Of a stretch of DNA of 64,000 bases, positions 1 to 64,000 are shown piece after piece. Every line of letters starts with the position of its first letter. Positions within the stretch are counted from its first letter, which is position 1. The stretch lies in the NCBI RefSeq assembly GCF_988243305.1, contig NZ_OZ547136.1. One strand, written 5' to 3'. A program made the translations under genes and the position numbers. The notes beneath the pieces were generated by a model. It searched no databases, had not been told where the DNA came from, and saw only the letters and a list, made by a program, of their open reading frames with translations.

Positions 1-1010
1 TCTATCCCCTGATAATGGCGTTGCAGAGTAATCACGCCGCCCGCATGCGACGGGTTAAGTTGTGGTGCCATCGGGATTGACTGGTACTGGGTCGTTTCTC
101 GCTCCCCGGCATACATCATCACACTCATATCATCTTGTGCGCTCAGGCTACGTTCATAGCGCAACCCAGCCTGAGTTTGCTTGATGGTTTTTCGCGTGTC
201 GTACTGTTCAGCGCGTGGCGCTTGTTGCGGATTCGCCTTCCATTCTGCTTCGGTTAGCCCACCTGGGTCATCTGCTTTGATATCCACACTATTGAAAATC
301 AGGCTTAATTTGCTGGCGTCATCAATGCGTACGCCCAGTTTGGCATTGGCTAAATTTTTCTGTGCGCCACTATGATCACGATAGCCGTGGGTCGTAAAGC
401 GCGTGGTTGAGACGGTGTAATCGACATCGCCAGGCTGAGTGCCGTCGCCCATTGCGCCTGTTGCTTTCAGCCCATAGCGCCAGCTGCCAAAACTGCCGTA
501 GTAACTACTGGCTTCAATGGTTGGTGGCTGTTGTCCGGTCTGGGTGATGACATTCATTACACCGCCAGACGCGTTGCCATACAGAGCAGAGAAGGGGCCG
601 CGCAGCACTTCCACATTTTGTACACTGCTTAAATCGATGTTGGATGTTTGCCCTTGTCCGTCGGGCATGGTGGCGGGAATACCGTCCACATACAGGCGAA
701 TACCGCGAATTCCGTAAGTGGAGCGGGAGCCAAATCCGCGAATCGACAGCTGTAAATCTTGCGCATAGTTCTGCCGGTTTTGTACCTGCAAACCAGGCAC
801 GCTGGTCAGTGATTCGGACAAGTTAATGCGCGGTGTTGCCAGGCGCATCTCCTCGCCATCCACCACGCTCACGGCTGCTGGGGTATCCAGTTCTGAAACC
901 ACCTGCGGTGCGGCACTGACAATCATGGCCTGTTCATCAGCGGCAAAAACAACGGGGGAAAGGACAAGCAGTGCGGGCAAAACGGTCTGTCGGACGGAAA
1001 AAATCTTCAT
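1..1010 (-). CDS. yncD: TonB-dependent outer membrane receptor, 5' part (N-terminal ~336 aa; gene continues beyond window start)
   Basis: Reverse-strand translation from ATG (complement at 1008-1010) gives MKIFSVRQTVLPALLVLSPVVFA signal peptide and plug-domain-like sequence; divergent from yncE as in K-12. Not in ORF track because it runs off the window edge. Confidence 0.75.
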   Translation of the reverse strand, partial: MKIFSVRQTVLPALLVLSPVVFAADEQAMIVSAAPQVVSELDTPAAVSVVDGEEMRLATPRINLSESLTSVPGLQVQNRQNYAQDLQLSIRGFGSRSTYGIRGIRLYVDGIPATMPDGQGQTSNIDLSSVQNVEVLRGPFSALYGNASGGVMNVITQTGQQPPTIEASSYYGSFGSWRYGLKATGAMGDGTQPGDVDYTVSTTRFTTHGYRDHSGAQKNLANAKLGVRIDDASKLSLIFNSVDIKADDPGGLTEAEWKANPQQAPRAEQYDTRKTIKQTQAGLRYERSLSAQDDMSVMMYAGERETTQYQSIPMAPQLNPSHAGGVITLQRHYQGI

Positions 1011-1251
1011 GAAAAAAGCCAGGTTAAGAATGGGAAAACGCCGCCATGGTAATAAAATTGTAAATATATGGAAAACGAAACGGCACGATACGTTAAGTAA
1101 TTGAGAAAATTGTAGTCGTAACGGCAAGAAATGCTCCACATTTGAGAAAATAATGATTACCATTCCCATTTATAACAAGAGCGTAACGATGATTACGCTT
1201 AGCGAAGCATTGTGAAGCAGCAAAAATATCGGTTCATCAAAGGGAGTCGTC

Positions 1252-2313
1252 ATGCATTTACGTCATCTGTTTTCATCGCGCCTGCGTGGTTCATTACTGT
1301 TAGGTTCATTGCTTGTTGCTTCATCATTCAGTACGCAGGCTGCAGAAGAAATGCTGCGTAAAGCGGTAGGTAAAGGTGCCTACGAAATGGCTTATAGCCA
1401 GCAGGAGAACGCGCTGTGGCTCGCCACTTCGCAAAGCCGCAAACTGGATAAAGGCGGCGTGGTTTATCGTCTTGATCCGGTTACTCTGGAAGTGACGCAG
1501 GCGATCCATAACGATCTCAAGCCGTTTGGTGCCACCATCAATAACACGACTCAGACGTTGTGGTTTGGTAACACTGTAAACAGCGCGGTCACGGCGATAG
1601 ATGCCAAAACGGGCGAAGTGAAAGGCCGTCTGGTGCTGGATGATCGTAAGCGCACGGAAGAGGTGCGCCCGCTGCAACCGCGTGAGCTGGTAGCTGATGA
1701 TGCCACGAACACCGTTTACATCAGTGGTATTGGTAAAGAGAGCGTGATTTGGGTCGTTGATGGCGAGAATATCAAACTGAAAACCGCCATCCAGAACACC
1801 GGTAAAATGAGTACCGGTCTGGCGCTGGATAGCAAAGGCAAACGTCTTTACACCACTAACGCTGACGGCGAATTGATTACCATCGACACCGCCGACAATA
1901 AAATCCTCAGCCGTAAAAAGCTGCTGGATGACGGCAAAGAGCACTTCTTTATCAACATTAGCCTTGATACCGCCAGGCAGCGTGCATTTATCACCGATTC
2001 TAAAGCCGCAGAAGTGTTAGTGGTCGATACCCGTAATGGCAATATTCTGTCGAAGGTTGCGGCACCGGAATCACTGGCTGTGCTGTTTAACCCGGCGCGT
2101 AATGAAGCCTACGTAACGCATCGTCAGGCAGGTAAAGTCAGTGTGATTGACGCGAAAAGCTATAAAGTGGTGAAAACGTTCGATACGCCGACTCATCCGA
2201 ACAGCCTGGCGCTGTCTGCCGATGGCAAAACGCTGTATGTCAGTGTGAAACAAAAATCCACTAAACAGCAGGAAGCTACCCAGCCGGACGATGTGATTCG
2301 TATTGCGCTGTAA
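1252..2313 (+). CDS. yncE: PQQ-like beta-propeller periplasmic protein YncE
   Basis: 353 aa ORF with ATG start and N-terminal signal peptide; recognised as YncE by sequence and by position between yncD and ansP. Confidence 0.9.
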   Translation: MHLRHLFSSRLRGSLLLGSLLVASSFSTQAAEEMLRKAVGKGAYEMAYSQQENALWLATSQSRKLDKGGVVYRLDPVTLEVTQAIHNDLKPFGATINNTTQTLWFGNTVNSAVTAIDAKTGEVKGRLVLDDRKRTEEVRPLQPRELVADDATNTVYISGIGKESVIWVVDGENIKLKTAIQNTGKMSTGLALDSKGKRLYTTNADGELITIDTADNKILSRKKLLDDGKEHFFINISLDTARQRAFITDSKAAEVLVVDTRNGNILSKVAAPESLAVLFNPARNEAYVTHRQAGKVSVIDAKSYKVVKTFDTPTHPNSLALSADGKTLYVSVKQKSTKQQEATQPDDVIRIAL

Positions 2314-2394
2314 TAGATATGGCGAGGGTGAAAACGGAGAGACTTGCCTGACTTTTATCACGCCGTATCCGGCACCTTCGTCAGTAATTTGAAT

Positions 2395-2421
2395 TTGCCC
2401 GGCACGTAGCCGGGCAATTTT
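2395..2421. terminator. GC-rich hairpin (gcccggc-acgta-gccgggc) with flanking T/A runs; probable bidirectional terminator between convergent yncE and ansP
   Basis: Inverted repeat read directly; followed by aatttt on + and preceded by A/T-rich run. Confidence 0.5.
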
Positions 2422-2425
2422 GCAA

Positions 2426-3925
2426 TTAACTCGCCGTTTCAGGCTTAAACACAATTTCCTGTTGTTCTTCATCTTCCTCGACGACTGGCGCAGTGCTGTG
2501 AATTTCAGCAACGCGTTTGCGCACACCAAACCAGCCTATAACCAGCAGAATACCGATAATCGGCAGCGCCGCGATGGTATAAGTCCCGTTCGGGTAATCG
2601 AACGCCATCAGCACCAGGACGCTCAGCAAAAACAGTAATGTCAGCCAGGAAGTGAAGGGCGCGCCAGGCAGTTTAAAACTGACATCCGCGGCTTTGCCTT
2701 CTTTAATCGCTTTACGCAGGCGCATCTGGCACACGATGATAAACGCCCATGAAGCGATGATTCCCAGCGACGCGAAGTTCAACACAATCTCAAATACGCG
2801 CGACGGCACCAGATAGTTGAGGAATACGCCGACGACATACACAACCAGTGTCGCCAGAATCCCGGCATACGGCACATGCTGACGACTCATTTTCGCCATA
2901 AAACTCGGTGCGGAACCGCCCATCGCCATTGAGCGCAGAATACGTCCGGTGCAGTACAGACCTGAATTCAGGCTGGAGAGGGCAGCGGTCAGCACCACAA
3001 TGTTCATAATGCTGCCGATATATGGCACACCCAGTTTAGAGAAAAACGTCACGAACGGACTTTGCCCCGCCTGATACGCGCTCCACGGCAATAACATAAC
3101 CAGCAACACCACGGAGCCGACGTAAAACAGGCCAATACGCCAAATCACACTGTTAATCGCTTTAGGCACCATGGTCTGCGGATCTTTACATTCTCCGGCA
3201 GCTGTACCCACCATTTCAATGGAGGCAAAAGCAAACACTACGCCCTGAATCAACACCAGCGCAGGCAGCAAACCGTGGGGGAAGAAGCCGCCATTATCGG
3301 TGATTAAATGAAAGCCAGTGGTGTTGCCATCCAGCGGCTGACCACTACCGAGGAACACTGTACCCACGACCAAAAAGGTCACAATGGCGAGCACTTTAAT
3401 AAGCGCAAACCAGAACTCCATCTCCGCAAACCATTTCACACCGATCATATTCATGGTGCCAACGATGGTAAGTGCAGCGAGCGCAAAGACCCACTGCGGT
3501 ACACCACCAAATGCGCCCCAGTAATGCATATACAGTGCAACGGCGGTAATATCGACAATCCCCGTCATCGCCCAGTTGATGAAGTACATCCAGCCTGCAA
3601 CGTAAGCGGCTTTCTCTCCTAAAAACTCACGGGCATAAGAGACAAAACTGCCACTGGAAGGGCGGTGTAACACCAGCTCACCCAATGCACGCAGAATAAA
3701 AAACGAAAACAAGCCACAAATTAAATAGACCAGTGCCAGTGCTGGACCCGCCATTTGCAGTCGGGCTCCCGCGCCTAAAAACAAACCCGTACCAATCGCG
3801 CCGCCAATGGCGATCATCTGTACCTGGCGATTGCCCATCGCTTTGTGATACCCCTCTTCGTGGGCATTAAGCCAGCGGCGTTTCGCGGCGTGTTGATCTG
3901 AAGTGTCGGTGTCGTGTTTACTCAT
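2426..3925 (-). CDS. ansP: L-asparagine permease (APC family)
   Basis: ORF track gives 516 aa; the recognised AnsP sequence begins at internal MSKHDTDTSD (499 aa), so start placed at 3925. Multi-TM amino acid permease. Confidence 0.9.
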   Translation of the reverse strand: MSKHDTDTSDQHAAKRRWLNAHEEGYHKAMGNRQVQMIAIGGAIGTGLFLGAGARLQMAGPALALVYLICGLFSFFILRALGELVLHRPSSGSFVSYAREFLGEKAAYVAGWMYFINWAMTGIVDITAVALYMHYWGAFGGVPQWVFALAALTIVGTMNMIGVKWFAEMEFWFALIKVLAIVTFLVVGTVFLGSGQPLDGNTTGFHLITDNGGFFPHGLLPALVLIQGVVFAFASIEMVGTAAGECKDPQTMVPKAINSVIWRIGLFYVGSVVLLVMLLPWSAYQAGQSPFVTFFSKLGVPYIGSIMNIVVLTAALSSLNSGLYCTGRILRSMAMGGSAPSFMAKMSRQHVPYAGILATLVVYVVGVFLNYLVPSRVFEIVLNFASLGIIASWAFIIVCQMRLRKAIKEGKAADVSFKLPGAPFTSWLTLLFLLSVLVLMAFDYPNGTYTIAALPIIGILLVIGWFGVRKRVAEIHSTAPVVEEDEEQQEIVFKPETAS

Positions 3926-4191
3926 TGCTCTCCCTGATTGCTTTAATGAAAAAGTCATATAAGTTGCCATGAACAATGTTTATTCATCCTGGCGATGATA
4001 GTTATCACCATTATTCTTTATGGGTATAAAACTATCGGCGCAGCATCCTACCCGTTATCGATAAACGATGCAAAACATCCCCTTACAATCCTGAAGGGGA
4101 ATAATACAACTGACGAAAAAATGACAAATCCTTTTGCTGGTTAACCTGTGTACTGTCCTACACTTAATCTTTAAAAGATTGTGAGGGGCAT

Positions 4192-4809
4192 ATGATTAAG
4201 GTGTATGGCGTACCCGGATGGGGCTCTACAATCAGTGAGCTGATGCTAACACTGGCTGATATTCCTTATCAGTTCGTTGATGTCAGTGGTTTTGACCACG
4301 AGGGAACCTCACGCGAGTTATTGAAAACCCTGAACCCGTTGTGTCAGATTCCGACACTGGCGCTGGAAAATGACGAGATTATGACGGAGACAGCGGCGAT
4401 TGCATTGATGGTTCTCGATCGTCGCCCGGACCTTGCGCCACCGGTTGGGCGCGCCGAACGTCAGCAGTTTCAACGGCTATTGGTCTGGCTGGTTGCTAAT
4501 GTCTATCCAACATTCACTTTCGCCGATTACCCTGAGCGTTGGGCTCCTGACGCACCCGAACAGTTAAAGAATAATGTTATTGAATATCGTAAATCGCTTT
4601 ATATCTGGCTGAATTCACAATTGACCGCTGAACCTTATGCCTTTGGCGAGCAACTAACGCTGGTGGACTGTTATCTCTGCACCATGCGCACATGGGGGCC
4701 GGGGCATGAATGGTTTCACGATAATGCGCAGAATATCAGTGCGATTGCTGAAGCTGTATGTCAGTTACCGAAATTACAAGAAGTATTAAAAAGGAATGTC
4801 ATTATTTAA
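4192..4809 (+). CDS. yncG: Glutathione S-transferase-like protein
   Basis: 205 aa, ATG start; GST-like N-terminal thioredoxin-fold pattern; position after ansP as in K-12. Confidence 0.8.
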   Translation: MIKVYGVPGWGSTISELMLTLADIPYQFVDVSGFDHEGTSRELLKTLNPLCQIPTLALENDEIMTETAAIALMVLDRRPDLAPPVGRAERQQFQRLLVWLVANVYPTFTFADYPERWAPDAPEQLKNNVIEYRKSLYIWLNSQLTAEPYAFGEQLTLVDCYLCTMRTWGPGHEWFHDNAQNISAIAEAVCQLPKLQEVLKRNVII

Positions 4810-5029
4810 CAATAATGCCGGAGGTTAATGTTAATGAATCACTGGCGTAATTAACTGGATATCCATTTGTTTGCTATGAATAGTAATTAAAGTTGGTACA
4901 ACTATTTATATGATTGATGTAATTTCGTTTTTTATATGAAATATCAATTTAATATAATCCGAAAATAAAACATCTTTTCGCATGTAGAGAAACATGTCGA
5001 TATGATAGTGCAGTGCAGATCATGTCATC

Positions 5030-5210
5030 AGGGTAGGGCGGTAGCGTATTTAATCAGGGAAAGATTACGCAACGCTGCTTTTTTGTATTGAACGATTCGC
5101 ATTTTATGTTTAAAAATTGCGATATTCCTTATTTCCTGAAGCTGTTTTTATTGCTTATACATGATCAAATACTCCTTACATAATTAAGGAGAACAAAATG
5201 GAACTTAATA
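5030..5210 (+). mobile_element. Remnant of H-repeat (ISAs1-family) element left end, ~150-180 bp, truncated right after the transposase start codon
   Basis: Near-identical to the 5' leader of the H-repeat copies at 10255-10440 and 14945-15095 (cagggaaagat...ttatgtttaaaaattg...gatcaaatactccttacataattaaggagaaca-ATG-GAACTTAA), then diverges. Confidence 0.6.
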
Positions 5211-5348
5211 CACGCCAACAATTTGTATTACTTAAATAGACCAGTGAAGGTACGCATCAGAACATCCGGTGAAGTGATTAATATTTCGTTGAATATTTCT
5301 CCCGATTTTTGAAACCTGCTGCTGTAGAAATTCTGAACAGGAGGAATT

Positions 5349-5633
5349 ATGCCTTTAGCAGCCAAACTCACCGACAAAGGCACCCAGCACGACGGTTATT
5401 ACGAGACCGTCATCACCGCCGGGTCATCCACCGTCTTTATCGATGGTCTTCCCGCAGCCCGTCAGGGAGATCCGCTGACGCCGCATGCTAAACCGAAGCA
5501 TCCCCCTCATCCCCGTAAAATCGCCAGAGGTTCTTCAACCGTCTTTATTGACGGCCTGCCCGCCGCCAGAAGCGGTGATGCTGTTGACTGCGGCGGCGTG
5601 GTTATTGGTGGCGGTACGGTAAATATAGGCTGA
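5349..5633 (+). CDS. PAAR-domain protein (T6SS spike tip)
   Basis: 94 aa; AGGAGG RBS 6-11 nt upstream; repeated GSSTVFIDGLPAAR(Q/S)GD motifs typical of PAAR; immediately upstream of vgrG. Confidence 0.75.
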   Translation: MPLAAKLTDKGTQHDGYYETVITAGSSTVFIDGLPAARQGDPLTPHAKPKHPPHPRKIARGSSTVFIDGLPAARSGDAVDCGGVVIGGGTVNIG

Positions 5634-5651
5634 TATGTCTGAGAGGTATTT

Positions 5652-7616
5652 ATGTCCTTAAAAGGTCTTCGCTTTACGCTGGAGGTTGACGGCCAGGAGC
5701 CGGACACCTTTGCAGTGGTGAATTTCAGGTTAATCCAGAACCAGTCATATCCGTTTGTGATGAGTGTGGATGTTGCCAGCGACTCTTTTATGCAGACGGC
5801 GGAGATGCTGCTGGAGAAGAAGGCGACACTGACCATCTGGCAGGGCGCAGTGGCGCAGCGTTATGTCACCGGCGTGGTGGCGGGTTTTGGCATGCAGGAG
5901 AATAACGGCTGGCAGATGCGTTATCACCTGCGTATTGAGCCGCCGTTATGGCGGTGCGGGCTGCGGCAGAACTTTCGTATCTTCCAGCAGCAGGATATCC
6001 GGACGATATCGGCCACGTTACTGAACGAGAACGGCGTCACGGAGTGGACGCCGCTGTTTTATGAGGACCATCCGGCGCGGGAGTTCTGTGTCCAGTACGG
6101 AGAGAGCGACCTGGCGTTTCTGTCCCGGCTGTGGGCGGAGGAGGGAATTTTCTTCTTTGAGCGGTTTGCGGCGGACAGTCCGGAGCAGAAGCTGACGCTG
6201 TGCGACGATGTGGCGGGGCTGTCACAGGCGGGGGAGTTTCCGTTTAACCCGGACACATCGGCAGGAGCGGAGACGGAGTGTGTCAGTATGTTCCGTTATG
6301 AGGCGCATGTCCGCCCGTCATCGGTGCAGAGCCAGGATTACACGTTTAAGGTGCCGGACTGGCCGGGGATGTATGAGCAGCAGGGTGAGAACCTGAACGG
6401 ACAGCTGGCGCAGTATGAGATATTTGATTATCCGGGAAGGTACAAGGATGAACAGCACGGCAAGGATTTCACGCTGTACCGGATGGAGAGCCTGCGCAGT
6501 GATGCGGAAAAGGCCACAGGGCAGAGTAATTCACCGAAGCTGTGGCCGGGAACGCGGTTTACGCTGACGGGGCATCCGCAGAAGATGCTGAACCGTGAAT
6601 GGCAGGTGGTACAGAGCATACTGTCAGGAAGCCAGCCGCAGGCGCTGCACGGCAGCCAGGGGAGAGGAACCACGCTGGGCAATCAGTTAGAGGTGATACC
6701 GGCGGACCGGACGTGGCGTCCACGGCTGCAAAGCAAACCGAAGGTGGACGGGCCACAGAGCGCCATTGTCACCGGTCCTGCGGGAGAGGAAATCTTCTGC
6801 GACGAACACGGACGTGTGCGAGTGCAGTTTCACTGGGACAGGTATAACCCGGCAACGGAGGCGAGTTCGTGCTGGGTGAGGGTGTCACAGGCGTGGGCGG
6901 GGCCGGGGTTCGGTAACCTGGCGATACCGCGGGTGGGCCAGGAGGTGATTGTTGATTTCCTGAACGGCGACCCGGACCAGCCGATAATCATGGGACGGAC
7001 ATACCATGAGGACAACCGTTCACCGGGGAGTCTGCCGGGGACGAAGACGCAGATGACGATACGGTCGAAGACCTATAAAGGTAGCGGATTTAACGAGCTG
7101 CGGTTTGAAGACGCCACCAGTAATGAGCAGGTGTATATCCATGCGCAGAAGAACATGGATACGGAGGTGCTCAACGACCGGACAACGGATGTGAAACATG
7201 ACCATACGGAAACCATCGGTAACAACCAGAAGATAACGGTGGTGAAGGGCCAGACGGTGAATGTGGGGAGCAAAAAGGAAGGTGGTCATGACCAGAAAGT
7301 GACAGTGGCGAATGACCAGACCATTACGGTACAAAACGATCAGCGGCTGGATGTTACCCACGATCGTCACAAGGATGTAGGGAACGATCAAATCAGTAAG
7401 ATAATAGGAAAAGATACCGAAGAAGTCGTGAAATCCCAGGATATTAAAGTTGGAGAAGATTACAGCCTGACAGTTACCAACAGCCTCACCATTAAAGTCG
7501 GTGAATGCTTACTGAAAATGAATAAGGACGGTACTATCATTCTCAATGGTAAAAGTATCCAGATTGAAGGAAAAGATAAAATCAATATTTTCGGCGCAGA
7601 TATTGATCTGGATTAA
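5652..7616 (+). CDS. vgrG: T6SS spike protein VgrG with divergent C-terminal tail
   Basis: 654 aa; canonical VgrG N-terminus (GLRFTLEVDG...PPLWRCGLRQNFRIFQ) and gp27/gp5-like body; last ~90 aa and underlying DNA (from ~7380) AT-rich and unlike the canonical VgrG C-terminus preserved at 11572-11916. Confidence 0.9.
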   Translation: MSLKGLRFTLEVDGQEPDTFAVVNFRLIQNQSYPFVMSVDVASDSFMQTAEMLLEKKATLTIWQGAVAQRYVTGVVAGFGMQENNGWQMRYHLRIEPPLWRCGLRQNFRIFQQQDIRTISATLLNENGVTEWTPLFYEDHPAREFCVQYGESDLAFLSRLWAEEGIFFFERFAADSPEQKLTLCDDVAGLSQAGEFPFNPDTSAGAETECVSMFRYEAHVRPSSVQSQDYTFKVPDWPGMYEQQGENLNGQLAQYEIFDYPGRYKDEQHGKDFTLYRMESLRSDAEKATGQSNSPKLWPGTRFTLTGHPQKMLNREWQVVQSILSGSQPQALHGSQGRGTTLGNQLEVIPADRTWRPRLQSKPKVDGPQSAIVTGPAGEEIFCDEHGRVRVQFHWDRYNPATEASSCWVRVSQAWAGPGFGNLAIPRVGQEVIVDFLNGDPDQPIIMGRTYHEDNRSPGSLPGTKTQMTIRSKTYKGSGFNELRFEDATSNEQVYIHAQKNMDTEVLNDRTTDVKHDHTETIGNNQKITVVKGQTVNVGSKKEGGHDQKVTVANDQTITVQNDQRLDVTHDRHKDVGNDQISKIIGKDTEEVVKSQDIKVGEDYSLTVTNSLTIKVGECLLKMNKDGTIILNGKSIQIEGKDKINIFGADIDLD

Positions 7617-7631
7617 TCTGGAGAAATTAAC

Positions 7632-8573
7632 ATGAATATTGAAAATGAAACTGGTTTTCCTCACTTTCAGTTCGAAAAAGTGGGATATTATGGTGAGTTA
7701 TTCACAGTAGTGGTAGTTAATCAGACATTTGATTTTTCATATAGCGGCGGTCTCTGTCTGATTGCGGATGAGCAGCGACTGCCACTGATGACCGACTCCT
7801 GGTACGGCGAACCGGAAAGCAGCAGTCTTAAAACAGCAACCGATTTGGTTTGCAGAAAAGTCAGGGCAGATGTTTTATTAAATGGACACGCATGGCATGC
7901 CACCGGGGAAACCACTCGATGGCAGGCCAGTTTACAGGTGGGTAATCTTCAGCGCCAATTTGATATATGTGGCCCTTGCCAATGGCAATATATATCTAAC
8001 CGCTGGCAACTTAGCGAACCTGAATTAACTGATCGGGTACTGTTACGCCATGAACTGGCGTCAGCCAGTGAATTTAATCCTGTAGGCATTGTTATTCCCT
8101 CCCTGATAACGCTTGGCGATAAATCGCCCTGTCCAGCTCCACAGTTATCTGCCTCACCAGGAGCTATTTGCCGTAGCTGGCCTTCACGATTGCGCTATGC
8201 CAGAGGTTTTACAGAACAGTGGCAAAAGACTGTTCAACCTTTTTATCCAGATGAATTCGATTTTGCATTCATGAATTATTCTCCACCAGAACAACAATAC
8301 GATGGTTATTTAATTGGCAATGAAAAAATTATATTGAACGGCCTGTTACCTTCTAAAATGGAACAAACTTGTTTCCTTCCAGATATTAGACTATTGGCGT
8401 ATTTGTTTTACCGCTCTGATAAAAACGTAGAACTGCGCCCATTGTTGGCTGACACACTGACCATCCACACAGACGATGAGCAACTAACACTACTCTGGCG
8501 CTTAACGCTCCCCGTGGATTCTCTTCCACAACGTATTGTTTTGACGACGGAGCAGAGGGGACCTCATGGCTGA
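7632..8573 (+). CDS. DUF2169-family T6SS adaptor protein
   Basis: 313 aa; N-terminus MNIENETGFPHF...FTVVVVNQTFDF fits the DUF2169 signature; 15 nt after vgrG stop and overlaps the next gene by 8 nt. Confidence 0.75.
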   Translation: MNIENETGFPHFQFEKVGYYGELFTVVVVNQTFDFSYSGGLCLIADEQRLPLMTDSWYGEPESSSLKTATDLVCRKVRADVLLNGHAWHATGETTRWQASLQVGNLQRQFDICGPCQWQYISNRWQLSEPELTDRVLLRHELASASEFNPVGIVIPSLITLGDKSPCPAPQLSASPGAICRSWPSRLRYARGFTEQWQKTVQPFYPDEFDFAFMNYSPPEQQYDGYLIGNEKIILNGLLPSKMEQTCFLPDIRLLAYLFYRSDKNVELRPLLADTLTIHTDDEQLTLLWRLTLPVDSLPQRIVLTTEQRGPHG

Positions 8574-9699
8574 AAATCATATTGGTTGTCGTGAATCGAA
8601 GTACGTTGCGATATGTATTGCGCCTGATGTCTGCAAGGTTGGTGATGCGATAGTGCCGTTTGACAGCTTTCAGAACCTGACACATGAGAAAATTTATATC
8701 AGCAATGTCAGGGCACGGGGCAATCCAATACTGACCGTGGACTGTATTATTGCAGGTACACGAAGTAATGCCGGGAAAGGTGTCAGTTCTGGCACCAGTC
8801 TGGGCAGCGGTGACTGCCGGATACTGACAGGCGTGGATCATATAAAGTGCAAGGGAAAGCCGGTAGCCAGGAATCTTTCGCTGGTTGCCATGAATAATGA
8901 TAATACTGTTGGAAAACTGTATACCCAGACAAACCCGCCAAATCAGATAATACCTGTTAAAGAATCATCGCTTTGGGCCAAGTATCTGGAACTGCAAATA
9001 CAACAGCAAGAGTTTGAGCTTGAGTCCAAAAAGCAAGAAGCAGATGCAATGATAGGATTAGGCAAGGCATTTATTAATGGCTGGTATATGTTGGGTGCAT
9101 TGATTGCCAAAGGTCAGATGCAAAATGACATTGCCCAAATGGAAAGTAATATTGCTCTGGCGAGAGGGTTGGGGATGGATACCCAAATTATGGAGCGGGC
9201 GAATGAGACCAACAGGGAGGTAATGGAAACTATTGATCCTAGAGAGCCATTGTTGAAACCTGCCAATGAAACCCAAGCAATGGCGATGGAGGTTGAGCCA
9301 TGGCTGGAACTTATGACCGGGGTTGGAGCACTGGTGAAAGGTTTGGTCAAGTTTTCAGCGAAGTTTGCAATAAAATCGGTTGGCAGAATGGGGAGGAGCG
9401 GTGCTAAAATTGTGCTGGATGCAAATGGATTGCCTATTCCTGTTCCTCCAAGCGTTGGCGCTGCGGGAAGAGTTCCGAGAGTATTACAAACTGGAGGTAA
9501 TACTCTTGAGGCAAGAACTGCCAGGGAGTTAAATGAATTTTTTGGTAAAAATATTAACAGGAGAGAATGGGGGAAAGCTTTAGAAAAGTTGAAAAAAGAT
9601 TTACGCTTACGAGGTGATCACCATGGTCGAATACTTGATAATGGTGATTATATTGATGACTCAGGAAATATTTTAGGAAACATAGAAGATTATTTATGA
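8566..9699 (+). CDS. DUF4150 (PAAR-like) N-terminal domain fused to unclassified C-terminal toxin domain; predicted T6SS effector
   Basis: 377 aa; N-terminal ~125 aa with PDVCK motif typical of PAAR-like DUF4150; C-terminal ~250 aa not recognisable by eye (ends ...RGDHHGRILDNGDYIDDSGNILGNIEDYL); start overlaps DUF2169 stop (ATGGCTGA). Confidence 0.7.
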   Translation: MAENHIGCRESKYVAICIAPDVCKVGDAIVPFDSFQNLTHEKIYISNVRARGNPILTVDCIIAGTRSNAGKGVSSGTSLGSGDCRILTGVDHIKCKGKPVARNLSLVAMNNDNTVGKLYTQTNPPNQIIPVKESSLWAKYLELQIQQQEFELESKKQEADAMIGLGKAFINGWYMLGALIAKGQMQNDIAQMESNIALARGLGMDTQIMERANETNREVMETIDPREPLLKPANETQAMAMEVEPWLELMTGVGALVKGLVKFSAKFAIKSVGRMGRSGAKIVLDANGLPIPVPPSVGAAGRVPRVLQTGGNTLEARTARELNEFFGKNINRREWGKALEKLKKDLRLRGDHHGRILDNGDYIDDSGNILGNIEDYL

Positions 9700-10175
9700 T
9701 TAAGAATATACAATCAAGGCTTACCCCGATATCTCATGAATATCCAAGTTGTGATGAGTGCTATGCTAGCCTCTTGATTTACACAGGTAATACTCACCCT
9801 AATGAAATAAGTATTCACTTAGAACTTGAGCCAACATCAATTAATATAAAAGGAGATGAAATTATTACTCTATCGGGAAAGAAAAGATATGCAAAAAATT
9901 CATATTGGATGCTCTCGTCAGAAAATCTAGTGAACTCGAAAGATATTCGAGAACATCTGGATTGGCTACTTCACAAACTTGGACCTAAATCATCAAATAT
10001 TGCAAAATTGCAAGCATTAGAAAATATTTCAATGGGTATTGACTGTACCTGGAGATCATTGAATTGGCACGGTGGGCCAACTTTATGGCCTGAGCAGATG
10101 AAAATAATGGCTAATCTTGGATTGGAGTGTTCATTTGATATTTATTTCGTCGGCAATGAAGATGGCAATCTTTAA
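9696..10175 (+). CDS. Candidate cognate immunity protein (cytoplasmic, no signal peptide)
   Basis: 159 aa; start overlaps effector stop (ATGA), suggesting translational coupling; AT-rich; no recognisable family. Confidence 0.5.
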   Translation: MIKNIQSRLTPISHEYPSCDECYASLLIYTGNTHPNEISIHLELEPTSINIKGDEIITLSGKKRYAKNSYWMLSSENLVNSKDIREHLDWLLHKLGPKSSNIAKLQALENISMGIDCTWRSLNWHGGPTLWPEQMKIMANLGLECSFDIYFVGNEDGNL

Positions 10176-10254
10176 TTATTGCTCGCAAATTTTTAATAAA
10201 CAAATAGCACAATAAAATACTCGGTATCTATGGTATATACCTAATAAACAAGGG

Positions 10255-11571
10255 CAGGGAAAGATCATCAGAAGTACACTTTTTGTACCAGGGAAAGATC
10301 ACGTAACGCTGCTTTTTTGTACTAAATAATTCGCATTTTATGTTTAAAAATTGAGATATTCCTCATTACCTGAAGCTGTTTTTTATTGAGTATACATGAT
10401 CAAATACTCCTTACATAATTAAGGAGAACACAATGGAACTTAAAAAATTGATGGAACATATTTCTATTATCCCCGATTACAGACAAGCCTGGAAAGTGGA
10501 GCATAAATTGTCGGATATTCTACTGTTGACTATTTGTGCCGTTATTTCTGGTGCAGAAGGCTGGGAAGATATAGAGGATTTTGGGGAAACACATCTCGAT
10601 TTTTTAAAACAATACGGTTATTTTGAAAATGGTATTCCTGTTCACGATACCATCGCCAGAGTTGTATCCTGTATCAGTCCTGCAAAATTTCACGAGTGCT
10701 TTATTAACTGGATGCGAGATTGCCATACTTCAGATGATAAAGACGTCATCACAATTGATGGAAAAACGCTCCGGCACTCTTATGACAAGAGTCGCCGCAG
10801 GGGAGCGATTCATGTCATTAGTGCGTTCTCAACAATGCACAGCCTGGTCATCGGACAGATCAAGACGGATGAGAAATCCAATGAGATTACAGCTATCCCA
10901 GAACTTCTTAACATGCTGGATATTAAAGGAAAAATCATCACAACTGATGCGATGGGTTGCCAGAAAGATATTGCAGAGAAGATACAAAAACAGGGAGGTG
11001 ATTATTTATTCGCTGTAAAAGGAAACCAGGGGCGGCTAAATAAAGCCTTCGAGGAAAAATTTCCGCTGAAAGAATTAAATAATCCAGAGCATGACAGTTA
11101 CGCAATTAGTGAAAAGAGTCACGGCAGAGAAGAAATCCGTCTTCACATTGTTTGCGATGTCCCTGATGAACTTATTGATTTCACGTTTGAATGGAAAGGT
11201 CTGAAGAAATTATGCGTGACAGTCTCCTTTCGGTCAATAATAGCAGAACAAAAGAAAGAGCCAGAAATGACGGTCAGATATTATATCAGTTCTGCTGATT
11301 TAACCGCAGAGAAGTTCGCCACAGCAATCCGAAACCACTGGCACGTGGAGAATAAGCTGCACTGGCGTCTGGACGTGGTAATGAATGAAGACGACTGCAA
11401 AATAAGAAGAGGAAATGCCGCAGAATTATTTTCAGGGATACGGCACATCGCTATTAATATTTTAACGAATGATAAGGTATTCAAGGCAGGGTTAAGATGT
11501 AAGATGCGAAAAGCAGCCATGGACAGAAACTACCTGGCGTCAGTCCTTGCTGGGAGCGGGCTTTCGTAATC
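10255..11571 (+). mobile_element. Intact H-repeat (ISAs1-family) element
   Basis: Left-end leader shared with two other copies; contains full 378 aa transposase ORF; right end abuts vgrG fragment. Confidence 0.8.
10433..11569 (+). CDS. H repeat-associated (ISAs1-family) transposase
   Basis: 378 aa [55 protein letters not shown]..., the conserved H-rpt ORF found with Rhs elements. Confidence 0.85.
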
Positions 11572-11916
11572 TTGCCCTGGCAGGAGCATAAGACGACGGG
11601 GAACCATGTCAGCCTGGTGGAGGGAAAGCACAGTCTGGAGGTGAAAGGCGATCTGGCGAGGAAGGTGAGTGGCACGCTGGGGATAAAGGTGGACGGGGAT
11701 ATCGTGCTGGAGAGCTGCAGCCGGATAAGCCTGAAGGTGGGCGGTTCGTTTATCGTTATTCAGTCGGGCGGTGTGGATATAGTGGGGCCGAAGATAAATC
11801 TTAATGGTGGGGGGAGTCCGGGGACACCGGTACCGACACTGCAACCCACTGTCCTGAACACTTTAGTCACTAATGATACGGATAGTAATACTGATGATGA
11901 TATCGGTAATGATTAG
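11572..11916 (+). pseudogene. vgrG: vgrG 3' fragment (canonical VgrG C-terminal ~110 aa), orphaned by H-repeat insertion or recombination
   Basis: Translation ...SRISLKVGGSFIVIQSGGVDIVGPKINLNGGGSPGTPVP matches canonical VgrG C-terminus; ORF-track start is a TTG immediately after transposase stop, so no genuine start. Confidence 0.7.
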
Positions 11917-12093
11917 ACCAGAGTGAAGTTCATGTTCTCGTAGCGGGATAATCATTCAGATAAAGATAACGGATGACGGTAGTAATAATAATACAATAAT
12001 ACTGTGATTTTCTGCTTTCTAAGCAGAGATGCTCTGTGAATGAATAATTCATACTCGTTACATGTTTTATAATCTTAATAAGGACTATTGATA

Positions 12094-14166
12094 ATGATAA
12101 TCAGCCCTCCAATATTGCATGCGCATATAGACACTGAAAAAGACTCTGACTGGGTAAACAGAATGATGTCTGTTGATCCAGAGAGAAATTTCCCAATGAA
12201 TAGCGGTCGTTCTTGGCATGGTGGAGTTCATTTGAACGGCAATCTGTCAGAGACTGTTAGGTGTATTGCCGATGGGAAGGTTATTTCAATACGCCAGCCA
12301 GAACCAGCGAAAAATACAGTTCCCCCGTTAAATTATAACGGAGTTACGGATAAAGGCTATGTTCTGATAAAACATGAAACAGAAATCGGTAGTGGAGAAG
12401 AGGGTAAAATCGTCTATTACTCATTATATATGCACCTGAGAAGCATTGACAGTAATGTGCAGCCGGGAAACACGCTATACCGGAAAGAACCGGTTGGTGC
12501 AGCAGGGATGGTGGACGGACAGAACGCCTTTCATTTTCAGATTTTTTGTGATGATGAAAACATTCAGAAAATCACAGGAAGAATATCACCGGAAACAGAC
12601 CTGAATAAAGATGGACGAACTAATGTGGTTTACGGTGATAGTCATTTTTATCTCCCTACCGGAACACCGATTTATGGGGACATGCCGGAAGAAAACTCGC
12701 TTGCGAACAACAGTCCGGTACAAAGAACCAGCGTGCCATTGTATGTCACAATGAGTTTTGATAAAGGCAATTGTACGATGGTGACGCGTCAGCAGCATGA
12801 AGTGCTGAGTGATTCCTATACTGAAGTAGGTTCTCCCTTGATTAATGCTGATGGTAAGGATTATGAATACAATCTCTATTCCTACGCGCTGCAACTCTAT
12901 CCGAAAAGCCCAAGTGCCGGTTATGAGATGCTGCGTTTTGGTCGGGTTGTTAATACAGAATATGAAGAATTAGTCCCGGCGGATGCGCCGCTGTGGAGAA
13001 CAATCAATACGCCACAGGGTAAAGGCGTTGTTAACTTAGGGGCGAGAGATATCAGGGTTTACAGCGACGGTGATTTTCCACACTGGACAGGGTGGAAACT
13101 GGTGAACGATGATGCGGACACCAACAGCCAGTGCAATTCACCAACAATCCTGTGTACAACCCGCAATGACCTAAGTCGGATGATTTGTCATTTTCCGCTA
13201 GAATGGGACAGCGCCACCGTGGAATCACGGTTTGAGTGGCTGAAATCACCCAATGACGTATTGAGTAAGCCGATGACAGAGCCTGACCTGGATTTGCTGA
13301 TAGAACACTGTAAGGCGCTTTGTTTGGTAGAGAATCCGTTACCTGCCAGGCGTGTATGGCATTTTGATCCCAGGCAGTTTATTGCACATTTCAGGAAATG
13401 TGGATGGTTAGGAGAAAATGATATTATAAGTGTGGTAAGACGTTATCAAAATGCTTATCCCATGACATCAGAACTTACAAGACCATTAAGTAAAGACACT
13501 CTAATTGAGCGGATTACTAGCCAAGGACAAAATAGCAGTGGTGAGATGATAAGACCTGCAGGGTTGAAAAATGAACTGTCAAAGTCACTAAGGAAGTACT
13601 TAATTACAACCCCATTGCGGATTGCGCATTATTTCGGTCAGATGGCGAGAGAAACAGGCAGATTTTCGTCTTTTATAGAGAATGGTGATTTGAGTTATTT
13701 TGATATGTATGAGCCAGGAACAGAACAGGGACTTAAGCTTGGAAATAATGTTGTTGGTGATGGTGCAAGATTTAAAGGCAGAGGTACCATACATCTAACT
13801 GGTCGTGAGAATTATAGAAATTATGGAAAGTATAGAAATCCGTCAGATGATGATTTTTTTACTACAGGACCCAATAACCAACTCCCAGTTGAAAATGCCT
13901 ATTTTTCTTGCGATGCCGGGGGATACTTTTGGGCAAGTAAGCAAAAATACATAATGGTAAGCCATCGATTGACACCTAGTGGTAGTTTAGGCGTTAATTA
14001 TTGGGCGGATAAAGGATGTAGTTTGTCACATGCCAGAGAAGTTACACGGCGAATAAACCCAGCAGCAGATGGCTTCGATTTAGTACGTTGGCCAGCATTT
14101 GAGCATTCTTGGTATGTATTGAATGATGAAATAACACCTCCACTTAATTACATAAGGATTGTTTAA
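12094..14166 (+). CDS. Predicted bifunctional peptidoglycan hydrolase effector: N-terminal M23-like peptidase domain, C-terminal GH19/lysozyme-like domain
   Basis: ORF-track start 12088 is TTG; ATG at 12094 has AAGGA RBS ~10 nt upstream (690 aa). N-terminal region aligns by eye to LytM/M23 (HGGVHL...YYSLYMHL...AFHFQIF) with non-canonical metal-ligand positions; C-terminal region carries GH19-like motifs (AHYFGQMARETG...GRGTIHLTGRENY...GGYFWASK). Confidence 0.7.
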   Translation: MIISPPILHAHIDTEKDSDWVNRMMSVDPERNFPMNSGRSWHGGVHLNGNLSETVRCIADGKVISIRQPEPAKNTVPPLNYNGVTDKGYVLIKHETEIGSGEEGKIVYYSLYMHLRSIDSNVQPGNTLYRKEPVGAAGMVDGQNAFHFQIFCDDENIQKITGRISPETDLNKDGRTNVVYGDSHFYLPTGTPIYGDMPEENSLANNSPVQRTSVPLYVTMSFDKGNCTMVTRQQHEVLSDSYTEVGSPLINADGKDYEYNLYSYALQLYPKSPSAGYEMLRFGRVVNTEYEELVPADAPLWRTINTPQGKGVVNLGARDIRVYSDGDFPHWTGWKLVNDDADTNSQCNSPTILCTTRNDLSRMICHFPLEWDSATVESRFEWLKSPNDVLSKPMTEPDLDLLIEHCKALCLVENPLPARRVWHFDPRQFIAHFRKCGWLGENDIISVVRRYQNAYPMTSELTRPLSKDTLIERITSQGQNSSGEMIRPAGLKNELSKSLRKYLITTPLRIAHYFGQMARETGRFSSFIENGDLSYFDMYEPGTEQGLKLGNNVVGDGARFKGRGTIHLTGRENYRNYGKYRNPSDDDFFTTGPNNQLPVENAYFSCDAGGYFWASKQKYIMVSHRLTPSGSLGVNYWADKGCSLSHAREVTRRINPAADGFDLVRWPAFEHSWYVLNDEITPPLNYIRIV

Positions 14167-14170
14167 AACA

Positions 14171-14674
14171 ATGAATTTTAAAAAAACAATAATCACTTCG
14201 GTAGGTTTGATATTTATTTCATTCTCTTTTGTGGCAGAGTGCTCTCAACTCAAAAATTTGAATAATTACTCAGTGATGCTTTGTGGAAAAGTGTCAAGTA
14301 ATATCCTTGATGATATTGGTGGTTATAAAGAAAGAGATAAAAAATCCGAAATGGTAGATTTACTTATATTAATTAGTAATGACGAGCCTATCGGTGTTTC
14401 TGAGACCAAAGTGATTTCTAATGGTAAAATATATTTTAAGGGGGAAAGTACTATGAACTTGGATGCCTCATTCATTATGACAATAAATGGTGGAGTTCAT
14501 ACTGACACTGTCACTTATATATCAAAGAAGAATAAAATTATCGGGGGCTACTTTTATAATAATGAGAGTAAAACTGATAAGCTTAAGGAAGTATATATCT
14601 CAAACACAGGAACTGTATATCATATAAATATTGAAAGTGTCAGCGATGATAAATGTCTTGATAAATTTAAGTAA
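14171..14674 (+). CDS. Candidate periplasmic immunity protein (Sec signal peptide)
   Basis: ORF-track start 14159 is TTG; ATG at 14171 gives MNFKKTIITSVGLIFISFSFVAEC... with hydrophobic signal sequence; 4 nt after effector stop; AT-rich. Confidence 0.5.
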   Translation: MNFKKTIITSVGLIFISFSFVAECSQLKNLNNYSVMLCGKVSSNILDDIGGYKERDKKSEMVDLLILISNDEPIGVSETKVISNGKIYFKGESTMNLDASFIMTINGGVHTDTVTYISKKNKIIGGYFYNNESKTDKLKEVYISNTGTVYHINIESVSDDKCLDKFK

Positions 14675-14944
14675 CGATAAGGCAAGGATGATTGATTGGG
14701 TTTAGTTAAGTTTCGAGAACAAATTTCCGCGGCAGAGAGTATAAATGTAGGGGCAAGAATGCTAAAATCGTGAAGTGCACCACAACTATAATTCCAGTTT
14801 ACTTTGTTTATTTGATTGTAATTTAACCATTAAATGATTAGGTTTTTTAGAAAAGGACGTCTGATGAATGTTTAAATTAATTTTGAATACATTTCAATTA
14901 TTTTGTTGTATGTTGGCAAGGTCAAATAAGACATAATTTAATGG

Positions 14945-15650
14945 CAGGGAAAGATCATCGTAAGTACACTTTTTGTACTAAATAATTTGCATTTTATGTT
15001 TAAAAATTGAGATATTCCTCATCACCTGAAGCTGTTTTTTATTACTTATATATGATCAAATACTCCTTACATAAATAAGGAGAACAAAATGGAACTTAAA
15101 AAATTGATGGAACATATTTCTATTATCCCCGATTACAGACAAGCCTGGAAAGTGGAACATAAATTATCGGATATTCTACTGTTGACTATTTGTGCTGTTA
15201 TTTCTGGTGCAGAAGGATGGGAAGATATAGAGGATTTTGGGGAAACACATCTCGATTTTTTGAAGCAATATTGTGATTTTGATAATGGTATTCCTGTTCA
15301 CGATACCATTGCCAGAGTTGTATCCTGTATCAGTCCTGAAAAATTTCATGAGTGCTTTATTAACTGGATGCTTGACTGCCATTCTTCAGATGATAAAGAC
15401 GTCATTGCAATTGATGGAAAAACGCTCCGGTACTCTTATGACAAGAGTCGTCGCAAGGGAGCGATTCACGTTATTAGTGTGTTCTCAATAATGCACAGTC
15501 AGATTCCTTGGAAGATCAAGACGAATGAAAAAAACAATGAGATTACAGCTGTTTCTGAATTTCTTAACATAATGGGTATTAAAGGAAAAATAATTGCACC
15601 GATCCAATGTGATACCAGAAAGACATCGCTAAGAAGATAGCTATAGACAA
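14945..15650 (+). mobile_element. Truncated H-repeat (ISAs1-family) element, 5' ~700 bp only
   Basis: Same left-end leader as the copy at 10255; transposase ORF frameshifted and truncated (183 aa) relative to the intact copy. Confidence 0.75.
15089..15640 (+). pseudogene. H-repeat transposase, truncated/frameshifted
   Basis: 183 aa, highly similar to residues 1-175 of the intact copy, then diverges and stops. Confidence 0.75.
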
Positions 15651-15713
15651 TTATTACCCTCCGTCAGCCCTTGTTAAGCGAGGAGAGACGTAATCTGTCC
15701 AGTCCCCTAATGC

Positions 15714-16811
15714 TTATAAAGCCCATCGATTTCGCCCACTTTCTTTCGCCCGGTATAACGCAGCGTCGGCATCTGAAATAATTTGTTCAGCCGTTTTTGC
15801 GGGAGCAGAACAGGTAATCCCCTGACTAACCGTAACGAATGCATTAACAGCAGATGCCTGATGTGGGATAGCTGCCAGTTTAAGTTCTTGCTTCACTCTG
15901 GCTGCTACCGTCTTTGCTTCCGGCAATGTTGCATTAAAAAGTATGATGGCAAACTCTTCGCCACCATAACGGACAACAACATCCTCCGACTGGCGAGTTG
16001 AACGCTGTAGAGCGTCGGCAACTTGTATTAGACAACGATCCCCAGCAGGATGCCCGTAAGTGTCGTTGTAACGTTTAAAAAAATCGACATCCAGCATAAT
16101 AAGAGCAAATGACCCGCCGTTATCCATCGCGTCGTGTAAGATACTGTTCATTGCACGTCGGTTTGCTATCCCAGTTAAAGGATCACGATGTGCTAATGCA
16201 TCAAGGCGATTAATTAACTGGTTGTTATAACTGTTTTGTACCCATGCTTCTTCAAACCAACGTAACAAAATGAGTCGCCCACCATATAGCGCCAGTGAAA
16301 AAATACACCATACAACAGCAAAATGAATATTGATCTGTTGATTAAGCATAAGACTCGCTATTGGAGTGGTGAACCATAAGGGAATGACAAATGCGAGCAA
16401 TGATGGGGTATGGAAATAAAGTGCGACAACGCCACTAAGCATTAATAATACACATAGTGGATAAGCAAACTGCAGCGTCCAGTACGCAATAAAGTGATAA
16501 CTACACCATGACCATAGCAGGCTCAGGGCAACTAATAGCACCTGGATAGGTAATGTTTTTTGCCGAGGGATGAGTAGTAAACCACTGCAAATCAGCAGAA
16601 TACCCGTTGCAGATATATCAATAGAATGTATAAGGCTTTTTTCATTTAACCAGGGTGGAGTAAGGTCATTAAACAGAACACGGCGCAGCAAAATTATCAA
16701 TGCAAAACTGACATTGATAAAAGCAAACCATGGCAAACTAATTGTCATGCCGCGGATAACCATATCGCGGCGTGTTTGCCACGAGTGATGCGTTTTTCTT
16801 CTTTCAGCCAT
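15714..16811 (-). CDS. Membrane-anchored diguanylate cyclase (GGDEF domain)
   Basis: 365 aa; N-terminal multi-TM region; C-terminal GGDEF domain with RYGGEEF active-site motif and conserved DVDFFKRYND...GH.AGD pattern; absent from this position in K-12. Confidence 0.85.
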   Translation of the reverse strand: MAERRKTHHSWQTRRDMVIRGMTISLPWFAFINVSFALIILLRRVLFNDLTPPWLNEKSLIHSIDISATGILLICSGLLLIPRQKTLPIQVLLVALSLLWSWCSYHFIAYWTLQFAYPLCVLLMLSGVVALYFHTPSLLAFVIPLWFTTPIASLMLNQQINIHFAVVWCIFSLALYGGRLILLRWFEEAWVQNSYNNQLINRLDALAHRDPLTGIANRRAMNSILHDAMDNGGSFALIMLDVDFFKRYNDTYGHPAGDRCLIQVADALQRSTRQSEDVVVRYGGEEFAIILFNATLPEAKTVAARVKQELKLAAIPHQASAVNAFVTVSQGITCSAPAKTAEQIISDADAALYRAKESGRNRWAL

Positions 16812-16857
16812 TTTTTAGCCAAATAAGGGCAGGAGACCTGCCCGATACAGAGTAAAA

Positions 16858-18834
16858 TTATGGTGTCACTATATTGAACCAAAATTCAAAATTATCCATA
16901 TAACCTAACAGCTCGTTGAGCTTTTCCGCATTGCCGGTAATTTTGACATCACCTTTGTCCGTGGCTTCTTTCAGCGTCTCTTCTTTCAGTACAATTTTGT
17001 TCAATACATCACGAGATAGAGAGATAGTGGCATCAGCCTCCGAAGCCTCTACACCAGCGGTATGATTGAGAACACCATTTTCAAGCTCTACCTTATAGGT
17101 GCCGCCATCTTCACCAAAATCGAAATTCAACACGGCTTTGGCATCTGCCGCTTTCTCACCATTAATATGGACGGCAAGATAATCAAAGAACATTTCTGGC
17201 GTCATTGCACGCACAGTGTCAGGGCTGGCAGTATTTGGTGTTGGTAATTTTTGTACGCCGTTACGCAATTCCTGTGCACCAGTGAGATAGAAATTACGCC
17301 ACGGCCCAGATTCAGCCTGATAGCCTAACTGCTCAAGCGCATCAGCTTCCAGATTTCTCGCTGCCTGGTTGTTTGGATCCGCAAACACCACCTTACTAAC
17401 AACTTGGGCAACCCAGCGGAAATTACCCTGGTCATAATCCTGTTTGGCTTTCTGTAAAATGGCATCAGCACCGCCCATATACTCGACGAATTTTTTTGCG
17501 CCTTCTTCTGGCGGTAGTTCATCAAGCGTCGCGGGGTTACCATCAAACCAGCCGAGATAAAGCACGTAAGTTGCTTTCACGTCATGACTTACCGAACCGT
17601 AATAGCCGCGATTCGCCCAGGTGTTAGCCAGTGAAGAGGGCAGTTTAAAGTTTGCGGCAATTTCATCACGGGTCATCCCTTGATTAGCCATGCGCAGAGT
17701 TTGATCATTGATGTAACGATACAAATCACGCTGGCTTTTAAGCAGTTTGACCACGTTATCGTTGCCCCAGGTTGGCCAGTGATGTTGAGCGAGAATAATC
17801 TCGGCTTTATCACCCCACAAATTGAGAGCTTCATTAATATATTTTGACCACGGCAGCGGTTGGCGAATTTTAGCCCCACGCAGCGAATAGGTGTTATGAA
17901 GGGTGTGCGTGACATCTTCAGCGGTTTCGATCAGTTTCTTTTCTTCAATAAACCACAGCATTTCAGAAGGCGCTTCAGAACCTGGCGCCATCAGGAAATC
18001 ATAAGTCAACCCGTCAATAGTTTCTTTTTGTCCGGTTTTGGTGATGTAGTTAGTAGGAGCAATCAACGTGACTGTTCCTGCTGAAGTAGTCGTTCCCAGT
18101 CCAGCCCCCACCTGGCCTTTAACATCAGGTTTCAATAAGTTGCCATACATATAACTGGCTCGTCGGCTCATCACATTGCCAGCCATAATATTTTCGGAAA
18201 CGGCTTCCTCCAAAAATCCGGCTGGCGCATAGATTTTAACTTTGCCTGATTTAACGTCAGCTTCATCAATTACGCCACGAACACCACCGTAGTGATCGAC
18301 ATGACTGTGTGTATAGATAACCGCCACTACCGGTTTTTTGCCGCGATTTTTGTAATAGAGATCCATACCCACTTTGGCTGTTTCTGCTGAAACAAGGGGA
18401 TCAACGACGGTAATACCCTCTTTGCCTTCAATGATGGTCATATTTGATAGATCGAGATTGCGAATCTGATAGACACCTTCAGTTACTTCGAATAACCCGC
18501 TGATATTTATCAGTTGCGCCTGACGCCATAAACTCGGATTCACCGTATCAGGGGCTTTATCGCCTTCTTTGATAAAAGCGTAATGTTGTGGATCCCAGAT
18601 AACATTCCCTTGTTCGCCCTTAATCACGTCTTGAGGGATAGGGGCAATAAAACCTTTATGGGCATCAGTAAAGTCAGTGTTATCGGCAAACGGCAACTGG
18701 TTGGAGAGTAAATTGTTTGCTTGTTGCGTGGCTGCGGTGGCGTCTTTAGGAGCTTCCGCCGCGAGGAGAGGTAAAGAACTGGTGGTGAATAATCCCGTTA
18801 TTAGCAGACTTTTAACGATATGATTAAGCTGCAT
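16858..18834 (-). CDS. Secreted alkyl/aryl sulfatase, metallo-beta-lactamase fold (YjcS/SdsA1/BDS1-like)
   Basis: 658 aa; signal peptide MQLNHIVKSLLITGLFTTSSLPLLAAEAP; MBL motif THSHVDHYGG; C-terminal SCP2-like dimerisation region typical of the family; not at this locus in K-12. Confidence 0.8.
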   Translation of the reverse strand: MQLNHIVKSLLITGLFTTSSLPLLAAEAPKDATAATQQANNLLSNQLPFADNTDFTDAHKGFIAPIPQDVIKGEQGNVIWDPQHYAFIKEGDKAPDTVNPSLWRQAQLINISGLFEVTEGVYQIRNLDLSNMTIIEGKEGITVVDPLVSAETAKVGMDLYYKNRGKKPVVAVIYTHSHVDHYGGVRGVIDEADVKSGKVKIYAPAGFLEEAVSENIMAGNVMSRRASYMYGNLLKPDVKGQVGAGLGTTTSAGTVTLIAPTNYITKTGQKETIDGLTYDFLMAPGSEAPSEMLWFIEEKKLIETAEDVTHTLHNTYSLRGAKIRQPLPWSKYINEALNLWGDKAEIILAQHHWPTWGNDNVVKLLKSQRDLYRYINDQTLRMANQGMTRDEIAANFKLPSSLANTWANRGYYGSVSHDVKATYVLYLGWFDGNPATLDELPPEEGAKKFVEYMGGADAILQKAKQDYDQGNFRWVAQVVSKVVFADPNNQAARNLEADALEQLGYQAESGPWRNFYLTGAQELRNGVQKLPTPNTASPDTVRAMTPEMFFDYLAVHINGEKAADAKAVLNFDFGEDGGTYKVELENGVLNHTAGVEASEADATISLSRDVLNKIVLKEETLKEATDKGDVKITGNAEKLNELLGYMDNFEFWFNIVTP

Positions 18835-19139
18835 CTTAAGCGTCTCCAGAATGGATTTTTATTGGGGGTAATTACGGATGAAAATTTTTAGTGAGGGCAA
18901 GAATAACTATAATGGGCGTTAACAAATTGGCAAGCCGGGAAATTGATGTTTTCTTAATGGCATGTTGGCGAAGAATATATTCTGCAAGTTAACGTTTTCA
19001 TTGGCGCTTTATTTAAAAGTGTGTAGTACAAATATGTACAATTTCAAGTAGGCATTATTGCCGTAAAAACGCATTACCGGACACACGACATTCACAACGT
19101 GTGTTAATTTTACTGACATCTTTCAAAAGGAGCACAATC

Positions 19140-19367
19140 ATGCCGCACATAGACATTAAATGTTTTCCGCGTGAACTGGACGAACAACAAAAAGCAGCAC
19201 TTGCTGCAGATATTACCGACGTTATTATTCGCCATCTGAACAGTAAAGATAGCTCGATAAGCATTTCTCTACAGCAGATTCAACCAGAATCTTGGCAAGC
19301 TATCTGGGATGCCGAAATCGCGCCCCAAATGGAGGCTTTGATAAAGAAACCCGGTTACAGCATGTAA
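19140..19367 (+). CDS. pptA: 4-oxalocrotonate tautomerase-family protein
   Basis: ORF track starts at upstream in-frame codon; recognised PptA begins [22 protein letters not shown] (75 aa) with catalytic Pro2. Confidence 0.85.
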
Positions 19368-19370
19368 TGC

Positions 19371-19940
19371 TTAACCTGCCGTAACACGCTTGCCGCTGGT
19401 AACAAACGTGCCAGCACCTAAATGATGCAACGTATTGAGTTTGTCATCATCAAACTGCCAGCGGCCTTCGACAAATACTCGTGCGTCTGCCGCTGCAGAT
19501 ACCACTTCGCCAAATAGCGTATCGTATTTTTCTTGCGCGGAAGTTGCAGGTAGCAGGCGACACTCCATCCACGCCAGACATTTTTCCTCGACCAGCGGCA
19601 AACCAAGCACCGGGCCTCTCACTACCGGAATGCCGTAGCAATTAAATTTATCTTCTTCACGACCCGACACACTTCCCACCGCCCACGTCCAGTTAGTTGC
19701 TGCAACGCCCGGGATAACGATGCCAAACTTACCATTACGTTCAATCAACTCCCTGGTCCATGTCGATTTATCTACCACAATCGCCACGCGTGGCGGTTCA
19801 AACTCCACCGGCATTGACCAGGCTGCTGCCATAATGTTACGCCGCTGGGATTGCTCATCGAAACTGGTGATCATGACAGTTGGGCCATGATTTAACAGAC
19901 GGCTGGCATGGTGTAATTCGACGGGAATGAATTGGCTCAC
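19371..19940 (-). CDS. yddH: Flavin reductase-like protein
   Basis: 189 aa; GTG start; flavin reductase-like fold pattern; position as in K-12. Confidence 0.8.
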   Translation of the reverse strand: MSQFIPVELHHASRLLNHGPTVMITSFDEQSQRRNIMAAAWSMPVEFEPPRVAIVVDKSTWTRELIERNGKFGIVIPGVAATNWTWAVGSVSGREEDKFNCYGIPVVRGPVLGLPLVEEKCLAWMECRLLPATSAQEKYDTLFGEVVSAAADARVFVEGRWQFDDDKLNTLHHLGAGTFVTSGKRVTAG

Positions 19941-20114
19941 GATATCGCCTCGCTATGAAGGGTGTTTTAAAAGCGTAGCTCGTAACGCAATAAGTAACGA
20001 AATTAACGGGATTGGCGATTTGCGAACGTGATGCATGTCCGCGATCGCACAAAATAGCCAGTGCGGCGTCTATTCCAGGTTATAAGTTGAGAAAACCACT
20101 AAGGGAAACGCCTG

Positions 20115-20960
20115 ATGACGCCCATTCTGAATCACTATTTTGCCCGTATTAACTGGTTGGGAGCTGCTGCGGCCAATATTGATACGCTGCGTGCATTGCA
20201 CCTGAAACACAATTGCACCATTCCGTTTGAAAACCTCGACGTTTTGCTGCCCAGGGAAATACAGCTTGATGATCAATCGCTGGAAGAGAAACTGGTGACA
20301 GCCCGTCGTGGCGGTTACTGTTTTGAGCAGAATGGCGTGTTTGAGCGGGTGTTACGCGAGCTGGGGTTTAACGTTCGCAGCTTGTTAGGGCGCGTAGTGT
20401 TATCAAATCCGCCAGCATTACCGCCGCGCACCCATCGTTTGTTGTTGGTGGAAGTGGAAGGGGAAAAATGGATTGCTGATGTCGGTTTCGGTGGACAGAC
20501 GCTAACCGCGCCGATTCGATTAGTTCCCGAGCTCGTGCAGACCACGCCACACGGAGAGTATCGGTTGTTGCAGGAGGGTGATGATTGGGTGTTGCAGTTT
20601 AATCATCATCAGCACTGGCAGTCGATGTACCGTTTTGATCTCTGCGAGCAGCAACAAAGCGATTATGTAATGGGCAATTTCTGGTCTGCGCACTGGCCGC
20701 AGTCGCATTTTCGCCATCATTTGCTGATGTGCCGCCATTTGCCGGACGGCGGCAAGCTGACACTGACCAATTTTCATTTTACCCATTATGAAGATGGGCA
20801 CGCGGTGGAACAGCGAAATCTACCAGATGTGGCGTCGATATATGCCGTGATGCAGGAACAGTTTGGTCTGGGGGTGGATGATGCGAAACATGGCTTTACT
20901 GTGGATGAGTTAGCGCTGGTGATGGCGGCGTTTGATACGCACCCGGAGGCGGGAAAATAA
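20115..20960 (+). CDS. nhoA: Arylamine N-acetyltransferase
   Basis: 281 aa; NAT family with catalytic Cys motif (RGGYCFEQN); ATG start. Confidence 0.9.
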   Translation: MTPILNHYFARINWLGAAAANIDTLRALHLKHNCTIPFENLDVLLPREIQLDDQSLEEKLVTARRGGYCFEQNGVFERVLRELGFNVRSLLGRVVLSNPPALPPRTHRLLLVEVEGEKWIADVGFGGQTLTAPIRLVPELVQTTPHGEYRLLQEGDDWVLQFNHHQHWQSMYRFDLCEQQQSDYVMGNFWSAHWPQSHFRHHLLMCRHLPDGGKLTLTNFHFTHYEDGHAVEQRNLPDVASIYAVMQEQFGLGVDDAKHGFTVDELALVMAAFDTHPEAGK

Positions 20961-20972
20961 TTTATGTCAGGT

Positions 20973-21040
20973 TGCCGGATGCGGCGTAAACGCCTTATCC
21001 GGCATACATAGACCTGATAAGCGAAGCGCATCAGGCAACG
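20973..21040. repeat. REP/BIME palindromic units
   Basis: gccggatgcggcgtaaacgccttatccggc ... ctgataagcgaagcgcatcaggca are typical E. coli REP sequences between convergent nhoA and yddE. Confidence 0.55.
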
Positions 21041-21043
21041 GTT

Positions 21044-21937
21044 TCAGAATTCAATTGCCCATTCGGCATGAAACAAAATCACCGCCGTGCCAGAAATGGT
21101 GACTTTCTCCGGTTGGTTATCACGAATTGTCACCGTCACTTCAATCACGCCGTCACGCCGCAATGCGCGCCCCTGATGGCCTTTAACATGCAACACGTTG
21201 CCATCGTGGGGCAATACATTGTGATGTACCAACCATGCACCCATCGGGCCATTGGCATTGCCGGTCACCGGATCTTCCACAATACCAATGGCAGGCGAGA
21301 ACATACGACCATCGGTTTCGTTTTTGCCTGGGCGGATCTGGAACGGGAAGAAACCATTGCAGCCAATCTGTTTGCTGATAGCGGTCAGCGCAGCAAGATC
21401 AGGCGAAAGGGCGTCGATATCCACTTCTGGTTTCAGTGGGATCATCACTTTTGAGTGTCCTGTGGTTGCCACCTGAATTGGCAAGCCTGGCAGAATATCG
21501 TCTTCAGTGAGATGAAGCGCGTTGATAATTGCCGTGCGAGCTTCACCTTCCAGCGGTGGCTCAAAGCCCGGCGGACCTTGTTCCAGTGAAATACGATAAT
21601 CATCATTGTGATTTTCGATAGTCACGCGATGTTTTCCTGCCAGTGACGTTTGCCAGACCGTGCAATTTCCTAAACCTACCACCTTCGCACGTACATAGTG
21701 CGCAGCTACTGTCGCGTGACCGCAAATAGGCACTTCAACCGTTGGCGTAAAGTAGCGGATGCGCACATCGCTGTCGTCGCTGTGCAGCAGAAAAGCAGTT
21801 TCGGAATGACCTAATTCGCGGGCGATAAGCTGCATTTGCGCTTCACTGAGATTATCGGCGGGGAAAACAACACCGGCAGAATTGCCGCGAAACGGTTGTG
21901 AGGTAAAAGCATCGACGTGGTACACCTGCGGTTTCAT
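21044..21937 (-). CDS. yddE: PhzF-family isomerase-like protein
   Basis: 297 aa; PhzF/DapF-like fold pattern; position as in K-12. Confidence 0.85.
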   Translation of the reverse strand: MKPQVYHVDAFTSQPFRGNSAGVVFPADNLSEAQMQLIARELGHSETAFLLHSDDSDVRIRYFTPTVEVPICGHATVAAHYVRAKVVGLGNCTVWQTSLAGKHRVTIENHNDDYRISLEQGPPGFEPPLEGEARTAIINALHLTEDDILPGLPIQVATTGHSKVMIPLKPEVDIDALSPDLAALTAISKQIGCNGFFPFQIRPGKNETDGRMFSPAIGIVEDPVTGNANGPMGAWLVHHNVLPHDGNVLHVKGHQGRALRRDGVIEVTVTIRDNQPEKVTISGTAVILFHAEWAIEF

Positions 21938-22015
21938 TAACGTTCTCCTGTGGCTGGAGAACTATCATAGCCTGCAAGTGGCCGGAGAGCGAAGGGCTAT
22001 CCGGCCAGGGTGAAA

Positions 22016-22696
22016 TTATCGCCGCGAGCGCACAATCTGATACCGACGAGTAAAGTACTCAAACGGCGCGCTCCACACATGCACCAGTCGGGTGAACGGG
22101 AAGAGCAGGAAGATGGTCATTCCCAACACCAGATGCAGGCGGAAAACGAACGCTACGCCGTTAAGCATTTCTGACGATCCACCACGGAAAGTGACAATGC
22201 TTTGCGCCCAACCCACCAGCTTCATCATTTCGCTACCATCAGGATACTGTGCTGAAAACGGTATGGTACTTAGCCCCAGCAGACACTGAATCAGCAAAAT
22301 GATCATGATGATAATATCCGGCGTAGTGGAAGTGGCACGCACGCGCTGATTTGTCAGCCTGCGCCACAGCAGTCCTGCGCCGCCAATCAGCGTCAATACA
22401 CCGCAAATACCACCGAGCACCATCGCCATCTGCTGTTTTACCGCCACCGGCAGAAACCACGCGTACATCCAGTGCGGCGTTAACATGCCGAACAGGTGCC
22501 CGAAGAAAATCCCCAAAATGCCGATATGGAACAGATTCGACCATATCACCATCCCGCGTTTATCGAGCATCTGACTCGAGGAGGCGCGCCAGGTATACTG
22601 CCCGTAGTCGTAGCGCAGCCAGCTGCCGAGGAAAAACACCGTCGCACAAATGTACGGGTAGATATCGTAAAAAAAGACGTTCAGATACTGAATCAT
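22016..22696 (-). CDS. narV: Nitrate reductase Z gamma subunit (cytochrome b)
   Basis: 226 aa multi-TM NarI-family protein, last gene of narZYWV. Confidence 0.9.
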
Positions 22697-23388
22697 TTCC
22701 CACCTCCCGCACTGATGTCGACATATTGCGGCGCGACATCCTGGCTAAAGCGTCGCTGATATTGATTAAGCGGCGAGCTGTCACACGCCGTGGCGTTATC
22801 TTCAATAAACTTCACCTGTTCCTCTTCCCACACTGCATCAAGCGCCTGGCGGGTGTCATCGCGCTCCTCACTGTTCACCTGTTTTGTGACACTGTCACTT
22901 GAAAGTGTACTTCCTGCCAGTTGCAACAGGGTGTCAAATAACGCGTACCACGATGCCTCGCGTTGTTTTAAGCGTCCGCCAAGCAGGGCGAGGATCGGCG
23001 CAACGTTGAGCAAGCCTTCTTTCGCCTGATCGTCCGGCAGTACGCTTAAGTACTCCAGATACAGCGGTAGATAATCGGGCAGTTCTCGACAATCCAACTG
23101 CAGGCCAACCTTTTCATACTCCGCCAGCAGGTCCACCATTGCCTGGCCGCGATCGCGGGACTCGGCATGAACATGTTCGAACAGCAGCAGCGATGTGGTA
23201 CGTCCACGGTCAAACACTTCGCACCATTCGGCCTGTTTATCCAGCAGCGGCGCGTTAAGCAGGTTGCGGGTGAAATCCGTAAGCATCGGCGCGTCGCGGC
23301 GGATCAACGCCAGCGCGTCCTCCTTGCATTCCCACAACAGCTCGTCCGGATACTCCATCAACAGGCCGATCACTTTGAGGATCTGCAT
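22693..23388 (-). CDS. narW: Nitrate reductase Z assembly chaperone
   Basis: 231 aa NarJ-family; 4-nt overlap with narV. Confidence 0.9.
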
Positions 23389-24932
23389 TATTCGCCCTCC
23401 GCTTTGTCGCGCACTTCGGTGATGTTGATGGCATCGATACGGCTACTGTTGAACAGGTTGAATTTGCTGTCCGAACCGTGGCAACCGTCGCCAAAGGTAA
23501 AACCGCAGCCATTTCGTTCTGCGAAGGCATCGCCCGCCATTTCCCGATGGCTGGTCGGGATGACAAAACGATCTTCATAGTTGGCAATGGCGAGATAGCG
23601 ATACATCTCTTCGACCTGGATGACGCTCAGGCCTACTTCGTCGATGGCACGAGTATCAGTAACGCCTTCCACGGTTTGTGAACGCATATAGTGGCGCATC
23701 GCCATCATCCGTTTCAGCGCCCGCAGTACCGGACCGGTATCGCCAGCACTCAACATATTGGCGAGATATTGCACCGGAATACGCAGGCTTTCGATAGCAG
23801 GCAGCACGCCTTCGCTTTTCGGCAAACCGCCCGCATCAGCGTAAGACTGAATCGGTGACAGCGGAGGAACGTACCAGACCATCGGCAGGGTGCGATATTC
23901 AGGGTGCAGCGGTAGCGCCAGTTTCCAGTCCATCGCCATTTTGTAGACTGGCGAACGCTGGGCTGCTTCAATCACGTTTTGTGGAATACCTTGTTTCAGG
24001 GCTTCCTCGATCACTGAGGGATCGTGTGGATCGAGGAATACTTCGCACTGGCGTTCATAGAGGTCAACTTCGCGCTCGGTGCTCGCTGCTTCTTCGATGC
24101 GGTCGGCGTCGTAGAGCAGCACGCCCAGATACCGGATGCGACCCACGCAGGTTTCTGAGCACACGGTGGGTTGGCCTGACTCAATTCGTGGGTAACAGAA
24201 GATACATTTTTCTGACTTGCCGCTTTTCCAGTTGAAGTAGATTTTTTTGTACGGACAACCGCTAATGCACAAACGCCAGCCACGGCATTTATCCTGATCA
24301 ATCAGCACAATGCCGTCTTCTTCACGTTTGTAGATAGCACCGCTTGGGCAGGTCGCCACGCAGCTGGGATTGAGGCAGTGTTCGCATAGGCGCGGCAGGT
24401 ACATCATGAACGTGTTTTCAAACTGCCCGTACATCTCCTTTTGCATGGCCTCTAAGTTGCGGTCATGGGCGCGTTTTTCGAATTCGCCGCCCAACAATTC
24501 TTCCCAGTTTGGCCCCCAGATCACTTTGTCCATCCGTTTGCCGTCAATCAGTGAACGCGGGCGAGCAGTAGGGATATGTTTGCCTTCCGGTGCGCTATGC
24601 AAATGTTCGTAGTCGAAGGTGAAAGGTTCGTAGTAATCATCAATCTGCGGCACCACCGGGTTGGCGAAGATTTTGGTTATTACGCCCATCTTGCTGCCCA
24701 GACGCGGGCGGATCTTGCCATTCACATCACGCACCCAGCCGCCTTGCCACTCTTCCTGATCTTCCCAGTTTTTCGGATAACCAATGCCCGGTTTGGTTTC
24801 GACGTTGTTAAACCATGCGTACTCCATGCCTTCGCGTCCGGTCCAGACGTTTTTACAGGTCACCGAACAGGTATGGCAACCGATACATTTATCGAGGTTA
24901 AGCACCATGCCGACTTGCGAACGTATTTTCAT
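23388..24932 (-). CDS. narY: Nitrate reductase Z beta subunit (Fe-S)
   Basis: 514 aa with four Cys clusters (CIGCHTC..., CEHC..., CRGWRLC..., CIFCYPR...). Confidence 0.9.
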   Translation of the reverse strand: MKIRSQVGMVLNLDKCIGCHTCSVTCKNVWTGREGMEYAWFNNVETKPGIGYPKNWEDQEEWQGGWVRDVNGKIRPRLGSKMGVITKIFANPVVPQIDDYYEPFTFDYEHLHSAPEGKHIPTARPRSLIDGKRMDKVIWGPNWEELLGGEFEKRAHDRNLEAMQKEMYGQFENTFMMYLPRLCEHCLNPSCVATCPSGAIYKREEDGIVLIDQDKCRGWRLCISGCPYKKIYFNWKSGKSEKCIFCYPRIESGQPTVCSETCVGRIRYLGVLLYDADRIEEAASTEREVDLYERQCEVFLDPHDPSVIEEALKQGIPQNVIEAAQRSPVYKMAMDWKLALPLHPEYRTLPMVWYVPPLSPIQSYADAGGLPKSEGVLPAIESLRIPVQYLANMLSAGDTGPVLRALKRMMAMRHYMRSQTVEGVTDTRAIDEVGLSVIQVEEMYRYLAIANYEDRFVIPTSHREMAGDAFAERNGCGFTFGDGCHGSDSKFNLFNSSRIDAINITEVRDKAEGE

Positions 24933-27900
24933 TTTTTCGCCTCCTGTACCTGATCGCGACCTTCATCATCCAGCCAGTTAACGTTCTTCATCTTGCGGAT
25001 CATGATGAATTCGTCACGGTTCGAGCCGACGGTGCCGTAGTAATTAAAGCCCCAGGCCAGCTGCGCGTAACCGCCAATCATATGCGTTGGTTTCGGACAA
25101 ACGCGGGTGACCGAGTTATGAATGCCGCCGCGCATGCCAGTTACTTCCGAACCAGGAATATTCATAATGCGTTCCTGGGCGTGATACATCATGGTCATAC
25201 CCGGCGGTACACGTTGGCTGACCACCGCGCGGGCAGTCAGCGCGCCGTTGGCGTTAAACACTTCCACCCAGTCGTTATCGACAATGGTCAGTTCACGGGC
25301 ATCGGTTTCGCTAATCCAGACAATCGGTCCACCGCGAGAGAGCGTCAGCATTAGCAGGTTTTCACTGTAGGTTGAGTGAATGCCCCATTTCTGATGCGGC
25401 GTCAGGAAGTTAAGTGCTTTTTCCGGGAAGCCGTTTGGCGGTATCTGGCGCATTTCACTGACGCTACGGGTGTCGATAGGCGGGCGATAAGCCACCAGGC
25501 TTTCACCAAAGGCACGCATCCACGGATGATCCTGATAAAGCTGCTGGCGTCCCGACAGCGTGCGCCACGGAATTAACTCATGAACGTTGGTGTATCCCGC
25601 GTTATAGGAGACGTGATCGCTTTCCAGACCAGACCATGTGGGGCTGGAGATAATTTTACGTGGCTGCGCCTGAATATCGCGAAAGCGAATCTTCTCGTCC
25701 TCTTTGTGCAGCGCCAGATGGGTATGTTCGCGTCCGGTGATCTCGCCCAGCGCCTGCCACGCTTTGACTGCAACATGACCGTTGGTTTCCGGTGCCAGCG
25801 CCAGAATCACTTCTGATGCGTCAATGGCGGTGTCAATCAGCGGACGCCCCTGTGCCGGGCCTTCACGCTTGGTGTAGTTGAGTTTGCCGAGGAAATCGAT
25901 TTCATCCTGGGTATTCCACGAAATCCCTTTACCGCCGTTGCCAAGTTTGTCCATCAATGGCCCGAGCGAGGTAAAGCGTTCATAGGTAGCAGGGTAGTCG
26001 CGTTCCACCGCCACAATATTGGGCGCAGTTTTACCTGGAATCAGATCGCATTCGCCTTTGCGCCAGTCGAGCACTTCACACGGCTGTGAGAGTTCTGCCG
26101 GAGAGTCATGCAGCAGTGGTTGTAATACCACGTCGGTTTCTTTGCCAAGATGGCCCACGCACACTTGCGAAAAGGCTTTGGCAATACCTTTGTAGATTTC
26201 CCAGTCGCTGCGTGATTCCCACGCCGGATCGACCGCCGCAGATAGGGGATGAATAAACGGATGCATATCCGAGGTGTTCATATCGTCTTTTTCGTACCAG
26301 GTGGCGGTGGGCAGAACGATATCGGAGAACAGGCAGGTACTGGACATACGGAAGTCGAGCGTCACCAGCAGGTCGAGCTTGCCTTCAATCGCCGCAGTTT
26401 GCCACTCGACTTCTTCCGGTTTGATCCCGTCGCTGGCACCGAGTTCCTGACCCTGAATCCCACTTTCGGTTCCCAGCAGATACTTCTGCATATACTCGTG
26501 GCCTTTGCCGGAGGAGCCAAGCAGGTTAGAACGCCAGACAAACAAATTACGCGGATGATTGCTGCCGCTATCTGGTTGTTCGCAGGCCATGCGTAAATCG
26601 CCCGATTTCAGCGCCTGGGCGGTAAATTCTGTGGGGGATAATCCGGCCTTGTCGGCTTCAGCTTTAATCCCGAGCGGGTTACGCCCCAGCTGCGGCGCAG
26701 AAGGTAGCCAGCCCATACGTTCGGCACGAACGTTGAAATCAATCAGATGACCGCTGTACTTACTGGCATCGGCGAGCGGTGAAAGTAACTCCTGAGCAGA
26801 GACTTTTTCATAGCGCCATTGGCTGGAATGATTGTAGAAAAACGAGGTGCTGTTCATCTGGCGCGGTGGGCGGTTCCAGTCGAGCGCAAAGGCCAGCGGC
26901 AACCAGCCGGTTTGTGGGCGCAGTTTTTCCTGACCGACATAGTGTGCCCATCCGCCACCGCTTTGCCCGACACAACCGCAGAAGATCAGCATGTTGATCA
27001 TCCCACGGTAGTTCATGTCCATGTGGTACCAGTGGTTAACACCTGCGCCGAGGATAATCATCGAGCGCCCATGCGTTTTATGGGCAGTATCGGCAAATTC
27101 ACGAGCGATGGTTTCAATATACTGGCGCGGCACACCGGTAATTTGCTCACCCCAGGCTGGGGTGTACGGTTTGATTTCAGCGTAATCTTTCGCGCTGTTT
27201 TCATCTTCCAGCCCGCGATCGAGGCCGTAATTCGCCAGTACCAAATCATAAACGCTGACCACCGGACAGGTGCTGCCATCGGCTAATGTCAGGTTTTTAA
27301 CGGGTAATTGACGCACCAGGACAGGATTGTTTTTTACGCTGCGAAAATGCGGATTTTCGATGCCGCCAAAGTAGGGGAAAGCCACGCCTGCAACGGCGTC
27401 ATGTTGACCAAGCAGGGTTAATGACAATTCGGTTTCCGTACCGGCGGCAATAGATTCCAGATTCCATTTGCCTTTTTCTCCCCAGCGAAAACCAATCGAA
27501 CCGTTCGGCACCACCAGTTCACCTGCGGTATTAACTGCTACGGTTTTCCACTGCGGATTGTTGCTTTCGCCCAGTCCATCTACCAGGTCAGACGCGCGGA
27601 TCATGCGCCCGGGTACGTAGCTGCCATCGTCGCGAGGTTCCAGCATTACCAGCATCGGCATGTCGCTGTAGCGGCGGCAGTAGTTGATAAAGTAGTCGCT
27701 GGGATTATCGAGATGAAACTCTTTTAAAATCACATGGCCCATTGCCATCGCCAGGGCGCTATCAGTGCCTTGTTTTGGTGCCAGCCACTGGTCGCACAAT
27801 TTGGCCACTTCAGAGTAGTCAGGGGTAATGGCGATGGTTTTAGTGCCTTTGTAGCGTACTTCGGTAAAGAAGTGGGCGTCCGGCGTACGTGTCTGCGGTA

Positions 27901-28669
27901 CGTTAGACCCCCAGGCGATGATGTAGCTGGAGTTATACCAGTCGGCAGATTCCGGTACGTCGGTTTGCTCGCCCCAGGTCATCGGCGAGGCGGGCGGCAG
28001 GTCGCAATACCAGTCGTAGAAGCTTAAACAGGTGCCACCTAATAGTGAAAGATAACGTGTTCCGGCGGCGTAAGAAACCATCGACATCGCCGGGATCGGC
28101 GAGAAACCGGCAACGCGATCCGGGCCGTAGGTTTTGATGGTCCAGACGTTAGCGGCGGCAATCAACTGGTTTAGCTCCTGCCAGTTGGAGCGGATAAAGC
28201 CGCCGCGTCCACGTACTTGTTTGTAGCTCAGGCACTTTTGCGGATCGTTCATAATCGATGCCCACGCCAGTACCGGATCGCTGTGTTGCTTGAGGGCTTC
28301 GCGCCACAGTTTAATCAGTCGTTTACGAATGAGAGGGTATTTCAGGCGGTTAGCGCTGTAGAGATACCAGGAGTAACTCGCGCCGCGCGGGCAGCCGCGA
28401 GGTTCATGATTGGGCAGGTCAGGGCGAGTGCGCGGGTAGTCGGTCTGTTGGATTTCCCAGGTCACCAGACCATTTTTAACGTAGATTTTCCAGCTACAGG
28501 AGCCTGTACAGTTAACACCGTGGGTGGAACGCACGATTTTGTCGAACTGCCAACGCTGGCGATAGCTGTCCTCCCAGTCGCGGTTGCTATGCATCACCTG
28601 TCCGTGACCATCGGCAAAGGTTTCGCCCTTTTGTTTGAAGTAGCGAAAGCGATCCAAAAGTTTACTCAT
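24929..28669 (-). CDS. narZ: Nitrate reductase Z alpha subunit (Mo-bisMGD)
   Basis: ORF track 1287 aa; recognised NarZ begins at internal MSKLLDRFRYFKQKGETFADGHGQ (1246 aa), so start placed at 28669. Confidence 0.9.
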   Translation of the reverse strand: MSKLLDRFRYFKQKGETFADGHGQVMHSNRDWEDSYRQRWQFDKIVRSTHGVNCTGSCSWKIYVKNGLVTWEIQQTDYPRTRPDLPNHEPRGCPRGASYSWYLYSANRLKYPLIRKRLIKLWREALKQHSDPVLAWASIMNDPQKCLSYKQVRGRGGFIRSNWQELNQLIAAANVWTIKTYGPDRVAGFSPIPAMSMVSYAAGTRYLSLLGGTCLSFYDWYCDLPPASPMTWGEQTDVPESADWYNSSYIIAWGSNVPQTRTPDAHFFTEVRYKGTKTIAITPDYSEVAKLCDQWLAPKQGTDSALAMAMGHVILKEFHLDNPSDYFINYCRRYSDMPMLVMLEPRDDGSYVPGRMIRASDLVDGLGESNNPQWKTVAVNTAGELVVPNGSIGFRWGEKGKWNLESIAAGTETELSLTLLGQHDAVAGVAFPYFGGIENPHFRSVKNNPVLVRQLPVKNLTLADGSTCPVVSVYDLVLANYGLDRGLEDENSAKDYAEIKPYTPAWGEQITGVPRQYIETIAREFADTAHKTHGRSMIILGAGVNHWYHMDMNYRGMINMLIFCGCVGQSGGGWAHYVGQEKLRPQTGWLPLAFALDWNRPPRQMNSTSFFYNHSSQWRYEKVSAQELLSPLADASKYSGHLIDFNVRAERMGWLPSAPQLGRNPLGIKAEADKAGLSPTEFTAQALKSGDLRMACEQPDSGSNHPRNLFVWRSNLLGSSGKGHEYMQKYLLGTESGIQGQELGASDGIKPEEVEWQTAAIEGKLDLLVTLDFRMSSTCLFSDIVLPTATWYEKDDMNTSDMHPFIHPLSAAVDPAWESRSDWEIYKGIAKAFSQVCVGHLGKETDVVLQPLLHDSPAELSQPCEVLDWRKGECDLIPGKTAPNIVAVERDYPATYERFTSLGPLMDKLGNGGKGISWNTQDEIDFLGKLNYTKREGPAQGRPLIDTAIDASEVILALAPETNGHVAVKAWQALGEITGREHTHLALHKEDEKIRFRDIQAQPRKIISSPTWSGLESDHVSYNAGYTNVHELIPWRTLSGRQQLYQDHPWMRAFGESLVAYRPPIDTRSVSEMRQIPPNGFPEKALNFLTPHQKWGIHSTYSENLLMLTLSRGGPIVWISETDARELTIVDNDWVEVFNANGALTARAVVSQRVPPGMTMMYHAQERIMNIPGSEVTGMRGGIHNSVTRVCPKPTHMIGGYAQLAWGFNYYGTVGSNRDEFIMIRKMKNVNWLDDEGRDQVQEAKK

Positions 28670-28763
28670 GACATAACTCCTGCTCCAGGAATGAATTGGG
28701 ATCTGATGCCTTGTCGGATGCGACACGGTTGTAGCCTGATAAGACGTGTCAGGCATCGATCTC

Positions 28764-30152
28764 TTATTTTTGGCTGAACTTCCGCCGACCATAAACCAGC
28801 CAGGTCAGCAGCACACAAACGATGTAGAAGATTAAAAACACTTTCATCGCGCCTACCGGAGAGCCGGTCATATTGAGCGACATGCCAAACGCCTGCGGAA
28901 TGAAAAAGCCGCCCACTGCGCCAATGGCTGAGATAAAGCCCAGAGCCGCCGCCGTTTCGGTGACGGCTTCTCTCTGAGCTTGCTCATCACTACCGCCTTT
29001 CATCTTCACCCGATAAATGGTTATCTGGCGAAAGATGACGGCGATCATCTGGAAAGTAGAACCACTTCCCAGACCTGCGGTCAGAAACAACCCCATAAAT
29101 ACGGCGTAAAATGCGATGAAATTACCGGAGCCTGTGCCCGGTAAGGTAAGGAACAGCAGGGCGCTGAAAATCGCCATAAAAATGAAGTTGATCAACGTCA
29201 CCCGCACGCCGCCGAATTTATCGGAAATAGCACCACCAACCGACCGCGCGATGGCACCAATAAATGGGCCAAAGAACGCCAGGCGCAGAATATTCACATC
29301 AGGGAACTGAGTTTTCGCCAGCATGGCAAAACCCGCAGAAAAACCGATAAACGAACCGAAGGTGGCAAGGTAAAGCAGGCTCAGCAGCCAGAGATGCAGG
29401 CGTTGTAACACTGGCAGCTGGTCGGCAATTGACGCGCGTGAACTGGCGATATCATTCATCCCTGACCAGGCGGCGATCGTGGCAATCGCCAGTAATGGCA
29501 CCCAAATCCATGCGGCATTCGCCAGCGACATCACCGAACCGTCGGCCTGCGGTACGCCATTGACGCCGAGAAAGGCAAATACGGGTACAAAAATGACCAG
29601 CGGTGCAACCAGCTGCATCACACTTACACCTAAGTTTCCTAATCCGCCATTAATCCCAAGTGCGCTCCCTTGTTTGGCTTTTGGGAAGAAGAAACTGATA
29701 TTGCCCATGCTCGAAGCAAAGTTCGCACCTGCAAAACCGCATAGCAAAGCGATAACAATAAATATCCCAAAAGGAGTATTCGGATTCTGCACGGCAATTC
29801 CGAGCCAGACGCAAGGAATAATCAGGATTGCAGTACTAAAAACCGTCCATCGGCGTCCACCAAATATAGGCACCATAAAGGAGTAGGGGACACGCAATAA
29901 TGCGCCAGAAACGGAGGGTAATGCGGTTAATAAAAAGAGTTGATCGGTAGTGAAATTAAAACCGATTTTATTGAGATTAACAGTAACTGCGCTAAATAGC
30001 ATCCAGACACAGAAGGCAAGAAGTAGACAACTGACTGATATCCAGAGGTTTCTTCGAGCAATATGTTTTCCTTTATTTTCCCAGAAGGCCGGATTTTCTG
30101 GTTTCCAGTCGCGCAAAAGATAACGACTAGTTTTCTCATTTTGCAGTGCCAT
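28764..30152 (-). CDS. narU: Nitrate/nitrite transporter (MFS)
   Basis: ORF track 476 aa; start set at internal MALQNEKTSRYLL (462 aa); 12-TM NarK-family. Confidence 0.85.
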   Translation of the reverse strand: MALQNEKTSRYLLRDWKPENPAFWENKGKHIARRNLWISVSCLLLAFCVWMLFSAVTVNLNKIGFNFTTDQLFLLTALPSVSGALLRVPYSFMVPIFGGRRWTVFSTAILIIPCVWLGIAVQNPNTPFGIFIVIALLCGFAGANFASSMGNISFFFPKAKQGSALGINGGLGNLGVSVMQLVAPLVIFVPVFAFLGVNGVPQADGSVMSLANAAWIWVPLLAIATIAAWSGMNDIASSRASIADQLPVLQRLHLWLLSLLYLATFGSFIGFSAGFAMLAKTQFPDVNILRLAFFGPFIGAIARSVGGAISDKFGGVRVTLINFIFMAIFSALLFLTLPGTGSGNFIAFYAVFMGLFLTAGLGSGSTFQMIAVIFRQITIYRVKMKGGSDEQAQREAVTETAAALGFISAIGAVGGFFIPQAFGMSLNMTGSPVGAMKVFLIFYIVCVLLTWLVYGRRKFSQK

Positions 30153-30466
30153 ATTGTTCCTCACATGTACACATTGGTAATGAAAAAAAGACAAAACAGG
30201 AGGTAAGGCGCAATAGCCAGTTATTAGAATTAAGGATGAATTGGGTGAAGTGCTGATTGAAAGAATAGATAAGAAAGCGTAACCGCGGGGGCAGAATGGG
30301 GATTAAACAGACAGATATGTGTTACTAAATGTAACTAACAAGCTAACCATTAAACGGATGTTAACCTATGTATGCATGTCATGATCCAACCCTTCAGATG
30401 ATGAATCCAAAGGGTTTATATTTTTAACAAGACCAGACACTTATAGAATTAGTGATAATTTATTCA

Positions 30467-41901: not shown

Positions 41902-43599
41902 TTAGATGGAGGTACGGCGGTAGTCGCGGTATTCGGCGTGCCAGAAATTATCATCAATGGCCTGTTGCAGAGCTTCGGCGGAGGTTTTCACCGCCACGCC
42001 TTGCTGCTGCGCCATTTTGCCAACCGCAAACGCAATTGCGCGGGAGACTTTCTGAATATCTTTCAGTTCCGGTAGTACCAGACCTTCGCCGTTCAGGACC
42101 AGCGGCGAATACTGAGCAAGCGTTTCACTTGCCGACATCAGCATCTCATCGGTGATACGTGACGCGCCGGAAGCAATAACGCCCAGCCCGATGCCCGGGA
42201 AAATAAAGGCGTTGTTACACTGGGCGATAGGGTAGATTTTATCTTTCCATACCACTGGGTTAAACGGACTGCCAGTGGCGACCAGCGCGTTACCTTCGGT
42301 CCAGGCGATAATGTCCTGCGGTGTGGCTTCCACGCGTGACGTCGGGTTAGACAGCGGCATCACGATCGGACGCGGACAGTGTTTATGCATCTCACGGATG
42401 ATCTCTTCCGTAAACAGCCCGGTCTGTCCTGAGACGCCAATCAGAATATCTGGTTTTACATTGCGCACCACATCCAGCAGTGACAGCACATCGCTGTCGG
42501 TATCCCAGTCACTGAGGTTTTCGCGTTTCTGCACCAGTTTGGTCTGGAAAGGCAGCAGGTTCGGCATCTTGTCCGTCAGCAGGCCAAAGCGATCGACCAT
42601 AAAGACTTTCTGCCGCGCCGCTTCCTCGCTTAATCCTTCGCGCTGGGTCTGGGCGATGATCATTTCGGCAATGCCGCATCCCGCTGAACCTGCGCCAAGG
42701 AAGACGATTTTTTTCTCGCTTAACTGACCACCTGCCGCGCGGCTTGCTGCGATCAGTGTGCCGACTGTTACCGCCGCAGTGCCCTGAATGTCATCGTTAA
42801 AAGAACAAATTTCATTGCGATAGCGGTTAAGTAACGGCATCGCATTTTTTTGTGCGAAGTCTTCAAACTGCAACAGTACGTCCGGCCAGCGTTGTTTCAC
42901 AGCCTGGATAAATTCATCAACGAATTCATAGTATTCGTCGTCAGTGATACGCGGATTACGCCAGCCCATATACAGCGGATCGTTAAGCAGCTGTTGGTTA
43001 TTCGTCCCGACATCCAGCACCACCGGAAGGGTATACGCCGGGCTGATGCCGCCACAGGCGGTATAGAGCGACAGTTTACCGATCGGAATGCCCATCCCGC
43101 CGATGCCCTGGTCACCAAGCCCCAGAATACGTTCGCCGTCAGTCACCACAATCACTTTAATATTATGGTTCGGCACGTTTTGCAGAATATCGTCCATATT
43201 GTGGCGGTTCTGGTAAGAGATAAACACGCCGCGTGAACGGCGGTAGATCTCAGAAAAACGCTCACAGGCTGCGCCGACGGTTGGGGTATAAATAACAGGC
43301 ATCATCTCATCAAGATGATTGTTTACCAGACGGTAGAAGAGGGTTTCGTTAGTGTCCTGGATGTTACGCAGGTAGATGTGTTTGTCGATTTCGGTTTTGA
43401 ATCCCTGATACTGGATCCATGCTCGTTCCGCTTGCTCTTCGATGGTTTCGACCACTTCCGGCAGTAACCCCAGCAGGTTGAAGTTACGGCGTTCTTCCAT
43501 GCTGAAGGCGCTGCCTTTATTCAACAACGGAAATTCCAGCAGTACAGGGCCAGCGTAAGGGATATAAAGCGAACGCTGTTTTTTTGTTTTTGGTTCCAT
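41902..43599 (-). CDS. maeA: NAD-dependent malic enzyme
   Basis: 565 aa from [18 protein letters not shown]; malic enzyme signature; ORF track has a 12-codon upstream extension. Confidence 0.9.
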
Positions 43600-43754
43600 G
43601 TCACTCACTCTTTTTTGAATATCCATCCCTGGCACGCTTTTATCGTCTTTGCTTTACCGCCAGGGCGTCGGCCCCAAGTATAAAGCAGATAAAAACAAAA
43701 ACACCATTGCGCAGGCAATGGTGTTTAATCGTCATTGAGGACTGATGGTTATGA

Positions 43755-43892
43755 ATTACTTTTCAGAGGGGCGTTTTCTGCCGGTTGGGTTATTTACCAC
43801 GCTGGATTTGTCACCTTCGGTAACTATTTTGCGCTGGTTAGAAATTTTATGGTCCAGTCCAAGAATATGACGTGCCTGACGGTTCGATTTCA
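43755..43892 (-). CDS. sra: Stationary-phase ribosome-associated protein (45 aa)
   Basis: Reverse-strand small [48 protein letters not shown] read from sequence; below ORF-track size cutoff. Confidence 0.75.
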
Positions 43893-43994
43893 TTTTAACT
43901 CCTCAATCCTGTTGCTAGTTTTAAGGACAACATCGCCGTAGCGAAGAAACACGTGCTAAACCCCTAAATTAGGTTGCCGATCAAGCATAGCACC

Positions 43995-44210
43995 TTAAAG
44001 CGTAGGGTGCTGGCCACTGACCACATAATTGATCGTTTGCTGGTAGATATCACTGAGGATGTCGTTATCAGAAGCTTCCACCCATTTGGTCAGCTCCATG
44101 AGAATGTCATCTTCAGTGACAACACCGTGCTCTGCCCGAAGGCCTTGCTCAATGGCATTAACCAGAGCGGGTTCTGCTGTTGAATTTTCTGCCTGATAAT
44201 AAGTAAACAT
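43995..44210 (-). CDS. bdm: Biofilm-dependent modulation protein
   Basis: 71 aa from MFTYYQAENSTAEPALVNAIEQGLRAEHG; ORF track has a 21-codon upstream extension. Confidence 0.8.
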   Translation of the reverse strand: MFTYYQAENSTAEPALVNAIEQGLRAEHGVVTEDDILMELTKWVEASDNDILSDIYQQTINYVVSGQHPTL

Positions 44211-44554
44211 AGCGATTCTCCGTGTCTGTGTATTTTTGGTGTCTGCTACGGATCGCAGATTTATAAAGCACATTCAGCATGGCAAATATTTGCCGCTTCG
44301 TTGTTAAGATTAGTCCTGGTTGATAATTTTTATATTATAACACCATGATATTCATAGGGATTGTAATTTGGGCGATCCGATTAATATTGATACAATATCT
44401 TTTGGATTATATATTCCCCGTTATCTATTGTGGGAATTTAATTTAAGTACAGAGATAATGTTTTCGCCGGATTTTATTCGGAATATCCTGCTTATCCTCG
44501 TGCGGTTTCTCACGTAGTCTATAATTTCCTTTTTAAGCCCACAGGAGAGCAACA

Positions 44555-44986
44555 ATGACAATCCATAAGAAAGGTCAGGCACACTGGGAAGGCGATATCA
44601 AACGCGGGAAGGGAACTGTATCCACCGAGAGCGGCGTGCTGAACCAACAGCCGTATGGATTTAACACGCGTTTTGAAGGCGAAAAAGGAACCAACCCTGA
44701 AGAACTGATTGGCGCAGCGCATGCCGCATGTTTCTCAATGGCGCTTTCATTAATGCTGGGGGAAGCGGGATTCACGCCAACATCGATTGATACCACCGCA
44801 GATGTGTCGCTGGATAAAGTGGATGCCGGTTTTGCGATTACTAAAATCGCACTGAAGAGCGAAGTTGCGGTGCCGGGTATTGATGCCTCTACTTTTGACG
44901 GCATTATCCAGAAAGCAAAAGCAGGATGCCCGGTTTCTCAGGTACTGAAAGCTGAAATTACGCTTGATTACCAGTTGAAATCGTAA
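44555..44986 (+). CDS. osmC: Osmotically inducible peroxiredoxin OsmC
   Basis: 143 aa MTIHKKGQAHWEGDIKRGKG...; OsmC/Ohr family with two conserved Cys. Confidence 0.9.
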   Translation: MTIHKKGQAHWEGDIKRGKGTVSTESGVLNQQPYGFNTRFEGEKGTNPEELIGAAHAACFSMALSLMLGEAGFTPTSIDTTADVSLDKVDAGFAITKIALKSEVAVPGIDASTFDGIIQKAKAGCPVSQVLKAEITLDYQLKS

Positions 44987-45041
44987 AGCGTTGCCGTATG
45001 ACGCGTCAGGCGCGTGATTGCCTGATGCGTTGTTAGCATCT

Positions 45042-45968
45042 CTACAGCGCCCGCCAGCACCGGATCTCACGTCCGTCCTCCCTTATTGTTAATGATTGCC
45101 GGACTTCACATCCGTCGGTTGCCAGAGGGCAGCGTTCGCGGAAAAAACAGCCTTGTGGCAACGTGCGGTTTCCTGGTAGATCCGTTTTACGTAATGCCCA
45201 TTCTTCCTCCAGCGGTTTATCAATGGCGGGGAGGGAATCCAGCAATAATCGGGTGTATGGATGTGCCGGAGCTGTCAGCACCTGTTGCGCGTCTCCTAGT
45301 TCCACAATCTGCCCGAGATACATCACCGCCACCCGATCGCTCATATGACGTATCACCGAGACATTGTGTGAAATCAGCACATAAGTCAGCTCGCGATTTT
45401 CCTGTAGCGTTACCAGTAAATTGAGGATCTGCGCCTGCACGGAGATATCCAGCGCCGAGGTTGGTTCATCAAGCACAATCACGTCAGGCTGCGAAGAGAG
45501 TGCTCTGGCAATGGCGATACGTTGCCGCTGCCCGCCTGAGAACGCATAAGGCAAGCGGTCGAGATACTCCGGACGAATACCCACCTGCACAGCCAGCTCC
45601 TCTGCCAACGCTCGCCGCTGTTGTTCACTACTACGCTTAGCAATCCAGAGCGGTTCCGTGATGATGCGCCACACCGGTAAGCGCGGATTAAGCGAAGAGA
45701 GCGGGTCCTGAAACACCATCTGCATAATGCGTTGTGATCCTGAACGGATGTACTGCCCGTGGCTCGGTTGCAGCATACCCATTAAAAGCTGTGCGAGGGT
45801 GCTTTTGCCGCAGCCTGACTCACCGACGATCCCTAAGGTTTCGCCACGACGGATCTGTAAATCAATACCATTGATGGCATGAACATGTTCCGTAGTTTTA
45901 CCAAGCCAGTTTTTTCGGCCCGGGAAATTGATATGGACGTCGCGTAACGTTAATAACGTGTCAGACAC
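45042..45968 (-). CDS. ddpF: D,D-dipeptide ABC transporter ATP-binding protein
   Basis: ABC ATPase (Walker A GESGCGKST, LSGGQRQR signature); start set at GTG giving (M)SDTLLTLRD, overlapping ddpD by 8 nt. Confidence 0.85.
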   Translation of the reverse strand: MSDTLLTLRDVHINFPGRKNWLGKTTEHVHAINGIDLQIRRGETLGIVGESGCGKSTLAQLLMGMLQPSHGQYIRSGSQRIMQMVFQDPLSSLNPRLPVWRIITEPLWIAKRSSEQQRRALAEELAVQVGIRPEYLDRLPYAFSGGQRQRIAIARALSSQPDVIVLDEPTSALDISVQAQILNLLVTLQENRELTYVLISHNVSVIRHMSDRVAVMYLGQIVELGDAQQVLTAPAHPYTRLLLDSLPAIDKPLEEEWALRKTDLPGNRTLPQGCFFRERCPLATDGCEVRQSLTIREDGREIRCWRAL

Positions 45969-46947
45969 TAATGACCTCCTGCTGAGGATACCAACAGGCG
46001 CAGCGGTGGTTGTTGTCACCACACGCTGTCAGCGCCGGGACGTTTTCACACTGTGCACCTGCCGCATAGCAACGATCGCGAAAAGCGCAGCCGTCAGGCA
46101 AATGGGTGAGGTTTGGTACCGTCCCCGGAATAGCGGGTAATGGCTGGCGCGGTATTCCATGTTCCGGTGCGCATTGCAGCAAACCAATGGTATACGGATG
46201 CCGGGGATGATGGATAACGTCTGCCGTCACGCCGCTTTCAATCACGCTTCCGGCATACATCACGTAAACGCTATCGCACAGTTGCGACACCACGGCCATA
46301 TCATGGCTGATGAACAGTACCGCAGTTCCACTGGCGCGGGCTTTATGTTTAAGCAGACGCAGTACCTGCAACTGTACCGTGACGTCCAGCGCCGTAGTCG
46401 GTTCGTCGGCAATAATCAACTGCGGCTCGCAGGAGAATGCCAGCGCAATCATTACCCGCTGGCGCATACCACCTGAAAGCTCAAACGGATAGCGCGACAT
46501 AACTTCCACGGCATCCGGGATTTGCATCTCTTCCAGCAGGGCAATCGCTTTAGCTCTGGCTTCCCGACGACTTATTGGTTGATGATGGCGGATCACGTCC
46601 ATCATCTGAAGACCTATTCGACGTGTCGGATTAAGGGCGGTCATCGGTTCCTGAAAGATCATCGCCACTCGTGCGCCGCGCCACTGACGAAGCTGCTTTT
46701 CCCGAGCGTTAAGAGCATCTTCTCCCAGCAGTGAAATATGTCCCCGATGTACGCAATAACTGCCCGTCGGTAACAGACGCATAATCAACATTGCAGTGAC
46801 TGATTTACCCGAGCCGGATTCTCCCACCAGACCGACAATTTCACCGCGGTTGATTTTCAATGACACATTGTTGAGCGCGTGAACATCACCGTTAAAACCG
46901 GGGAAACTCAAATGCAGTTGTTGAATGTCCAGAACGGGTTGGGTCAT
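45961..46947 (-). CDS. ddpD: D,D-dipeptide ABC transporter ATP-binding protein
   Basis: 328 aa ABC ATPase with C-terminal oligopeptide-type extension (Cys cluster). Confidence 0.85.
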   Translation of the reverse strand: MTQPVLDIQQLHLSFPGFNGDVHALNNVSLKINRGEIVGLVGESGSGKSVTAMLIMRLLPTGSYCVHRGHISLLGEDALNAREKQLRQWRGARVAMIFQEPMTALNPTRRIGLQMMDVIRHHQPISRREARAKAIALLEEMQIPDAVEVMSRYPFELSGGMRQRVMIALAFSCEPQLIIADEPTTALDVTVQLQVLRLLKHKARASGTAVLFISHDMAVVSQLCDSVYVMYAGSVIESGVTADVIHHPRHPYTIGLLQCAPEHGIPRQPLPAIPGTVPNLTHLPDGCAFRDRCYAAGAQCENVPALTACGDNNHRCACWYPQQEVISV

Positions 46948-47840
46948 GACTGCTTTCCTCCTGCTTTCGGGTCAAGCAGATCGCGAATACCATCACCAAA
47001 GAGATTAAACCCGACGGCGGTAAGCAAAATCGCTGCCCCCGGAAATGCGCAATACCACCACTGATCGAGCACATAGTTGCGACCATTCGCCACCATCGCC
47101 CCCCATTCAGCACTCGGTTGTTGAGCACCCAGGCCAATAAATCCCAACGTGGCGGCCATTAAAATCGCGCTACCGATATCCAGCGATGCCTGCACAATCA
47201 GCGGCGGCAGGGAGTTACGTAAAATATGCCAGTTGATCAGATGCCAACGCGACGCACCAAAGGTTTTCGCCGCCTGAACATAGTTATACTGGCGAACAAC
47301 TAATGTTTGCCCCCGCGCCAGGCGCACATAAAAGGGAATTCGCACAATAGCAATCGCCAGCATGGCGTTAAACAAACTCGGCCCGAGAGCGGCTGCCAGT
47401 GCCATTGTCAGCACCAGCGAAGGAATCGACAGCATAATGTCCATGATGCGCATGATAATCGCGTCTGCGCGTCCGCCAAGCACACCGGATAGACACCCGA
47501 GTAGCGACCCCATCATACCTGCAATGGCGACCACCACTAATCCGGCGAGAATTGATTGCTGACTGCCGACCAGTACGCGGCTAAACAGATCGCGTCCCAC
47601 TTCATCGGTGCCAAACCAGTGCGCCGCAGAAGGCGGCAAAAGGCGGGCGGTTAAATCAATGGCGTTGGGATCATGCGTCGCCAGCCACGGTGAAAAAATC
47701 ATCATCAGTAGCATTAATACAATGATGACTGCGCCGGTCACGGTGAGCGGACTGCCTTTCAGCATCCATACCAGTTTTGCACCGTTAAATCGCGTTTGTT
47801 TTTGTGGGCGTACGGCGGACGTTTCCTCGCTTAGCATCAT
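46944..47840 (-). CDS. ddpC: D,D-dipeptide ABC transporter permease
   Basis: 298 aa, DppC-like permease; 4-nt overlaps with neighbours. Confidence 0.85.
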   Translation of the reverse strand: MMLSEETSAVRPQKQTRFNGAKLVWMLKGSPLTVTGAVIIVLMLLMMIFSPWLATHDPNAIDLTARLLPPSAAHWFGTDEVGRDLFSRVLVGSQQSILAGLVVVAIAGMMGSLLGCLSGVLGGRADAIIMRIMDIMLSIPSLVLTMALAAALGPSLFNAMLAIAIVRIPFYVRLARGQTLVVRQYNYVQAAKTFGASRWHLINWHILRNSLPPLIVQASLDIGSAILMAATLGFIGLGAQQPSAEWGAMVANGRNYVLDQWWYCAFPGAAILLTAVGFNLFGDGIRDLLDPKAGGKQS

Positions 47841-48859
47841 TCACCACCTCCACGTCCGATACGCGGATCAATCCACAAATAGAGCAAATCCACCACCAGG
47901 TTGACCAGCACATAAGCAAATGAAACCACGACGGCAAAGCCCATCACTGCCGGGAAGTCGAGCGCCTGTATTGATGTTACTACCCATGCACCCATTCCGG
48001 GCCAGGCAAAAACGGTTTCGGTGAGCACTGCGCCATACAACAAATCGCCCAGCGCCAGACCCAATACGGTAATCGAGGGGATCAACGCATTGGGTAGCGC
48101 ATAACATAAAACGATATACCAGCCGGGCAAGCCGCTGGCCCGGGCGGTACGAATGTAATCTTCACTCAATTGTTCCAGCATAGCTGAGCGGATCTGGCGA
48201 GCGACAATTCCCAGGTGAACGAACGCCAGCGTTAATGCCGGTAAGATGAGATGTTGCAGCGCATTGAAGAAGACTTCACCGTTACCTTCAAGCAGCGCAT
48301 CGAGCAGATAAAAGCCGGTAACGTGCGTTGGTGGATCCAGCCAGTCATCAAGCCTTCCGCCGCCGGGAAGAATTTGCAGATGACCATAAAACAGCACAAT
48401 GACGCCCAGCCCAAGCCAGAACGCAGGTGTGGAGATTCCGGTAATGGCCATTATTCGCACCAGATGATCCAGCCAGCGATTTCGCCAGACTGCAGAGAGT
48501 ATGCCCAGTGGGATGCCAATCAGGAGTGCCAGCAGCAGGGCACAAAAAGCCAGTTCCAGCGTCGCCGGGAAAAATATGCGCAACTCTTCCAGCACCGGAC
48601 GCCCGGTACGAATGGATGTTCCCAGGTCACCCTGAAACAGGTCGCTGACGTAGCGGTAAAACTGTACATACAGTGGCTGGTCCAGTCCCAGTTGCTGGCG
48701 AATATTATCCACGATAGCATCGCTGGCGCGGTCACCCGCCAGTAACCGCGCCGGATCGCCGGGGATCAGGTGCGAGATAATAAACGTAATCACACAGACG
48801 CCCGCCACCACGAGCACCAGCCCCCAGCAGCGTTGGCGTAAAATACTCCAGAAGGTCAC
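47837..48859 (-). CDS. ddpB: D,D-dipeptide ABC transporter permease
   Basis: 340 aa DppB-like permease. Confidence 0.85.
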   Translation of the reverse strand: MTFWSILRQRCWGLVLVVAGVCVITFIISHLIPGDPARLLAGDRASDAIVDNIRQQLGLDQPLYVQFYRYVSDLFQGDLGTSIRTGRPVLEELRIFFPATLELAFCALLLALLIGIPLGILSAVWRNRWLDHLVRIMAITGISTPAFWLGLGVIVLFYGHLQILPGGGRLDDWLDPPTHVTGFYLLDALLEGNGEVFFNALQHLILPALTLAFVHLGIVARQIRSAMLEQLSEDYIRTARASGLPGWYIVLCYALPNALIPSITVLGLALGDLLYGAVLTETVFAWPGMGAWVVTSIQALDFPAVMGFAVVVSFAYVLVNLVVDLLYLWIDPRIGRGGGE

Positions 48860-48860
48860 G

Positions 48861-50411
48861 TTATTTACTCATGGTATTGATATTGAAGACCTGTTCCAGC
48901 ATGGGATTGAACACAAAGCCTTTCACCTCTTTGTTCATCGCCAGTTGGTAGTTTTTCTGGAACAGGTACACATAAGCAGCGTCATCAATGACGATTTTCT
49001 GTGCCTGCTGGTAGTCCCGGGTACGCTGCGTCTGGTCGGTGGTCGCTAGCGCATTGCGCAGTAGCTTATCGACCTCACTGTTTTCATAGAACGAGCGGTT
49101 ACCCGGCAGACCTTTTTTGTCTGACTCAAACCAGTAATTCATAAACATATACGGGTCGGCAAAATCCGGACTCCAGTTGCCAATCGCGATGTCGTAATCA
49201 CCTTTACCCACTCTGTCGCGCATGGTGGCGTTCGCCAGCTTTTCCAGCTTCACATTGATGCCCAGCTTGTTGAGACTGGATTGTGTCGCCAGAGCAATAG
49301 GCTCCCAGTTCGGATCATTATCAGAATAGAGAAACGTCAGGCTGGTGGGTTTGCTCGTCACTTTATCCCATTCGGCTTTGGCTTTCGTTTCGTCATGGTT
49401 GTATTGCATTGCCGTCGCATCGTATCCCCACATGCCTTCCGGAATCGGGCCGCGCATTTGTTTTCCGTTACCACTCAGAATGCCGTTAACCATGCCCTGA
49501 TAATCGGTAGACCAGGAAATGGCCCGACGCAGATCCGCCTGATTAAGTGGCGCTTTGCTGTTATTCAGATACAGATAGGTGACGCGCAGTGACGGATACT
49601 CTGCCACATTGACTTTGTTTTCCTGCTTCAGTGCGTTGAGTTGATCCACCGGCAGCGCATCGGCAATGTCAATGTCGCCACGGGAGAGTTGCAGGCGACG
49701 GGAGGCACTTTCACCGATAATTTTTACCGATACCCGTTTGAAATTCGGTTTATTGCCGGGGTAATGCGGATTTGGCACCAGAACTAATTGCTGACCTTTT
49801 TGCCAGCTTTTCAGCATAAACGGTCCGGAGCCAGCGGTATTTTGCGCGAGGAAACCACGGGCATCATCCGCCGCATGCTCCTTTAAGACCGCCGGATTGA
49901 TAATGGATGCACCGTCATTCGCCAGCGTGTAGAGGAACGGTGCGAATGGCTGGCTAAGGGTAAACCTCACTGTATGTTCGTCGGGAGCATCAATCTTTAA
50001 ATCTTTGGGAAATGCTTCTGCTGGCCCCTGGCCGATTTTTAGTAACCGCTCAAAAGAGAGTTTTACTGCTTCGGCAGTGACAGGTGTGCCATCGGCAAAT
50101 TTAGCATTGTCCTTCAGGGTGAACGTCCACTCTTTTTGATCGTCAGACGCTTTCCAGCTACTAGCCAGATCGCCTTCAACGTCGGTTGAGCCTTTATCAC
50201 CGTCCGTTTTGTACTGAACCAGTCGCTGATAAGACGGGTAGGTCACTGTCCAGTCGTTATTATCAATTGTCACCGCTGGGTCGAGGGTTTGTGGGTCGGC
50301 AGCTTTACCGATCACCAGCATATCTTTCGGTACGGCGGCGTGCGCAACCGGCATTGTTGTGGCAAGGACGATCGCGAGCAATGTAGGACGAAACGAAATC
50401 GATCTCTTCAT
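48861..50411 (-). CDS. ddpA: D,D-dipeptide periplasmic binding protein
   Basis: Start set at internal MKRSISFRPTLLAIVLATTMPVAHA (signal peptide; 516 aa); ORF track extends 46 codons upstream from a GTG. Confidence 0.85.
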   Translation of the reverse strand: MKRSISFRPTLLAIVLATTMPVAHAAVPKDMLVIGKAADPQTLDPAVTIDNNDWTVTYPSYQRLVQYKTDGDKGSTDVEGDLASSWKASDDQKEWTFTLKDNAKFADGTPVTAEAVKLSFERLLKIGQGPAEAFPKDLKIDAPDEHTVRFTLSQPFAPFLYTLANDGASIINPAVLKEHAADDARGFLAQNTAGSGPFMLKSWQKGQQLVLVPNPHYPGNKPNFKRVSVKIIGESASRRLQLSRGDIDIADALPVDQLNALKQENKVNVAEYPSLRVTYLYLNNSKAPLNQADLRRAISWSTDYQGMVNGILSGNGKQMRGPIPEGMWGYDATAMQYNHDETKAKAEWDKVTSKPTSLTFLYSDNDPNWEPIALATQSSLNKLGINVKLEKLANATMRDRVGKGDYDIAIGNWSPDFADPYMFMNYWFESDKKGLPGNRSFYENSEVDKLLRNALATTDQTQRTRDYQQAQKIVIDDAAYVYLFQKNYQLAMNKEVKGFVFNPMLEQVFNINTMSK

Positions 50412-50424
50412 GACAGTTTCCTGA

Positions 50425-51006
50425 TTAACTGGCGTGCTGTGTGCCAGGGGATATAAAACAGGTGAATTGATCAGCGAGTAGTGGGTAACTCGCTGCCTGG
50501 GGTAATTCGAAGTGCCACCATTCGCTGGAGATACCGACAAAACCGCCACCAGTCATAATCGCATTCAGCAACAGCCGATTGCGCTGAGCGGCGGGCGGGA
50601 CGGAAGGGTGATAAGCATGGGAACGTTCGTGCATTTCATCGAACTCTGCACCCATATCCAGGATGTTCCCGTGCTCATCACGAAGCGTCAGGTCGATCGC
50701 CGTGCCACGGCTGTGATTAGAACCGACCGTCACATCAACAACATATTGCGGGTCTGGGCAGGCTTGCCACAACATCGCCTGTGCTTGTTGTGGGCGATAC
50801 GCATCGTAAATCACCAGTTGTAAGCCTGATAGCTGGGCGATACTGATACTTTTCGCCAGCGCGGTAATCGCATCCTTGTGTAACAGACAACGCGCTTGCT
50901 GGTAAATAGCTTTACCTGTGATGTTATCAGCGCAGGCGTATTTCAATTCGATCTCCAGATCAGGGAAGATCACGGCTAAATCAACCAGTTCGGTGGTATC
51001 CGACAT
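50425..51006 (-). CDS. ddpX: D-Ala-D-Ala dipeptidase (VanX homolog)
   Basis: 193 aa; VanX-like zinc peptidase motifs (SNHSRGTAIDL, SEWWHFE). Confidence 0.9.
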   Translation of the reverse strand: MSDTTELVDLAVIFPDLEIELKYACADNITGKAIYQQARCLLHKDAITALAKSISIAQLSGLQLVIYDAYRPQQAQAMLWQACPDPQYVVDVTVGSNHSRGTAIDLTLRDEHGNILDMGAEFDEMHERSHAYHPSVPPAAQRNRLLLNAIMTGGGFVGISSEWWHFELPQAASYPLLADQFTCFISPGTQHAS

Positions 51007-51263
51007 AAACGGTTCCTGTATAAGACAAAAATTGCTGCGCTTTCCGCTTATGCAGATCTCATGCCATGCCGGGATAAGCGCCAGAATGCTGGCTTAAAGT
51101 TATATTTTTTAACTTTTGATCAACATTTGTGCAGCGTAGTGCAGTTTTGGTGCAAGAGGGGAAGTTAAGGAAGGAATCTCCCGGAATCGTAGCTGAAATC
51201 ACAGTATTTAAGTGACAGTGTCACGTTAAATGAAAACCCGCGAGTGCGGGCGAGAGGAATTTG

Positions 51264-53663
51264 TCAGATTTTCAGCGGTAACACACTGCTCATCCAGCCT
51301 GGAATTTCTTCGGCGGGTAGGGGGCGGGAAAAGAAATATCCCTGAATAACGCGACAGTGGATCTTGCGTAGCATCTCAAATTGCTCTTTGGTTTCGACGC
51401 CTTCCGCCACGACGGTTAAATTAAGGCTTTGCCCAATGCTGGTAATGGCTTCAAGTAAGGCAAGGATGCGTTTTTCGGTCAGACAACGATCGACAAAACT
51501 TTTGTCAATTTTGATTTCCGTTACTGGAAGACTGACTAAGCGGGATAATCCGGAAAAGCCCGTGCCAAAATCATCTACCGATAAACCCACGCCCATATCG
51601 CGCAGGATCTGAATGCGCTTAAAGATTTCGGTATCGTGTTCCATCATCATACTTTCCGTGATTTCCACCGTCAGCTGGTGGCCGTCAATACCCCAGGCGT
51701 GCATTGCATCAGACACCTGATTAGGCAGTTGATTACTGCGAAAGTGCAGCGCCGACAAGTTAACGGATAACGCCGGGATATGAATATTCTGGCTACGCCA
51801 TTCTGCTAACTGACGACAAGCTTCCGCGATGACCCAGCGTCCAATATTTTCGATTTCACCGATCTCTTCTGCGAGAGGAATAAACCGTGAAGGGGGCACA
51901 TGACCATGCAGGGGATCGTGCCAGCGAGCAAGGGCTTCGATGCCGTACAGTTCACCCGTTTCTGCGAAGATTTGTGGCTGGTAAACCAGTTTCAGTTGGT
52001 TATTGCTAATTGCTTCTTTCAGCGCTGCGCCTAAAACCAAACGCTCTTTTACCATTTCGTTCATCGCCGGGCTGAAGACCTGCCAGCCGTTACCGCCATT
52101 CTTGCGAATATAATCCATTGCATTGTGAGCAGTGGAGAGCAGGTAATCGCGGTTTTTACCCACGTCGTAGCTGATGCCAATGCTCAAGGTGAGCGGGAAT
52201 GGTTTATCGTCAATCATTATCGGCTTGCTGACCACATTCCGTAGCTCATCGGCGATTTGGGTTATGTTACTGACGTCGTTTTCCAGGCTCACCAGGACAA
52301 ACTGCGTACCTTCGATACGACAGAGATACTGATCCGGTTTGAGTTTTTCACGAAAGCGATTGACCACTTCCAGCAATGCCTGATCGGCCCACGCATAGCC
52401 AAGGCTATCAATCACATCCTGAATATGGTCAACACCGATGAGATACACCACCGGAGAGACGGCTTTGTCGACCAGGTCATCGAGGTAATTGTGCAGGTTA
52501 TTGCGATTTGGCAGACCGGTCATCGGATCAAATTGGATGAGTTGTTCAATATGCTGACGGCTTTTTTCCTGTTCCAGCGCCAGCGCGGCCATATGCTGGC
52601 TGATATCTGCCACGCGTTCGATAAAGGCGCTGGTTTCTGCTCCTGACGAGGTTTTAATTTGCAGGATCCCCGCAGGCGCACCATCACGCTGACGAATGGT
52701 CGCTGACCAGCTTTGCGCATTTTGAACTTCTGCACCGTGCGAAGATGACGCCCAGTGTATCGGCATCCCGTTGCGCAGCGCGAACAGCGAAACATGCGAT
52801 TCGTTGAGAACAGATTCGATGTTACGACAAATGATTTCCCCCATTTCATGAAATGGCGGGCTGCTGCACATGGCGGCGAGAATATTGCCTTCAAGTTGGC
52901 GGATTTGCCGTTCTTCGGTGATATCCGAGAAAGTCATTACCAGGTTCTGCAGATGCGCGAGCACATCATAGACCGGGCTGATAGAGGCTTTAATCCAGAT
53001 TTTTTCACCGGTGCGCGTCAACAGCAGAAATTCGTCCTGATCGCGGGCGGTTTTCCATAGCAACTGTTGTAAACGAATGCGGTTATCAGCAGGGAATTCT
53101 GGAATGTTAAGGAGTGAATCGGGCTGCATACCGCTGGCTTCGCTAATGCAGTAACCAAACATTTCGGTAAATGCGCGATTGCACTGCACAATATGGCGTT
53201 CCGGATCGAGGACAATCACCGGTCGGTCGAGATGGTCAACGGCAATAATCAATTGTCGGGTCTGTTCTTTTTGCGCCATTTCTACGCTGGCATCCCGTAC
53301 CAGCGCCAGGTAATAAATTTTACCCTCGGCGCTCACTTTCGATAGCGCAAAACGTGTCCAGATTTTACTGCCGTCTTTTTTCTCCAGCTGCAGCTCCCGA
53401 CTCATCCCCTCGACGCGCGCTTTACCGCCTTCACGGTTGTGACGGATGTATTCAGGATGCGCGGGACGCAAATCCCGCGGAATCAGCATATCAATGTTAT
53501 TGCCAATAACTTCTTCACGTTTGTACCCCCAGAGCTTCTCTGCGGCGGGGTTGAAAAACATCACTTCATCATTTTCGTTAATTAACACCGCGCCCATCAT
53601 ATTTTGCTCAAGGGCGGGGAAAAAAATGCCATCGGCGGCATTATCCGCATCGGTTAGCTTCAT
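51264..53663 (-). CDS. dosP: Oxygen-sensing c-di-GMP phosphodiesterase (heme PAS-GGDEF-EAL)
   Basis: 799 aa from MKLTDADNAADGIFF; EAL domain present; alternative ATG 8 codons upstream (53687) abuts dosC stop. Confidence 0.9.
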   Translation of the reverse strand: MKLTDADNAADGIFFPALEQNMMGAVLINENDEVMFFNPAAEKLWGYKREEVIGNNIDMLIPRDLRPAHPEYIRHNREGGKARVEGMSRELQLEKKDGSKIWTRFALSKVSAEGKIYYLALVRDASVEMAQKEQTRQLIIAVDHLDRPVIVLDPERHIVQCNRAFTEMFGYCISEASGMQPDSLLNIPEFPADNRIRLQQLLWKTARDQDEFLLLTRTGEKIWIKASISPVYDVLAHLQNLVMTFSDITEERQIRQLEGNILAAMCSSPPFHEMGEIICRNIESVLNESHVSLFALRNGMPIHWASSSHGAEVQNAQSWSATIRQRDGAPAGILQIKTSSGAETSAFIERVADISQHMAALALEQEKSRQHIEQLIQFDPMTGLPNRNNLHNYLDDLVDKAVSPVVYLIGVDHIQDVIDSLGYAWADQALLEVVNRFREKLKPDQYLCRIEGTQFVLVSLENDVSNITQIADELRNVVSKPIMIDDKPFPLTLSIGISYDVGKNRDYLLSTAHNAMDYIRKNGGNGWQVFSPAMNEMVKERLVLGAALKEAISNNQLKLVYQPQIFAETGELYGIEALARWHDPLHGHVPPSRFIPLAEEIGEIENIGRWVIAEACRQLAEWRSQNIHIPALSVNLSALHFRSNQLPNQVSDAMHAWGIDGHQLTVEITESMMMEHDTEIFKRIQILRDMGVGLSVDDFGTGFSGLSRLVSLPVTEIKIDKSFVDRCLTEKRILALLEAITSIGQSLNLTVVAEGVETKEQFEMLRKIHCRVIQGYFFSRPLPAEEIPGWMSSVLPLKI

Positions 53664-53687
53664 GATTACCTCTGCATCCTGGCGCAT

Positions 53688-55070
53688 CTAAAGACTGGCT
53701 TTCCAGAGTTCAACACGGTTTCTACCTCGTCTTTTGGCGATATACAGAGCTTCATCGGCTATTTGAATGAGGCGCTCATAGTCAGGATGACCATTAAACA
53801 TGGCGGCACCGATGGAAAGTGAGAGGGCAATATCTTCGCCGTTTGCGGCTTTCAGTTTGGTTTTCTCCACCCGACTGCGAATACGTTCTGCGGTACGTAA
53901 CGTTTCGTTTTCCGAAGCTTCAGTCAAAACAATGATAAATTCATCGCCCCCGTAGCGGAAAACATAATCACTACTGCGGACGTTGTCATAAAAGGCCTGA
54001 GAGACTTTACGCAGAATTTCATCGCCAGTGTTATGGCCCCACGTATCGTTAATCTCTTTGAATTTATCAACGTCAATAATCAGCACTGACAGCGGTGTAC
54101 CGGTCCGGTTGGCATGGGCAATTTCGCGTTTGAAGATCGTCGGCAGGAAACGGCGGTTAAGTAATTTCGTCAGTACATCCATACCGACTTCGTGGCGCGA
54201 TACTTCTTCAAACAATTCACGCAACAAGGTAATAATTTGCGATACGGTATTTCTTATCTGTAATAAAAATTTCACCCGTAAACTTCTGTTATTCAAATTC
54301 CTGGTGTTACGCATGGTTTGATTGAAAATACCGTCAAAATCCTGAATCAGACGGGAGATATGGCCCACTTCGGCTATGCCGCTAAAATAATGTCGACCTT
54401 TATGGTTAAACCACAGGCCAAAATCAGCCTGGCTTAAAGGCAAACTACTGCCTAAATCAGAATCCAGCAGGACTTTATAGATAATATCTATTTCCCATGA
54501 AAGTAATGAGGCTATTTGCCGTTCTTTTTCTTCTTCGGCGTTTTCCAGTAACGAGAAGATACGATAGTTTTCATCTTCCTTTGAGGCACTACTGTCACTA
54601 AAGGTAAACGCGCGGGTCATCACTTCCATAGCGATATCAATACTGTTAATAGAGAAATGGTAGACCTGAAGTTTTTCTGCGGCGGAATAATCCGAAGAGA
54701 AGATGACTGGATAGAGGATTTTTTTCAGCACCCGAAACCCCATCTCGACAATTTCTACCGGAATTCCTATGCGGGCATGCACTTCCGCGACGGTATGCTG
54801 GATTTGTATTAGCCTTTCGACATCGTCAACCTGGGCAGAAAGCACGTTAATAATCCAGCGTTCCATCGCACTTTTCAACTGCCGCTCAACTTGTTCATTA
54901 CTCAAGAATTCTTCGGCATGCGGGTCGATACGGACAATTCGGTAAAACTCAATACTCAGATAATGGGCATGCGCAACGGCAATTTCCGCGGCTTTAGCAC
55001 GAATGAGCGGATCTGCTTGTTCGACAAGCCCGGTCCACTCATCTTTCATTCTTTTAAAATACATCTCCAT
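53688..55070 (-). CDS. dosC: Oxygen-sensing diguanylate cyclase (globin-coupled sensor)
   Basis: 460 aa; N-terminal globin sensor, C-terminal GGDEF (RYGGDEF). Confidence 0.9.
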   Translation of the reverse strand: MEMYFKRMKDEWTGLVEQADPLIRAKAAEIAVAHAHYLSIEFYRIVRIDPHAEEFLSNEQVERQLKSAMERWIINVLSAQVDDVERLIQIQHTVAEVHARIGIPVEIVEMGFRVLKKILYPVIFSSDYSAAEKLQVYHFSINSIDIAMEVMTRAFTFSDSSASKEDENYRIFSLLENAEEEKERQIASLLSWEIDIIYKVLLDSDLGSSLPLSQADFGLWFNHKGRHYFSGIAEVGHISRLIQDFDGIFNQTMRNTRNLNNRSLRVKFLLQIRNTVSQIITLLRELFEEVSRHEVGMDVLTKLLNRRFLPTIFKREIAHANRTGTPLSVLIIDVDKFKEINDTWGHNTGDEILRKVSQAFYDNVRSSDYVFRYGGDEFIIVLTEASENETLRTAERIRSRVEKTKLKAANGEDIALSLSIGAAMFNGHPDYERLIQIADEALYIAKRRGRNRVELWKASL

Positions 55071-55446
55071 AATTCACACCCTTATAAGGCTGGGAAAGCA
55101 GACGGAATCAAAACGAAACGCAACGTGCGAGATCGACTAACTGCACCATATTCTCCTGAAATATGAAGATATACTGAAAACAAATAAGCGACTTAGGACA
55201 GTTTCAATCTACGCTACTGTTCTTCAGAAGAGTATAGCCCATCGTAATTATTTTTCGGTGACAGCGAATATCGTATGTTTTTTCATGTTCATACATTTTT
55301 ATTAGGGGATTTATGACTGTTTAACTAAGTGTGGTTAATTGCGTAGTTAATTTGACTTAAGTAAGCATGATTACTAGTGGGATATTTCAAGAGGGTAGCA
55401 AGCCGGTGGGTAAACCACCGGCTTGTCACAAAGTATGAATGGGAGT

Positions 55447-56766
55447 TTAACTTCCCCAACGACTTTGCAGATAGCTAACCGCTTGTTGAGTCTGCGGTTT
55501 ATTCAGATAGTCCTCACGGAACAAGATTGTGCCGCTAATTTCTGGCACGGCATCGTTAAGATCGAGCTGTTTTTTCAGTTCCGGTACGCCGCCGTTAATC
55601 ATCCAGTCTGGCTCTATCTTTGAAGGTTCACCCACTTTATAGAAGGCGATACCGATATACAGGCGGGTCCTGGTCGGTTTAACGACATCTGCCCACCATT
55701 TTGCCAAAACGTCATAACGTGCGGCACTCCGTGAGAACGGCCAGTAAATTTGGGGAGCAATGTAATCCAGCAATCCTTGTTCCACCCATCGACGGGTGTC
55801 AGCGTAGGATTCGTCATAGGCTGCCGCGCCTCGGGTATCGGAACCGAGCGGATCGTGTGATCGGTTACGCCACACGCCTGCCGGGCTAACGCCAAATTCG
55901 ACTTCCGGCTTAATGCTTTTAATGGTGTGCGATACCTTCGCAATTAACTGCTGAGTATTGTTGCGCCGCCAGTTTGCTTTTGACGCAAATGCGCCTCCGT
56001 ATTTGCGGTACGTTTCGTTATCATTTAGCCGTGAACCCGGTGACTCAGTATAGAAATAGTCGTCAAACTGCACGCCATCTACCGGATAGCGGGAAACCAC
56101 TTCCGCGACTATTGATGTGATCCAGTCCTGAACTTCAGGGATGCCCGGGTCGAGGACAAAGCGATCGCCGGACGTTCTGATCCAGTCGCGGTGTTGCACA
56201 TAGACACTCGCTGGTTGTTGAGACAGAGTGCTATTCAGTTCCCTGATAGTACCGGGCTTCGTATTAACCGATACGCGATAGGGGTTAAACCAGGCGTGTA
56301 CTTTCATCCCACGCTTGTGGGCTTCGTCGAGCATGAATTGCAGCGGATCGTAACCCGGATTTTCACCAATCTTACCGGTCATAAGATCGGACCACGGCAA
56401 AATTTTCGATGGCCACAGGGCGGTACCGTCTGGCTTGACCTGGAAAAAGACCGTGTTTATGCCGAGACGTTGCAGATGATCCAGTTTGTCGATCATCGCC
56501 TGTTGTTGTACACGGGCCCGGCTGGTGGGGTTACTAATGTTAACCGAGGAAACCGGTGGCCAGTCGAGGCGAGACACCGTGGCCAGCCAGATGCCACGCA
56601 TCGGTTGTGACGATTGTTGCGTCGTGGCTGGTGGCTTTGAACCCGCTGGTGGTGTCACCATGGACTCTGGAGGCGTGCTTTTACAACTACACAGTAAAAG
56701 TGCCAGTGCAACCAGTATCGCTGGTCTTCTAATCGCTAATTTCTCGTTTCGGGAGCAGATATCCAT
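55447..56766 (-). CDS. yddW: Glycoside hydrolase-like lipoprotein
   Basis: 439 aa; lipobox LLCSC near N-terminus; GH-like TIM-barrel pattern; position as in K-12. Confidence 0.85.
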   Translation of the reverse strand: MDICSRNEKLAIRRPAILVALALLLCSCKSTPPESMVTPPAGSKPPATTQQSSQPMRGIWLATVSRLDWPPVSSVNISNPTSRARVQQQAMIDKLDHLQRLGINTVFFQVKPDGTALWPSKILPWSDLMTGKIGENPGYDPLQFMLDEAHKRGMKVHAWFNPYRVSVNTKPGTIRELNSTLSQQPASVYVQHRDWIRTSGDRFVLDPGIPEVQDWITSIVAEVVSRYPVDGVQFDDYFYTESPGSRLNDNETYRKYGGAFASKANWRRNNTQQLIAKVSHTIKSIKPEVEFGVSPAGVWRNRSHDPLGSDTRGAAAYDESYADTRRWVEQGLLDYIAPQIYWPFSRSAARYDVLAKWWADVVKPTRTRLYIGIAFYKVGEPSKIEPDWMINGGVPELKKQLDLNDAVPEISGTILFREDYLNKPQTQQAVSYLQSRWGS

Positions 56767-56896
56767 ATGTGCTGGTTTCCGGTAAACAGATGTGCGCTCA
56801 TTCTCGTACTTATCCCGGTTAAGTCAATACGACAGCAAGCACGAAAAAGGGAGCGATGAATTATCGCTCCCTTATCTTATAACCATTCAGACATGG

Positions 56897-58432
56897 TTAG
56901 TGTTTCTTGTCATTCATCACAATATAGTGTGGTGAACGTGCACGCGGGTGCAGGAAGAAGTGACCTTTTGGTGCGTTCTGACTGTTGATTGGCTCCAGAG
57001 TGACGCCGGTATTCCCTTTGCCTTTACGATCATGAACAGCATAGAGAATAAAGGGCAGGGCAAGTACCACCAGGAAACTCACGACCAGTAATTCAACATA
57101 CATATCAGTAGAGTCACCCTGGATGTTATCCGGCGGCAGGAAGGAAACAATAAACGCCATAATTGAAGTCAGCAGACCGACAACAGCCACGACCAGTTTC
57201 ACCCCTTTACCACCAGGGATATTAAATGTGCGTTTTAAGTCAGGATGTTTAAGAACCAACACAATGTAGCCAATAAACAGCATGAAATAAGCACACAGAT
57301 AAATCACCACCGTCAGCGCCAGTGCGATCAGGAAGGACATGTTGTTACCGCCACCGGTATTGGTGAGGATGATCAACGCGATAGAAGTAATCACCAGCTG
57401 CGAAATGACCAGCGTTACCGGTACGCCATTTTTGTTCATTTTAGCGAATGCCGCTGGCAGCAGGTTTTTCTGCGCTGTGACATACATCCCGCGAGAAGGA
57501 CCAACAATCCAGGAGGCGATTTCCGCCAGAACACCCAGTAACAGCAGTGCGGAGATCACGCGAACCGTCCACTCAATTTCCGGTGCCACATGGGACATCA
57601 GAACGGTAAAGGTTTGCATTACCCCAGCGGAGAGGTTGATTTCATTACCCGGAATGACCATCGCAATAGACAAACCGCCAACAGAGCTTAAGCAGATTGC
57701 CGCCACCATCAGCAGTAACATAGCCAGTGGATAGTCGCGCCCGGGGTTGCTCATTTCATTGACGTGGGTTGCGGAAGCTTCAACGCCCATATAACTCAAA
57801 ATGAAGGCAACAAATACAACCAGGGTGCCCACTTTAGAGAAGTCTGGGAAGAAGGTCTTCGCATCCATTTCGATAGCAACGGGGGCACCGGAATGCAGAT
57901 AAATAGCCGCTAATGCGATCAAAATAAATGCAGGTAACAGGATACCGGCGAAGAAGCCAACTTTAGCAATTCGCGCCGTGTATTTCGTGCCACCAAACTG
58001 CGTTAATGCCAGCGCCCAAAGAATGATGAGTGCTGCAATAGTTTTGGTAATAGGGTCTTCATTCAGCGCTGGCCATTTCAGGATGTAGGAGAGTGCCCCT
58101 AACACGAAATAGAGCATCGGAATAAAACCAATGGCGATTTGCAGATAGCCAAATGAGATCGCTGCAAATCCCCATCTCGGCCCCAGAGTATTTGATACCC
58201 AGGCGAAGACACCACCTTCTTCCCAGCCGTCGACGGTGGCCATTTCCGCAGCACAAAGTCCCACGGGAATAAACCATAAAATCCCGCCTAATAGCAGGAA
58301 GAAGACTAATGAAAAGCCCGATGTTGCGAAGGTAGGGTATTCATAAACAGCCATTACCATCGATGCCGTTATGGCAAAAAATCCGAGTAATGTGAGCTGC
58401 TTAGCTTTACCTGTCTGTACTGATGTAGCCAT
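56897..58432 (-). CDS. gadC: Glutamate:GABA antiporter
   Basis: 511 aa APC-family transporter downstream of gadB. Confidence 0.9.
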
Positions 58433-58587
58433 ATTATCCCCCTAAAACGGTATTCCTGTCGGAACCGCACCTGTTTTGTTCTGAAGCGTATTCAGAACAA
58501 TATTTTCCGTTGCTAATGCCAGTGAACAGACTTTGGAAATTGTCCCGAAACGGGTTCGTTTCGGGACACCGTTACCGTTAAACGTTA

Positions 58588-59988
58588 TCAGGTATGTTTA
58601 AAGCTGTTCTGCTGGGCAATACCCTGCAGTTTCGGGTGATCGCTGAGATATTTCAGGGAGGCTTTGTAGTCTTCCAGCAACAGTTCAGCAAAGTCCATTT
58701 CGAAGCCGCGACGACACATAATGCGCATCACCACGATGTCGGTGGCTTCACCGCCGAGAGTGAAGGCCGGAACCTGCCAGCCGCGCAGACGCAGACGTTC
58801 AGAGAGGTCGTACAGGGTGTATCCCGGATCTTCACCATCTTTCAGTTTGAAGCAAACCGCCGGGATGCCTTCGTCCGGGCGACCGGTACAGATGAACTCA
58901 TACGGCCCCAGTTTGGCGATTTCATCCGCCAGATAAGCGGCAACCTGGTAAGAGGCGTTCTGTACTTTGGTATAGCCTTCACGACCGAGGCGCAGGAATT
59001 CATAGTACTGTGCAATTACCTGACCCGCCGGGCGGGAGAAGTTGATGGCGAAAGTCCCAATCTGACCACCGAGGTAGTCAACGTTGAACACCAGTTCCTG
59101 CGGCAGCGCTTCTTCATCACGCCAGATAACCCAGCCGCAGCCCAGCGGAGCCAGACCGAATTTATGGCCTGAAGCACTGATCGATTTCACACGCGGCAGG
59201 CGGAAGTCCCAGACGATATCCGGGGCGACGAACGGTGCCAGGAAGCCACCGCTGGCGGCGTCGATGTGCATGTCGATGTCGATACCGGTGTCGGCCTGGA
59301 ATTTATCCAGCGCATCGTGCAGCGGTTGCGGGAACTCATAGTTACCGGTGTAGGTCACGCCGAAAGTCGGCACCACGCCGATGGTGTTTTCGTCGCAGGC
59401 TTCAATCATGCGTTTCGGGTCCATAAACAACTGACCGGGGCGCATAGGGATCTCACGCAGCTCCACATCCCAGTAGCGGGCGAATTTATGCCAGCAGATT
59501 TGCACCGGACCGCACACCAGGTTTGGTTTATCCGTTGGTTTGCCTGCAGCTTCCATACGCTTGCGCCAACGCCATTTCATCGCCATCCCGCCGAGCATGC
59601 AGGCCTCGGAAGAACCAATGGTGTTGGTGCCAACGGCCTGACCATTTTTCGGCGCAGGCGCATGCCACAGATCGGCAACCATATTTACGCAACGCAGGTC
59701 GATTGCTGCAGATTGCGGATATTCTTCTTTGTCGATCCAGTTTTTGTTAATGGATAAATCCATCAACTTGTGGACATTTTCGTCGTCCCAGGTCTGGCAG
59801 AAAGTGGCCAGGTTCTGACGAGCGTTGCCATCAAGATATAATTCGTCATTGATAATCTGGAATGCGACATCATCGCGCATTTCGTGCAGCGGAAATCGTT
59901 TTGATTCTGCGATAGTGGAAATAGACTTCGCACCAAAACGTGAATCGAGTAGTTCCGACCTTAAATCCGTTACTTGCTTCTTATCCAT
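58588..59988 (-). CDS. gadB: Glutamate decarboxylase beta
   Basis: 466 aa from [28 protein letters not shown]; PLP-binding region ([10 protein letters not shown]); ORF track has a 23-codon extension. Confidence 0.9.
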
Positions 59989-60067
59989 TTTAAACTCCTT
60001 AAAATGATTGGATCGCATTAAAAAAGTAGGATTTATCGATAAAGTAAGCAAGTGCAAAGGACTCGTG

Positions 60068-60087
60068 TTTAAATAACAAAATCCTAA
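60068..60087 (-). promoter_or_regulatory. GAD box (GadE binding site) upstream of gadB
   Basis: Reverse complement reads TTAGGATTTTGTTATTTAAA, the 20-bp gad box consensus, ~80 nt upstream of the gadB ATG. Confidence 0.7.
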
Positions 60088-60349
60088 TGTTATTTATCGT
60101 GAGATATTATGCGAATAATATTTTATCATTGAAAATCAATACATTATTGAATTCTTGGGTGGTGGCAAGGTGTTTTATGCTGTTATTTTTATGCACTTTC
60201 TACGCCTCCTGAATTATCACGTAAAAATCAGACCTTAAAATATCACTATTAGTACTTGGTTATTATTTTGAACGCATTTATAAAATTATTACATAAAAAT
60301 AGCGAATATTGATAAAATCCCCGCCAACGATGTGTTGACGGGGCTGTTA

Positions 60350-63133
60350 TTATTTTGGCAATAATACTCCGGTATAAGTATTTACCGGATGAGAAAGATA
60401 TTGTTTAACGGTAGTGTTAACATTCTCTACCGTCATTTGTTTCAACAATTGCTCCTGCTCAGTCCATGCTGCAGGATCGTCATATTGAATAAGACTATTT
60501 ACAATGGTGTTCGCTAATTGTTGAACGCTACGCTGTTGGATATCGAGGCTGCGCTGAACGTTTTGCTGGTATTCGTTCAGTTCTTGCTCACTGATCCCTT
60601 TAGCCAGACGTTTAACCATCACTTCATTCGCTAACGTTAACAGTTCATCATGTCGTTCCGGTTGACAAGTAAAAGCCAGCAAATGACTGATATCTTTGGC
60701 CTGAGGATCAACCGAGAGGCGAGAAGAAACGCTGTATGCTCCAGATGCCTGTTCACGAATATTAACGCGTAGATCTTTTGCCAGTGCGACGTTAAAAGCA
60801 TCGAGCGCCATACGCGTCTCCAGATTTACAGGTGTCCGGGAATCATAACGCTTCCACTGTGAAACCTGTGCCACAGGTTCATTTTGTTCTTTTACAGCAA
60901 CCGATGCGTTGTCCGTCGCGCGAGTTAATGGTTTACCTGCGGCTAATGGCGAATCAGAGTGTTTGATTGATCCTAAGTAACGCGTAATTAACGGCAGGAG
61001 TTTGTCTTCTGCGACATTACCGACAATGACAAACGTGATATCCGCTGGAGATGAAAACAACTGGCGATCGGCAGCCAGCGCATCTGCGGCAGTAAACTGT
61101 GCAATCTGATTTTCTTGCAGTAATTTCGTGCGGTCATCAGCATAGCGCGTCTCATACATCTGCTGGGCGAATTTCTCCGCTGGACGCTGGTCGAGCGTTT
61201 TCAACGCCTGAATTTGAGCATTTTGTAGCGATGCCCAAATATTATCGTTAATCGTGCTGTGGGTGATTCGCTGGTTAATCAACTGGAAACCAGGTTCAGG
61301 GTTATTAGTCCGCGTGCTAACAGAGAGCAATGTATTCATGCCACTGACTTTACTGCTCATGGTTACCGAGTTTTCCGCACTCCAGCGTTTCAGGCTGGAA
61401 GAGGAGAGTTCACCAACGCCGCTTCCGCTTACTGCTTTATTTGCCAGCGCGATAAGTGATTTTTGCTGCGCAGGGAAACTTAAATCGCCTTTATTAGATA
61501 CGGCAGTAATTTGTAGTTTTTGCTCTTCACCCGCGGATTTTGCCAGAATAACCCTGGCACCATTGGAAAGTGTTAATGATGTCAGATTCTCAGCCAGCGT
61601 TTCTTTGCTGCTAATTTCCGCCTGTGTGTCAGCGTCTACTGTTAACGATAAATTTCTGCCTGGGAAGCTGTAAGCCGCCAGCTTTTTGTTGGCGTACTCT
61701 TTTTCCAGCGCCAGGATAGCCGCAGGAGACAATGCGTTTTTGGCAGCAACCTCATTGTTTACCATTTGCTCCCAAAATGCATCCTGGTTCTTTCTTAACT
61801 GCTGCCATTTTTCCGCCAGACTTTGCACGGTAATTTGCTGCCACAGACGTTTCGAAAGTTGATATGTCTCTTCCGGCGACAAGAACGGCGTATTATTTAA
61901 TGAGCTGGATGCCAGGCGACTGGTCAGCATACGTAAATCACGTTCAGCTTGCTGATCAACCGCATTTTTCAGCCAGGTGAGGCGGGTAGATTTGACATCA
62001 TCGAGTTCTTCAGCAGAAAAACCATGCTGATCAATAGTTACCAACTCTGCCATTAATGCATTCGCAGCATCCTGCATATTATCGTCTCGTGCATTTACAC
62101 GGAAAAACAGCGACTGATAATCGGGTGCAATTTTAACGCTGCGCGCAGTGCCGCCAGAAATAGTCTTCAACTCGCCCGACTGTATGCGTTCCTGCAGACG
62201 CTGATTGAACAGCTGAACCAACATGCTCCATTCAGCTTGTTCGATAAAGCTTTGCTCATCGCTCACTTGCACCATTGGCAGGCGATAATAGAGTGCGATG
62301 CCGTTCACCCGGTTTTCTTTATCATTAATGATATTAAAGCGCAGGTGGTTTTCGGCTTTTGTCGGCCAGACGCGATTTTCAGCTGCTTTGTTAGCCGGAA
62401 GCTTACTTAAATTGTCCTTTATCAGCGCCAGCGCTTCTTTACTATCGATATCGCCGACCACGATAAAGGTCATATTATTTGGTTGATACCAGCGTTGATA
62501 AAATTGGCGCAATTGTGCCGGTGTGACCGTAGCGACAGTATCCATCAGGCCGATAGGTTCACGGTCTAAATTACGGGTATTAGCCAGCAGGAAAGGGCGG
62601 CGCGCCTGAGAGGTGCGCCATTTCGCATCCTGATGGGCACGCCATTCCTCAGTAATTACGCCGCGTTCAGCGTCTACTTCGAGTTTTTCAAAGGTTGCGG
62701 CATTACTCCATTCACTGAAGATTGCCATCACTTGTTGCAGATTTTGTTTCTGCGTAGTCGGCAAACTCACCTGATACACCGTTTCGTCATAGCTGGTATA
62801 GGCATTAACATCGCGACCAAAGCGCAGACCCATCGACTCAAATGTTTCGATGACTTTATTACCCGGCCATGTTTTTGTGCCGTTAAACATCATATGTTCT
62901 ACAAAATGAGCCACGCCGCGCTCATTGTCTCCTTCCTGCAATGAACCCGTATGAATTTGCAGCCATAAATTTACCTGATCCTTTGGTTGAGCATGCGGAT
63001 AAATCATATATCGCAAGCCATTGTCCAGTTGCCCGGTAATTAACTTTTCATCCTGCGGTAAGGCGGCGGCAATCAGTCGCCCGGGGAGCAACAGAGTTGC
63101 CACTAACGTCAGTAAGAAACAGAGGTTTCTCAT
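60350..63133 (-). CDS. pqqL: Periplasmic M16-family zinc peptidase (pitrilysin-like)
   Basis: 927 aa from MRNLCFLLTLVATLLLPGRLIAA; HFVEH inverted zinc-binding motif; ORF track extends 9 codons upstream. Confidence 0.9.
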   Translation of the reverse strand: MRNLCFLLTLVATLLLPGRLIAAALPQDEKLITGQLDNGLRYMIYPHAQPKDQVNLWLQIHTGSLQEGDNERGVAHFVEHMMFNGTKTWPGNKVIETFESMGLRFGRDVNAYTSYDETVYQVSLPTTQKQNLQQVMAIFSEWSNAATFEKLEVDAERGVITEEWRAHQDAKWRTSQARRPFLLANTRNLDREPIGLMDTVATVTPAQLRQFYQRWYQPNNMTFIVVGDIDSKEALALIKDNLSKLPANKAAENRVWPTKAENHLRFNIINDKENRVNGIALYYRLPMVQVSDEQSFIEQAEWSMLVQLFNQRLQERIQSGELKTISGGTARSVKIAPDYQSLFFRVNARDDNMQDAANALMAELVTIDQHGFSAEELDDVKSTRLTWLKNAVDQQAERDLRMLTSRLASSSLNNTPFLSPEETYQLSKRLWQQITVQSLAEKWQQLRKNQDAFWEQMVNNEVAAKNALSPAAILALEKEYANKKLAAYSFPGRNLSLTVDADTQAEISSKETLAENLTSLTLSNGARVILAKSAGEEQKLQITAVSNKGDLSFPAQQKSLIALANKAVSGSGVGELSSSSLKRWSAENSVTMSSKVSGMNTLLSVSTRTNNPEPGFQLINQRITHSTINDNIWASLQNAQIQALKTLDQRPAEKFAQQMYETRYADDRTKLLQENQIAQFTAADALAADRQLFSSPADITFVIVGNVAEDKLLPLITRYLGSIKHSDSPLAAGKPLTRATDNASVAVKEQNEPVAQVSQWKRYDSRTPVNLETRMALDAFNVALAKDLRVNIREQASGAYSVSSRLSVDPQAKDISHLLAFTCQPERHDELLTLANEVMVKRLAKGISEQELNEYQQNVQRSLDIQQRSVQQLANTIVNSLIQYDDPAAWTEQEQLLKQMTVENVNTTVKQYLSHPVNTYTGVLLPK

Positions 63134-63189
63134 AATTATCTCCATGCGAAAACCGGGCAAATTTACCCGGTTAAGTAAAATCCGAACTA

Positions 63190-64000: not shown

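Follow-up and report, generated by a model that had tools for sequence, protein, structure and literature searches.

Between yncG and pptA, where E. coli K-12 has the rhsE′ remnant (yncG-yncH-rhsE′-ydcD-yncI-ydcC-pptA), the 64-kb window analysed here (the whole stretch of DNA under study) carries an orphan vgrG island in which a second effector/immunity pair stands behind a 3′ fragment of a vgrG gene. How did this pair come to be parted from most of its delivery gene? A sequence-only reading of the window had recognized the orphan island at the RhsE site, which our analysis bears out, and had proposed that a new unit of VgrG tail, effector and immunity gene pushed an older one downstream in the manner of Rhs C-terminal tips, which the locus in other strains argues against. 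The ten genes that it listed are all intact plus-strand ORFs, in the order PAAR, VgrG, DUF2169, DUF4150/PIPY toxin, DUF4279 immunity, ISEc1 (H-rpt), vgrG 3′ fragment, M23/GH19-like hydrolase, immunity ORF and truncated ISAs1, and profile and structure matches uphold this gene content, including the VgrG, DUF2169 and DUF4150 assignments (Table 1). The strain-variable stretch, at 4808–19050, is wider than had been delimited and includes GGDEF and alkyl-sulfatase genes, a flank that is missing where an ISAs1 right end abuts 19051 (K-12, PS10-3 and A30).

Table 1. Features of the yncG–pptA island and its flanks, in window coordinates.
Feature	Position	Strand	Evidence and remarks
AT-rich island-specific leader	4808..5054	.	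K-12 alignment stops at 4807, adjoining the yncG stop codon
ISAs1-family left-end remnant, 154 nt	5055..5208	+	Upstream of PAAR; terminal inverted repeat through transposase ORF nt 10; overlooked earlier
Canonical T6SS PAAR, 94 aa	5349..5633	+	NF033420, 156.5 bits (cutoff 124)
vgrG-A, 654 aa	5652..7616	+	TIGR03361, 606 bits
DUF2169 chaperone/adaptor	7632..8573	+	PF09937, 1.7e-49; role from PMC11883445
Toxin A, PAAR-like (DUF4150/PIPY), 377 aa	8566..9699	+	PF13665, 2.7e-10
Immunity A, DUF4279 (FdL-Imm5)	9696..10175	+	PF14106, 2.1e-18; PMC9424270
Older ISAs1 left-end vestige, 34 nt	10255..10288	+	From the IS copy closing cassette A of other strains; overlooked earlier
Full-length ISEc1 (H-rpt), 1291 bp	10289..11579	+	NF033564, 414 bits; intact 378-aa transposase, 10433-11569
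vgrG-B 3′ fragment, last ~112 codons	11580..11916 (ORF 11572-11916)	+	Cargo-specific tail, fused to IS terminus
Effector B, 690 aa (692 from TTG at 12088)	12094..14166	+	M23/LytM-like N-domain and GH19-like C-domain
Immunity B, 167 aa (171 from TTG at 14159)	14171..14674	+	Always adjoins effector B
Truncated ISAs1-family element, 696 nt	14945..15640	+	ORF 15089-15640, 183 N-terminal transposase codons
GGDEF-domain and alkyl-sulfatase genes	15714..18834	-	Between truncated IS and pptA; strain-variable flank; overlooked earlier

The island is an ordinary, already annotated kind of E. coli orphan T6SS island with two toxin/antidote cassettes. As in the E. coli vgrG islands, or orphan T6SS auxiliary modules, VT1–VT5 (Ma et al., 2018, BBA, as cited through PMC6730261), vgrG lies outside a core cluster, is followed by effector/immunity pairs and relies on a core T6SS elsewhere, and the chromosomal site is that of the EDL933 vgrG2-rhsE island (PMC7216683) as well as of the K-12 rhsE remnant. 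It differs from such islands in stacking two cassettes with the second decapitated by an insertion sequence (IS), a configuration found in 1 of 5426 complete genomes.

As previously noted, no T6SS core genes are present in the 64-kb window, nor are any annotated in the corresponding stretch of a collinear genome. The expectation that the island depends on a T6SS encoded elsewhere is supported by the closest complete genome, NZ_CP148331.1 (a relative ~99.8% identical over the island and mosaic elsewhere), which has a full, compatible T6SS-1 core cluster outside the island. There, the core-cluster and island PAARs are one protein accession, and the 5′ end of the island vgrG (5652–6562) matches both core vgrGs at 100% identity. 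These are the only three vgrG copies in that genome, and the B-type VgrG tail is absent from all of them.

VgrG-A and VgrG-B share ~95% identity to about residue 560 and diverge afterwards, the first ~560 residues being conserved between cassettes and the VgrG-A tail being blunt, as with DUF2169/PIPY partners; a gene-conversion tract in vgrG-A spans 5975–6556. Cassette A follows the plan of VgrG-DUF2169-PIPY (DUF4150) spike complexes, known from Agrobacterium Tde2-type loci (Sachar et al., 2025, PMC11883445), with vgrG, DUF2169, a PAAR-like toxin that ends in a toxin domain and, behind it, an immunity gene; unlike in those loci, the PIPY motif is kept only in part, reading IVPF, and a canonical PAAR gene is also found upstream of vgrG. 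Toxin A comprises a PAAR-like domain, a helical linker and a ~80-aa C-terminal polymorphic-toxin domain, and its N-terminal 250 residues are similar to the start of a T6SS Rhs protein (PDB 8qjc, 1.1e-15). Its ORF is intact in the window, whereas the NZ_CP148331.1 counterpart has a nonsense change at position 9565. The C-terminal domain, the island's least-known part, has no Pfam family and its structural model matches no solved fold. In CdiA-, Rhs- and PAAR-like carriers it invariably forms the very C-terminal end, with DUF4279 next, the same domain and downstream DUF4279 recurring in Rhs-type toxins, and it is a widespread polymorphic-toxin domain paired with DUF4279. Immunity A, whose start overlaps the toxin A stop by 4 nt, has no N-terminal signal sequence. 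By analogy with characterised DUF2169-PIPY systems, we infer that DUF2169, as a chaperone, would load the PAAR-like toxin onto the tip of VgrG-A, that a T6SS-1 machine from elsewhere would fire this spike, and that the ~80-aa domain would act in the target cytoplasm, with DUF4279 neutralising the toxin in kin cells.

In cassette B, the VgrG-B fragment agrees at 109 of 114 residues with the C-terminal end of a 715-aa VgrG that is intact in strain ECNB21-M121. The Pfam M23 match of effector B is weak (3.2e-4); its AF2 model (pLDDT 84.8) matches lysostaphin/LytM and GH19 endolysins or chitinases, and its sequence matches endolysin 9ms7 (1.4e-9). These matches suggest a two-domain peptidoglycan hydrolase whose C-domain is a predicted GH19-like muramidase. 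Effector B thereby resembles the TseP family of chimeric amidase-lysozyme T6SS effectors of A. dhakensis (PMC11893102) and bifunctional Tse4 of Acinetobacter, as a putative two-domain hydrolase directly after vgrG with a zinc domain of M23/LytM fold at its N-terminus and a lysozyme-like domain at its C-terminus. The sequence comparison with TseP covered the C-domain, which matches TseP-C (PDB 8xcl, E 8e-4), and the two effectors differ in domain sizes and in the place of the metal motif (residues 42–147 in effector B, H339 in TseP). The N-domain motif reads WHGGxH, and the metal motif is HxxxH as against the HxxxD of M23. Homologues lie directly behind vgrG in E. coli, Yersinia and Chromobacterium, and the ORF is 98–99% identical to copies in intact cassettes. 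Immunity B is presumed to be periplasmic, having a hydrophobic N-terminus (signal peptide judged by eye only). The ORFs of both effectors and both immunity proteins are intact, as the sequence-only reading said, but its suggestion that both modules could be active is weakened, since effector B is without its cognate VgrG and therefore probably stranded.

The boundary between the cassettes is an IS-associated breakpoint. ISEc1 (95.8% identical to K-12 ydcC over 1292 nt, with 15 of 18 terminal inverted repeat positions matching) has no target-site duplication at its ends, and its right terminus is joined, at 11579|11580, to the equivalent of vgrG-B nt 1784, ~70–90 nt past the end of vgrG-A/vgrG-B homology, so that none of the conserved core is kept. 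Because the fragment starts at the exact ISEc1 right terminus, in the divergent vgrG tail and without target duplication, an IS-associated deletion or replacement is indicated; relative to PS10-3, 2441 bp are missing. Further ISAs1 footprints mark the locus: the truncated element matches NF033564 over profile positions 1–142 of 314 (169 bits), AST215 and SC418 have a full-length IS at the site of the 154-nt remnant, and right ends adjoin three different sequences across strains (upstream of pptA, the GGDEF 3′ end and inside vgrG-B). ISAs1 is enriched next to chromosomal orphan T6SS islands (PMC13098142) and, like the H-rpt copies of K-12 RhsE, ISAs1 elements flank and separate the cassettes of the window. 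Beyond known H-rpt/ISAs1 loci are the base-pair-level footprints (termini abutting different DNA by strain, hybrid IS copies) and one shared internal-deletion IS derivative that ends cassettes at two loci.

Across E. coli genomes the cassettes at yncG–pptA do vary, and other strains carry the same two in tandem and complete, both having a PAAR and a vgrG of their own and an ISAs1 element at the end. PS10-3 has the order of the window with both cassettes complete (PAAR-vgrG-A-...-ISAs1-PAAR-vgrG-B-M23-imm-ISAs1), MS1170 has cassette A and then an M35 cassette, and in ECNB21-M121 and 33E an intact cassette B comes first, with another PAAR after it. In AST215 and SC418, sister genomes with the same junction, cassette A has been lost as well as effector/immunity B, and the M23 ORF is broken off after 47 nt by a hybrid IS. 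True replacement scars occur in other genomes, with the M23 gene 3′ end and part or all of the immunity gene behind an M35 cassette. As with displaced Rhs/CdiA orphan tips and the sequential effector displacement of Vibrio cholerae aux clusters (Kirchberger et al., 2017, as cited through PMC6730261), an older effector/immunity unit is retained downstream of a newer one, and immunity genes outlast effectors, a remnant (M23 3′ end and immB, behind an M35 cassette) being all that 134 genomes keep of cassette B. Unlike with displaced tips, the boundary in the window is an IS terminus, the fragment lacks the conserved core, two-complete-cassette intermediates exist and cassette order varies by strain. 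We therefore consider it likely that the second cassette lost its delivery gene by IS rearrangement and not by Rhs-style displacement. The earlier interpretation thus stands as to the orphan island, the core-less window, a T6SS-1 elsewhere (in a relative) and the intact effector/immunity ORFs, but not as to displacement.

We propose that self-contained T6SS-1 spike cassettes are arrayed at the site. Each would comprise a canonical PAAR and a vgrG that combines ~1.7 kb of conserved 5′ sequence with a tail specific to the cassette, followed in some cases by an adaptor and always by an effector, its immunity gene and an ISAs1-family element. In the window cassette A is complete; cassette B would formerly have had its own PAAR and a 715-aa VgrG-B, whose tail carried the M23-like/GH19-like hydrolase to act in the periplasm, until an ISEc1-associated event took out PAAR-B together with ~1783 nt from the 5′ end of vgrG-B and left the tail, effector and immunity gene. 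The most parsimonious route would be deletion from a PS10-3-like two-cassette array, either IS-adjacent or by recombination between two ISEc1 copies. This explanation as a whole, with cassette B stranded by ISEc1-associated loss, is in our judgement a probable one; the population frequencies, breakpoints, homologies and anatomy of the locus are observed directly, while secretion, the toxin activities and the order (tandem and then deletion) we infer, the last from parsimony, and a one-step replacement with ISEc1 as right joint would give the same end product.

In such a replacement, the workable form of the earlier model, incoming cassette A DNA would have hit a single ancestral cassette B, with the left crossover in the conserved PAAR–vgrG 5′ region and the right joint formed within vgrG-B by the end of ISEc1; the vgrG-B 5′ part would have given way to the A tail, DUF2169, toxin, immunity gene and IS in one step, and the old tail, effector and immunity gene would have remained downstream, like displaced Rhs tips. 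The PAAR–vgrG 5′ segments of all cassettes, being 93–97% identical and gene-converting, are good recombination substrates, single-cassette B strains with the same upstream context exist, scars are seen at the locus in the 134 genomes mentioned above, and the 800-nt vgrG fragment of A30 does keep conserved core. That of the window keeps none, however, and the 34-nt vestige shows that cassette A already ended in an IS, as the cassettes of tandem arrays do. The vgrG 5′ allele patterns do not tell the two models apart. Replacement needs IS-end joining plus homologous crossover, whereas a single deletion from the observed PS10-3 layout suffices, and we regard replacement as unlikely.

Both cassettes might instead be functional, with effector B riding VgrG-A, a core-cluster VgrG or the canonical PAAR, the fragment irrelevant and two toxins delivered. 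Its ORF and that of immunity B are intact, a spare canonical PAAR accompanies the PAAR-like toxin, and Aeromonas TseP domains each bind VgrG directly and are separately secretable (PMC11893102). Yet in all intact cassettes and in other genera the effector directly follows a VgrG whose extended tail matches it, VgrG-A has a short tail of the PIPY type, none of the three NZ_CP148331.1 vgrGs offers a B-type tail, and effector B and immunity B are deleted in the sister genomes, all of which makes dual delivery very unlikely. Three ISAs1 left ends and the vgrG paralogues in the region could have misled an assembler into collapse or mis-joining across repeats, but the whole 13-kb arrangement recurs at 99.8% in one independent complete genome and the IS/vgrG-B junction in 3 of 5426 complete genomes (Korea, Japan and USA), so an artefact is hardly credible.

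Earlier publications already describe vgrG islands and orphan immunity genes, as well as the enrichment of ISAs1 close to orphan islands. The partial PIPY motif counts against the spike-cassette explanation, as does the intact effector B ORF, 98–99% identical to its counterparts, which may fit recent loss of its carrier or another delivery route. Effector B is probably undeliverable and heading for loss, and immunity B would still be able to protect against strains with an intact cassette B.

Nucleotide alignment showed that the window departs from K-12 over 4808-19050: K-12 homology ends at 4807, beside the yncG stop, and returns at 19051, upstream of pptA, an interval that in K-12 holds yncH, an rhsE pseudogene, ydcD and two H-rpt copies. 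ORF calls and profile searches found every ORF named there in the sequence-only reading to be present and intact, with HMM searches upholding its VgrG, DUF2169 and DUF4150 assignments, and two adjacent effector/immunity pairs were confirmed in the island. Cassette A (PAAR, vgrG-A, DUF2169, the PAAR-like toxin A and its DUF4279 immunity gene) is complete, and cassette B is kept as a vgrG-B 3' fragment followed by effector B and immunity B. The same genes are annotated by RefSeq in NZ_CP148331.1 (hereafter H1), the closest complete genome, which is the sole carrier of the whole arrangement (one of 5426 genomes, at a query coverage of at least 80%, with 99.8% identity over 13 kb). An assembly artefact was rejected, as the junction between IS and vgrG-B recurs in three independent complete genomes. 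Promoter- and terminator-like sites were no more frequent in the region than in shuffled sequence. Outside the island, the window is nearly identical to H1 over 24001-33000, as it is over 4001-18000; the right flank in between (18001-24000; sulfatase 3' end, pptA, yddH, nhoA, yddE) is up to 10% divergent and, from its sequence, looks like a recombination import beside the island. Farther on, 725 bp at 49768-50494 are absent from H1, where ddpA is annotated without its N-terminus; this difference is a deletion in H1, not an insertion in the window.

Features of the yncG-pptA island, with the profile or other support for each and the equivalent positions in homologous loci of other genomes
Feature	Window position	Support or description	Other loci
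ISAs1 left-end remnant	5055-5208	just upstream of PAAR; missed in the sequence-only reading	
PAAR	5349-5633	NF033420, 156 bits	
VgrG-A	5652-7616	TIGR03361, 606 bits	
DUF2169 gene	7632-8573	PF09937, 1.7e-49	
PAAR-like toxin (toxin A)	8566-9699	PF13665, 2.7e-10	
DUF4279 protein (immunity A)	9696-10175	Pfam domain search	
Older ISAs1 left-end vestige, 34 nt	10255-10288	directly abuts ISEc1; missed in the sequence-only reading	
Complete ISEc1, 1291 bp	10289-11579	terminal repeats 15/18 matching; 95.8% identical to K-12 ydcC	
ISAs1-family transposase (in ISEc1)	10433-11569	NF033564, 414 bits	
vgrG 3' fragment (vgrG-B)	11572-11916		
Effector B hydrolase, 690 aa	12094-14166		
Immunity B ORF, 167 aa	14171-14674		
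Third IS (ISAs1 family)	start 14945	cut after 696 nt; extent missed in the sequence-only reading	
Truncated ISAs1 transposase	15089-15640	profile search	
GGDEF gene and alkyl-sulfatase gene	between truncated third IS and pptA	minus strand; missed in the sequence-only reading	
Cassette B remnant behind M35 cassette	13933-14339 (to 14674 in some genomes)		L005 15063-15469; L006 7911-8793

The window is collinear with H1 over 1000-64000, a stretch annotated in H1 without any T6SS core gene, in line with the earlier statement that the window has none; its vgrG thus lies away from tssA-M, as in orphan islands. H1 does have a complete T6SS-1 cluster near yafV, at 2.008-2.041 Mb (hcp, tssB, tssC, tssE, tssF, tssG, tagH, tssJ, tssK, tssL, clpV, tssA, tssM), which also holds two vgrG cassettes. 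The H1 island PAAR and the core-cluster PAAR are one protein accession, and the 5' end of the H1 island vgrG (window-equivalent 5652-6562) is 100% identical to both core vgrGs. Dependence of the island on a T6SS encoded elsewhere, as had been proposed, is therefore supported with H1 as proxy. Although window and H1 islands are otherwise near-identical, they differ by 17 clustered substitutions at 5975-6556, inside vgrG-A; because the H1 tract is 100% identical to both of its T6SS-1 core vgrGs, the pattern indicates a gene-conversion tract among vgrG paralogues. Of the 5426 genomes, 700 contain the PAAR-vgrG 5' family, and the median copy number is two.

In cassette A, the vgrG, DUF2169 and DUF4150/PAAR-like genes are contiguous, with overlaps, and the cassette should, by analogy, work like the characterised VgrG-DUF2169-PIPY spikes, from which toxin A differs in the motif itself (PMC11883445): at residues 28-32 it reads A-I-V-P-F, so that the second Pro and the aromatic residue of PIPY are kept and the first Pro is replaced (IVPF). 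Toxin A starts with a PAAR-like (PIPY-type) domain, continues with a helical linker and ends in a separate domain of ~80 residues; its first 250 residues are similar to the N-terminal part of PDB 8qjc, an Rhs protein of a T6SS. The window copy is 377 aa long; H1 has T for G at window position 9565, which creates a stop codon and cuts the protein to 333 aa. Homologues of the C-domain fell into 352 cluster representatives, in all of which it is at the extreme C-terminus, in proteins 65 to 3822 aa long that include CdiA-type (DUF637, haemagglutinin repeats), Rhs/YD-shell and PAAR-like carriers. In the two Rhs-type carriers having Pfam data, a DUF4279 gene follows the domain with a 4-nt overlap, a pairing in agreement with publications that class DUF4279 among immunity families (PMC9424270, PMC13304343). 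Pfam searches of toxin A and its carriers matched the C-domain to no family, and a structure search with its confident model (pLDDT 87.6) returned no solved structural neighbour; on these two grounds the domain may, at low probability, represent a new enzymatic toxin class. Its conserved residue types are Q, K, H, R, E and Y, with Q18, K53 and H63 (numbering of alignment A1) invariant. Judged by its relatives, this is a genuine, as yet uncharacterised, polymorphic-toxin domain, which probably acts in the cytoplasm because the DUF4279 immunity protein has no signal sequence. The cassette A effector and immunity genes were found in 119 of the 5426 complete genomes.

For effector B, the M23 match in Pfam is weak (3.2e-4), NCBIfam profiles gave no match, and residues 1-199 searched by sequence against PDB chains yielded chance-level matches only, so that the M23 assignment is drawn from fold searching. 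In Foldseek searches with the AlphaFold (AF2) model (pLDDT 84.8, pTM 0.89), the N-domain resembled lysostaphin, LytM, Csd2 and the LytM domain of EnvC (E values from 4.5e-5 to 1e-3). Endolysin 9ms7 was found for the C-domain both by sequence (1.4e-9) and by Foldseek, with a target-normalised TM-score of 0.85; further Foldseek matches of the protein include the GH19 endolysin 9eoi and chitinase C. A sequence match at 8e-4 links the C-domain also to 8xcl (TseP-C); TseP is an Aeromonas effector, a chimera of amidase and lysozyme that makes direct contact with its VgrG (PMC11893102), and 8xcl is its lysozyme domain. Relatives (861 matches) are ~700-aa proteins in Enterobacterales, Chromobacterium and others, and 37 aligned homologues keep invariant W41-H42-G43-G44-x-H46, D60, H94, H114 and H147 in the N-domain and E520, the catalytic-Glu candidate, and G562-R563-G564 in the C-domain; the canonical M23 metal motif is HxxxD, whereas that of effector B is HxxxH. 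The call of an M23/GH19 hydrolase was thus right, in the sense that effector B is a predicted hydrolase with a modelled M23/LytM-fold N-domain and a lysozyme/GH19-like C-domain, which makes it a candidate TseP-like dual peptidoglycan hydrolase. In Yersinia and Chromobacterium its homologues lie directly after vgrG and before a small ORF, and effector B adjoins its small immunity ORF in every locus inspected. The cassette B effector and immunity genes occur in full in 19 of the 5426 complete genomes.

The content of the yncG-pptA interval varies by strain among cassette A, cassette B, cassette C (M35) and Rhs, as the locus comparison called for earlier bears out, and every cassette brings its own PAAR and vgrG genes and closes with an ISAs1 element. 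PS10-3 has the array A-IS-B-IS with both cassettes complete, MS1170 has A and then C, and in ECNB21-M121 and 33E an intact B comes first, followed by another PAAR. VgrG-A and VgrG-B are ~95% identical to about residue 560 and divergent beyond it, the short VgrG-A tail being of a type also found in DUF2169-linked core vgrG and that of VgrG-B being extended ('KINLNGGGSPG...'). Intact VgrG-B has 715 aa; the vgrG-B genes of ECNB21-M121 and 33E are intact at this length, without the -1 frameshift at an A7 tract that is common to PS10-3 (L007), 1504D004 (L003) and ES5 (L013) and that could be inherited decay or slippage.

How the window came to hold cassette A followed by a headless cassette B can be read from the junctions. 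Beyond the right end of ISEc1, the window can be aligned, at 98% identity, to PS10-3 DNA that starts at vgrG-B nt 1784; it lacks the 2441 bp that separate this point from the middle IS of PS10-3, made up of intergenic DNA, PAAR-B and the 5' part of vgrG-B. Homology between the A and B vgrGs ends at about nt 1692-1715, so the fragment contains no conserved-core sequence, and its junction is the right inverted repeat of ISEc1, which has the transposase, terminal inverted repeats and ~1.3 kb length of the ISAs1 family. Displacement of the kind seen at Rhs tips, as first proposed, would leave conserved core as the footprint of homologous recombination, and a junction not formed by the terminus of a mobile element; the fragment shows neither. 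No target-site duplication was found at the ISEc1 ends, where the flanks ...TTTTTGTAC and GCAGGAGC... differ, an outcome expected after deletion or IS-IS recombination. ISAs1 right ends abut DNA upstream of pptA in K-12, PS10-3 and A30 and the GGDEF 3' end in L1PEag1. Since the fragment lacks core, the junction is an ISEc1 end and ISAs1 termini abut varied sequences, the sequence evidence indicates IS-mediated rearrangement of a cassette array rather than tip displacement by recombination alone.

Elsewhere among the 5426 complete genomes, the same IS/vgrG-B junction occurs only in AST215 and SC418, which have a full-length IS where the window has the 5055 remnant, and no cassette A. In both (L008, 9700-9800, and L009, respectively), only 47 nt of the hydrolase ORF remain before the left end of a hybrid IS, and immunity B is gone; the hybrid combines a left end of ISEc1 type with the body of the truncated third IS, a footprint left by insertion of an IS and later IS-IS recombination. 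A replacement scar of the kind first proposed does appear in 134 other complete genomes, including ATCC 25922 and Nissle 1917, where all that is kept of cassette B is the 3'-terminal 234 nt of its effector gene with part or all of immunity B, behind an M35-type cassette. A one-step replacement in the window, with an IS end as its right-hand joint, would also account for the ISEc1 junction, and we consider it unlikely; sliding identity of the vgrG 5' end to A-type and B-type copies did not discriminate between the two models of rearrangement, the alleles having been scrambled by gene conversion. Effector B has lost its cognate VgrG, and none of the three H1 vgrGs has a B-type tail, so effector B is probably undeliverable. 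Both effector/immunity pairs are intact, and the downstream one is probably not active as a weapon, while its suggested immunity role may hold, with immunity B still protecting against rare strains that have an intact cassette B.

Further traces concern the IS elements themselves. The truncated end of the third IS is joined to 176 nt (15641-15816) containing the intact GGDEF gene 3' end; in L1PEag1, a full IS right end overlaps the GGDEF gene and shortens it. A 312-bp internal deletion (window-equivalent 10821-11132) is present in homologous loci L002, L003, L007 (two copies), L012, L014 and L011, and cassettes at yncG-pptA and in the H1 T6SS-1 core cluster close with a single such derivative, an 825-nt 'ISAs1 family transposase'. 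There is no repeat at the deletion breakpoints, so copies of the derivative share descent; it may have spread either through duplication of cassette and IS together or by being mobilised in trans. BLAST joined pieces across the 312-bp gap, and deleted and full copies are not separable by that search.

These observations would fit a scheme in which the same internally deleted ISAs1 derivative closes PAAR-vgrG-effector-immunity cassettes in the T6SS-1 core and at yncG-pptA, full-length ISEc1 could supply transposase in trans, and IS ends together with the conserved PAAR-vgrG 5' repeat would allow whole spike cassettes to be stacked or shuffled, to move from one locus to another and to be trimmed through deletions at IS ends. 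We hold this reading, in which ISAs1/H-rpt elements would be working punctuation rather than bystanders, to be improbable, and likewise, as a separate point, that the toxin A C-domain is a new enzymatic toxin class. vgrG islands are known in E. coli (Ma et al., 2018, as cited in PMC6730261), as are a vgrG2-rhsE island at the same site in EDL933 (PMC7216683), enrichment of ISAs1 beside orphan islands on the chromosome (PMC13098142) and orphan immunity genes. At this site known cassettes stand in a rare arrangement that has informative IS footprints and includes one uncharacterised toxin domain. The interest of the locus is modest: it adds base-pair detail to the published statistical association between ISAs1 and orphan islands and leaves the picture of T6SS biology unchanged. 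It offers two leads, a widespread uncharacterised toxin domain with DUF4279 immunity and a natural experiment on whether a VgrG-tail-dependent effector survives loss of its carrier. It is a clear worked example of turnover of the E. coli T6SS arsenal at one chromosomal hotspot, through tandem stacking, homogenisation with core vgrGs by gene conversion, and erosion from ISAs1 ends that leaves stranded effectors and orphan immunity genes.

Follow-up and report, generated by a model that had tools for sequence, protein, structure and literature searches.

H-rpt/ISEc1 copies mark nested insertion, loss and probable recombinational exchange in an orphan PAAR-VgrG island of Escherichia coli

The window, i.e. 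the whole 64,000-nt stretch of DNA analysed here (contig NZ_OZ547136.1 of RefSeq assembly GCF_988243305.1), carries its H-rpt copies at the yncG-pptA (RhsE) hot spot of E. coli, where the cargo is an orphan PAAR-VgrG island of type VI secretion (T6SS), built of PAAR-VgrG-effector-immunity modules. Four left ends of H-rpt/ISEc1, an element of the ISAs1 family, were found in the window, all in direct orientation, and a single right end was found at 11567–11579 on the minus strand. The original prediction had placed three left-end copies; its positions hold, and the count becomes four with the sequence at 10255–10288 counted separately. The three regions share significant identity, as had been claimed: a repeat search groups them all, with 10289–10383 and 14945–15039 being 91% and 79% identical to 5055–5149, and with 5145–5208, 10380–10443 and 15036–15099 forming a second group at 95% identity each. 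A unit of 34–39 nt was grouped at 10250–10288, 10284–10322 and 14940–14978. The motif CAGGGAAAGATYA occurs eight times when up to two mismatches are allowed (2.4 expected), a number that no shuffle reached.

Copy 2 is a complete ISEc1/H-rpt of 1,291 bp on the plus strand (10289..11579) with a B-type left inverted repeat (IRL) at 10289–10312 and a right inverted repeat (IRR) at 11556–11579. The left-end region of an intact element had been predicted at 10255–10440; the intactness was borne out and the element has the boundaries given here. The length equals that of ISEc1, which we take to be 1,291 bp (ISfinder; Zhao et al. 1993). The single ORF of 1,137 nt, present in the ORF list at 10433..11569 (plus strand), encodes an intact transposase of 378 aa that scores 414 bits against NCBIfam model NF033564 (cut-off 70) and is thus an ISAs1-family DDE transposase; size and coding content of the element are those of ISAs1 elements (about 1.2–1.5 kb, one ORF). 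Both inverted repeats begin with CAGGG and are imperfect: IRL CAGGGAAAGATCACGTAACGCTGC and IRR CAGGGCAAGATTACGAAAGCCCGC share 18 of their first 24 nt by visual count, and 20 when all 34 are compared. With the K-12 ydcC H-rpt taken as the named ISEc1 copy, identity is 95.9% over 1,293 nt, which makes copy 2 an isoform under the rule of at least 95%, and in NZ_CP148331, a record 99.8% identical, the RefSeq/PGAP annotation reads ISEc1-family transposase. No target-site duplication of 8–10 bp surrounds copy 2, whose flanks are CTTTTTGTAC and GCAGGAGCAT, because the DNA adjacent to the right end has been lost. Copy 2 is thus a complete and probably active element; H-rpt transposition has reportedly never been observed experimentally (PMC3032704).

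A leader hairpin, CUCCUUA-N6-UAAGGAG, is located at 10407..10426 (plus strand) and recurs in copy 1 (5172–5191) and copy 3 (15063–15082). In the predicted fold, at about −8 kcal/mol and with z-scores of −2.9 to −4.0, the Shine-Dalgarno sequence of the transposase is buried and a −10-like CATAAT lies in the loop. Such sequestration of the Shine-Dalgarno sequence would suit an element living in read-through transcription.

Directly in front of copy 2 stands the left terminus of an older resident H-rpt (10255..10288, plus strand), comprising its positions 1–34 in an A-type allele and severed by the ISEc1 insertion. This 34-mer falls outside the intact element because ISEc1 starts at 10289. The pair of 34-mers had been described as a tandem duplication; it is in fact a nested-insertion junction, the two units being identical at 24 of 34 positions and representing two different left-end alleles. 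Had the IS terminus been duplicated in tandem, through replication slippage or unequal exchange, the exact abutment of the two units and their common first 13 and last 9–10 nt would be accounted for, but we regard this as extremely improbable given differences at 10 of 34 positions and the separate affinities of the units: the first matches A-type ends (those of PS10-3, M1/5 and K-12 ydcC) at 33–34 of 34 positions, and the second is equally close to the B-type ends of K-12 ybfQ and ybfL. Moreover, the corresponding site of PS10-3 and M1/5 has the first unit without the second. PS10-3 matches window positions 1000–10288 at 98%, including the A-type 34-mer (34/34 identical to the H-rpt end after the same left flank), and then runs on as a single H-rpt; the H-rpt likewise continues after the single 34-mer of M1/5. 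At RhsC of ATCC 8739, finally, the matching right-hand junction is found: the 34|35 junction recurs there, intact on either side and with a target duplication of 10 bp, CTTTTTGTAC. A simple change in copy number of the unit was also rejected, the single unit of the relative continuing into a different H-rpt body. In the nested insertion, ISEc1 (copy 2) entered the left end of the older resident H-rpt between positions 34 and 35, leaving the first 34 bp of that element behind as an apparent tandem repeat. As copy 2 lacks a target duplication, we infer the 34|35 insertion by strain comparison; it is not readable in the window alone.

The distribution of such junctions was determined with junction queries of 66–68 nt at E <= 1e-10, in place of a 121-nt left-end BLAST that was dropped since it merged two pieces at one site. 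Of 5,426 complete genomes, 1,399 have the right-hand junction of the nested ATCC 8739 type. The exact A+B junction of the window is confined to one of the 5,426, plus one MAG contig. Another nested event, at 25|26, has the inferred duplication AGGAGTTCAC; its two halves are split between strains cq9 and O121. In 100,044 species-representative genomes scanned for double left ends, defined as two CAGGGAAAGAT motifs 21–41 nt apart, the one relevant match was this MAG contig with the window's own junction and the remaining 18 were unrelated simple or coding repeats; the scan therefore gives no indication that species other than E. coli have double left ends. As a side observation, at least three events of H-rpt self-insertion just inside a resident left end are supported in situ (RhsC; RhsE in cq9/O121; the window), and four further double left ends are found in O-antigen clusters.

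The right end of copy 2 is fused directly to a 3′ fragment of a second vgrG (11580..11916, plus strand), which forms the far endpoint of a loss of ~3.4 kb. Window positions 11580–12141 are 96% identical to positions 12676–13234 of PS10-3 L013, and positions 9290–12675 of the latter are missing from the window. This is the largest rearrangement visible within the window, its boundary being flush with the ISEc1 right end. The alignment shows where the boundaries lie; what went missing, presumably after the nested insertion, is the remainder of the old H-rpt, one PAAR gene and the bulk of the second vgrG. In the original prediction the three repeats were candidate substrates for the recombination that rearranged the island; recombination among them does not account for the ~3.4-kb loss because no breakpoint lies in any of them. 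As mechanism we infer one of two: the IS itself mediated a deletion of adjacent DNA, or ISEc1 recombined with another copy of itself. The latter, homologous recombination between ISEc1 at 34|35 of the old H-rpt and another ISEc1 inside vgrG, is a serious possibility that we nevertheless do not favour. AST215 has undergone a two-step event of exactly this kind, in which a B-type left end in the M23 gene (window 12134|12135) is fused to the body of copy 3, and exchange between copies is frequent at the locus. The route requires two insertions plus one exchange, though, and the loci compared include no strain with a further ISEc1 inserted in vgrG. If the transposase instead removed the DNA in one step, the event would resemble the adjacent deletions mediated by insertion sequences of the IS1, IS26 and IS903 type: in the window, too, the IS terminus itself is the deletion boundary, the IS is kept and there is no target duplication, with the caveat that for ISEc1 recombination between two copies yields the same product. 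Concerning the order of events, the insertion at 34|35 may have come first, or ISEc1 may have entered vgrG first, with 34|35 as a later intramolecular target.

Copy 1 is a solo H-rpt left end of 154 bp (5055..5208, plus strand), in which the element breaks off at position 154; IRL (B-type), leader and ATGGAACTTAA are present. A solo remnant upstream of PAAR had been predicted here and is confirmed. It aligns to copy 2 with 142 of 154 nt identical. The copy was present at the same site with ~97% identity in every VgrG-island strain compared, and 31 of 35 metagenome contigs with the same ops-IRL junction have kept it. Copy 1 is an old stump common to all island-bearing strains; that an older deletion left it, as had been suggested, is plausible. 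Six nucleotides upstream of it lies an ops-like RfaH site, GGCGGTAGCGTA (5037..5048, plus strand), which matches the ops consensus GGCGGTAGCGTG (quoted in bioRxiv 2025.02.08.637259) at 11 of 12 positions. Its 11-mer GGCGGTAGCGT occurs once against 0.01 expected, and conservation of the site extends to K-12 rhsE and a cusS-vgrG island, where it again lies upstream. In an Rfam scan of positions 1–20000 at E <= 1 no family matched, hence no JUMPstart match was obtained at the ops region. As a separate observation, four independent places have an ISAs1-family left end 0–7 bp downstream of an ops/JUMPstart (RfaH) site and in the orientation of the operon: copy 1 of the window, the same ops site in FFFEB2 (where the element is a different member of ISAs1), and two distinct O-antigen JUMPstart sites.

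A 13-codon ORF read from the sequence (5198..5239, plus strand) consists of the H-rpt start codon and three codons in in-frame fusion to the tail of a small ORF, one that precedes PAAR modules elsewhere, as seen by comparison with the second PAAR module of M1/5. Copy 1 might be more than neutral debris and owe its retention to co-option: as part of the 5′ leader of the PAAR-vgrG operon it would contribute promoter-like hexamers, a strong ribosome site and a small ORF in frame. The position of the stump between the ops site and PAAR, its ~97% identity across all island strains compared, the hexamers TATACA-17-CATAAT within it and the in-frame fusion of its ATG would be in line with this. We consider co-option unlikely: the promoter match is weak (9/12), shuffles yield such matches at least as often, one fusion in three would be in frame by chance, and second PAAR modules use a different upstream sequence.

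The proposal that the direct repeats serve as recombination substrates is supported by natural variants found in strain comparison. The left flank of copy 1 (yncG plus the ops site) is joined to a full-length H-rpt in five complete genomes and three metagenome contigs, the latter being 3 of the 35 contigs. Three of the strains with this joint, AST215, O158:H23 and 18KM2445, lack the PAAR-VgrG module. In AST215 the H-rpt also bears the right flank of copy 2, with its IRR|GCAGGAGCAT junction and, up to window position 12134, the 3′ fragment of vgrG; this arrangement is the exact product of recombination between copies 1 and 2 with deletion of 5209–10443. Alignment places the crossover points differently in AST215, O158:H23 and 18KM2445; these are therefore independent homologous events. 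That O158:H23 and 18KM2445 represent deletion rather than insertion rests on parsimony. Conversely, strains with yncG, ops and a full H-rpt could be ancestral, the PAAR-VgrG module having been inserted later in that H-rpt at position 154. 18KM2445 indeed has copy-1-type SNPs through all 154 nt, and a different ISAs1 element occupies the same ops site in FFFEB2. Yet AST215 pairs the left flank of copy 1 with the right flank of copy 2 including the derived IRR|vgrG-fragment junction, which can only postdate the island; the crossover points are unequal among the three strains, and no known mechanism would insert at position 154 a 5.2-kb module whose end is an H-rpt left end. An ancestral full H-rpt is thus very unlikely in our view. 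In the deletion reading, recombination between copy 1 and a downstream copy removes the PAAR-VgrG module, as natural variants with three different crossover points show, and transposase activity would account for fresh insertions and for deletions flush with the element end.

Copy 3 is a truncated and frameshifted H-rpt on the plus strand (14945..15639; ~695 nt), corresponding to positions 1–696 in alignment to copy 2. A truncated element had been predicted at 14945–15095; truncation and left end were correct, and the end lies at 15639. The truncated transposase sequence at 15089–15640 scores 169 bits with NF033564. Whereas the first 563 nt of the copy are 92–95% identical to modern H-rpt copies, its last 132 nt (15508–15639) are only 80% identical to them and match, at 99.2% identity, a fragment that follows a full H-rpt in PM06121. 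Copy 3 is thus a recombination product of a younger and an older H-rpt, and this chimera of a modern and an old part counts in favor of homologous recombination among H-rpts. A composite transposon bounded by two ISEc1 copies was ruled out on two grounds: copies 1 and 3 have no right ends, and matching flanking duplications are absent.

Taken together, we consider it highly likely that ISEc1 copies act as portable homology in this T6SS island, through nested insertion, a loss flush with the element end and recombinational deletion of a module. That H-rpt copies are recombination substrates in an Rhs-type "rearrangement hot spot" is known, textbook IS and Rhs biology; the window explains the shuffling and loss of orphan T6SS effector modules at yncG-pptA between E. 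coli strains, and the reading of the 34-bp repeat is corrected. The H-rpt/ISEc1 copies at the Rhs loci of K-12 (ydcC and yncI at RhsE; ybfQ, ybfL and ybfD at RhsC) are the same element, with 95.9% identity to ydcC, 1,291 bp, a 378-aa transposase and CAGGG termini, and they share the habit of tandem and truncated copies; those at RhsE also share the yncG-pptA hot spot. In K-12 the cargo of the locus is rhsE, whereas the window carries an orphan PAAR-VgrG effector island, and its resident copy has an A+B double left end. In O-antigen gene clusters, for example that of Salmonella group D2, a truncated H-repeat at the boundary of blocks of different origin has been invoked as mediator of rearrangement (PMC3715488). 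There, too, a truncated H-repeat marks the junction, and E. coli O-antigen loci also have double left ends; the cargo is polysaccharide rather than T6SS, and the O-antigen case was inferred from a single junction, whereas the window is accompanied by several natural variants with mapped crossover points.

Tentatively, ISAs1-family elements may choose their targets non-randomly, inserting either in the same orientation inside a resident left terminal repeat (25|26 to 34|35), which would build the tandem H-rpt arrays typical of Rhs loci, or 0–7 bp downstream of ops. Insertion near the element's own ends occurs with IS30 and IS911. As in those cases, the incoming copy lies at or beside a resident terminal repeat in fixed orientation, resulting in tandem elements; IS30 and IS911 belong to other IS families, however, and the site of the window type is 25–35 bp inside the element and does not abut the terminus. 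The original description of H-rpt is reportedly that of Zhao et al. 1993. In the full-text papers searched, neither an H-rpt self-insertion preference nor ops adjacency is described, and both may be new. If they hold true, the poorly studied ISAs1 family would prefer specific targets, namely its own left end and ops sites; the frequency of H-repeats at the start of O-antigen, Rhs and VgrG operons would be accounted for, and a connection of IS targeting with RfaH-dependent transcription, open to test, would be suggested. Apart from the H-rpt copies, a pair of inverted-repeat arms was noted in the window at 3518–3549 and 25929–25960; their complementarity of 75% appears chance-like.

The island lies between yncG and pptA, where K-12 has rhsE as judged from the surrounding genes. 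It starts with a PAAR-VgrG-DUF2169-PAAR-like effector-DUF4279 module, followed by ISEc1 (the H-repeat or H-rpt, ISAs1 family), a vgrG 3′ fragment with an M23 peptidase gene and a small downstream ORF for a putative immunity protein, a truncated H-rpt and finally a membrane-associated sensor-domain gene with an alkyl-sulfatase gene. Direct reading and a repeat search both confirmed that three regions share the H-rpt left end: 5055–5208 (copy 1, a stump), 10289–10443 (copy 2) and 14945–15099 (copy 3) are 79–95% identical, and local alignment of copies 1 and 2 yields 142 identities over 154 positions. The repeat search of the window found a 34–39-nt unit again at 10250–10288, 10284–10322 and 14940–14978. 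The terminal motif CAGGGAAAGATYA occurs in the window at 8 sites with ≤2 mismatches (2.4 expected), a number reached by no shuffle. One of these sites, on the minus strand at 11567–11579, is the right inverted repeat; the intact element therefore spans 10289–11579 (1,291 bp), and a first 34-mer at 10255–10288 lies outside it. The element carries a 378-aa ISAs1 transposase ORF (10433–11569; NCBIfam ISAs1 transposase model, 414 bits at a cut-off of 70), and the truncated ORF of copy 3, which reaches ~15639 (element position 696) in local alignment, scores 169 bits with the same model. Over its full length, copy 2 shares 95.9% identity with the ydcC-containing H-rpt of E. coli K-12. For the same genes in E. 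coli Z1323HEC0462 (NZ_CP148331), which is 99.8% identical to the window, PGAP gives an "ISAs1-like element ISEc1 family transposase" and a frameshifted partial copy.

The 34-mers at 10255 and 10289 were originally predicted to be a tandem duplication, but are identical at only 24 of 34 positions. The first (A-type allele) matches the H-rpt left end of PS10-3 at 34/34 positions and those of M1/5 and K-12 ydcC at 33/34. The second (B-type allele) matches the left ends of K-12 ybfQ and ybfL at 33/34 and is closer to the right inverted repeat (20/34, compared to 14/34 for the A-type). PS10-3 matches window 1000–10288 at 98%, including the A-type 34-mer; beyond this point PS10-3 runs on as H-rpt (TTTTTGTAC directly followed by TAAATAATTCAC), while the window has CAGGG… of ISEc1 instead. 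A single A-type end is also found in M1/5, behind the same left flank as in the window. The 24/34 match, the separate alleles and the single A-type ends of PS10-3 and M1/5 place a B-type ISEc1 inside a resident A-type H-rpt, apparently between its positions 34 and 35 (counted from the left end), and the pair is best read as the scar of this nested insertion. The exact A+B junction was found in only one of 5,426 complete genomes and in one MAG contig. The latter (JAFAEO010000056.1, 5.6 kb, from a MAG labelled 'Proteobacteria bacterium OH_SBlB_131') carries the junction together with the left flank, ends shortly past the IS start and is E. coli sequence.

A comparable junction with both sides intact is present at RhsC of ATCC 8739, where the 34-mer is followed by a full H-rpt of ~1,290 bp, CTTTTTGTAC and position 35 onwards of the outer element. 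Positions 25–34 are present twice as CTTTTTGTAC, a target duplication of 10 bp. The right half of this junction type is kept in K-12 and occurs in 1,399 of 5,426 complete genomes. A second nested event, at H-rpt position 25/26 at the RhsE locus, is independent of the one at 34/35 and its halves are found in two strains: in cq9 positions 1–25 of the outer element precede the inner element, and in an O121 strain the inner right end leads into the outer element at its position 16. Taken together, the two junctions point to a 10-bp duplication, AGGAGTTCAC. Four O-antigen clusters carry double left ends as well. In the O-antigen cluster of HB-Coli0 (locus positions 3501–3568 and 4828–4857) both termini of an H-rpt are accompanied by an additional, degenerate copy, one of 34 nt before the left end and one of 30 nt (23/30 identical) behind the right end, and there may be a symmetrical hot spot inside the H-rpt right end too.

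Directly past the right end of ISEc1, window 11580–12141 corresponds at 96% to 12676–13234 of the PS10-3 locus, inside the second vgrG. The 3,386 bp at PS10-3 9290–12675, comprising the rest of the old H-rpt, a 212-bp spacer, a PAAR gene and most of the second vgrG, are missing from the window, and comparison of the flanks revealed no target duplication around the window's ISEc1. A deletion that begins precisely where an IS ends is classically taken as a sign of IS-mediated adjacent deletion, and the loss does start exactly at the ISEc1 terminus. Recombination between two ISEc1 copies would leave the same product, so that the two routes are not separable here, and AST215 shows that the two-step route happens at this locus. 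The orphan module at 11580–14674 consists of the vgrG 3′ fragment, an M23-family peptidase of 692 aa and a putative immunity gene of 171 aa. Its full VgrG-M23 version is present in 1504D004 and PS10-3; neither the effector nor the putative immunity protein had an NCBIfam match.

Whereas the tandem duplication gives way to a nested-insertion scar, the proposal that the direct repeats serve as recombination substrates is supported by natural variants: AST215, O158:H23 and 18KM2445 carry distinct switch points between copy 1 and H-rpt. A chimeric query, in which copy 1 and its left flank were joined to the H-rpt ORF, was covered to 100% by five complete genomes. Among 35 metagenome contigs with the same junction of ops site and left inverted repeat, 3 likewise run on into a full H-rpt. 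The AST215 locus equals the window minus 5209–10443; its left flank and first ~45 nt of H-rpt are copy-1 type, and from there the H-rpt and the flank to its right correspond to copy 2 up to window 12134, with the derived junction of right inverted repeat and vgrG fragment included. In the alignments the switch falls between positions ~45 and ~66 in AST215 and within the first ~30 nt in O158:H23, and 18KM2445 is copy-1-like over all 154 nt. Since the switch point differs in each strain, these are independent homologous exchanges, which appear to have deleted the PAAR-VgrG module. In AST215 the M23 peptidase gene is additionally interrupted after ~15 codons by a B-type left end (locus position 6937/6938, window 12134/12135), which is joined to the copy 3 body (99% identity to window 14945–18528). 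This junction records a fresh insertion and a later exchange and, together with the nested insertion of the window, suggests recent transposition of B-type ISEc1 in this lineage. H-rpt transposition was said never to have been observed (PMC3032704).

Copy 3 (14945–15639) is a chimera: the first 563 nt share 92–95% identity with modern H-rpts, but over the last 132 nt the figure drops to 80%. This terminal part is 99.2% identical to an old fragment located behind a full-length H-rpt in PM06121. The truncation point 15639/15640 is the left boundary of the sensor/alkyl-sulfatase segment (15640–19050), which extends towards pptA. Its membrane-sensor gene is annotated as GGDEF or diguanylate cyclase in related strains; both genes occur in some strains only (e.g. 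PM06121 and AST215) and are absent from K-12, A30 and 1504D004.

Every island-bearing strain in the comparison has the copy 1 stump at this position, and so do 31 of the 35 metagenome contigs. H-rpt homology stops at 5208 and homology to the sequence upstream of the second PAAR modules of M1/5 and PS10-3 starts at 5206; origin from an older deletion, as predicted, is a reasonable reading. At 5198–5239 the H-rpt start codon and three further codons are in frame with the final ten codons of a small ORF, yielding MELNTRQQFVLLK before the stop; the matching ORF upstream of the second PAAR gene in M1/5 encodes MKEEWGITRQQFVLLK before its stop, and PAAR-vgrG modules may have a leader peptide in this small ORF. 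All H-rpt copies share a leader hairpin, CUCCUUA-N6-UAAGGAG (7 bp; 5172–5191, 10407–10426 and 15063–15082), with a folding energy of about −8 kcal/mol and z-scores of −2.9 to −4.0. The transposase Shine-Dalgarno sequence is its paired part and the loop contains a −10-like CATAAT. This layout, comparable to that known from other insertion sequences, is consistent with a predicted block of translation on read-through transcripts from outside, with transcripts from the element's own promoter being translatable.

Six nucleotides upstream of the copy 1 left end lies an ops-like RfaH site, GGCGGTAGCGTA (5037–5048; 11/12 to the RfaH ops consensus), whose 11-mer occurs once in the window compared to 0.01 expected. 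The stretch holding this site is also conserved ahead of rhsE in K-12 and ahead of a separate cusS-vgrG island. Such ops/JUMPstart sites also occur in comparison loci L004 (2602), L034 (~2540), L035 (~2540), L008 (~3490) and L039/L072. ISAs1-family left ends lie 0–7 nt downstream and co-oriented in four independent places: at copy 1, in strain FFFEB2 (another ISAs1 element, placed at the same yncG ops site), at an O-antigen JUMPstart of strain 22AR0750 and at another JUMPstart in metagenome contigs. The adjacency suggests either targeted insertion or insertion tolerated under antitermination; an E. coli T6SS cluster has recently been reported to be under RfaH/ops control (bioRxiv 2025.02.08.637259). 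This adjacency and the recurrent insertion of H-rpts, always in one orientation, slightly inward of one another's left end are both possibly new; our literature search, which did not extend to the original H-rpt papers, found neither pattern described. Because the sample is small and partly query-selected, we consider a real target preference in either pattern possible but rather doubtful.

H-rpt/ISEc1 has long been known at RhsB, RhsC and RhsE of K-12 (PMC3032704), and H-repeat remnants have been described where O-antigen clusters have recombination junctions (PMC3715488). Tandem and truncated copies are annotated at the K-12 Rhs loci. What the element is, the family it belongs to and its use as a recombination substrate are established, RefSeq annotation names the genes, and the window contains a known kind of element behaving as expected. 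A 32-nt inverted repeat (3518–3549 and 25929–25960), 75% complementary and with arms 22 kb apart, is probably due to chance.

Follow-up and report, generated by a model that had tools for sequence, protein, structure and literature searches.

A c1882-type PAAR gene in front of a mosaic vgrG and a DUF2169/DUF4150 effector cluster in Escherichia coli

Described spike tips of the PAAR and DUF4150 types

The PAAR family was defined by two crystal structures, one of which is that of the c1882 protein of Escherichia coli CFT073. According to the title of PDB entry 4JIW, this structure represents the c1882 PAAR-repeat protein from Escherichia coli complexed with a VgrG-like beta-helix, and, judging by the titles of 4JIW and 4JIV, the c1882 crystal was grown on an engineered gp5-based helix. 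In both c1882 and VCA0105 of Vibrio cholerae, zinc is held by three His residues and one Cys residue (PMC10715212). The first zinc ligand of c1882 is H14, and the N-terminal segment is integral to the fold (bioRxiv 10.1101/2020.10.28.356139). The c1882-c1889 operon of CFT073 is a cryptic RfaH target that is bound by RfaH according to ChIP-seq and contains an ops element in its 5' leader; its promoter is covered by H-NS/StpA and silenced, and the operon is silent in rich medium (PMC9765446).

The DUF4150 ('PIPY') domain has been modelled as a PAAR-like cone without the zinc site (PMC11883445, PMC13373197). A working VgrG tip from DUF4150 requires a DUF2169 protein; PAAR genes are rarely located near DUF2169 genes, and the clusters encoding such DUF2169/DUF4150 tip complexes generally have no adjacent canonical PAAR gene (PMC11883445).

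The window, that is, the whole analysed stretch of 64,000 nt (contig NZ_OZ547136.1, assembly GCF_988243305.1), is a part of the E. coli chromosome, flanked by patD...ansP-yncG on one side and by yddH, nhoA, and nar genes on the other. The yncG..yddH interval is a recognised variable region in ExPEC genomes and carries vgrG copies (PMC12928451). The order of genes in the window, vgrG, DUF2169, DUF4150 toxin, and immunity gene, is that of the Agrobacterium VgrG2-Tap2-Tde2 cluster, Tvp class I, and synteny type B of Sachar et al. (2025). Unlike in DUF2169/DUF4150 tip clusters, a canonical PAAR gene stands before vgrG here, and the same is true of about 120 E. coli genomes. A canonical PAAR gene beside a DUF4150-type VgrG tip is slightly unusual, being one uncommon case when set against the survey of Sachar et al. 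(2025; PMC11883445). With a probability of roughly 0.85, the gene is a canonical orphan PAAR gene, an allele of c1882, which sits on a conserved head of the island behind which the VgrG tip and the cargo have been swapped.

The PAAR gene and its product

The PAAR gene has the following elements:

5339-5344, + strand: Shine-Dalgarno sequence AGGAGG, with a spacer of 4 nt to the ATG
5349-5633, + strand: PAAR gene with an ATG start, 94 aa, MPLAAKLTDKGTQHDGYYETVITAGSSTVFIDGLPAARQGDPLTPHAKPKHPPHPRKIARGSSTVFIDGLPAARSGDAVDCGGVVIGGGTVNIG (translation, Pfam, and NCBIfam)
5418-5474, + strand: first repeated segment of the protein, aa 24-42, AGSSTVFIDGLPAARQGDP
5526-5582, + strand: second repeated segment of the protein, aa 60-78, RGSSTVFIDGLPAARSGDA

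The preliminary description, made from the sequence alone, had presented this as a 94-aa ORF with an AGGAGG ribosome-binding site, encoding a stand-alone PAAR protein with two near-identical segments directly upstream of vgrG, and all of this holds. The vgrG gene, which has its own ribosome-binding site GAGAGG, starts at position 5652, 18 nt past the PAAR stop codon. The protein matches the Pfam family PF05488 (PAAR_motif) with E=5e-21 and 75.1 bits (cut-off 27) and the NCBIfam model NF033420 (T6SS PAAR protein, equivalog-domain) with 156.5 bits (cut-off 124) over residues 1-94 of 94. Its length equals that of the full NF033420 model, and the PAAR domain is the only domain found in the Pfam search. 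The protein is thus an 'orphan' PAAR by its sequence, having neither an N-terminal nor a C-terminal extension.

The highest similarity was found with chain D of 4JIW, c1882 of CFT073 (89 of 93 residues identical, 96%; E=1.6e-57). VCA0105 (4JIV; E=1.3e-32, aligned over aa 10-94) and gp5.4 of phage T4 (4KU0; E=4.8e-07) are minimal PAAR spike tips of the same family and size; the PAAR motifs and His/Cys positions of VCA0105 are conserved in the window protein. The sequences of these two are, however, more distant, and gp5.4 belongs to a phage and not to a T6SS. Compared with c1882 of Shneider et al. (2013), as represented by the deposited structure, the protein has equal length, the same motifs, and the same His/Cys ligands and differs by G40E, A47D, S75T, and V79I (window residue first). 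The exact 4JIW sequence occurs at the same locus in a CFT073-like O6:K2:H1 strain (L003). The gene was found in 688 of 5,426 complete E. coli genomes (689 records, all but eight of them at 95-100% identity). RefSeq names the protein (WP_001127492.1) a T6SS PAAR protein, so annotation pipelines label this allele correctly. By all sequence criteria tried, it is an ordinary, canonical, and already known member of the family, an allele of c1882. Whether the product adopts the PAAR fold, which the preliminary description had proposed to check by structure prediction, is answered by the crystal structure of a 96% identical protein, from which a conical beta fold is expected.

The internal repeat is well defined. 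The 14-aa sequence GSSTVFIDGLPAAR occurs in two exact copies (aa 25-38 and 61-74), whereas 2,000 shuffled versions of the protein gave exact internal repeats of at most 5 aa; in the extended 19-aa segments, 16 of 19 positions are identical. The DNA of the two segments shows an identity level of only 67%; of the 13 codons that differ, 10 are synonymous. These figures rule out a recent DNA duplication as the source of the repeat and indicate an old repeat kept by selection on the protein. PAAR motifs are located at aa 34-41 and 70-77, each beginning with a perfect LPAAR (aa 34-38 and 70-74), and at aa 2-9 (PLAAKLTD), where PLAAK (aa 2-6) represents a degenerate third copy with AAK; in paralogous E. 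coli PAAR proteins, this position reads PLAARL or PTAARL. The repetition of motifs pointed out in the preliminary description is therefore real; it is not a peculiarity of this gene, since such a repeat defines the family, and the degenerate motif at aa 2-9 had been overlooked.

A His or Cys residue follows each PAAR motif after 7 or 8 residues (H14, H46, and C81). Residues H14, H46, H51, H54, and C81 are invariant in eight E. coli alleles and paralogs and are aligned with those of 4JIW and 4JIV; H14, H46, H51/H54, and C81 can be considered candidate zinc ligands. The dN/dS ratio is 0.08-0.26 across alleles and paralogs and 0.08 (over 285 nt) between two lineages with the DUF4150 cargo, which indicates purifying selection on the gene. 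Three ORFs overlap it (5309-5491 and 5485-5622 on the + strand, 5507-5836 on the - strand). The PAAR frame is preferred because of its family matches and the purifying selection.

A terminator-like hairpin at positions 5578-5599 lies inside the PAAR coding sequence. The T run after it is weak, and the count of such sites falls within the expectation from shuffled sequences, so it was regarded as a chance match. An Rfam search of positions 1-20000 gave no match.

Mosaic VgrG and probable exchange of modules

The island downstream of the PAAR gene contains the following features:

5652-7616, + strand: mosaic vgrG, 654 aa (Pfam and NCBIfam), whose product ends bluntly in ...INIFGADIDLD and lacks a C-terminal extension
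7632-8573, + strand: single-domain DUF2169 (TvpA-type) chaperone, 313 aa (PF09937, E=4e-50; role according to PMC11883445 and PMC13373197)
8566-9699, + strand: DUF4150 ('PIPY', Tox-PAAR-like) effector, 377 aa (PF13665, 41.5 bits, cut-off 31, aa 16-116)
9696-10175, + strand: DUF4279 protein, 159 aa, presumed immunity protein (PF14106), with a 4-nt overlap with the effector stop
10289-11569, + strand: ISAs1-family (ISEc1, H-repeat) element with the transposase at 10433-11569 (DDE_Tnp_1, RefSeq annotation of L001, repeats)
11581-11865, + strand: 3' remnant of a vgrG, with a KINLNGGGSPG-type tip and the start of a C-terminal extension, without the N-terminal part
12088-14674, + strand: displaced cargo module, comprising a 692-aa M23-like protein (12088-14166) and a 171-aa protein (14159-14674)
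14945-15640, + strand: truncated second ISAs1 copy

The DUF2169 gene overlaps the start of the DUF4150 effector gene by 8 nt. The pairing of the effector with a DUF4279 protein is also observed in the related loci L006-L008. The genes downstream of the PAAR gene are an ordinary DUF2169/DUF4150 effector cluster, in which nothing is new in kind. No T6SS core genes were found in the 64,000-nt window, and the only vgrG piece in it besides the vgrG at 5652-7616 is the 3' remnant at 11581-11865. In a tblastn search, this remnant (~95 residues) matched aa 596-690 of the 118UI VgrG at 88% and aa 542-635 of c1883 at 67%. The 692-aa protein has a weak Pfam match to M23 (23.5 bits, below the cut-off of 28.7) and is named 'peptidase M23' in RefSeq. 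Together, the remnant and the M23-like/171-aa cargo are a displaced older tip-plus-cargo module.

VgrG tips and cargo were compared in about ten loci. In strain 118UI, a DNA-identical PAAR gene at the same locus is followed by an 801-aa VgrG and an M35 peptidase. The CFT073-like strain contains the PAAR gene, a 652-aa VgrG, and DUF4123 with an effector, and then a second PAAR-vgrG-M35 unit, while in SCU-204 a DUF2169/DUF4150 unit is followed by a PAAR-vgrG-M35 unit. The VgrG proteins encoded at the PAAR locus are 95-100% identical up to approximately residue 520 and diverge only beyond it. The first ~520 aa of the window VgrG belong to the common E. coli type and show ~97% identity with the VgrG of the E. 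coli 536 main cluster. The breakpoints in the vgrG DNA are located at approximately 7117-7475, and the GC content falls from ~0.60 to ~0.42 over positions 7000-7800. When comparing the window with the c1882 locus, the same chromosomal location beside yncG, the same leader with ops, and a vgrG gene directly after the PAAR gene can be noted. The differences begin further downstream: VgrG diverges after approximately aa 490-520, and the cargo consists of DUF2169 and DUF4150, whereas that of c1882 is DUF4123 and an effector.

The blunt tip of the window VgrG (...KVGECLLKMNKDGTIILNGKSIQIEGKDKINIFGADIDLD) has its relatives elsewhere. The last ~90 aa, which make up the end that a cap binds, are 86-88% identical to those of other Enterobacterales VgrG proteins (L007, L009) and only 16-27% identical to those of c1883, the native neighbour of c1882. 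Clusters of the vgrG-DUF2169-DUF4150 type are preceded by hcp in L007, which has DUF4279 at the end, and by a small unannotated ORF in L009 and L010; no PAAR homolog was detected in the fetched Enterobacterales loci with a matching VgrG tip (tblastn E>0.3). In E. coli 536, the main T6SS cluster is ordered hcp-vgrG-DUF2169-DUF4150 and encodes a blunt-ended VgrG; the 40 kb from tssM onward contain no PAAR homolog. Since the window tip matches PAAR-less DUF4150 loci and is unlike c1883, it apparently travels with the DUF4150 module and not with the PAAR gene; the cap-binding surface would thus be a part of the exchangeable cargo module rather than of the PAAR-containing head. For the same reason, the adjacent VgrG is more likely to have the DUF4150 toxin with its DUF2169 protein as its cognate cap. 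However, PAAR docking depends mostly on the geometry of the beta-helix, so the divergent tip sequence is no proof of incompatibility.

The yncG..yddH locus can be described as a constant head, the PAAR gene with the beginning of vgrG, behind which VgrG tips are exchanged along with the cargo. Module swapping gives a simple explanation for a PAAR gene beside DUF2169 and DUF4150 genes, and linkage to the conserved head is enough to explain its presence.

A similar organisation is known from the Rhs/H-repeat 'orphan module' loci of E. coli, in which displaced C-terminal toxin modules lie beside ISAs1/H-rpt elements. Like these loci, the window island has a conserved 5' part and exchangeable 3' tip-plus-cargo modules, as well as a displaced 3' remnant with a cargo pair and ISAs1 copies between the modules. 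What is exchanged here, unlike in Rhs loci, is not an Rhs C-terminal toxin but the C-terminus of VgrG together with the adaptor, effector, and immunity genes.

By analogy with the c1882/beta-helix complex and the literature on the family, the three PAAR-motif segments would form a small cone with pseudo-threefold symmetry and with a zinc ion bound by His/Cys ligands close to its apex. With its base resting on the blunt distal end of the trimeric VgrG beta-helix, the cone would sharpen the T6SS spike; the tip would then aid assembly and firing of the T6SS, as in the systems in which this was tested. In the PAAR-vgrG-cargo operon of the variable yncG..yddH locus, which has ops in its AT-rich leader, the PAAR gene would be the first cistron. 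Besides the PAAR gene, the conserved head appears to include the 5'-terminal four-fifths of vgrG, and the tip and cargo modules behind it would be exchanged by recombination. In the window, the incoming module may have consisted of the VgrG tip, DUF2169, the DUF4150 toxin, and DUF4279, and the older KINLN-type tip with its M23-like cargo was presumably pushed downstream of the ISAs1 element. The PAAR gene would have been kept from the head, and its product may serve either as a toxin-free cap for adjacent or other VgrG trimers or as a weak competitor for the adjacent tip. Probably, it still caps some VgrG trimer.

Two cap proteins and possible partners

The island was expected to encode two proteins of the tip type, and the second of them was recognised in the product of 8566-9699, which matches PF13665 and is preceded by the DUF2169 gene. 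This effector consists of a tip domain (aa 1 to ~125), a helical linker, and a polymorphic toxin (aa ~300-377); in its homologs, the N-terminus is kept and the C-terminus is variable. Residues 28-32 read A-I-V-P-F, so three of the four positions of the family motif P(I/V)P(Y/F) fit: the window protein has IVPF, unlike the family motif, and its close relatives have PVPF (P-V-P-F). Within this motif, P31 is invariant, and F32 is conserved in at least 90%. AlphaFold2 models of the full-length protein and of the N-terminal domain alone have low confidence in the tip domain (pLDDT 50-77; mean of 57.7 for the domain alone). The best Foldseek hits of these low-confidence models are the PAAR proteins 6p1z_D and 4jiv_D, which are not significant (E=0.017-0.2, rmsd 9-11 A). 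The C-terminal toxin (aa ~300-377) is confidently modelled, and Foldseek found no PDB match for it. The PAAR-like fold predicted for the DUF4150 domain thus follows from Pfam membership and published predictions.

The DUF4150 module occurs in about 120 E. coli genomes, compared with 688 for the PAAR gene. A search of contigs with the DUF2169 protein gave one locus, on a MAG contig, with 100% identity.

The presence of two tip proteins in one island had led to the proposal that the minimal PAAR protein and the DUF4150 toxin alternate on the same VgrG trimer, which would give toxin-free and toxin-loaded spike populations. Both genes are intact and belong to one apparent operon, the arrangement with an intact PAAR gene is kept in two diverged E. 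coli lineages (about 120 genomes, dN/dS 0.08), and VgrG2 of Serratia offers a precedent in that it takes either Rhs1 or Rhs2 (PMC13373197). On the other hand, this Serratia pairing, the sole published one found, involves a single class of tip proteins per VgrG (PMC13373197), and DUF2169 is reported to be rare near PAAR genes (PMC11883445). The window VgrG tip arrived with the DUF2169/DUF4150 module and resembles the tips of PAAR-less loci. Moreover, the PAAR gene is kept equally with unrelated cargoes, and no special explanation is needed for its retention here. Alternate capping is somewhat disfavoured by the origin of the tip and can be regarded as a possible but doubtful reading. Its strongest form, in which a canonical zinc PAAR competes with a DUF4150 toxin and its DUF2169 chaperone for a single mosaic VgrG tip, seems less likely still. 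If it were true, a single operon controlled by RfaH and H-NS would set the proportions of 'blank' and 'loaded' spikes, and the island would be a natural case of cross-class pairing, which is called rare in published DUF2169 surveys. The approximately 120 strains may provide a natural test case of how strict the choice of a VgrG tip between two cap classes is.

Alternatively, the PAAR protein might act mainly in trans, capping other VgrG trimers of the same T6SS, namely those of the main cluster or a second island, or heterotrimers. The median number of places with a vgrG copy is 5 per E. coli genome; the closest genome has 4. The ~97% identity of the first ~520 aa to the 536 main-cluster VgrG implies that the spikes fit one apparatus. 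Moreover, the main cluster of strain 536 lacks a PAAR homolog in the 40 kb from tssM, so a canonical PAAR would have to come from an island of this kind; a related possibility is that a T6SS with a PAAR-less main cluster obtains its canonical PAAR solely from this island. However, the 536 main-cluster VgrG is also blunt-tipped and encoded beside DUF2169 and may be no better a partner, and apart from the 3' remnant at 11581-11865 the window has no other vgrG piece. Action mainly in trans is a tentative suggestion, about as uncertain as alternate capping. The preferred reading, an allele of c1882 on a conserved head with an exchanged tip and cargo, is compatible with a cap for either the adjacent or other trimers.

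It is very unlikely that the PAAR gene is a hitch-hiking relic without a current function in this island: its place in a conserved recombination head, where it is DNA-identical in a strain with a different cargo and linkage could suffice to keep it, its position next to a truncated vgrG pseudogene in O145:H28, and the silence of the ortholog operon in rich medium (PMC9765446) would fit such a state, but the ORF is intact and has a strong ribosome-binding site, the zinc ligands and motifs are all conserved with dN/dS of 0.08-0.26 across alleles and paralogs, and the six E. coli loci that were retrieved and annotated contain no PAAR pseudogene.

The leader was searched for the ops consensus GGCGGTAGnnT on the non-template strand, and two features were recognised in it:

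5037-5047, + strand: ops (RfaH-recruitment) consensus GGCGGTAGCGT, an exact pattern match located 302 nt upstream of the ATG
5055-5208, + strand: left-end fragment of ISAs1/ISEc1 (H-repeat), right after ops, with the transposase ribosome-binding site and first codons

The leader between yncG and the PAAR gene has a length of 539 nt and a GC content of 33%. It is highly conserved across strains (531-539 of 540 positions identical; 531 of 540 between the window and the CFT073-like strain), and ops is found at the same position in five other strains (L001, L002, L003, L011, and L013). By analogy with the published CFT073 ortholog operon, H-NS probably silences the window operon, and RfaH is probably needed for its expression; if no expression were seen in rich laboratory medium, this would therefore be no argument against function. 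Promoter-like hexamers occur upstream of ops at 4931-4958 and 4977-5006; sites of this kind are no more numerous than expected by chance.

The left-end fragment following ops was also recovered by blastn. It belongs to the direct-repeat families D2 and D3, whose copies at 5055-5208, 10289-10443, and 14945-15099 are 79-95% identical.

C-terminal toxin of the DUF4150 effector

The C-terminus of the DUF4150 effector (8566-9699, + strand) is a putative polymorphic toxin, partnered by DUF4279. The last ~80 residues (aa ~300-377) are modelled confidently, with pLDDT of ~90, and neither a PDB match nor a Pfam family was found for them. The same region also occurs as a fusion partner of proteins of the Rhs, DUF637 (PF04830), and peptidoglycan-binding (PF01471) types. 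Relatives keep the first ~280 aa, with different toxins (PF14021, PF15532, PF15604, HNH/WHH, and ParB-like) swapped in behind. The 377-aa protein encoded in the window is intact and represents the common form (342 member sequences). In NZ_CP148331.1, the closest genome (99.5% identity), a single G-to-T substitution in codon 334 (window position 9565) converts Glu334 into a stop and cuts the toxin domain short.

A conserved stretch can be noted in the DUF4150 domain:

8854-8871, +: G-K-P-V-A-R stretch (aa 97-102)

G97 and A101 are conserved at a level of at least 90% among 20 relatives. The stretch is similar to a degenerate PAAR motif; this likeness is consistent with shared ancestry of the PAAR and DUF4150 tip families.

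Insertion element ends and an apparently displaced module

Left ends of the ISAs1/ISEc1 (H-repeat) element occur three times in the island:

5055-5208, +: first left end
10289-10443, +: second left end
14945-15099, +: third left end

Thus, there is an ISAs1 end ahead of each tip-plus-cargo module. The first copy is a 154-nt fragment inside the PAAR leader, immediately 3' of the ops element, which retains the transposase ribosome-binding site and the first transposase codons. Directly downstream of the ISAs1 transposase gene lie the following features:

11581-11865, +: orphan vgrG 3' remnant (KINLNGGGSPG-type tip and start of the extension)
12088-14166, +: M23-like protein, 692 aa
14159-14674, +: 171-aa ORF overlapping the M23-like gene

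Together they look like a displaced effector/immunity module, for which Rhs orphan toxins offer an analogue.

The ops element and T6SS clusters of other strains

The PAAR-vgrG operon has an AT-rich leader with an exact ops (RfaH) element, which is kept in five further E. coli strains:

5037-5047, +: ops element

Two main T6SS clusters have an identical 11-mer ~100 nt 5' of their vgrG gene:

Strain 536 (L005), 18398-18408: ops 11-mer
Strain MFDS1022581 (L012), 2255-2265: ops 11-mer

The main cluster of strain 536 has the order tssM...tssBC, hcp, vgrG, DUF2169, DUF4150 effector, and a PAAR homolog is absent from the 40 kb fetched around it (NC_008253.1, 245302-285471). If this is true of the whole cluster, islands like that of the window would be the only canonical PAAR source in such strains. 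In strain MFDS1022581 (NZ_CP169399.1, 4116224-4132496), repeated PAAR-vgrG-cargo units come after the main cluster, with a Tae4 amidase and a DD-metalloendopeptidase as cargoes and PAARs ~84% identical in DNA. In O145:H28 a truncated vgrG pseudogene adjoins an intact PAAR. These two genomes show the plasticity of PAAR-vgrG-cargo arrays.

Follow-up and report, generated by a model that had tools for sequence, protein, structure and literature searches.

A probable relic of a vgrG 3′ end beside an ISEc1/H-repeat element in a T6SS cargo island of Escherichia coli

Introduction

The closest described relatives of the locus reported here are the PAAR-VgrG-effector-immunity cargo modules of the T6SS, as exemplified by VgrG4 and Awe1 of Aeromonas jandaei. 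Experiments have shown that the last 14 residues of A. jandaei VgrG4 are needed to bind and deliver its downstream effector, Awe1 (PMC12135965). The same work describes the WHxxxH motif by which the WHIX effectors, a class of T6SS effectors that target peptidoglycan, are defined (PMC12135965).

Two other systems are relevant for comparison. In Escherichia coli K-12, the RhsE locus, with the gene order rhsE-ydcD-yncI-ydcC, lies between yncG and pptA, which is also the site considered here, and ydcC belongs to an H-repeat. The orphan tips of Rhs and CdiA systems consist of a 3′ gene fragment and a toxin-immunity pair beside a mobile element. Adjacent deletion and gene truncation are general properties of insertion sequences (IS), and gene relics truncated by an IS are common, as are auxiliary T6SS modules in decay. 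To our knowledge, few experimental data exist on the transposition of ISAs1/H-repeat elements, and it has not been demonstrated experimentally. Searches of the literature on ISAs1 or H-repeat elements associated with vgrG or Rhs genes in E. coli yielded no description of the present locus.

We analysed a 64,000-nt stretch of an E. coli genome (contig NZ_OZ547136.1 of assembly GCF_988243305.1; hereafter the window), taking up an earlier note on a short reading frame located immediately behind an H-repeat transposase gene. The note had proposed that this frame represents the 3′ terminus of a vgrG gene to which the downstream effector gene had once been linked. We describe the boundaries of the vgrG-derived sequence, its probable origin and the fate of the module to which it belonged.

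Results

Boundaries and identity of the vgrG remnant

The frame in question (11572-11916, plus strand) comprises 345 nt, begins with a TTG codon and remains open for 114 codons. As described in the earlier note, it directly follows the transposase ORF (10433-11569), with 2 bases between the TAA that closes the latter and the TTG. The note's view that the frame has no genuine start was also borne out, since it contains no in-frame ATG; its sole possible starts are a GTG at 11617 and the TTG, which sits in the inverted repeat of the IS. Alignment with three full-size vgrG genes placed the beginning of the vgrG homology exactly at 11580, which corresponds to codon 596 of the gene, called vgrG2 below. 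The 8 nt before this point (11572-11579), with the TTG among them, do not derive from vgrG but close the right inverted repeat of the IS.

At the other end, the TAG codon at 11914-11916 is a secondary nonsense change, resulting from a single G-to-T substitution that converted GAG to TAG. It is found in the window and in the near-identical strain Z1323HEC0462, all other copies having GAG. The natural vgrG stop codon is located 27 nt further 3′, at 11941-11943, and the frame leading to it adds nine codons encoding ETRVKFMFS, the residues that the nonsense change strips from the product. The vgrG 3′ remnant is the segment 11580-11943 (plus strand), equivalent to codons 596-715 of the 715-aa VgrG2, and it encodes turns of the C-terminal beta-helix, the sequence NLNGGGSPGTP, an acidic linker and the ETRVKFMFS tail. 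The frame had been proposed to mark the old end of vgrG; it is indeed derived from vgrG, and its limits are off by 8 nt on the 5′ side and by 27 nt on the 3′ side. A translational fusion between the transposase and the remnant was ruled out, as their reading frames differ.

In a megablast search, the 345 nt matched 636 of 5426 complete E. coli genomes, with E-values down to 1e-180. Among the best-matching records, the features lying under the match are all Vgr/TssI genes, except in the three genomes that carry the IS-vgrG junction. In 17 genomes, positions 9-345 (or 9-342) of the frame match the inside of a full-size vgrG gene, with 94-96% identity over 337 nt, which is the nucleotide-level similarity to vgrG 3′ ends that the earlier identification implied. 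The beta-helix part is matched in 612 genomes at 80-90% identity, and among the matches listed these cover positions 9-290 only. The last ~55 nt of the frame are specific to this effector module. The proposed resemblance to the C-terminus of canonical VgrG thus holds for the beta-helix part but not for this module-specific end. The encoded protein agrees with residues 596-706 of an intact 715-aa VgrG (WP_224204897.1 of strain ECNB21-M121) at 106 of 111 positions (E 2e-69).

Domain models barely detect the remnant, and its identification consequently relies on homology to full-length genes. With the 114-aa product, Pfam gave sub-threshold matches only (E 0.017 and 0.13), and NCBIfam gave 18.9 bits to one TssI model whose cut-off is 100. 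The models of the gp27-like and gp5-like domains (TIGR03361 and TIGR01646; Phage_GPD and Phage_base_V) match residues 8-519 of both VgrG1, encoded upstream in the window, and intact VgrG2. They miss the remnant because the defining domains of VgrG are all located upstream of the breakpoint. By descent, the remnant belongs to the VgrG/TssI family, its DNA being collinear with the 3′ end of full-length vgrG genes. It does not qualify as a functional VgrG/TssI: it begins at residue 596, is devoid of the gp27-like and gp5-like domains and does not form a complete ORF, having no credible start and an internal nonsense codon at 11914. With residues 1-595 gone, its product would be unable to trimerise into a spike.

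In the near-identical RefSeq locus, PGAP starts a CDS at the GTG codon at 11617 and calls its 99-aa product a 'hypothetical protein'. All three RefSeq carriers of the junction have a PGAP CDS at this position, with products of 99-108 aa named 'hypothetical' or 'cons domain' protein. Two minus-strand ORFs overlap the region (11530-11844 and 11481-11675), and we assume that they are by-products of the vgrG-derived sequence. An Rfam scan of positions 10000-16000 gave no matches.

The ISEc1/H-repeat element and other ISAs1 sequences

The remnant abuts a complete ISEc1/H-repeat element of the ISAs1 family (10289-11579, plus strand, 1291 bp). The ~1.3 kb of the element lie between terminal inverted repeats, CAGGGAAAGATCACG and CAGGGCAAGATTACG, that match at 13 of their first 15 positions. 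Its transposase is full length (378 aa) and of the ISAs1 type, with a score of 414 bits for NF033564 (transpos_ISAs1; NCBIfam, cut-off 70), and PGAP names it 'ISAs1-like element ISEc1 family transposase'. The element is collinear from end to end with the ydcC H-repeat of K-12, with 95.9% identity over 1293 aligned positions.

The locus contains further ISAs1 sequences in the same orientation. A 34-bp left-end relic of an older resident copy (10255-10288, plus strand) abuts the complete IS on its left; window positions 5000-10288 align continuously with strain PS10-3, the alignment extending 34 bp into the resident IS of that strain (5581-5614 of its locus, L002). A 154-bp left-end fragment (5055-5208, plus strand), which extends from the terminal repeat 11 nt into the transposase ORF, is found upstream of the first PAAR-vgrG module and forms a direct repeat of 10289-10443, with 91-92% identity. 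Finally, a second ISAs1 copy (14945-15639, plus strand) has an intact left terminus and is cut after ~695 bp.

The IS copies of PS10-3 (L002 5581-6559 and 12363-13343), A30 and ECNB21-M121, which are all the genomes with an aligned IS, belong to an ISAs1 variant that lacks 312 bp internally, equivalent to window positions 10821-11132. Such copies are annotated either as an intact 274-aa transposase (WP_000420746.1) or as a pseudogene. Several further genomes have an 825-bp ISAs1 CDS annotated at the same position.

After the second ISAs1 copy and before pptA, the minus strand harbours genes for a GGDEF sensor (15714-16811) and an alkyl-sulfatase (16858-18834). Both are present in all three junction-bearing genomes and missing at this position in K-12, PS10-3, A16 and A30.

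The ancestral module

A first, intact module (module 1) spans 5349-10175 on the plus strand. It codes for a PAAR protein (5349-5633; NCBIfam PAAR, 156 bits), VgrG1 (5652-7616; TIGR03361, 606 bits), a DUF2169 protein (7632-8573), a PAAR-like effector (8566-9699) and a DUF4279 protein (9696-10175), the last three being assigned from their ORFs and PGAP names. The PAAR-like effector has 377 aa in the window and is annotated with 333 aa (1002-bp CDS) in Z1323HEC0462; position 9565 is G in the former and T in the latter.

The second module, from which the remnant derives, was found whole or nearly so in other strains. A search with the effector-immunity region retrieved the whole effector module in 19 genomes, namely 17 with a full-size vgrG2, strain A30, in which vgrG2 is truncated differently and without an IS, and Z1323HEC0462. 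The 17 complete genomes provide the contiguous arrangement of fragment, full vgrG and same effector that the earlier note had suggested looking for, and with it support for the former linkage that it had proposed. In these genomes, a vgrG2 gene of 2147-2148 bp is located 147-150 nt upstream of the effector-immunity pair at the yncG-pptA locus. They keep the ancestral order: resident ISAs1, PAAR2, vgrG2 (715 aa), a 150-nt spacer, effector, immunity and ISAs1. Among the genomes inspected, vgrG2 is intact (715 aa) in ECNB21-M121, 32F4, 23CRST031 and JX21CE8, and annotated as frameshifted in six others.

Two arrangements of the locus were observed. In PS10-3, A16, strain 48 and ETEC6335, the genes for PAAR, VgrG1, DUF2169, the PAAR-like effector and DUF4279 are followed by ISAs1, the PAAR2-vgrG2-effector-immunity module, ISAs1 and pptA. 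In ECNB21-M121, 32F4, 23CRST031, JX21CE8, 1504D004 and ES5, the PAAR-vgrG2-effector-immunity module directly adjoins yncG. The native spacer between vgrG and the effector gene persists in the window (11944-12093, plus strand, 150 nt) and is unchanged relative to an intact locus (L006, 7364 to 7515). A promoter scan, which reports consensus matches only, found two sigma-70-like sites in it, at 11973-12000 and 12066-12095.

VgrG1 and the lost VgrG2 are 84% identical, being near-identical to about residue 560-565 and divergent beyond. The remnant therefore essentially represents the module-specific C-terminus. No homology was detectable between the VgrG1 gene and the remnant, and megablast did not detect a second copy of this vgrG 3′ sequence in a related complete genome.

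Origin of the junction

Relative to PS10-3, the left flank of the complete IS ends at L002 5614 and the right flank starts at L002 9001, within vgrG2. The 3386 bp (~3.4 kb) missing between these points comprise the remainder of the older IS, a 212-bp spacer, PAAR2 and 1783 nt of vgrG2, i.e. codons 1-595, which encode the gp27/gp5 spike body. On the left, the complete IS begins 34 bp into the older resident copy; on the right, it ends at codon 596 of vgrG2. The flanks of the IS, …TTTTTGTAC and GCAGGAGCAT…, show no match in the 10 bp compared on each side, and there is no target-site duplication, as expected if insertion was followed by a deletion.

We infer that the deletion was the work of the IS, since the missing DNA is bounded on both sides by intact IS termini and no target-site duplication is present. 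The ISEc1 copy might have generated it directly by intramolecular transposition, as an adjacent deletion; alternatively, insertion of ISEc1 might have been followed by a deletion anchored at its terminus. We found no ancestor with a full-length IS beside an intact PAAR2-vgrG2 pair. Simple insertion of the IS into vgrG was ruled out, as the flanks are contiguous in no relative and the target is not duplicated.

Homologous recombination was also considered. A second ISEc1 copy might have inserted at codon 596 of vgrG2 and recombined with the resident upstream ISAs1, deleting the interval between them. ISAs1 copies and fragments in direct orientation are present throughout the locus, and recombination between such repeats does occur, as shown by strains SC418 and AST215, which lost module 1 between the repeats 5055-5208 and 10289-10443. 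However, recombination between two copies would have left one hybrid IS against the old left flank, whereas a 34-bp relic followed by a complete left end is observed. In addition, it is with the resident copy of PS10-3 that the left part of the window IS shows its lowest similarity (92.0% identity, vs 94.6% to the other copy). The persistence of the older left end as a 34-bp relic thus makes this route unlikely. In contrast, we are confident that 11580-11943 is what an IS-anchored deletion left of the 3′ end of vgrG2, and that it is non-functional.

Distribution and further decay of the island

The IS-vgrG junction is present in only three of the 5426 complete genomes, those of Z1323HEC0462, SC418 and AST215, and the left junction with the 34-bp relic in Z1323HEC0462 alone. 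SC418 and AST215 keep the IS-vgrG junction together with the natural vgrG stop codon. They are devoid of module 1, and their IS begins exactly at the 154-bp fragment of the window (5055-5208), as recombination of this fragment with 10289-10443 would produce. They also lack the effector and immunity genes: the segment 12135-14944 is deleted, from 41 nt into the effector ORF to the position at which the left terminus of the second ISAs1 copy begins (14945). The breakpoints are at 8567/8568 in L008 and 8563/8564 in L009 (window 12134/14945). As this deletion stops exactly at an IS terminus, it represents a second terminus-anchored deletion in the same locus.

The remnant and the intact copies differ mostly at synonymous positions, with a pN/pS of 0.16-0.20. 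The differences all fall within the first 236 nt, where identity is ~93%; beyond this point identity is ~99%, and the last 130 nt are identical save for the nonsense change. As the divergence is mostly synonymous and the G-to-T substitution is the sole disabling change, these data fit a fairly recent truncation. The jump in identity after the first 236 nt suggests that the tail and the effector move together as a block.

The island (window 6557-15922) shows only five differences from that of Z1323HEC0462 in ~9.4 kb, and the flanking core genes differ by 1-5% (e.g. at 18200-20900). This suggests that the eroded island was recently exchanged between lineages, or swept.

Some 136 further genomes, including those of CFT073, Nissle 1917 and ATCC 25922, have lost all but the 3′-terminal ~234 nt of the effector gene and retain part or all of the immunity gene. 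These orphan relics correspond to window positions 13933-14339 or 13933-14699, with 96-97% identity. In the one case inspected, CFT073, the relic (L010 8001-8407) is found at the same locus.

The effector, its immunity gene and the VgrG tail

The cargo effector gene (12094-14166, plus strand) codes for a protein of 690 aa from the PGAP start, which belongs to a family with 861 homologues. The earlier note had called it an M23/GH19 effector. The GH19 part of this designation is supported, as the C-terminal domain is a GH19-like muramidase/chitinase that matches the solved structures of endolysins 9ms7 (E 3.6e-10) and 4ok7; the M23 part depends on a weak Pfam match in the N-terminal region (E 3.2e-4). 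By eye, this region has HxxxH (WHGGVH, 12214-12231) for the HxxxD of M23 proteins and FHF (~12400-12560) for HxH. Judging from its sequence, the M23-like region may be a degenerate, non-catalytic fold rather than a second toxic domain. Only one immunity-like gene is found downstream of the effector gene.

The WHGGVH motif occupies residues 41-46 of the effector, and WHGG[VIQ]H is present in eight of eight homologues from eight genera. The effector, a candidate member of the WHIX class, has three of its features: a WHxxxH motif in its first region, a peptidoglycan-targeting C-terminus and a gene beside vgrG. The accessions, annotation names and genera of the family had no match in the portion of the PMC12135965 dataset that was consulted.

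The presumed immunity gene (14171-14674, plus strand) was identified as an ORF that coincides with a PGAP CDS, and its product has a hydrophobic, signal-like N-terminal segment. Its function is presumed from its position: it is always found 3′ of the effector gene in the loci inspected, and it occurs as an orphan in other genomes.

We determined the genetic context of the effector homologues of other genera, which share 45-69% identity with it. A VgrG gene is located directly upstream in seven of eight genera, counting the intact E. coli loci; this is the case in Buttiauxella, Serratia, Salmonella, Intestinirhabdus, Yersinia and Chromobacterium, but not in the Enterobacter locus. The C-termini of these VgrG proteins are ...VKFMFS in E. 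coli, ...VRFVFS in Buttiauxella, ...LKFLFS in Salmonella, ...AKFSFS in Intestinirhabdus, ...RWLFS in Yersinia and ...RSSFS in Serratia. Chromobacterium, with ...HPFSE, is the sole exception to the ...FS ending. Six genera thus share a conserved ...[KR]F.FS / ...SFS tail, despite having VgrG bodies of two types (loci L006, L012, L021, L022, L023 and L024). In E. coli, the module-specific vgrG 3′ sequence is found directly upstream of the effector gene in 19 of 19 effector-bearing genomes. By analogy with A. jandaei VgrG4, the acidic linker and ...VKFMFS tail of VgrG2 probably serve as a loading peptide for the downstream effector.

The effector is probably stranded, i.e. undeliverable, in the strain of the window, because the spike body is lost and the tail cannot be displayed on a T6SS, and because megablast found no other copy of this vgrG 3′ sequence in a related complete genome. 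The immunity gene could still protect against relatives that have the whole module.

Discussion

The locus resembles the described systems to different degrees. Its closest counterparts are the cargo modules of the A. jandaei VgrG4-Awe1 type: the relatives of the window strain have exactly the PAAR-VgrG-effector-immunity gene order, tail and effector co-occur in every effector-bearing genome, and the ...FS tail is kept across genera. It differs in that just the last 120 codons of the spike gene remain and the module is broken. Moreover, tail loading was established by experiment for VgrG4, whereas for VgrG2 it is proposed from analogy and conservation. The junction also has the hallmarks of IS-mediated adjacent deletions, with an intact IS terminus against a truncated gene, no target duplication and, in relatives, a second deletion that also stops at an IS terminus. 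Nothing about it is unusual in this respect.

The earlier note had likened the position of the H-repeat to that of H-repeats flanking Rhs orphan tips. This comparison is apt for the site and the element, because the K-12 RhsE locus occupies the same site and comprises rhsE and the ydcC H-repeat. Apart from the site, the two elements are alike over all 1291 bp, in their transposase of 378 aa and in their place between toxin modules. The comparison does not extend to the Rhs genes. There is no Rhs core or tip here, the yncG-pptA interval of the near-identical RefSeq locus contains no RHS-repeat protein, annotated or otherwise, and the IS terminus forms a deletion junction in vgrG instead of following an rhs gene. 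The fragment is derived from vgrG and no rhs 3′ fragment is present, which sets it apart from Rhs orphan tips. Two likenesses to Rhs/CdiA orphan tips nevertheless remain, namely the combination of a 3′ gene fragment with a toxin-immunity pair beside a mobile element, and the occurrence elsewhere in E. coli of the effector 3′ tip with its immunity gene as orphans. In contrast with such tips, the fragment comes from the spike gene and not from the toxin gene, it has no full-length partner in the locus, and it shows no sign of maintenance.

These likenesses raise the question of whether the fragment might be a maintained 'orphan tip', a recombination substrate that could be swapped onto a full vgrG to alter its cargo specificity. 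About 280 nt are shared at 80-90% identity with the vgrG genes of ~600 E. coli genomes and are followed by a module-specific tail, effector and immunity genes; the remnant is located at the K-12 RhsE site beside an H-repeat; and the rise in identity from ~93% to ~99% after 236 nt suggests movement of a tail-effector block. However, no homology to the remnant could be detected in the VgrG1 gene of the same locus, nor did megablast reveal another matching vgrG in the related complete genome. The tail is disabled by the nonsense codon in the window, two of the three other carriers have lost the effector, and the junction is rare (3 of 5426 genomes). We regard a maintained tip as very improbable. 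That the frame is a real small gene, whose product would be a free tail peptide binding or chaperoning the effector, is scarcely credible: PGAP predicts a CDS in all three RefSeq carriers, 114 codons are open and pN/pS relative to intact genes is low, but a low ratio is expected from divergence that preceded truncation, the nonsense change is the sole difference among the three carriers, the frame has no ATG, no convincing ribosome-binding site and, in a promoter/terminator scan, no promoter-like site reading outward from the IS end, and the window copy is devoid of the binding tail whereas the copies that keep the tail have no effector.

The vgrG2 relic is thus an ordinary pseudogene scar, of the IS-truncated kind already known, and nothing at the locus is of a new kind; it undergoes ordinary reductive decay. 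As a single feature the remnant carries little weight; its appropriate annotation is that of a vgrG fragment rather than of a 'hypothetical' or 'cons domain' protein.

Three separate rearrangements anchored on ISAs1 sequences are found in this small group of strains. In two cases the breakpoint coincides precisely with an IS terminus: at vgrG codon 596 it is the right end of the complete element, and 41 nt into the effector gene it is the left end of the next copy. The third is the recombination between 154-bp left-end repeats. It is possible, though we put it forward only tentatively, that the ISAs1/H-repeat elements at the yncG-pptA hotspot are currently active and chiefly drive the turnover of T6SS cargo modules in E. 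coli. If so, they would provide natural evidence of activity for this element, and the near-identical island within flanks that diverge by 1-5% would mean that the eroded island itself is being exchanged between lineages. Repeated deletions anchored at IS termini are mildly interesting as possible natural evidence of H-repeat activity.

The rare ...VKFMFS tail, strictly paired with its effector and represented by ...FS endings across genera, offers a testable case of tail loading in the Enterobacterales. The remnant also serves as a marker of the reductive evolution of a T6SS cargo island, from an intact module to loss of the spike and then of the effector, with immunity-only relics elsewhere. 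In the strain of the window, the intact effector gene is predicted to be no longer deliverable, which calls for caution when the T6SS armament of a strain is deduced from its gene content.

Follow-up and report, generated by a model that had tools for sequence, protein, structure and literature searches.

A candidate T6SS effector-immunity pair of WHIX subclass I, probably stranded behind a vgrG remnant in Escherichia coli

The gene pair at positions 12,094 to 14,674 of the window (the whole 64,000-nucleotide stretch analysed, from contig NZ_OZ547136.1 of RefSeq assembly GCF_988243305.1) is, in our judgement, likely to encode a TseP-like T6SS effector of WHIX subclass I and its immunity protein, as a polymorphic module. 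The effector combines an M23/LytM fold at its N-terminus with a GH19-type domain at its C-terminus, and a small gene follows it closely. A sequence-only reading of this DNA had implied that the combination of two folds was new; the same architecture has, however, been described for WHIX subclass I and for the TseP family (PMC11893102), a class to which the effector very probably belongs. In the source strain the pair is probably stranded, and the features on which these statements draw are as follows (window coordinates).

10289..11582, + strand: ISEc1 (ISAs1 family), transposase ORF 10433-11569, from the annotation and comparison with E. coli PS10-3
11572..11916, + strand: vgrG 3' remnant, ~112 codons, with the C-terminal tail still present, the expected docking place of a WHIX domain
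12094..14166, + strand: effector gene, 690 aa, WHIX subclass I / TseP-like candidate T6SS cargo effector (RefSeq 'peptidase M23', WP_311207266)
12094..13443, + strand: WHIX domain, aa 1-~450, from conservation, BLASTP to Va01435 and Foldseek matches to M23
12214..12231, + strand: WHxxxH motif, W41-H42-G-G-V-H46, read directly from the sequence
13492..14163, + strand: GH19-type (endolysin/chitinase-like) predicted muramidase domain, ~aa 467-690, from phmmer, Foldseek and PHROG
13651-13653 and 13678-13680, + strand: putative catalytic Glu residues E520 and E529
14171..14674, + strand: candidate immunity gene, 167 aa, 4 nt past the effector stop, with a hydrophobic N-terminus
14940..15640, + strand: truncated and frameshifted ISAs1-family copy, ORF 15089-15640, annotated as a partial ISAs1 pseudogene

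The effector gene and its WHIX domain

Read from the ATG at 12094, the effector is the intact 690-residue protein (78.1 kDa) that had been claimed, and RefSeq annotates the same gene; the listed ORF, of 692 aa, begins at a TTG at 12088. All motifs quoted earlier are found in its translation, namely SWHGGVHL (W41-H42...H46), YMHL (H114) and NAFHFQ (A145, H147) in the N-terminal domain, and AHYFGQMARETG (E520), FIENGD (E529), GRGTIHLTGRENY (T569) and YFWASK in the C-terminal domain. A word-indexed search returned 898 homologues, and there are 3558 cluster representatives at E<=0.001, so that this family is not a chance ORF. The AlphaFold2 model is very confident (pLDDT 95.6, pTM 0.94). An NCBIfam search gave zero matches for the effector, and relatives carry the database names 'M23 family metallopeptidase', 'hydroxyethylthiazole kinase' and 'kinase'. 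The effector is not described in the T6SS studies of Salmonella Dublin, STEC and EHEC that were compared. Promoter and terminator scans performed at chance level (13 found, 11.3 expected).

The WHIX domain consists of an M23/LytM-like beta core (~aa 29-160) and then a beta-rich and helical region that bears the conserved SDxDFPxWxGW, FPxEW and WHFxPRxF. All 114 aligned homologues share its WHxxxH motif unchanged, and 247 of the 268 retrieved homologues have it; W41, H42, G44, H46, H94, G135, G138, G181, D327 and W334 are likewise invariant across the 114, in which H114, H147, E370, W371 and W422, among others, are conserved in at least 90%. WHxxxH defines WHIX, a T6SS secretion domain (Fridman et al., PLoS Biol 2025, PMC12135965), which alone suffices for T6SS secretion, binds the C-terminal tail of VgrG4, and is most commonly followed by a C-terminal domain of the 'Chitinase-like' class (PMC12135965). 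Aligned by hhalign, the family profile and the founding WHIX effector P0350 match with 99.7% probability (E 7e-26, 549 aligned columns), from residue 29 to 663 of the effector and 27 to 718 of P0350, a span that takes in both WHIX regions and the GH19 domain. Homology covers both conserved WHIX regions of the founder (WP_005373349.1, aa 31-126 and 271-476), region 1 alone giving E 8e-12, and BLASTP of the effector against residues 33-120 of Va01435 gives E 4e-8; the Va01435 query sequence is 100% identical to V. alginolyticus proteins. The invariant WHxxxH and the end-to-end alignment with the founder together point to WHIX subclass I for the effector; the motif begins at residue 41, as in the founder (W41), within the subclass I limit on N-terminal extension of <~99 aa. 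The earlier statement that the protein has no obvious T6SS targeting marker is thus not supported, since HGGVH is itself part of the WHxxxH signature.

Va01435 (V. alginolyticus), the WHIX founder, shares with our effector the succession of WHxxxH domain and GH19/chitinase-like toxin, and is likewise encoded after vgrG and followed by a small gene with a signal-like N-terminus. Pairwise identity is only ~21-27%, however, and the effector WHIX domain is compact, with its two conserved regions contiguous where those of the Vibrio protein lie ~150 aa apart (aa 127-270); a conserved MxISPPFL N-terminus is found in the effector family and not in the founder. A search with the Vibrio founder returned Vibrionaceae proteins only. 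Eight accessions of the effector clade, two from E. coli and six homologues (WP_311207266 and WP_000587243 among them), are absent from the published WHIX tree. That tree does hold WP_082107153.1 from Chromobacterium, the last 100 aa of which are near-identical to those of P0078, a homologue with 45% full-length identity to the effector. The WHIX authors' membership filter was RPS-BLAST with their PSSM (E<=1e-6, >=70% domain coverage), and a compact WHIX domain without the founder's ~150-aa insert could miss its coverage requirement.

That the N-terminal domain has an M23/LytM fold with altered metal-site residues had been proposed by eye, and three observations bear this out: a weak match to Pfam PF01551 (M23; E 3e-4), the sole Pfam match of the effector; Foldseek matches of the N-terminus of the AlphaFold2 model to lysostaphin (9e-6), Csd2, ShyA, LytM and EnvC; and a family-profile match to the M23 protein Pgp3. 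Single-sequence phmmer of residues 1-200 against the PDB found no M23 protein, only chance matches to nitrite reductases; M23 was reached with a family profile. The effector shares its beta-sheet core with canonical M23/LytM peptidases (lysostaphin, LytM, ShyA, Pgp3) and with the degenerate EnvC, but here the core sits inside a larger module of ~450 aa. WHxxxH stands where M23 peptidases have the zinc motif HxxxD, a His taking the place of Asp (HGGVH, H42...H46) without exception in the family. The second zinc motif, HxH, departs from the canonical pattern in the same family-wide manner, to xxH (A145-F-H147): in the Pgp3 profile alignment H147 falls on the second His and the first position has no conserved residue. 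Kept at the site are H42, H46 and H147, all potential ligands, together with the His of M23 'YxHL' (H114); this His and the last His of HxH line up with those of canonical M23 in the Pgp3 alignment.

The retention of these histidines raises the possibility of a truly bifunctional toxin, in which the M23-derived domain would be a Zn-dependent amidase or peptidase acting beside the GH19 domain, with one immunity protein blocking both. H42, H46 and H94 are invariant in the effector family and H114 and H147 at least 90% conserved, a pattern that points to selection on the metal site, in contrast to degenerate LytM domains, and the M23 fold itself is confirmed by Foldseek and the Pgp3 profile match. 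Mutagenesis of TseP-N targeted H19/H23 of its HxxxH, and the domain is reported to be an amidase that depends on Zn and is blocked by TsiP; two TseP homologues, AHA_1849 and PSPTO_5204, act likewise (PMC11893102). Against this stand the absent first His of HxH (A145), the His in place of Asp, the lack of a separate upstream immunity gene and the pairing of near-identical N-domains with unrelated downstream proteins once the C-domain is swapped (see below). The near-invariance of three His at the M23 metal site suits an enzyme as well as a docking module. Amidase activity in this domain is possible by analogy with TseP; a fully bifunctional toxin seems to us rather doubtful.

TseP of Aeromonas dhakensis (Wang et al., eLife 2025, PMC11893102; 8XCL) is cited by the WHIX authors as WHIX-containing and T6SS-secreted (PMC12135965). 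It has the N-domain HxxxH pair in common with the effector, a comparison that covers this pair only of the TseP Zn-site residues H19, H23, H109, H339, H359 and E539; the TseP numbering was sought among the retrieved homologues and none fitted. The TseP N-domain has been superposed on the M23 structure 3SLU, and its C-terminal lysozyme was solved with the GH19 endolysin 4OK7 as search model (PMC11893102). As at the effector locus, a VgrG gene lies upstream of TseP and one immunity gene downstream, and GC content drops stepwise from vgrG to N-domain to C-domain; the corresponding values at the effector locus are 0.54, 0.45 and 0.39, with 0.30 in the immunity gene. TseP differs in being longer and annotated with an EF-hand, and the effector C-domain is closer to the endolysin 9MS7 than to 8XCL.

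Awe1 (Aeromonas jandaei), of the 'double-blade' WHIX subclass II, also has a WHIX core that attaches to the C-terminal tail of VgrG, together with a peptidoglycan-targeting C-domain, but adds a canonical M23 domain N-terminal to WHIX and has two immunity genes, one upstream and one downstream. Membership of subclass II was rejected for our effector because W41 lies too near the N-terminus to leave room for an extra domain and no gene, hence no upstream immunity gene, stands between vgrG and the effector. The Enterobacter 'M23 peptidase' effector (PMC10763514) was also considered and set aside, being a DUF3289-M23 protein of other architecture.

The GH19-type domain and the downstream gene

The GH19/chitinase-like character assigned earlier to the C-terminus is well supported. 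Against the PDB, phmmer matches 9ms7 (E 1e-9), 4ok7 and 8xcl (TseP-C, E 8e-4), and Foldseek matches 9ms7 (5e-8, TMt 0.77), 9eoi, 4ok7, chitinase C (1wvu) and 8xcl, this last weakly but with the same GH19-like fold (E 6e-3, probability 1.00, TMt 0.48). PHROG endolysin families match at 8e-20; Pfam Glyco_hydro_19 stays below threshold for this domain. E520 and E529, the two proposed catalytic residues, align with Glu residues of 9ms7 and are conserved in at least 90% of homologues, as are G562, R563, G564 and T569, and the domain carries a GRGxxxLTGxxNY motif. The profile and structure-prediction check suggested for both domains thus returned an M23/LytM fold at the N-terminus and a GH19 endolysin fold at the C-terminus, the latter likely to have muramidase activity.

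GH19 phage endolysins (SPN1S 4OK7, PWe2 9MS7, P. aeruginosa 9EOI) have the same fold, the Glu...Glu pair and a GRGxxQ(L/I)TGxxNY motif, and with the PHROG families and the name 'Pyocin R, lytic enzyme' borne by some database homologues they could suggest a phage- or pyocin-derived lytic enzyme, an endolysin plus M23 domain unrelated to T6SS. We regard such an origin as highly improbable. In contrast to the phage enzymes, the GH19 domain here shares a polypeptide with a T6SS delivery domain and has a candidate immunity gene as partner; flanking phage genes are absent, the effector gene comes immediately after vgrG in every locus examined, often in T6SS core clusters, and the N-terminal 450 aa are homologous to a domain experimentally shown to mediate T6SS secretion.

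A tightly linked downstream ORF with a signal-like N-terminus had been noted; it is confirmed by the 4-nt gap, an AAGGA ribosome-binding site and a hydrophobic, signal-like N-terminal segment. The product is an 18.7 kDa precursor (~16.1 kDa if residues 1-23 are removed, the cleavage point being assumed) with a predicted beta-rich fold and two invariant cysteines in its alignment, C38 and C162. A lipoprotein reading was rejected, as V-A-E-C before C24 is, by eye, no lipobox. Pfam, NCBIfam and PHROG searches found no match for this protein, and a word-indexed search found 9 close relatives. Its AlphaFold2 model is of moderate quality (pLDDT 67.6), and comparison with PDB folds gave at best generic beta-sheet or lipocalin/LolA-like matches, none significant (E>0.007), for which reason no family is assigned.

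Comparison of loci indicates that it is the C-domain, not the N-domain, that the immunity gene tracks. In Salmonella and Buttiauxella, the closest effector orthologues are followed by homologues of the candidate immunity protein (30-31% identity, E ~1e-18); P0009 and P0003 (the latter from Buttiauxella) have the same C-domain type (56-61%) and a downstream ORF homologous to the candidate immunity gene. P0046, by contrast, is 71% identical to the effector in the N-domain, but its C-domain has been swapped (28%) and the ORF that follows is unrelated. This co-variation argues against the N-domain as a toxin requiring its own antidote. The Enterobacter and Chromobacterium orthologues have similar C-domains (53-57%), yet downstream ORFs without detectable similarity to 14171-14674, and the immunity assignment is for this reason by position only; the downstream protein would probably protect the producer.

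The vgrG remnant and insertion sequences

The vgrG remnant reported upstream of the effector is real: at the DNA level it shares 85-87% identity with annotated vgrG genes at their 3' ends, and it is colinear with a full vgrG, that of E. coli PS10-3, only from window position 11580. The NCBIfam VgrG match of the remnant is weak. Gene order in PS10-3 is PAAR-vgrG-effector-immunity, and against this arrangement ISEc1 stands in place of the PAAR gene and ~1.8 kb of the cognate vgrG; the truncated ISAs1-family copy at 14940..15640 forms the right edge of the module. All seven related loci have a full PAAR-vgrG or vgrG directly upstream of the effector, and a vgrG upstream with a small ORF of hydrophobic N-terminus downstream recurs in Salmonella, Yersinia, Chromobacterium, Enterobacter and Buttiauxella, the effector loci often lying within T6SS core clusters (tssB/C, hcp or clpV). 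This synteny agrees with the earlier suggestion of a VgrG-linked cargo effector with a coupled downstream gene.

With PAAR and the greater part of the cognate vgrG lost to an ISEc1-associated deletion, the intact pair can probably not be delivered any more, and we put it at slightly better than even that the module is a non-functional relic in the source strain, with at most the immunity gene under selection. There is only a single copy of the vgrG tail sequence in the source genome; the vgrG still present, at 5652-7616, ends in a different C-terminus and is accompanied by DUF2169/PAAR-like cargo of its own. Among 5426 complete E. coli genomes, the full effector is kept in only 19 and 134 others have the scar only (CFT073, Nissle 1917 and ABU 83972 included); in PS10-3 itself the cognate vgrG is frameshifted. 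This conclusion must be tempered by the state of the effector gene, a full-length ORF 98-99% identical to other E. coli copies with every conserved residue intact, as well as by the possibilities that the effector loads on another VgrG or travels by another route; TseP domains are reported as secreted separately.

Proposed mechanism and implications

In the working model of a WHIX subclass I module, the WHIX domain (~450 N-terminal residues), built around a diverged M23/LytM core in which HxH lacks its first His, would, as Awe1 and TseP suggest, likely dock on the product of the vgrG immediately upstream, at its C-terminal tail, and the T6SS spike would carry the docked effector out. The GH19-type domain (E520/E529) would be the main toxic part, cutting glycan strands of peptidoglycan in the prey periplasm, and the 167-aa protein, presumably co-transcribed, would be exported to the producer's periplasm to neutralise it. 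Delivery would then have been lost, as is likely, through the ISEc1-mediated deletion of PAAR and most of the cognate vgrG, and the pair may persist mainly as immunity or as a relic.

A more speculative extension, to which we give limited credence, is that WHxxxH is a remodelled M23 zinc site and the T6SS 'secretion domain' a former peptidoglycan peptidase whose substrate groove now holds the VgrG tail. While the effector is loaded, such a domain would have its groove filled and might be auto-inhibited; on release it could work as a Zn-dependent amidase. The E. coli/Enterobacterales clade would represent a minimal, insert-free form of WHIX that is under-represented in the published catalogue. 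If true, this would reconcile two unconnected published descriptions, the WHIX adaptor and the TseP-N amidase. The compact, very confidently modelled effector (pLDDT 95.6) would be a handy subject for asking whether the WHIX His cluster binds zinc, the VgrG tail or both.

Database labels that are widespread among the effector's relatives are corrected by this analysis, and an E. coli toxin/antidote pair, hitherto uncharacterised, finds its place in an effector class that has been studied by experiment. The locus also illustrates the decay of vgrG islands in E. coli, in which IS elements can strand an intact effector, as probably here, and of which CFT073 and Nissle 1917 retain only the scar of the effector and immunity genes.

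Identity of the 690-residue protein

The window is E. coli chromosomal DNA with 99.9% identity to strain Z1323HEC0462. Its variable vgrG island is annotated between yncG and pptA, and the features run in the following order.

Features of the vgrG island (window coordinates)
5349-5633, PAAR, first gene of the upstream module
5652-7616, intact vgrG, directly after PAAR
7632-8573, DUF2169 adaptor, after the intact vgrG
8566-9699, PAAR-like/DUF4150 toxin (377 aa), C-terminal domain without assignment
9696-10175, DUF4279 candidate immunity gene, after the PAAR-like/DUF4150 toxin
10433-11569, transposase ORF of ISEc1, between the DUF4279 gene and the vgrG fragment
11572-11916, short vgrG 3' fragment, between ISEc1 and the effector gene
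12094-14166 (+), 690-aa effector gene, 3' of the vgrG fragment
14171-14674 (+), 167-aa candidate immunity gene, directly 3' of the effector gene
truncated ISAs1 copy, 3' of the 167-aa gene

The 690-aa ORF claimed by the sequence-only reading is present with an ATG start at 12094, and the motifs quoted for it were all found (SWHGGVHL, YMHL, NAFHFQ, AHYFGQMARETG, FIENGD, GRGTIHLTGRENY, YFWASK). Homologues (898 by a word-indexed search; by an exhaustive one, 3558 cluster representatives at E<=0.001) range over Enterobacterales, Chromobacterium, Pseudomonas, Burkholderia and others, and the gene is evidently genuine and widely conserved. Database names of its relatives include 'hydroxyethylthiazole kinase', 'kinase', 'putative membrane protein', 'EF-hand domain-containing protein', 'Pyocin R, lytic enzyme' and 'M23 family metallopeptidase', and no name among these points to a T6SS effector role.

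The same reading saw no obvious T6SS targeting marker, but the HGGVH it flagged as odd is, on sequence grounds, together with the preceding W41, the WHxxxH motif that gives the T6SS delivery domain WHIX its name (Fridman et al., PLoS Biol 2025, PMC12135965). WHIX alone suffices for T6SS secretion, the VgrG C-terminal tail is predicted to be WHIX-capped (VgrG4 co-precipitates with WHIX only if the tail is present), and a peptidoglycan-degrading domain, most often 'chitinase-like', usually follows (PMC12135965). We transcribed the founding effector Va01435 (WP_005373349.1) from the AlphaFold file of that paper and checked it by database search, which returned 100% identity to V. alginolyticus proteins, several annotated as GH19 family. 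BLASTP aligns effector residues 33-115 with founder residues 33-120 (E 4e-8), and the family profile matches the full-length founder at 99.7% probability (E 7e-26), in an alignment extending from the WHxxxH region through FPxEW and WHFxP motifs to the GH19 domain. A Chromobacterium protein in the published WHIX tree (WP_082107153.1, PMC12135965) is near-identical over its C-terminal 100 aa to P0078, a full-length homologue with 45% identity to the effector. The E. coli effector accessions tested are absent from that tree, possibly because Vibrio WHIX comprises two regions parted by a ~150-aa insert that the E. coli clade lacks, so that its members may miss the 70% coverage demanded by the authors' filter. 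The MxISPPFL N-terminus (window 12094-12117, residues 1-8), modelled at pLDDT ~96, is shared by at least 90% of homologues, which come from several bacterial orders; the Vibrio founder lacks it. We read the protein as a member of the TseP-like WHIX subclass I effectors, a class described in 2025, and not as the novel bifunctional architecture without a targeting marker implied earlier.

Folds, conserved residues and probable mechanism

An AlphaFold2 model built from an alignment of 114 homologues has very high confidence (pLDDT 95.6, pTM 0.94), and its split by Foldseek against the PDB agrees with both folds proposed from sequence, M23-like and GH19. Residues ~467-690 resemble GH19 endolysins (9ms7, 5e-8; also 9eoi and SPN1S 4ok7), with further matches to chitinase C (1wvu) and TseP-C (8xcl), and sequence searches support this call (PDB phmmer 1e-9; PHROG endolysin families 8e-20). 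The N-terminal core resembles M23/LytM domains (lysostaphin, 9e-6; Csd2, ShyA, LytM, EnvC); sequence support here is weak (Pfam M23 E 3e-4; family profile against Pgp3 E 0.0045), and a single-sequence search of the PDB with the N-domain found no match. In the 114-sequence alignment W41, H42, G44, H46 and H94 are invariant, while H114 and H147 and, in the GH19 domain, E520, E529, G562-R563-G564 and T569 are kept in at least 90%.

TseP of Aeromonas dhakensis is cited among the WHIX proteins with demonstrated secretion (PMC12135965). Its N-domain is reported to be a Zn-dependent amidase, superposed on the M23 structure 3SLU, whose activity is lowered by mutating H19 or H23 (the HxxxH pair), H109, H339, H359 or E539; it also binds VgrG2 and supports T6SS assembly, and for the lysozyme TseP-C (8XCL) the search model was 4OK7, a GH19 endolysin (Wang et al., eLife 2025, PMC11893102). 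Only the HxxxH pair is equated between those mutated residues and the effector. Profile alignment to Pgp3 places H114 at the M23 'YxHL' histidine and H147 at the latter His of HxH; A145, a position without conservation in the family, stands where the first His would be. An additional amidase activity at the His-rich, M23-derived site of this protein we regard as possible but rather unlikely. By the mechanism we consider most likely, and hold with good confidence, the WHIX domain would dock on the VgrG tail, the GH19 domain would cleave glycan, and the downstream periplasmic protein would neutralise the GH19-bearing effector. We hypothesize that a WHIX signature lying exactly at the M23 zinc-binding positions may reconcile the 'adaptor' and 'amidase' descriptions; we found this overlap spelled out in neither PMC12135965 nor PMC11893102.

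The downstream gene and its pairing

The tight linkage noted earlier holds: the 167-aa ORF starts 4 nt past the effector stop, with an AAGGA ribosome-binding site and a hydrophobic N-terminal segment. All related loci examined (Salmonella, Yersinia, Chromobacterium, Enterobacter, Buttiauxella) have vgrG directly 5' and, directly 3', a small ORF whose N-terminus is hydrophobic, often within T6SS core clusters; the order in E. coli PS10-3 is PAAR-vgrG-effector-immunity. Downstream proteins of the two closest effector orthologues are homologous to the 167-aa protein (30-31% identity, E ~1e-18), and two Cys residues invariant in the aligned family would fit a periplasmic disulfide. The predicted fold of the 167-aa protein matched no known inhibitor.

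A Salmonella homologue (P0046) shares the N-domain (71% identity) but has a different C-domain (28%) and an unrelated downstream ORF, which indicates that the candidate immunity protein pairs with the C-terminal blade rather than with WHIX. Polymorphic toxins usually show such joint swapping of C-domain and immunity gene. In orthologues from Enterobacter and Chromobacterium the C-domains are similar to the effector's, but they are followed by downstream ORFs without detectable similarity to the 167-aa protein, suggesting that the immunity family is fast-evolving or replaceable. In TseP, the single downstream protein TsiP inhibits TseP-N as well as TseP-C (PMC11893102). GC content falls stepwise across window 11572-14674 (vgrG remnant 0.54, WHIX part 0.45, GH19 part 0.39 and immunity gene 0.30, against a window mean of 0.48), like the gradient reported for tseP (PMC11893102), which suggests that modules of different origin were put together here.

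Decay of the locus and apparent exchange of vgrG tails

A survey of 5426 complete E. coli genomes found the full effector in 19 and the immunity gene, to 80% of its length or more, in 33. Another 134, including CFT073, Nissle 1917 and ABU 83972, retain only a scar that consists of the effector's final 234 nt and generally also the opening ~169 nt of the immunity gene. The CFT073 scar (6001-6406 of its locus, L007) lies 3' of another kind of module, PAAR-vgrG-'peptidase M35'; the 164-aa ORF annotated there is a chimera (56 aa at 91% identity to the 167-aa protein, the rest unrelated). Between the ISAs1 remnant and pptA the window carries genes for a membrane sensor whose GGEEF motif is of the diguanylate cyclase type (15714-16811, -) and for an alkyl sulfatase (16858-18834, -); both are absent at that position in PS10-3 and CFT073, and therefore make up a further insert by which the island varies.

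Upstream, window 5349-10175 holds a second module for T6SS cargo, PAAR through DUF4279, which appears intact; its PAAR-like/DUF4150 toxin gene is annotated in RefSeq at 1002 nt, shorter than the 1134-nt ORF found here. When window 5206-7317 is compared with 9772-11882 of the PS10-3 locus (L002), the body of its vgrG shares 94% DNA identity with the PS10-3 vgrG preceding the effector. Because most of the difference between these spikes lies at the 3' ends, cargo appears to be specified by tail exchange on a common vgrG body.

Colinearity with the PS10-3 locus restarts only at window 11580, 364 nt before the vgrG end, the PAAR gene and ~1.8 kb of the cognate vgrG having been replaced by ISEc1. 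The tail sequence of the remnant occurs only once in the source genome, and the intact upstream vgrG (5652-7616) has another C-terminus and its own cargo. If WHIX loading needs the cognate tail, the effector would be stranded in this strain.

Follow-up and report, generated by a model that had tools for sequence, protein, structure and literature searches.

A recurrent neighbourhood of an alkyl sulfatase gene and a MASE5-GGDEF diguanylate cyclase gene in Escherichia coli and other enterobacteria

Results

Gene content of the locus

The DNA analysed here ("the window") is a 64,000-nt stretch of contig NZ_OZ547136.1 (assembly GCF_988243305.1). Between an insertion sequence remnant and pptA, it exhibits two ORFs on the minus strand, a putative alkyl sulfatase gene and, downstream of it, a putative membrane diguanylate cyclase gene. 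The features of this region, with their basis in brackets, are:

15089..15640, plus strand: truncated, frameshifted ISAs1 (H-rpt) transposase remnant (ORF; RefSeq annotation of near-identical strains)
15714..16811, minus strand: predicted MASE5-GGDEF diguanylate cyclase gene, 365 aa; 349 aa from 16763 in RefSeq (ORF, Pfam, annotation, AlphaFold2)
15726..16193, minus strand: GGDEF catalytic domain, residues 207-362 (Pfam, 1.3e-48, full model covered)
15951..15965, minus strand: GGEEF active-site motif, within RYGGEEF at residues 281-287 (motif search)
16194..16739, minus strand: MASE5 membrane sensor domain, residues 25-206, six predicted TM helices, N-in/C-in (Pfam, hydropathy, AlphaFold2)
16764..16811, minus strand: basic N-terminal extension MAERRKTHHSWQTRRD upstream of the RefSeq cyclase start (cross-genus in-frame conservation)
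16819..16843, minus strand: terminator-like hairpin GGGCAGG-TCT-CCTGCCC (16843-16827) followed by TTATTTGG (sequence)
16858..18834, minus strand: predicted alkyl sulfatase gene, SdsAP/SdsA1/YjcS-family MBL-fold type III sulfatase, 658 aa (ORF, Pfam, PDB matches)
18292..18309, minus strand: HSHVDH metal-binding motif (HxHxDH) of the sulfatase MBL domain, residues 176-181 (motif and alignments)
18760..18834, minus strand: predicted Sec signal peptide of the sulfatase, residues 1-25, MQLNHIVKSLLITGLFTTSSLPLLA, then cleavage before AEA (hydrophobic N-terminus; cleavage inferred)
18906..18933, minus strand: sigma-70-like promoter candidate for the sulfatase, TTGCCA-16-TATAGT, 10/12 matches (consensus scan)
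19140..19367, plus strand: pptA, conserved flank, divergent from the sulfatase (ORF, annotation, K-12 comparison)

A second alkyl sulfatase paralogue

The sulfatase ORF exhibits high scoring Pfam matches to Lactamase_B (E-value = 1e-16), to the dimerisation domain Alkyl_sulf_dimr (PF14863; 1.2e-62, model positions 1-139 of 139) and to the SCP2-like C-terminal domain Alkyl_sulf_C (PF14864; 1.6e-43, positions 1-125 of 125). It shares this three-domain architecture, the HxHxDH motif and a full-length match with Pseudomonas sp. S9 SdsAP (4NUR), P. aeruginosa SdsA1 (2CFU) and YjcS (4PDX). Sequence identity reaches 79.5% against PDB entry 7TL5, an unpublished structure, and 49% against K-12 YjcS, and SdsAP is a stronger match than YjcS. 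The motif reads HSHVDH in the window sulfatase, 7TL5 and SdsAP, and HSHTDH in the aligned YjcS. Residue 26, the first after the predicted cleavage site, aligns with the first residue of the crystallised SdsAP chain. These features bear out the preliminary description of the gene product as an MBL-fold alkyl sulfatase, predicted to be secreted, and the homology indicates that it is a second E. coli alkyl sulfatase paralogue, of the SdsAP type. The promoter ahead of the gene is a candidate only, because such sites are no commoner in this region than in shuffled sequences. The sulfatase has a dN/dS of about 0.03. NCBIfam holds no equivalog model for either the sulfatase or the cyclase, only the generic GGDEF domain passing its cut-off.

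A predicted catalytically complete cyclase with a membrane-buried sensor

The C-terminal half of the second ORF scores 158 bits against the GGDEF model TIGR00254 (cut-off 37) and matches the PDB structures of WspR, PleD and ImcA. The RYGGEEF motif, which the preliminary description had called intact, is so, and residues D241, D243, N249, D258, K356 and R360 are invariant across 64 family members. The RxxD product-inhibition site (I-site) is lacking: in RQSED-VVVRY-GGEEF the arginine is shifted by one position, giving RxxxD, and the alignment to 8WCN puts a glutamine at the place of the I-site arginine. RxxxD is common to the whole cyclase family, with the consensus R-T-P-x-D. Sequence conservation thus predicts a catalytically complete GGEEF domain without the canonical RxxD site.

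The N-terminal part, previously taken for an uncharacterised multi-TM sensor, has several predicted TM helices indeed; it belongs to a named Pfam family, MASE5 (PF17178; 7.5e-44, model positions 2-192 of 192). The AlphaFold2 model (pLDDT 86) places helices at residues 14-41, 58-80, 86-109, 116-131, 135-157 and 162-207. Hydropathy and the model together leave only about 20, 6 and 6 residues exposed to the periplasm, so that the domain is unlikely to interact directly with a soluble enzyme or ligand of the periplasm. A fold search with the whole model retrieved only GGDEF proteins and the membrane cyclase ImcA (TM 0.41), with no clue to a ligand. The dN/dS of the cyclase is 0.14-0.20 in both domains, which rules out diversifying selection; the values for cyclase and sulfatase show that purifying selection acts on both genes.

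The cyclase start and the intergenic hairpin

RefSeq/PGAP begins the cyclase at Met17, which would widen the gap to the sulfatase to 94 bp. The 16-18 codons upstream of that start are open and in frame in the Escherichia alleles as well as in Enterobacter, Lelliottia, Salmonella and Hafnia; indels there come in multiples of three, and the pattern (K/R)R..W..R..MV is conserved. This conservation of frame across genera suggests that the 365-aa ORF and the 46-bp gap (16812-16857) of the preliminary description are probably right.

The two genes are co-directional and the gap carries a hairpin, as had been described. The hairpin lies 15 nt past the sulfatase stop codon and 16 nt ahead of the cyclase ATG. 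With its pyrimidine tract, it recurs at the equivalent position in every tandem pair that we examined, with a compensatory A:U to G:C change in E. asburiae and different stems in Lelliottia and in one further locus (L144). It resembles an intrinsic terminator of the sulfatase gene itself, conserved as a structure across genera. The genes thus have the common strand and short gap of an operon, but their junction is not terminator-free. Of the earlier suggestion that they are co-transcribed or attenuated, the hairpin stands; simple co-transcription is unlikely, given the conserved terminator-like structure, and read-through is possible. In a consensus scan, no sigma-70 promoter for the cyclase with at least 9/12 matches was found in the gap or immediately ahead of the genes, and the cyclase ORF has no recognisable Shine-Dalgarno sequence.

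The lack of such expression signals could mean that the window cyclase is decaying or already inactive and that the pair plays no part in signalling, the more so as E. coli commonly carries truncated alleles (328 and 243 aa) and 73 bp separate the 3' end of the gene from the ISAs1 remnant. The window cyclase, however, is full length and keeps every invariant residue of the family, including GGEEF and the C-terminal YRAKxxGRNRW. The dN/dS values above also speak against decay, as does the presence of the exact 349-aa product on 247 contigs. We consider a decayed cyclase very unlikely.

An ancestral locus eroded in most E. coli

In K-12 MG1655, the interval between ydcC (H-rpt) and pptA is reduced to 99 bp and contains neither gene, as had been stated earlier. 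The pair is found in 438 of 5426 complete E. coli genomes (about 8%), which also upholds the earlier view of the cyclase as strain-variable. The term "accessory pair" had implied an acquired island. A recent horizontal acquisition by some E. coli would agree with this low frequency, with the G+C content of the pair (0.40-0.48, against 0.50-0.55 in the flanking core genes) and with the adjoining ISAs1 and T6SS Vgr island. Yet the position next to yddH/pptA and the orientation are shared by divergent Escherichia (sulfatase dS up to 0.8-0.9), E. albertii and Citrobacter. Four Escherichia allele groups, with cyclase identities of 77-100%, share the order nhoA-yddH-pptA-sulfatase-cyclase. The corresponding yddH-yncG interval holds the sulfatase only in Citrobacter sedlakii, C. 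amalonaticus and E. albertii, and the cyclase only in another enterobacterium. E. coli strains moreover exhibit deletion remnants that indicate loss, not gain: in CUVET21-1780, a 5' stub of the sulfatase borders directly on ISAs1, and in others the element cuts the 3' end of the cyclase, of which 3'-truncated variants exist. A recent island is therefore highly improbable. The comparison indicates instead that the pair is an ancestral locus of the conserved yddH/pptA-yncG interval, lost by deletions next to ISAs1 (H-rpt).

At one locus (L086), the sulfatase is 98.5% identical and the cyclase 80%, a contrast attributable to a recombination breakpoint (dS 0.20 versus 0.89).

The same neighbourhood in other genera

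A contig profile search with the full-length cyclase alignment returned mostly generic GGDEF matches; alignments covering most of the query with at least 44% identity were confined to six loci, and a few more distant full-length matches came in addition. A DNA-pattern scan of metagenomes for the cyclase yielded 10 real loci among the 120 listed, the rest being mostly chance matches.

Beyond Escherichia, E. asburiae and Lelliottia jeotgali have a tandem pair flanked by tynA and feaB. The Salmonella chromosome carries a divergent sulfatase/MASE5 cyclase pair adjoining ttcA. In Salmonella lambdoid prophages, a divergent pair is found between ren and ninB on 22 of 24 IMG/VR contigs, the other two of which end at the cyclase; here it is the only cargo between the two phage genes (a moron). 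Such phage-gene flanks are absent from the window, where the pair is bordered by pptA/yddH and the ISAs1/T6SS island. On a Pantoea-like contig, the sulfatase is followed by genes for an outer membrane protein and a FadL-like outer membrane protein, and then by a convergent MASE5 cyclase gene. Altogether, the same sulfatase orthologue has a MASE5 cyclase next to it, or no more than 3 kb away, in five contexts, and the two genes are arranged in three orientations. The Salmonella and Pantoea cyclases make up a subfamily of their own, only about 50% identical to the Escherichia/Enterobacter one; the adjoining sulfatase orthologue is 85-91% identical.

Each gene also occurs alone. The cyclase stands without the sulfatase in E. 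cloacae, an Enterobacter MAG, Hafnia, Mangrovibacter and P. agglomerans L105, and in three of the five non-Escherichia metagenome loci among the matches listed. In E. cloacae it follows a strong tynA terminator and has its own promoter-like site. The sulfatase without the cyclase is additionally found on plasmids of Klebsiella, Citrobacter and Pantoea. The contexts in which the two genes meet are not phylogenetically independent of each other.

Our literature search found no description of the link between the sulfatase and a MASE5 cyclase, nor of prophage-borne relatives of the cyclase. We regard the recurrent neighbourhood as new here.

Relation to named cyclases

The preliminary description had suggested that the cyclase may be one of the reported strain-variable cyclases of E. 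coli. DgcX of EAEC and O104:H4 is likewise an extra, strain-variable E. coli membrane cyclase with an intact A-site, and it travels next to lambdoid prophages, as do the Salmonella relatives of the window cyclase. However, the N-terminal domain of DgcX is of the MASE4 type, spans about 270 aa and contains 8 TM helices, resembling YcdT and YeaI; the protein carries an RxxD I-site, and its gene is located at lambda attB (Richter et al. 2014, PMC4287979). In the window cyclase, the corresponding part is a MASE5 domain, about 190 aa long and with 6 TM helices, the I-site position reads RxxxD and the locus is another one. Sensor domain type, I-site and locus thus rule out DgcX.

The suggestion probably holds for another cyclase, named DgcY in the nomenclature of Povolotsky & Hengge 2016 and Hengge et al. 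2016 and reportedly a strain-variable membrane cyclase of the E. coli pangenome. We take the window cyclase to be, probably, the DgcY of Povolotsky & Hengge 2016, reportedly a non-K-12, membrane-associated, GGDEF-only enzyme like the one described here, and presumably the protein on which MASE5 was defined. Consistent with this, K-12 is not known to have a MASE5 protein: a table for E. ludwigii lists the MASE5-GGDEF protein EL-703 without an MG1655 counterpart (PMC7232144). A full-text and supplement search for DgcY or MASE5 returned nothing on E. coli, and the protein cluster of the 349-aa cyclase includes no source name with "DgcY".

EL-703 and DGC3134 of Pantoea sp. YR343 (PMC8294551) have the same architecture as the window cyclase and about 50% identity to it. 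The only sources that we found for MASE5-GGDEF relatives are genome tables and a single promoter-fusion screen (PMC8294551; PMC7232144); apart from that promoter-fusion table for a Pantoea gene, a search of the accessible literature retrieved no expression, activity or ligand data for MASE5 proteins.

Discussion

The presence of the same sulfatase orthologue near a MASE5 cyclase across genera, orientations and genomic contexts suggests that both proteins most likely act in the same physiological situation. Our preferred reading is that they constitute an old enterobacterial two-gene module, lost in K-12, in which MASE5 senses a cue linked to the sulfatase; we hold the case for it to be evenly balanced.

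In the scheme that we infer for the substrate, the mode of expression, the signal and any coupling of the two proteins, the sulfatase would be a Sec-exported, zinc-dependent enzyme hydrolysing primary alkyl sulfate esters (SDS-like) in the periplasm to fatty alcohol and sulfate. Its transcript would stop at the conserved terminator-like hairpin, with the cyclase gene beginning 16 nt further on. Expression of the cyclase would most likely be low and would depend either on read-through past the hairpin or on a weak promoter. The cyclase would reside in the inner membrane, its six-helix MASE5 domain almost wholly buried and joined to the GGEEF domain by one long connecting helix. A membrane-active cue, be it the amphiphilic substrate of the sulfatase or its fatty-alcohol product, may then act on MASE5, which would raise c-di-GMP. 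The recurrent neighbourhood lends real comparative support to the speculation, offered in the preliminary description, that alkyl sulfate sensing might feed into c-di-GMP signalling; a link from surfactant or fatty alcohol to c-di-GMP is plausible.

A precedent exists in P. aeruginosa, where SDS induces c-di-GMP-dependent aggregation through SiaA/SiaD (PMC4768041). As in the proposed coupling, SDS raises c-di-GMP via a dedicated cyclase of the SiaABCD system, and P. aeruginosa also degrades SDS with an alkyl sulfatase. However, the homology of the window cyclase to SiaD is limited to the GGDEF domain (154 bits against the SiaD model, cut-off 290), and SiaD is soluble, controlled by a phosphatase/kinase/partner switch and not by a membrane sensor, and encoded by a gene that does not adjoin the sulfatase gene. 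We know of no cyclase linkage for the characterised alkyl sulfatases SdsAP, SdsA1 and YjcS, unlike the window sulfatase.

The alternative is that the sulfatase and the cyclase are functionally unrelated neighbours, brought together by one ancestral event and thereafter passed on, relocated and lost as a block of DNA. The sulfatase would then serve sulfur or carbon scavenging or detergent tolerance, and the cyclase would sense a separate membrane cue. Such hitch-hiking would account for the conserved terminator-like hairpin between the genes, the many lineages with a single gene at identical loci, the separate upstream region of the E. cloacae cyclase beyond a strong terminator, the roughly five-fold difference in evolutionary rate between the two genes, and the lack of a consistently present shared regulator or transporter. 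It is less easily reconciled with the three orientations (tandem, divergent, and convergent across two intervening genes), since the rearrangements behind them must have preserved closeness, with at least five flanking contexts, with two cyclase subfamilies both adjoining the same sulfatase orthologue, and with the survival of the pair as the sole ren-ninB cargo of prophages. We regard unrelated neighbours as a serious possibility, somewhat short of an even chance.

A bolder form of the two-gene module would be a conserved, horizontally mobile sensory unit, prophage-borne in Salmonella, in which MASE5 recognises sulfated amphiphiles, or the fatty alcohols that the sulfatase sets free, and translates this into c-di-GMP and biofilm formation. 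This more specific reading is tentative, and we think it rather unlikely.

The locus picture is corrected in any case: the comparison indicates ancestral DNA that has been eroded stepwise by ISAs1 (H-rpt)-associated deletions in most E. coli, K-12 included. Should the two genes be functionally unrelated, the locus would amount to a catalogued strain-variable cyclase beside a second alkyl sulfatase paralogue. The recurrence across genera, orientations and prophages nevertheless makes a functional link worth testing. To our knowledge, few of the membrane-embedded c-di-GMP sensor domains (the MASE families) have an assigned input signal. The sensory reading, if true, would provide a first class of ligands for MASE5 and would tie host- or environment-derived alkyl sulfates to lifestyle switching in enterobacteria.

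Gene layout and the sulfatase

Two co-directional genes separated by a 46-bp gap were confirmed on the minus strand, as placed in the preliminary description:

16858..18834, minus strand, ORF of 658 aa, MBL-fold alkyl sulfatase
15714..16811, minus strand, ORF of 365 aa, GGDEF protein (the cyclase)

The RefSeq annotation starts the cyclase at Met17. We prefer the longer start, and with it an ORF of 365 aa and a gap of 46 bp, as probably correct: from Escherichia to Hafnia, the 16-18 codons 5' of the RefSeq start are open, vary in length by in-frame indels and retain the basic pattern (K/R)R..W..R..MV. Both genes are missing from K-12, as previously stated, the spacing between ydcC (H-rpt) and pptA in MG1655 being just 99 bp.

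At 5350-15640 of the window, an orphan type VI secretion cluster replaces K-12 yncH-rhsE-ydcD-yncI, with the following features:

5652-7616, VgrG, in the orphan type VI cluster with PAAR, DUF2169, a PAAR-like protein and DUF4279
10433-11569, full ISAs1 (H-rpt element), after DUF4279 and before the M23 gene
12088-14166, M23-peptidase protein of 692 aa, after the full ISAs1
14159-14674, small ORF with a signal peptide (possibly an immunity protein), downstream of the M23 gene and followed by a truncated ISAs1

The sulfatase exhibits the full three-domain architecture of MBL-fold alkyl sulfatases in Pfam (Lactamase_B; Alkyl_sulf_dimr, 1e-62; Alkyl_sulf_C, 2e-43), with an HSHVDH motif at residues 176-181. 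Its N-terminus is signal-peptide-like, the crystallised SdsAP chain beginning at the position aligned to residue 26, and the protein is a predicted periplasmic hydrolase. It shows 79.5% identity to PDB 7TL5. The match to Pseudomonas SdsAP (4NUR, 1034 bits) is far stronger than that to E. coli YjcS (4PDX, 706 bits), and K-12 YjcS is only 49% identical. These values rule out a displaced yjcS and, at the sequence level, identify the protein as a second, SdsAP-type paralogue in E. coli. The gene is under purifying selection (dN/dS ~0.03).

A putative terminator between the genes

The hairpin previously noticed in the gap was found (GGGCAGG-TCT-CCTGCCC, then TTATTTGG). A GC-rich hairpin with a pyrimidine tract directly follows the sulfatase stop in every tandem pair examined. 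In the E. asburiae stem a compensatory change has put G:C where E. coli has A:U, and Lelliottia and a metagenomic Enterobacter-like contig carry a hairpin at the same place with unrelated stem sequences. Such a structure, kept in these pairs through compensatory change and turnover of the stems, resembles a real intrinsic terminator. In E. coli, the cyclase ATG lies 16 nt further on, and a search around the gap found no promoter-like site for the cyclase; partial read-through of the hairpin would be the simplest route to its expression. In E. cloacae, which has no sulfatase, the cyclase follows a strong tynA terminator and has its own TTGAGG-16-TATAGT element. The tynA gene directly upstream of the cyclase in E. 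cloacae DSM 26481 (locus L003, 5383-7823) is split into two overlapping ORFs, which a frameshift or an error in the sequencing would explain.

The cyclase

Full-length matches to MASE5 (residues 25-206, 7.5e-44) and GGDEF (residues 207-362, 1.3e-48) make up the cyclase. The sensor had been described as multi-TM and uncharacterised; the first part stands, with six TM helices, and the second is refined by the full match to the named Pfam family MASE5. The GGDEF motif is indeed intact (RYGGEEF, residues 281-287), and the catalytic residues are all invariant across 64 relatives. Hydropathy and the positive-inside rule place both termini in the cytoplasm (N-in/C-in) and leave about 20, 6 and 6 residues in the periplasmic loops. 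An AlphaFold2 model (pLDDT 86) shows the six TM helices, an unbroken helix at 162-207 and a standard GGDEF fold, and Foldseek with this model returned GGDEF proteins only, the membrane cyclase ImcA being the top match. At the I-site position the protein reads RQSED, and since RxxxD occurs throughout the family, the canonical feedback site is absent as judged by motif. In the cyclase, one long helix connects a membrane-buried sensor with an active-looking GGDEF domain that has no canonical I-site. The gene is under purifying selection (dN/dS 0.14-0.20).

DgcX carries an RxxD site, lies at lambda attB and has a ~270-aa sensor that resembles YcdT and YeaI and contains 8 TM helices (PMC4287979). 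In contrast, the window cyclase has MASE5 with six TM helices and RxxxD; sensor type, site and locus exclude DgcX as its identity. No equivalog was found in NCBIfam, and MASE5 appeared in the searchable literature only in two tables, of genome or promoter data, with no signal assigned. In 2016 Povolotsky and Hengge reportedly gave the name DgcY to a second membrane cyclase missing from K-12, on which the accompanying nomenclature paper is said to define MASE5; we take the window cyclase to be, probably, this already catalogued DgcY. The K-12 cyclase/phosphodiesterase pair dosC (53688-55070, minus strand, RYGGDEF) and dosP (51264-53687, minus strand) also lies within the window, so the region has two GGDEF genes.

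An ancestral locus and its loss

The cyclase is strain-variable in E. coli, as had been suggested, the pair occurring in 438 of 5426 complete genomes; E. coli Z1323HEC0462 is 99.9% identical to the window over the stretch compared (8000-16000). Four Escherichia allele groups share the order nhoA-yddH-pptA-sulfatase-cyclase, and their cyclases show 77-100% identity. Within the yddH-yncG interval, one further enterobacterium keeps the cyclase alone, Citrobacter sedlakii and C. amalonaticus keep the sulfatase alone, and in E. albertii an Rhs element comes after the sulfatase. In E. coli CUVET21-1780 (L255, 4991-5335) ISAs1 directly adjoins a ~70-nt stub of the sulfatase 5' end, and common E. coli cyclase variants (P0032, P0036) are truncated 3', on the side of the ISAs1 remnant; together these suggest a graded series of ISAs1-adjacent deletions. 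In K-12 the deletion extends nearly to pptA. The shared order, the single-gene remnants and the ISAs1-side truncations argue for an ancestral pair eroded from the ISAs1 side. Acquisition was set aside, since the same interval is occupied across genera and ISAs1-side deletion remnants persist, and the earlier label "accessory" gives way to that of an ancestral locus lost by deletion. One allele (L086, 282-3410) has a sulfatase 98.5% identical to that of the window (dS 0.20) and a MASE5 half only 74% identical (dS 0.89), which implies a mosaic whose recombination breakpoint falls between the genes or just within them.

A recurrent neighbourhood

Sulfatase orthologues (85-95% identical between genera) have a MASE5 cyclase as a direct or close neighbour in five contexts, counted in a small sample without phylogenetic correction:

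Contexts of the sulfatase and MASE5 cyclase genes
(i) Escherichia; tandem
(ii) E. asburiae and Lelliottia jeotgali, between tynA and feaB; tandem
(iii) Salmonella enterica chromosome, next to ttcA; divergent
(iv) Salmonella lambdoid prophages, sole cargo (moron) between ren and ninB; divergent (L113, 5556-9062; L108, 3608-7113; 24 IMG/VR contigs, L110-L133)
(v) Pantoea-like 657-kb contig, sulfatase, OMP, FadL-like OMP, then cyclase; convergent

The ren-ninB placement is seen in one Salmonella record and in 22 of the 24 IMG/VR contigs, the other two ending at the cyclase. Both flanks have PHROG assignments, and phage record OK490361 shows the context in part. With it, DgcX is not the only case of a diguanylate cyclase borne by a prophage. 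On the Pantoea-like contig (L142, 4747-10637), the sulfatase is separated from the convergent cyclase by a secreted protein of 263 aa and an outer-membrane channel of the FadL family, an arrangement that would fit uptake of hydrophobic substrates. The Salmonella, Pantoea and Hafnia cyclases form one subfamily (77-80% mutual identity, measured for Salmonella and Pantoea) with only ~50% identity to the Escherichia and Enterobacter proteins. The adjacency would either have arisen more than once or have outlasted several rearrangements. Many lineages keep the cyclase only or the sulfatase only, which counts against an obligate link; that the two are merely co-inherited neighbours has a substantial, if less than even, probability. 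Klebsiella pneumoniae strain 176 has an unannotated partial MASE5-GGDEF match (L109, 6001-6774; 48% identity over 258 aa), possibly a pseudogene, on a record of 5.37 Mb that is entered as a plasmid but, by its size, looks like a mislabelled chromosome.

Proposed function

Judged by sequence, both enzymes are intact and kept by selection. The sulfatase would cleave alkyl sulfate amphiphiles, and MASE5, because it has almost no periplasmic surface, would sense something within the membrane. Obvious candidate cues are the amphiphile itself and the fatty alcohol released from it, either of which would raise c-di-GMP through the cyclase. The SiaA/SiaD response of P. aeruginosa to SDS is a functional precedent, but its proteins are unrelated to this pair (PMC4768041). 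We give this overall account, some functional association included, an even chance; that MASE5 specifically senses alkyl sulfate or fatty alcohol is rather unlikely. The component families are known and the cyclase is probably catalogued already; the new part is its association with an alkyl sulfatase, which, as a conserved and mobile arrangement, appears not to be described in the literature searched. This association provides a testable lead for the orphan sensor domain MASE5.
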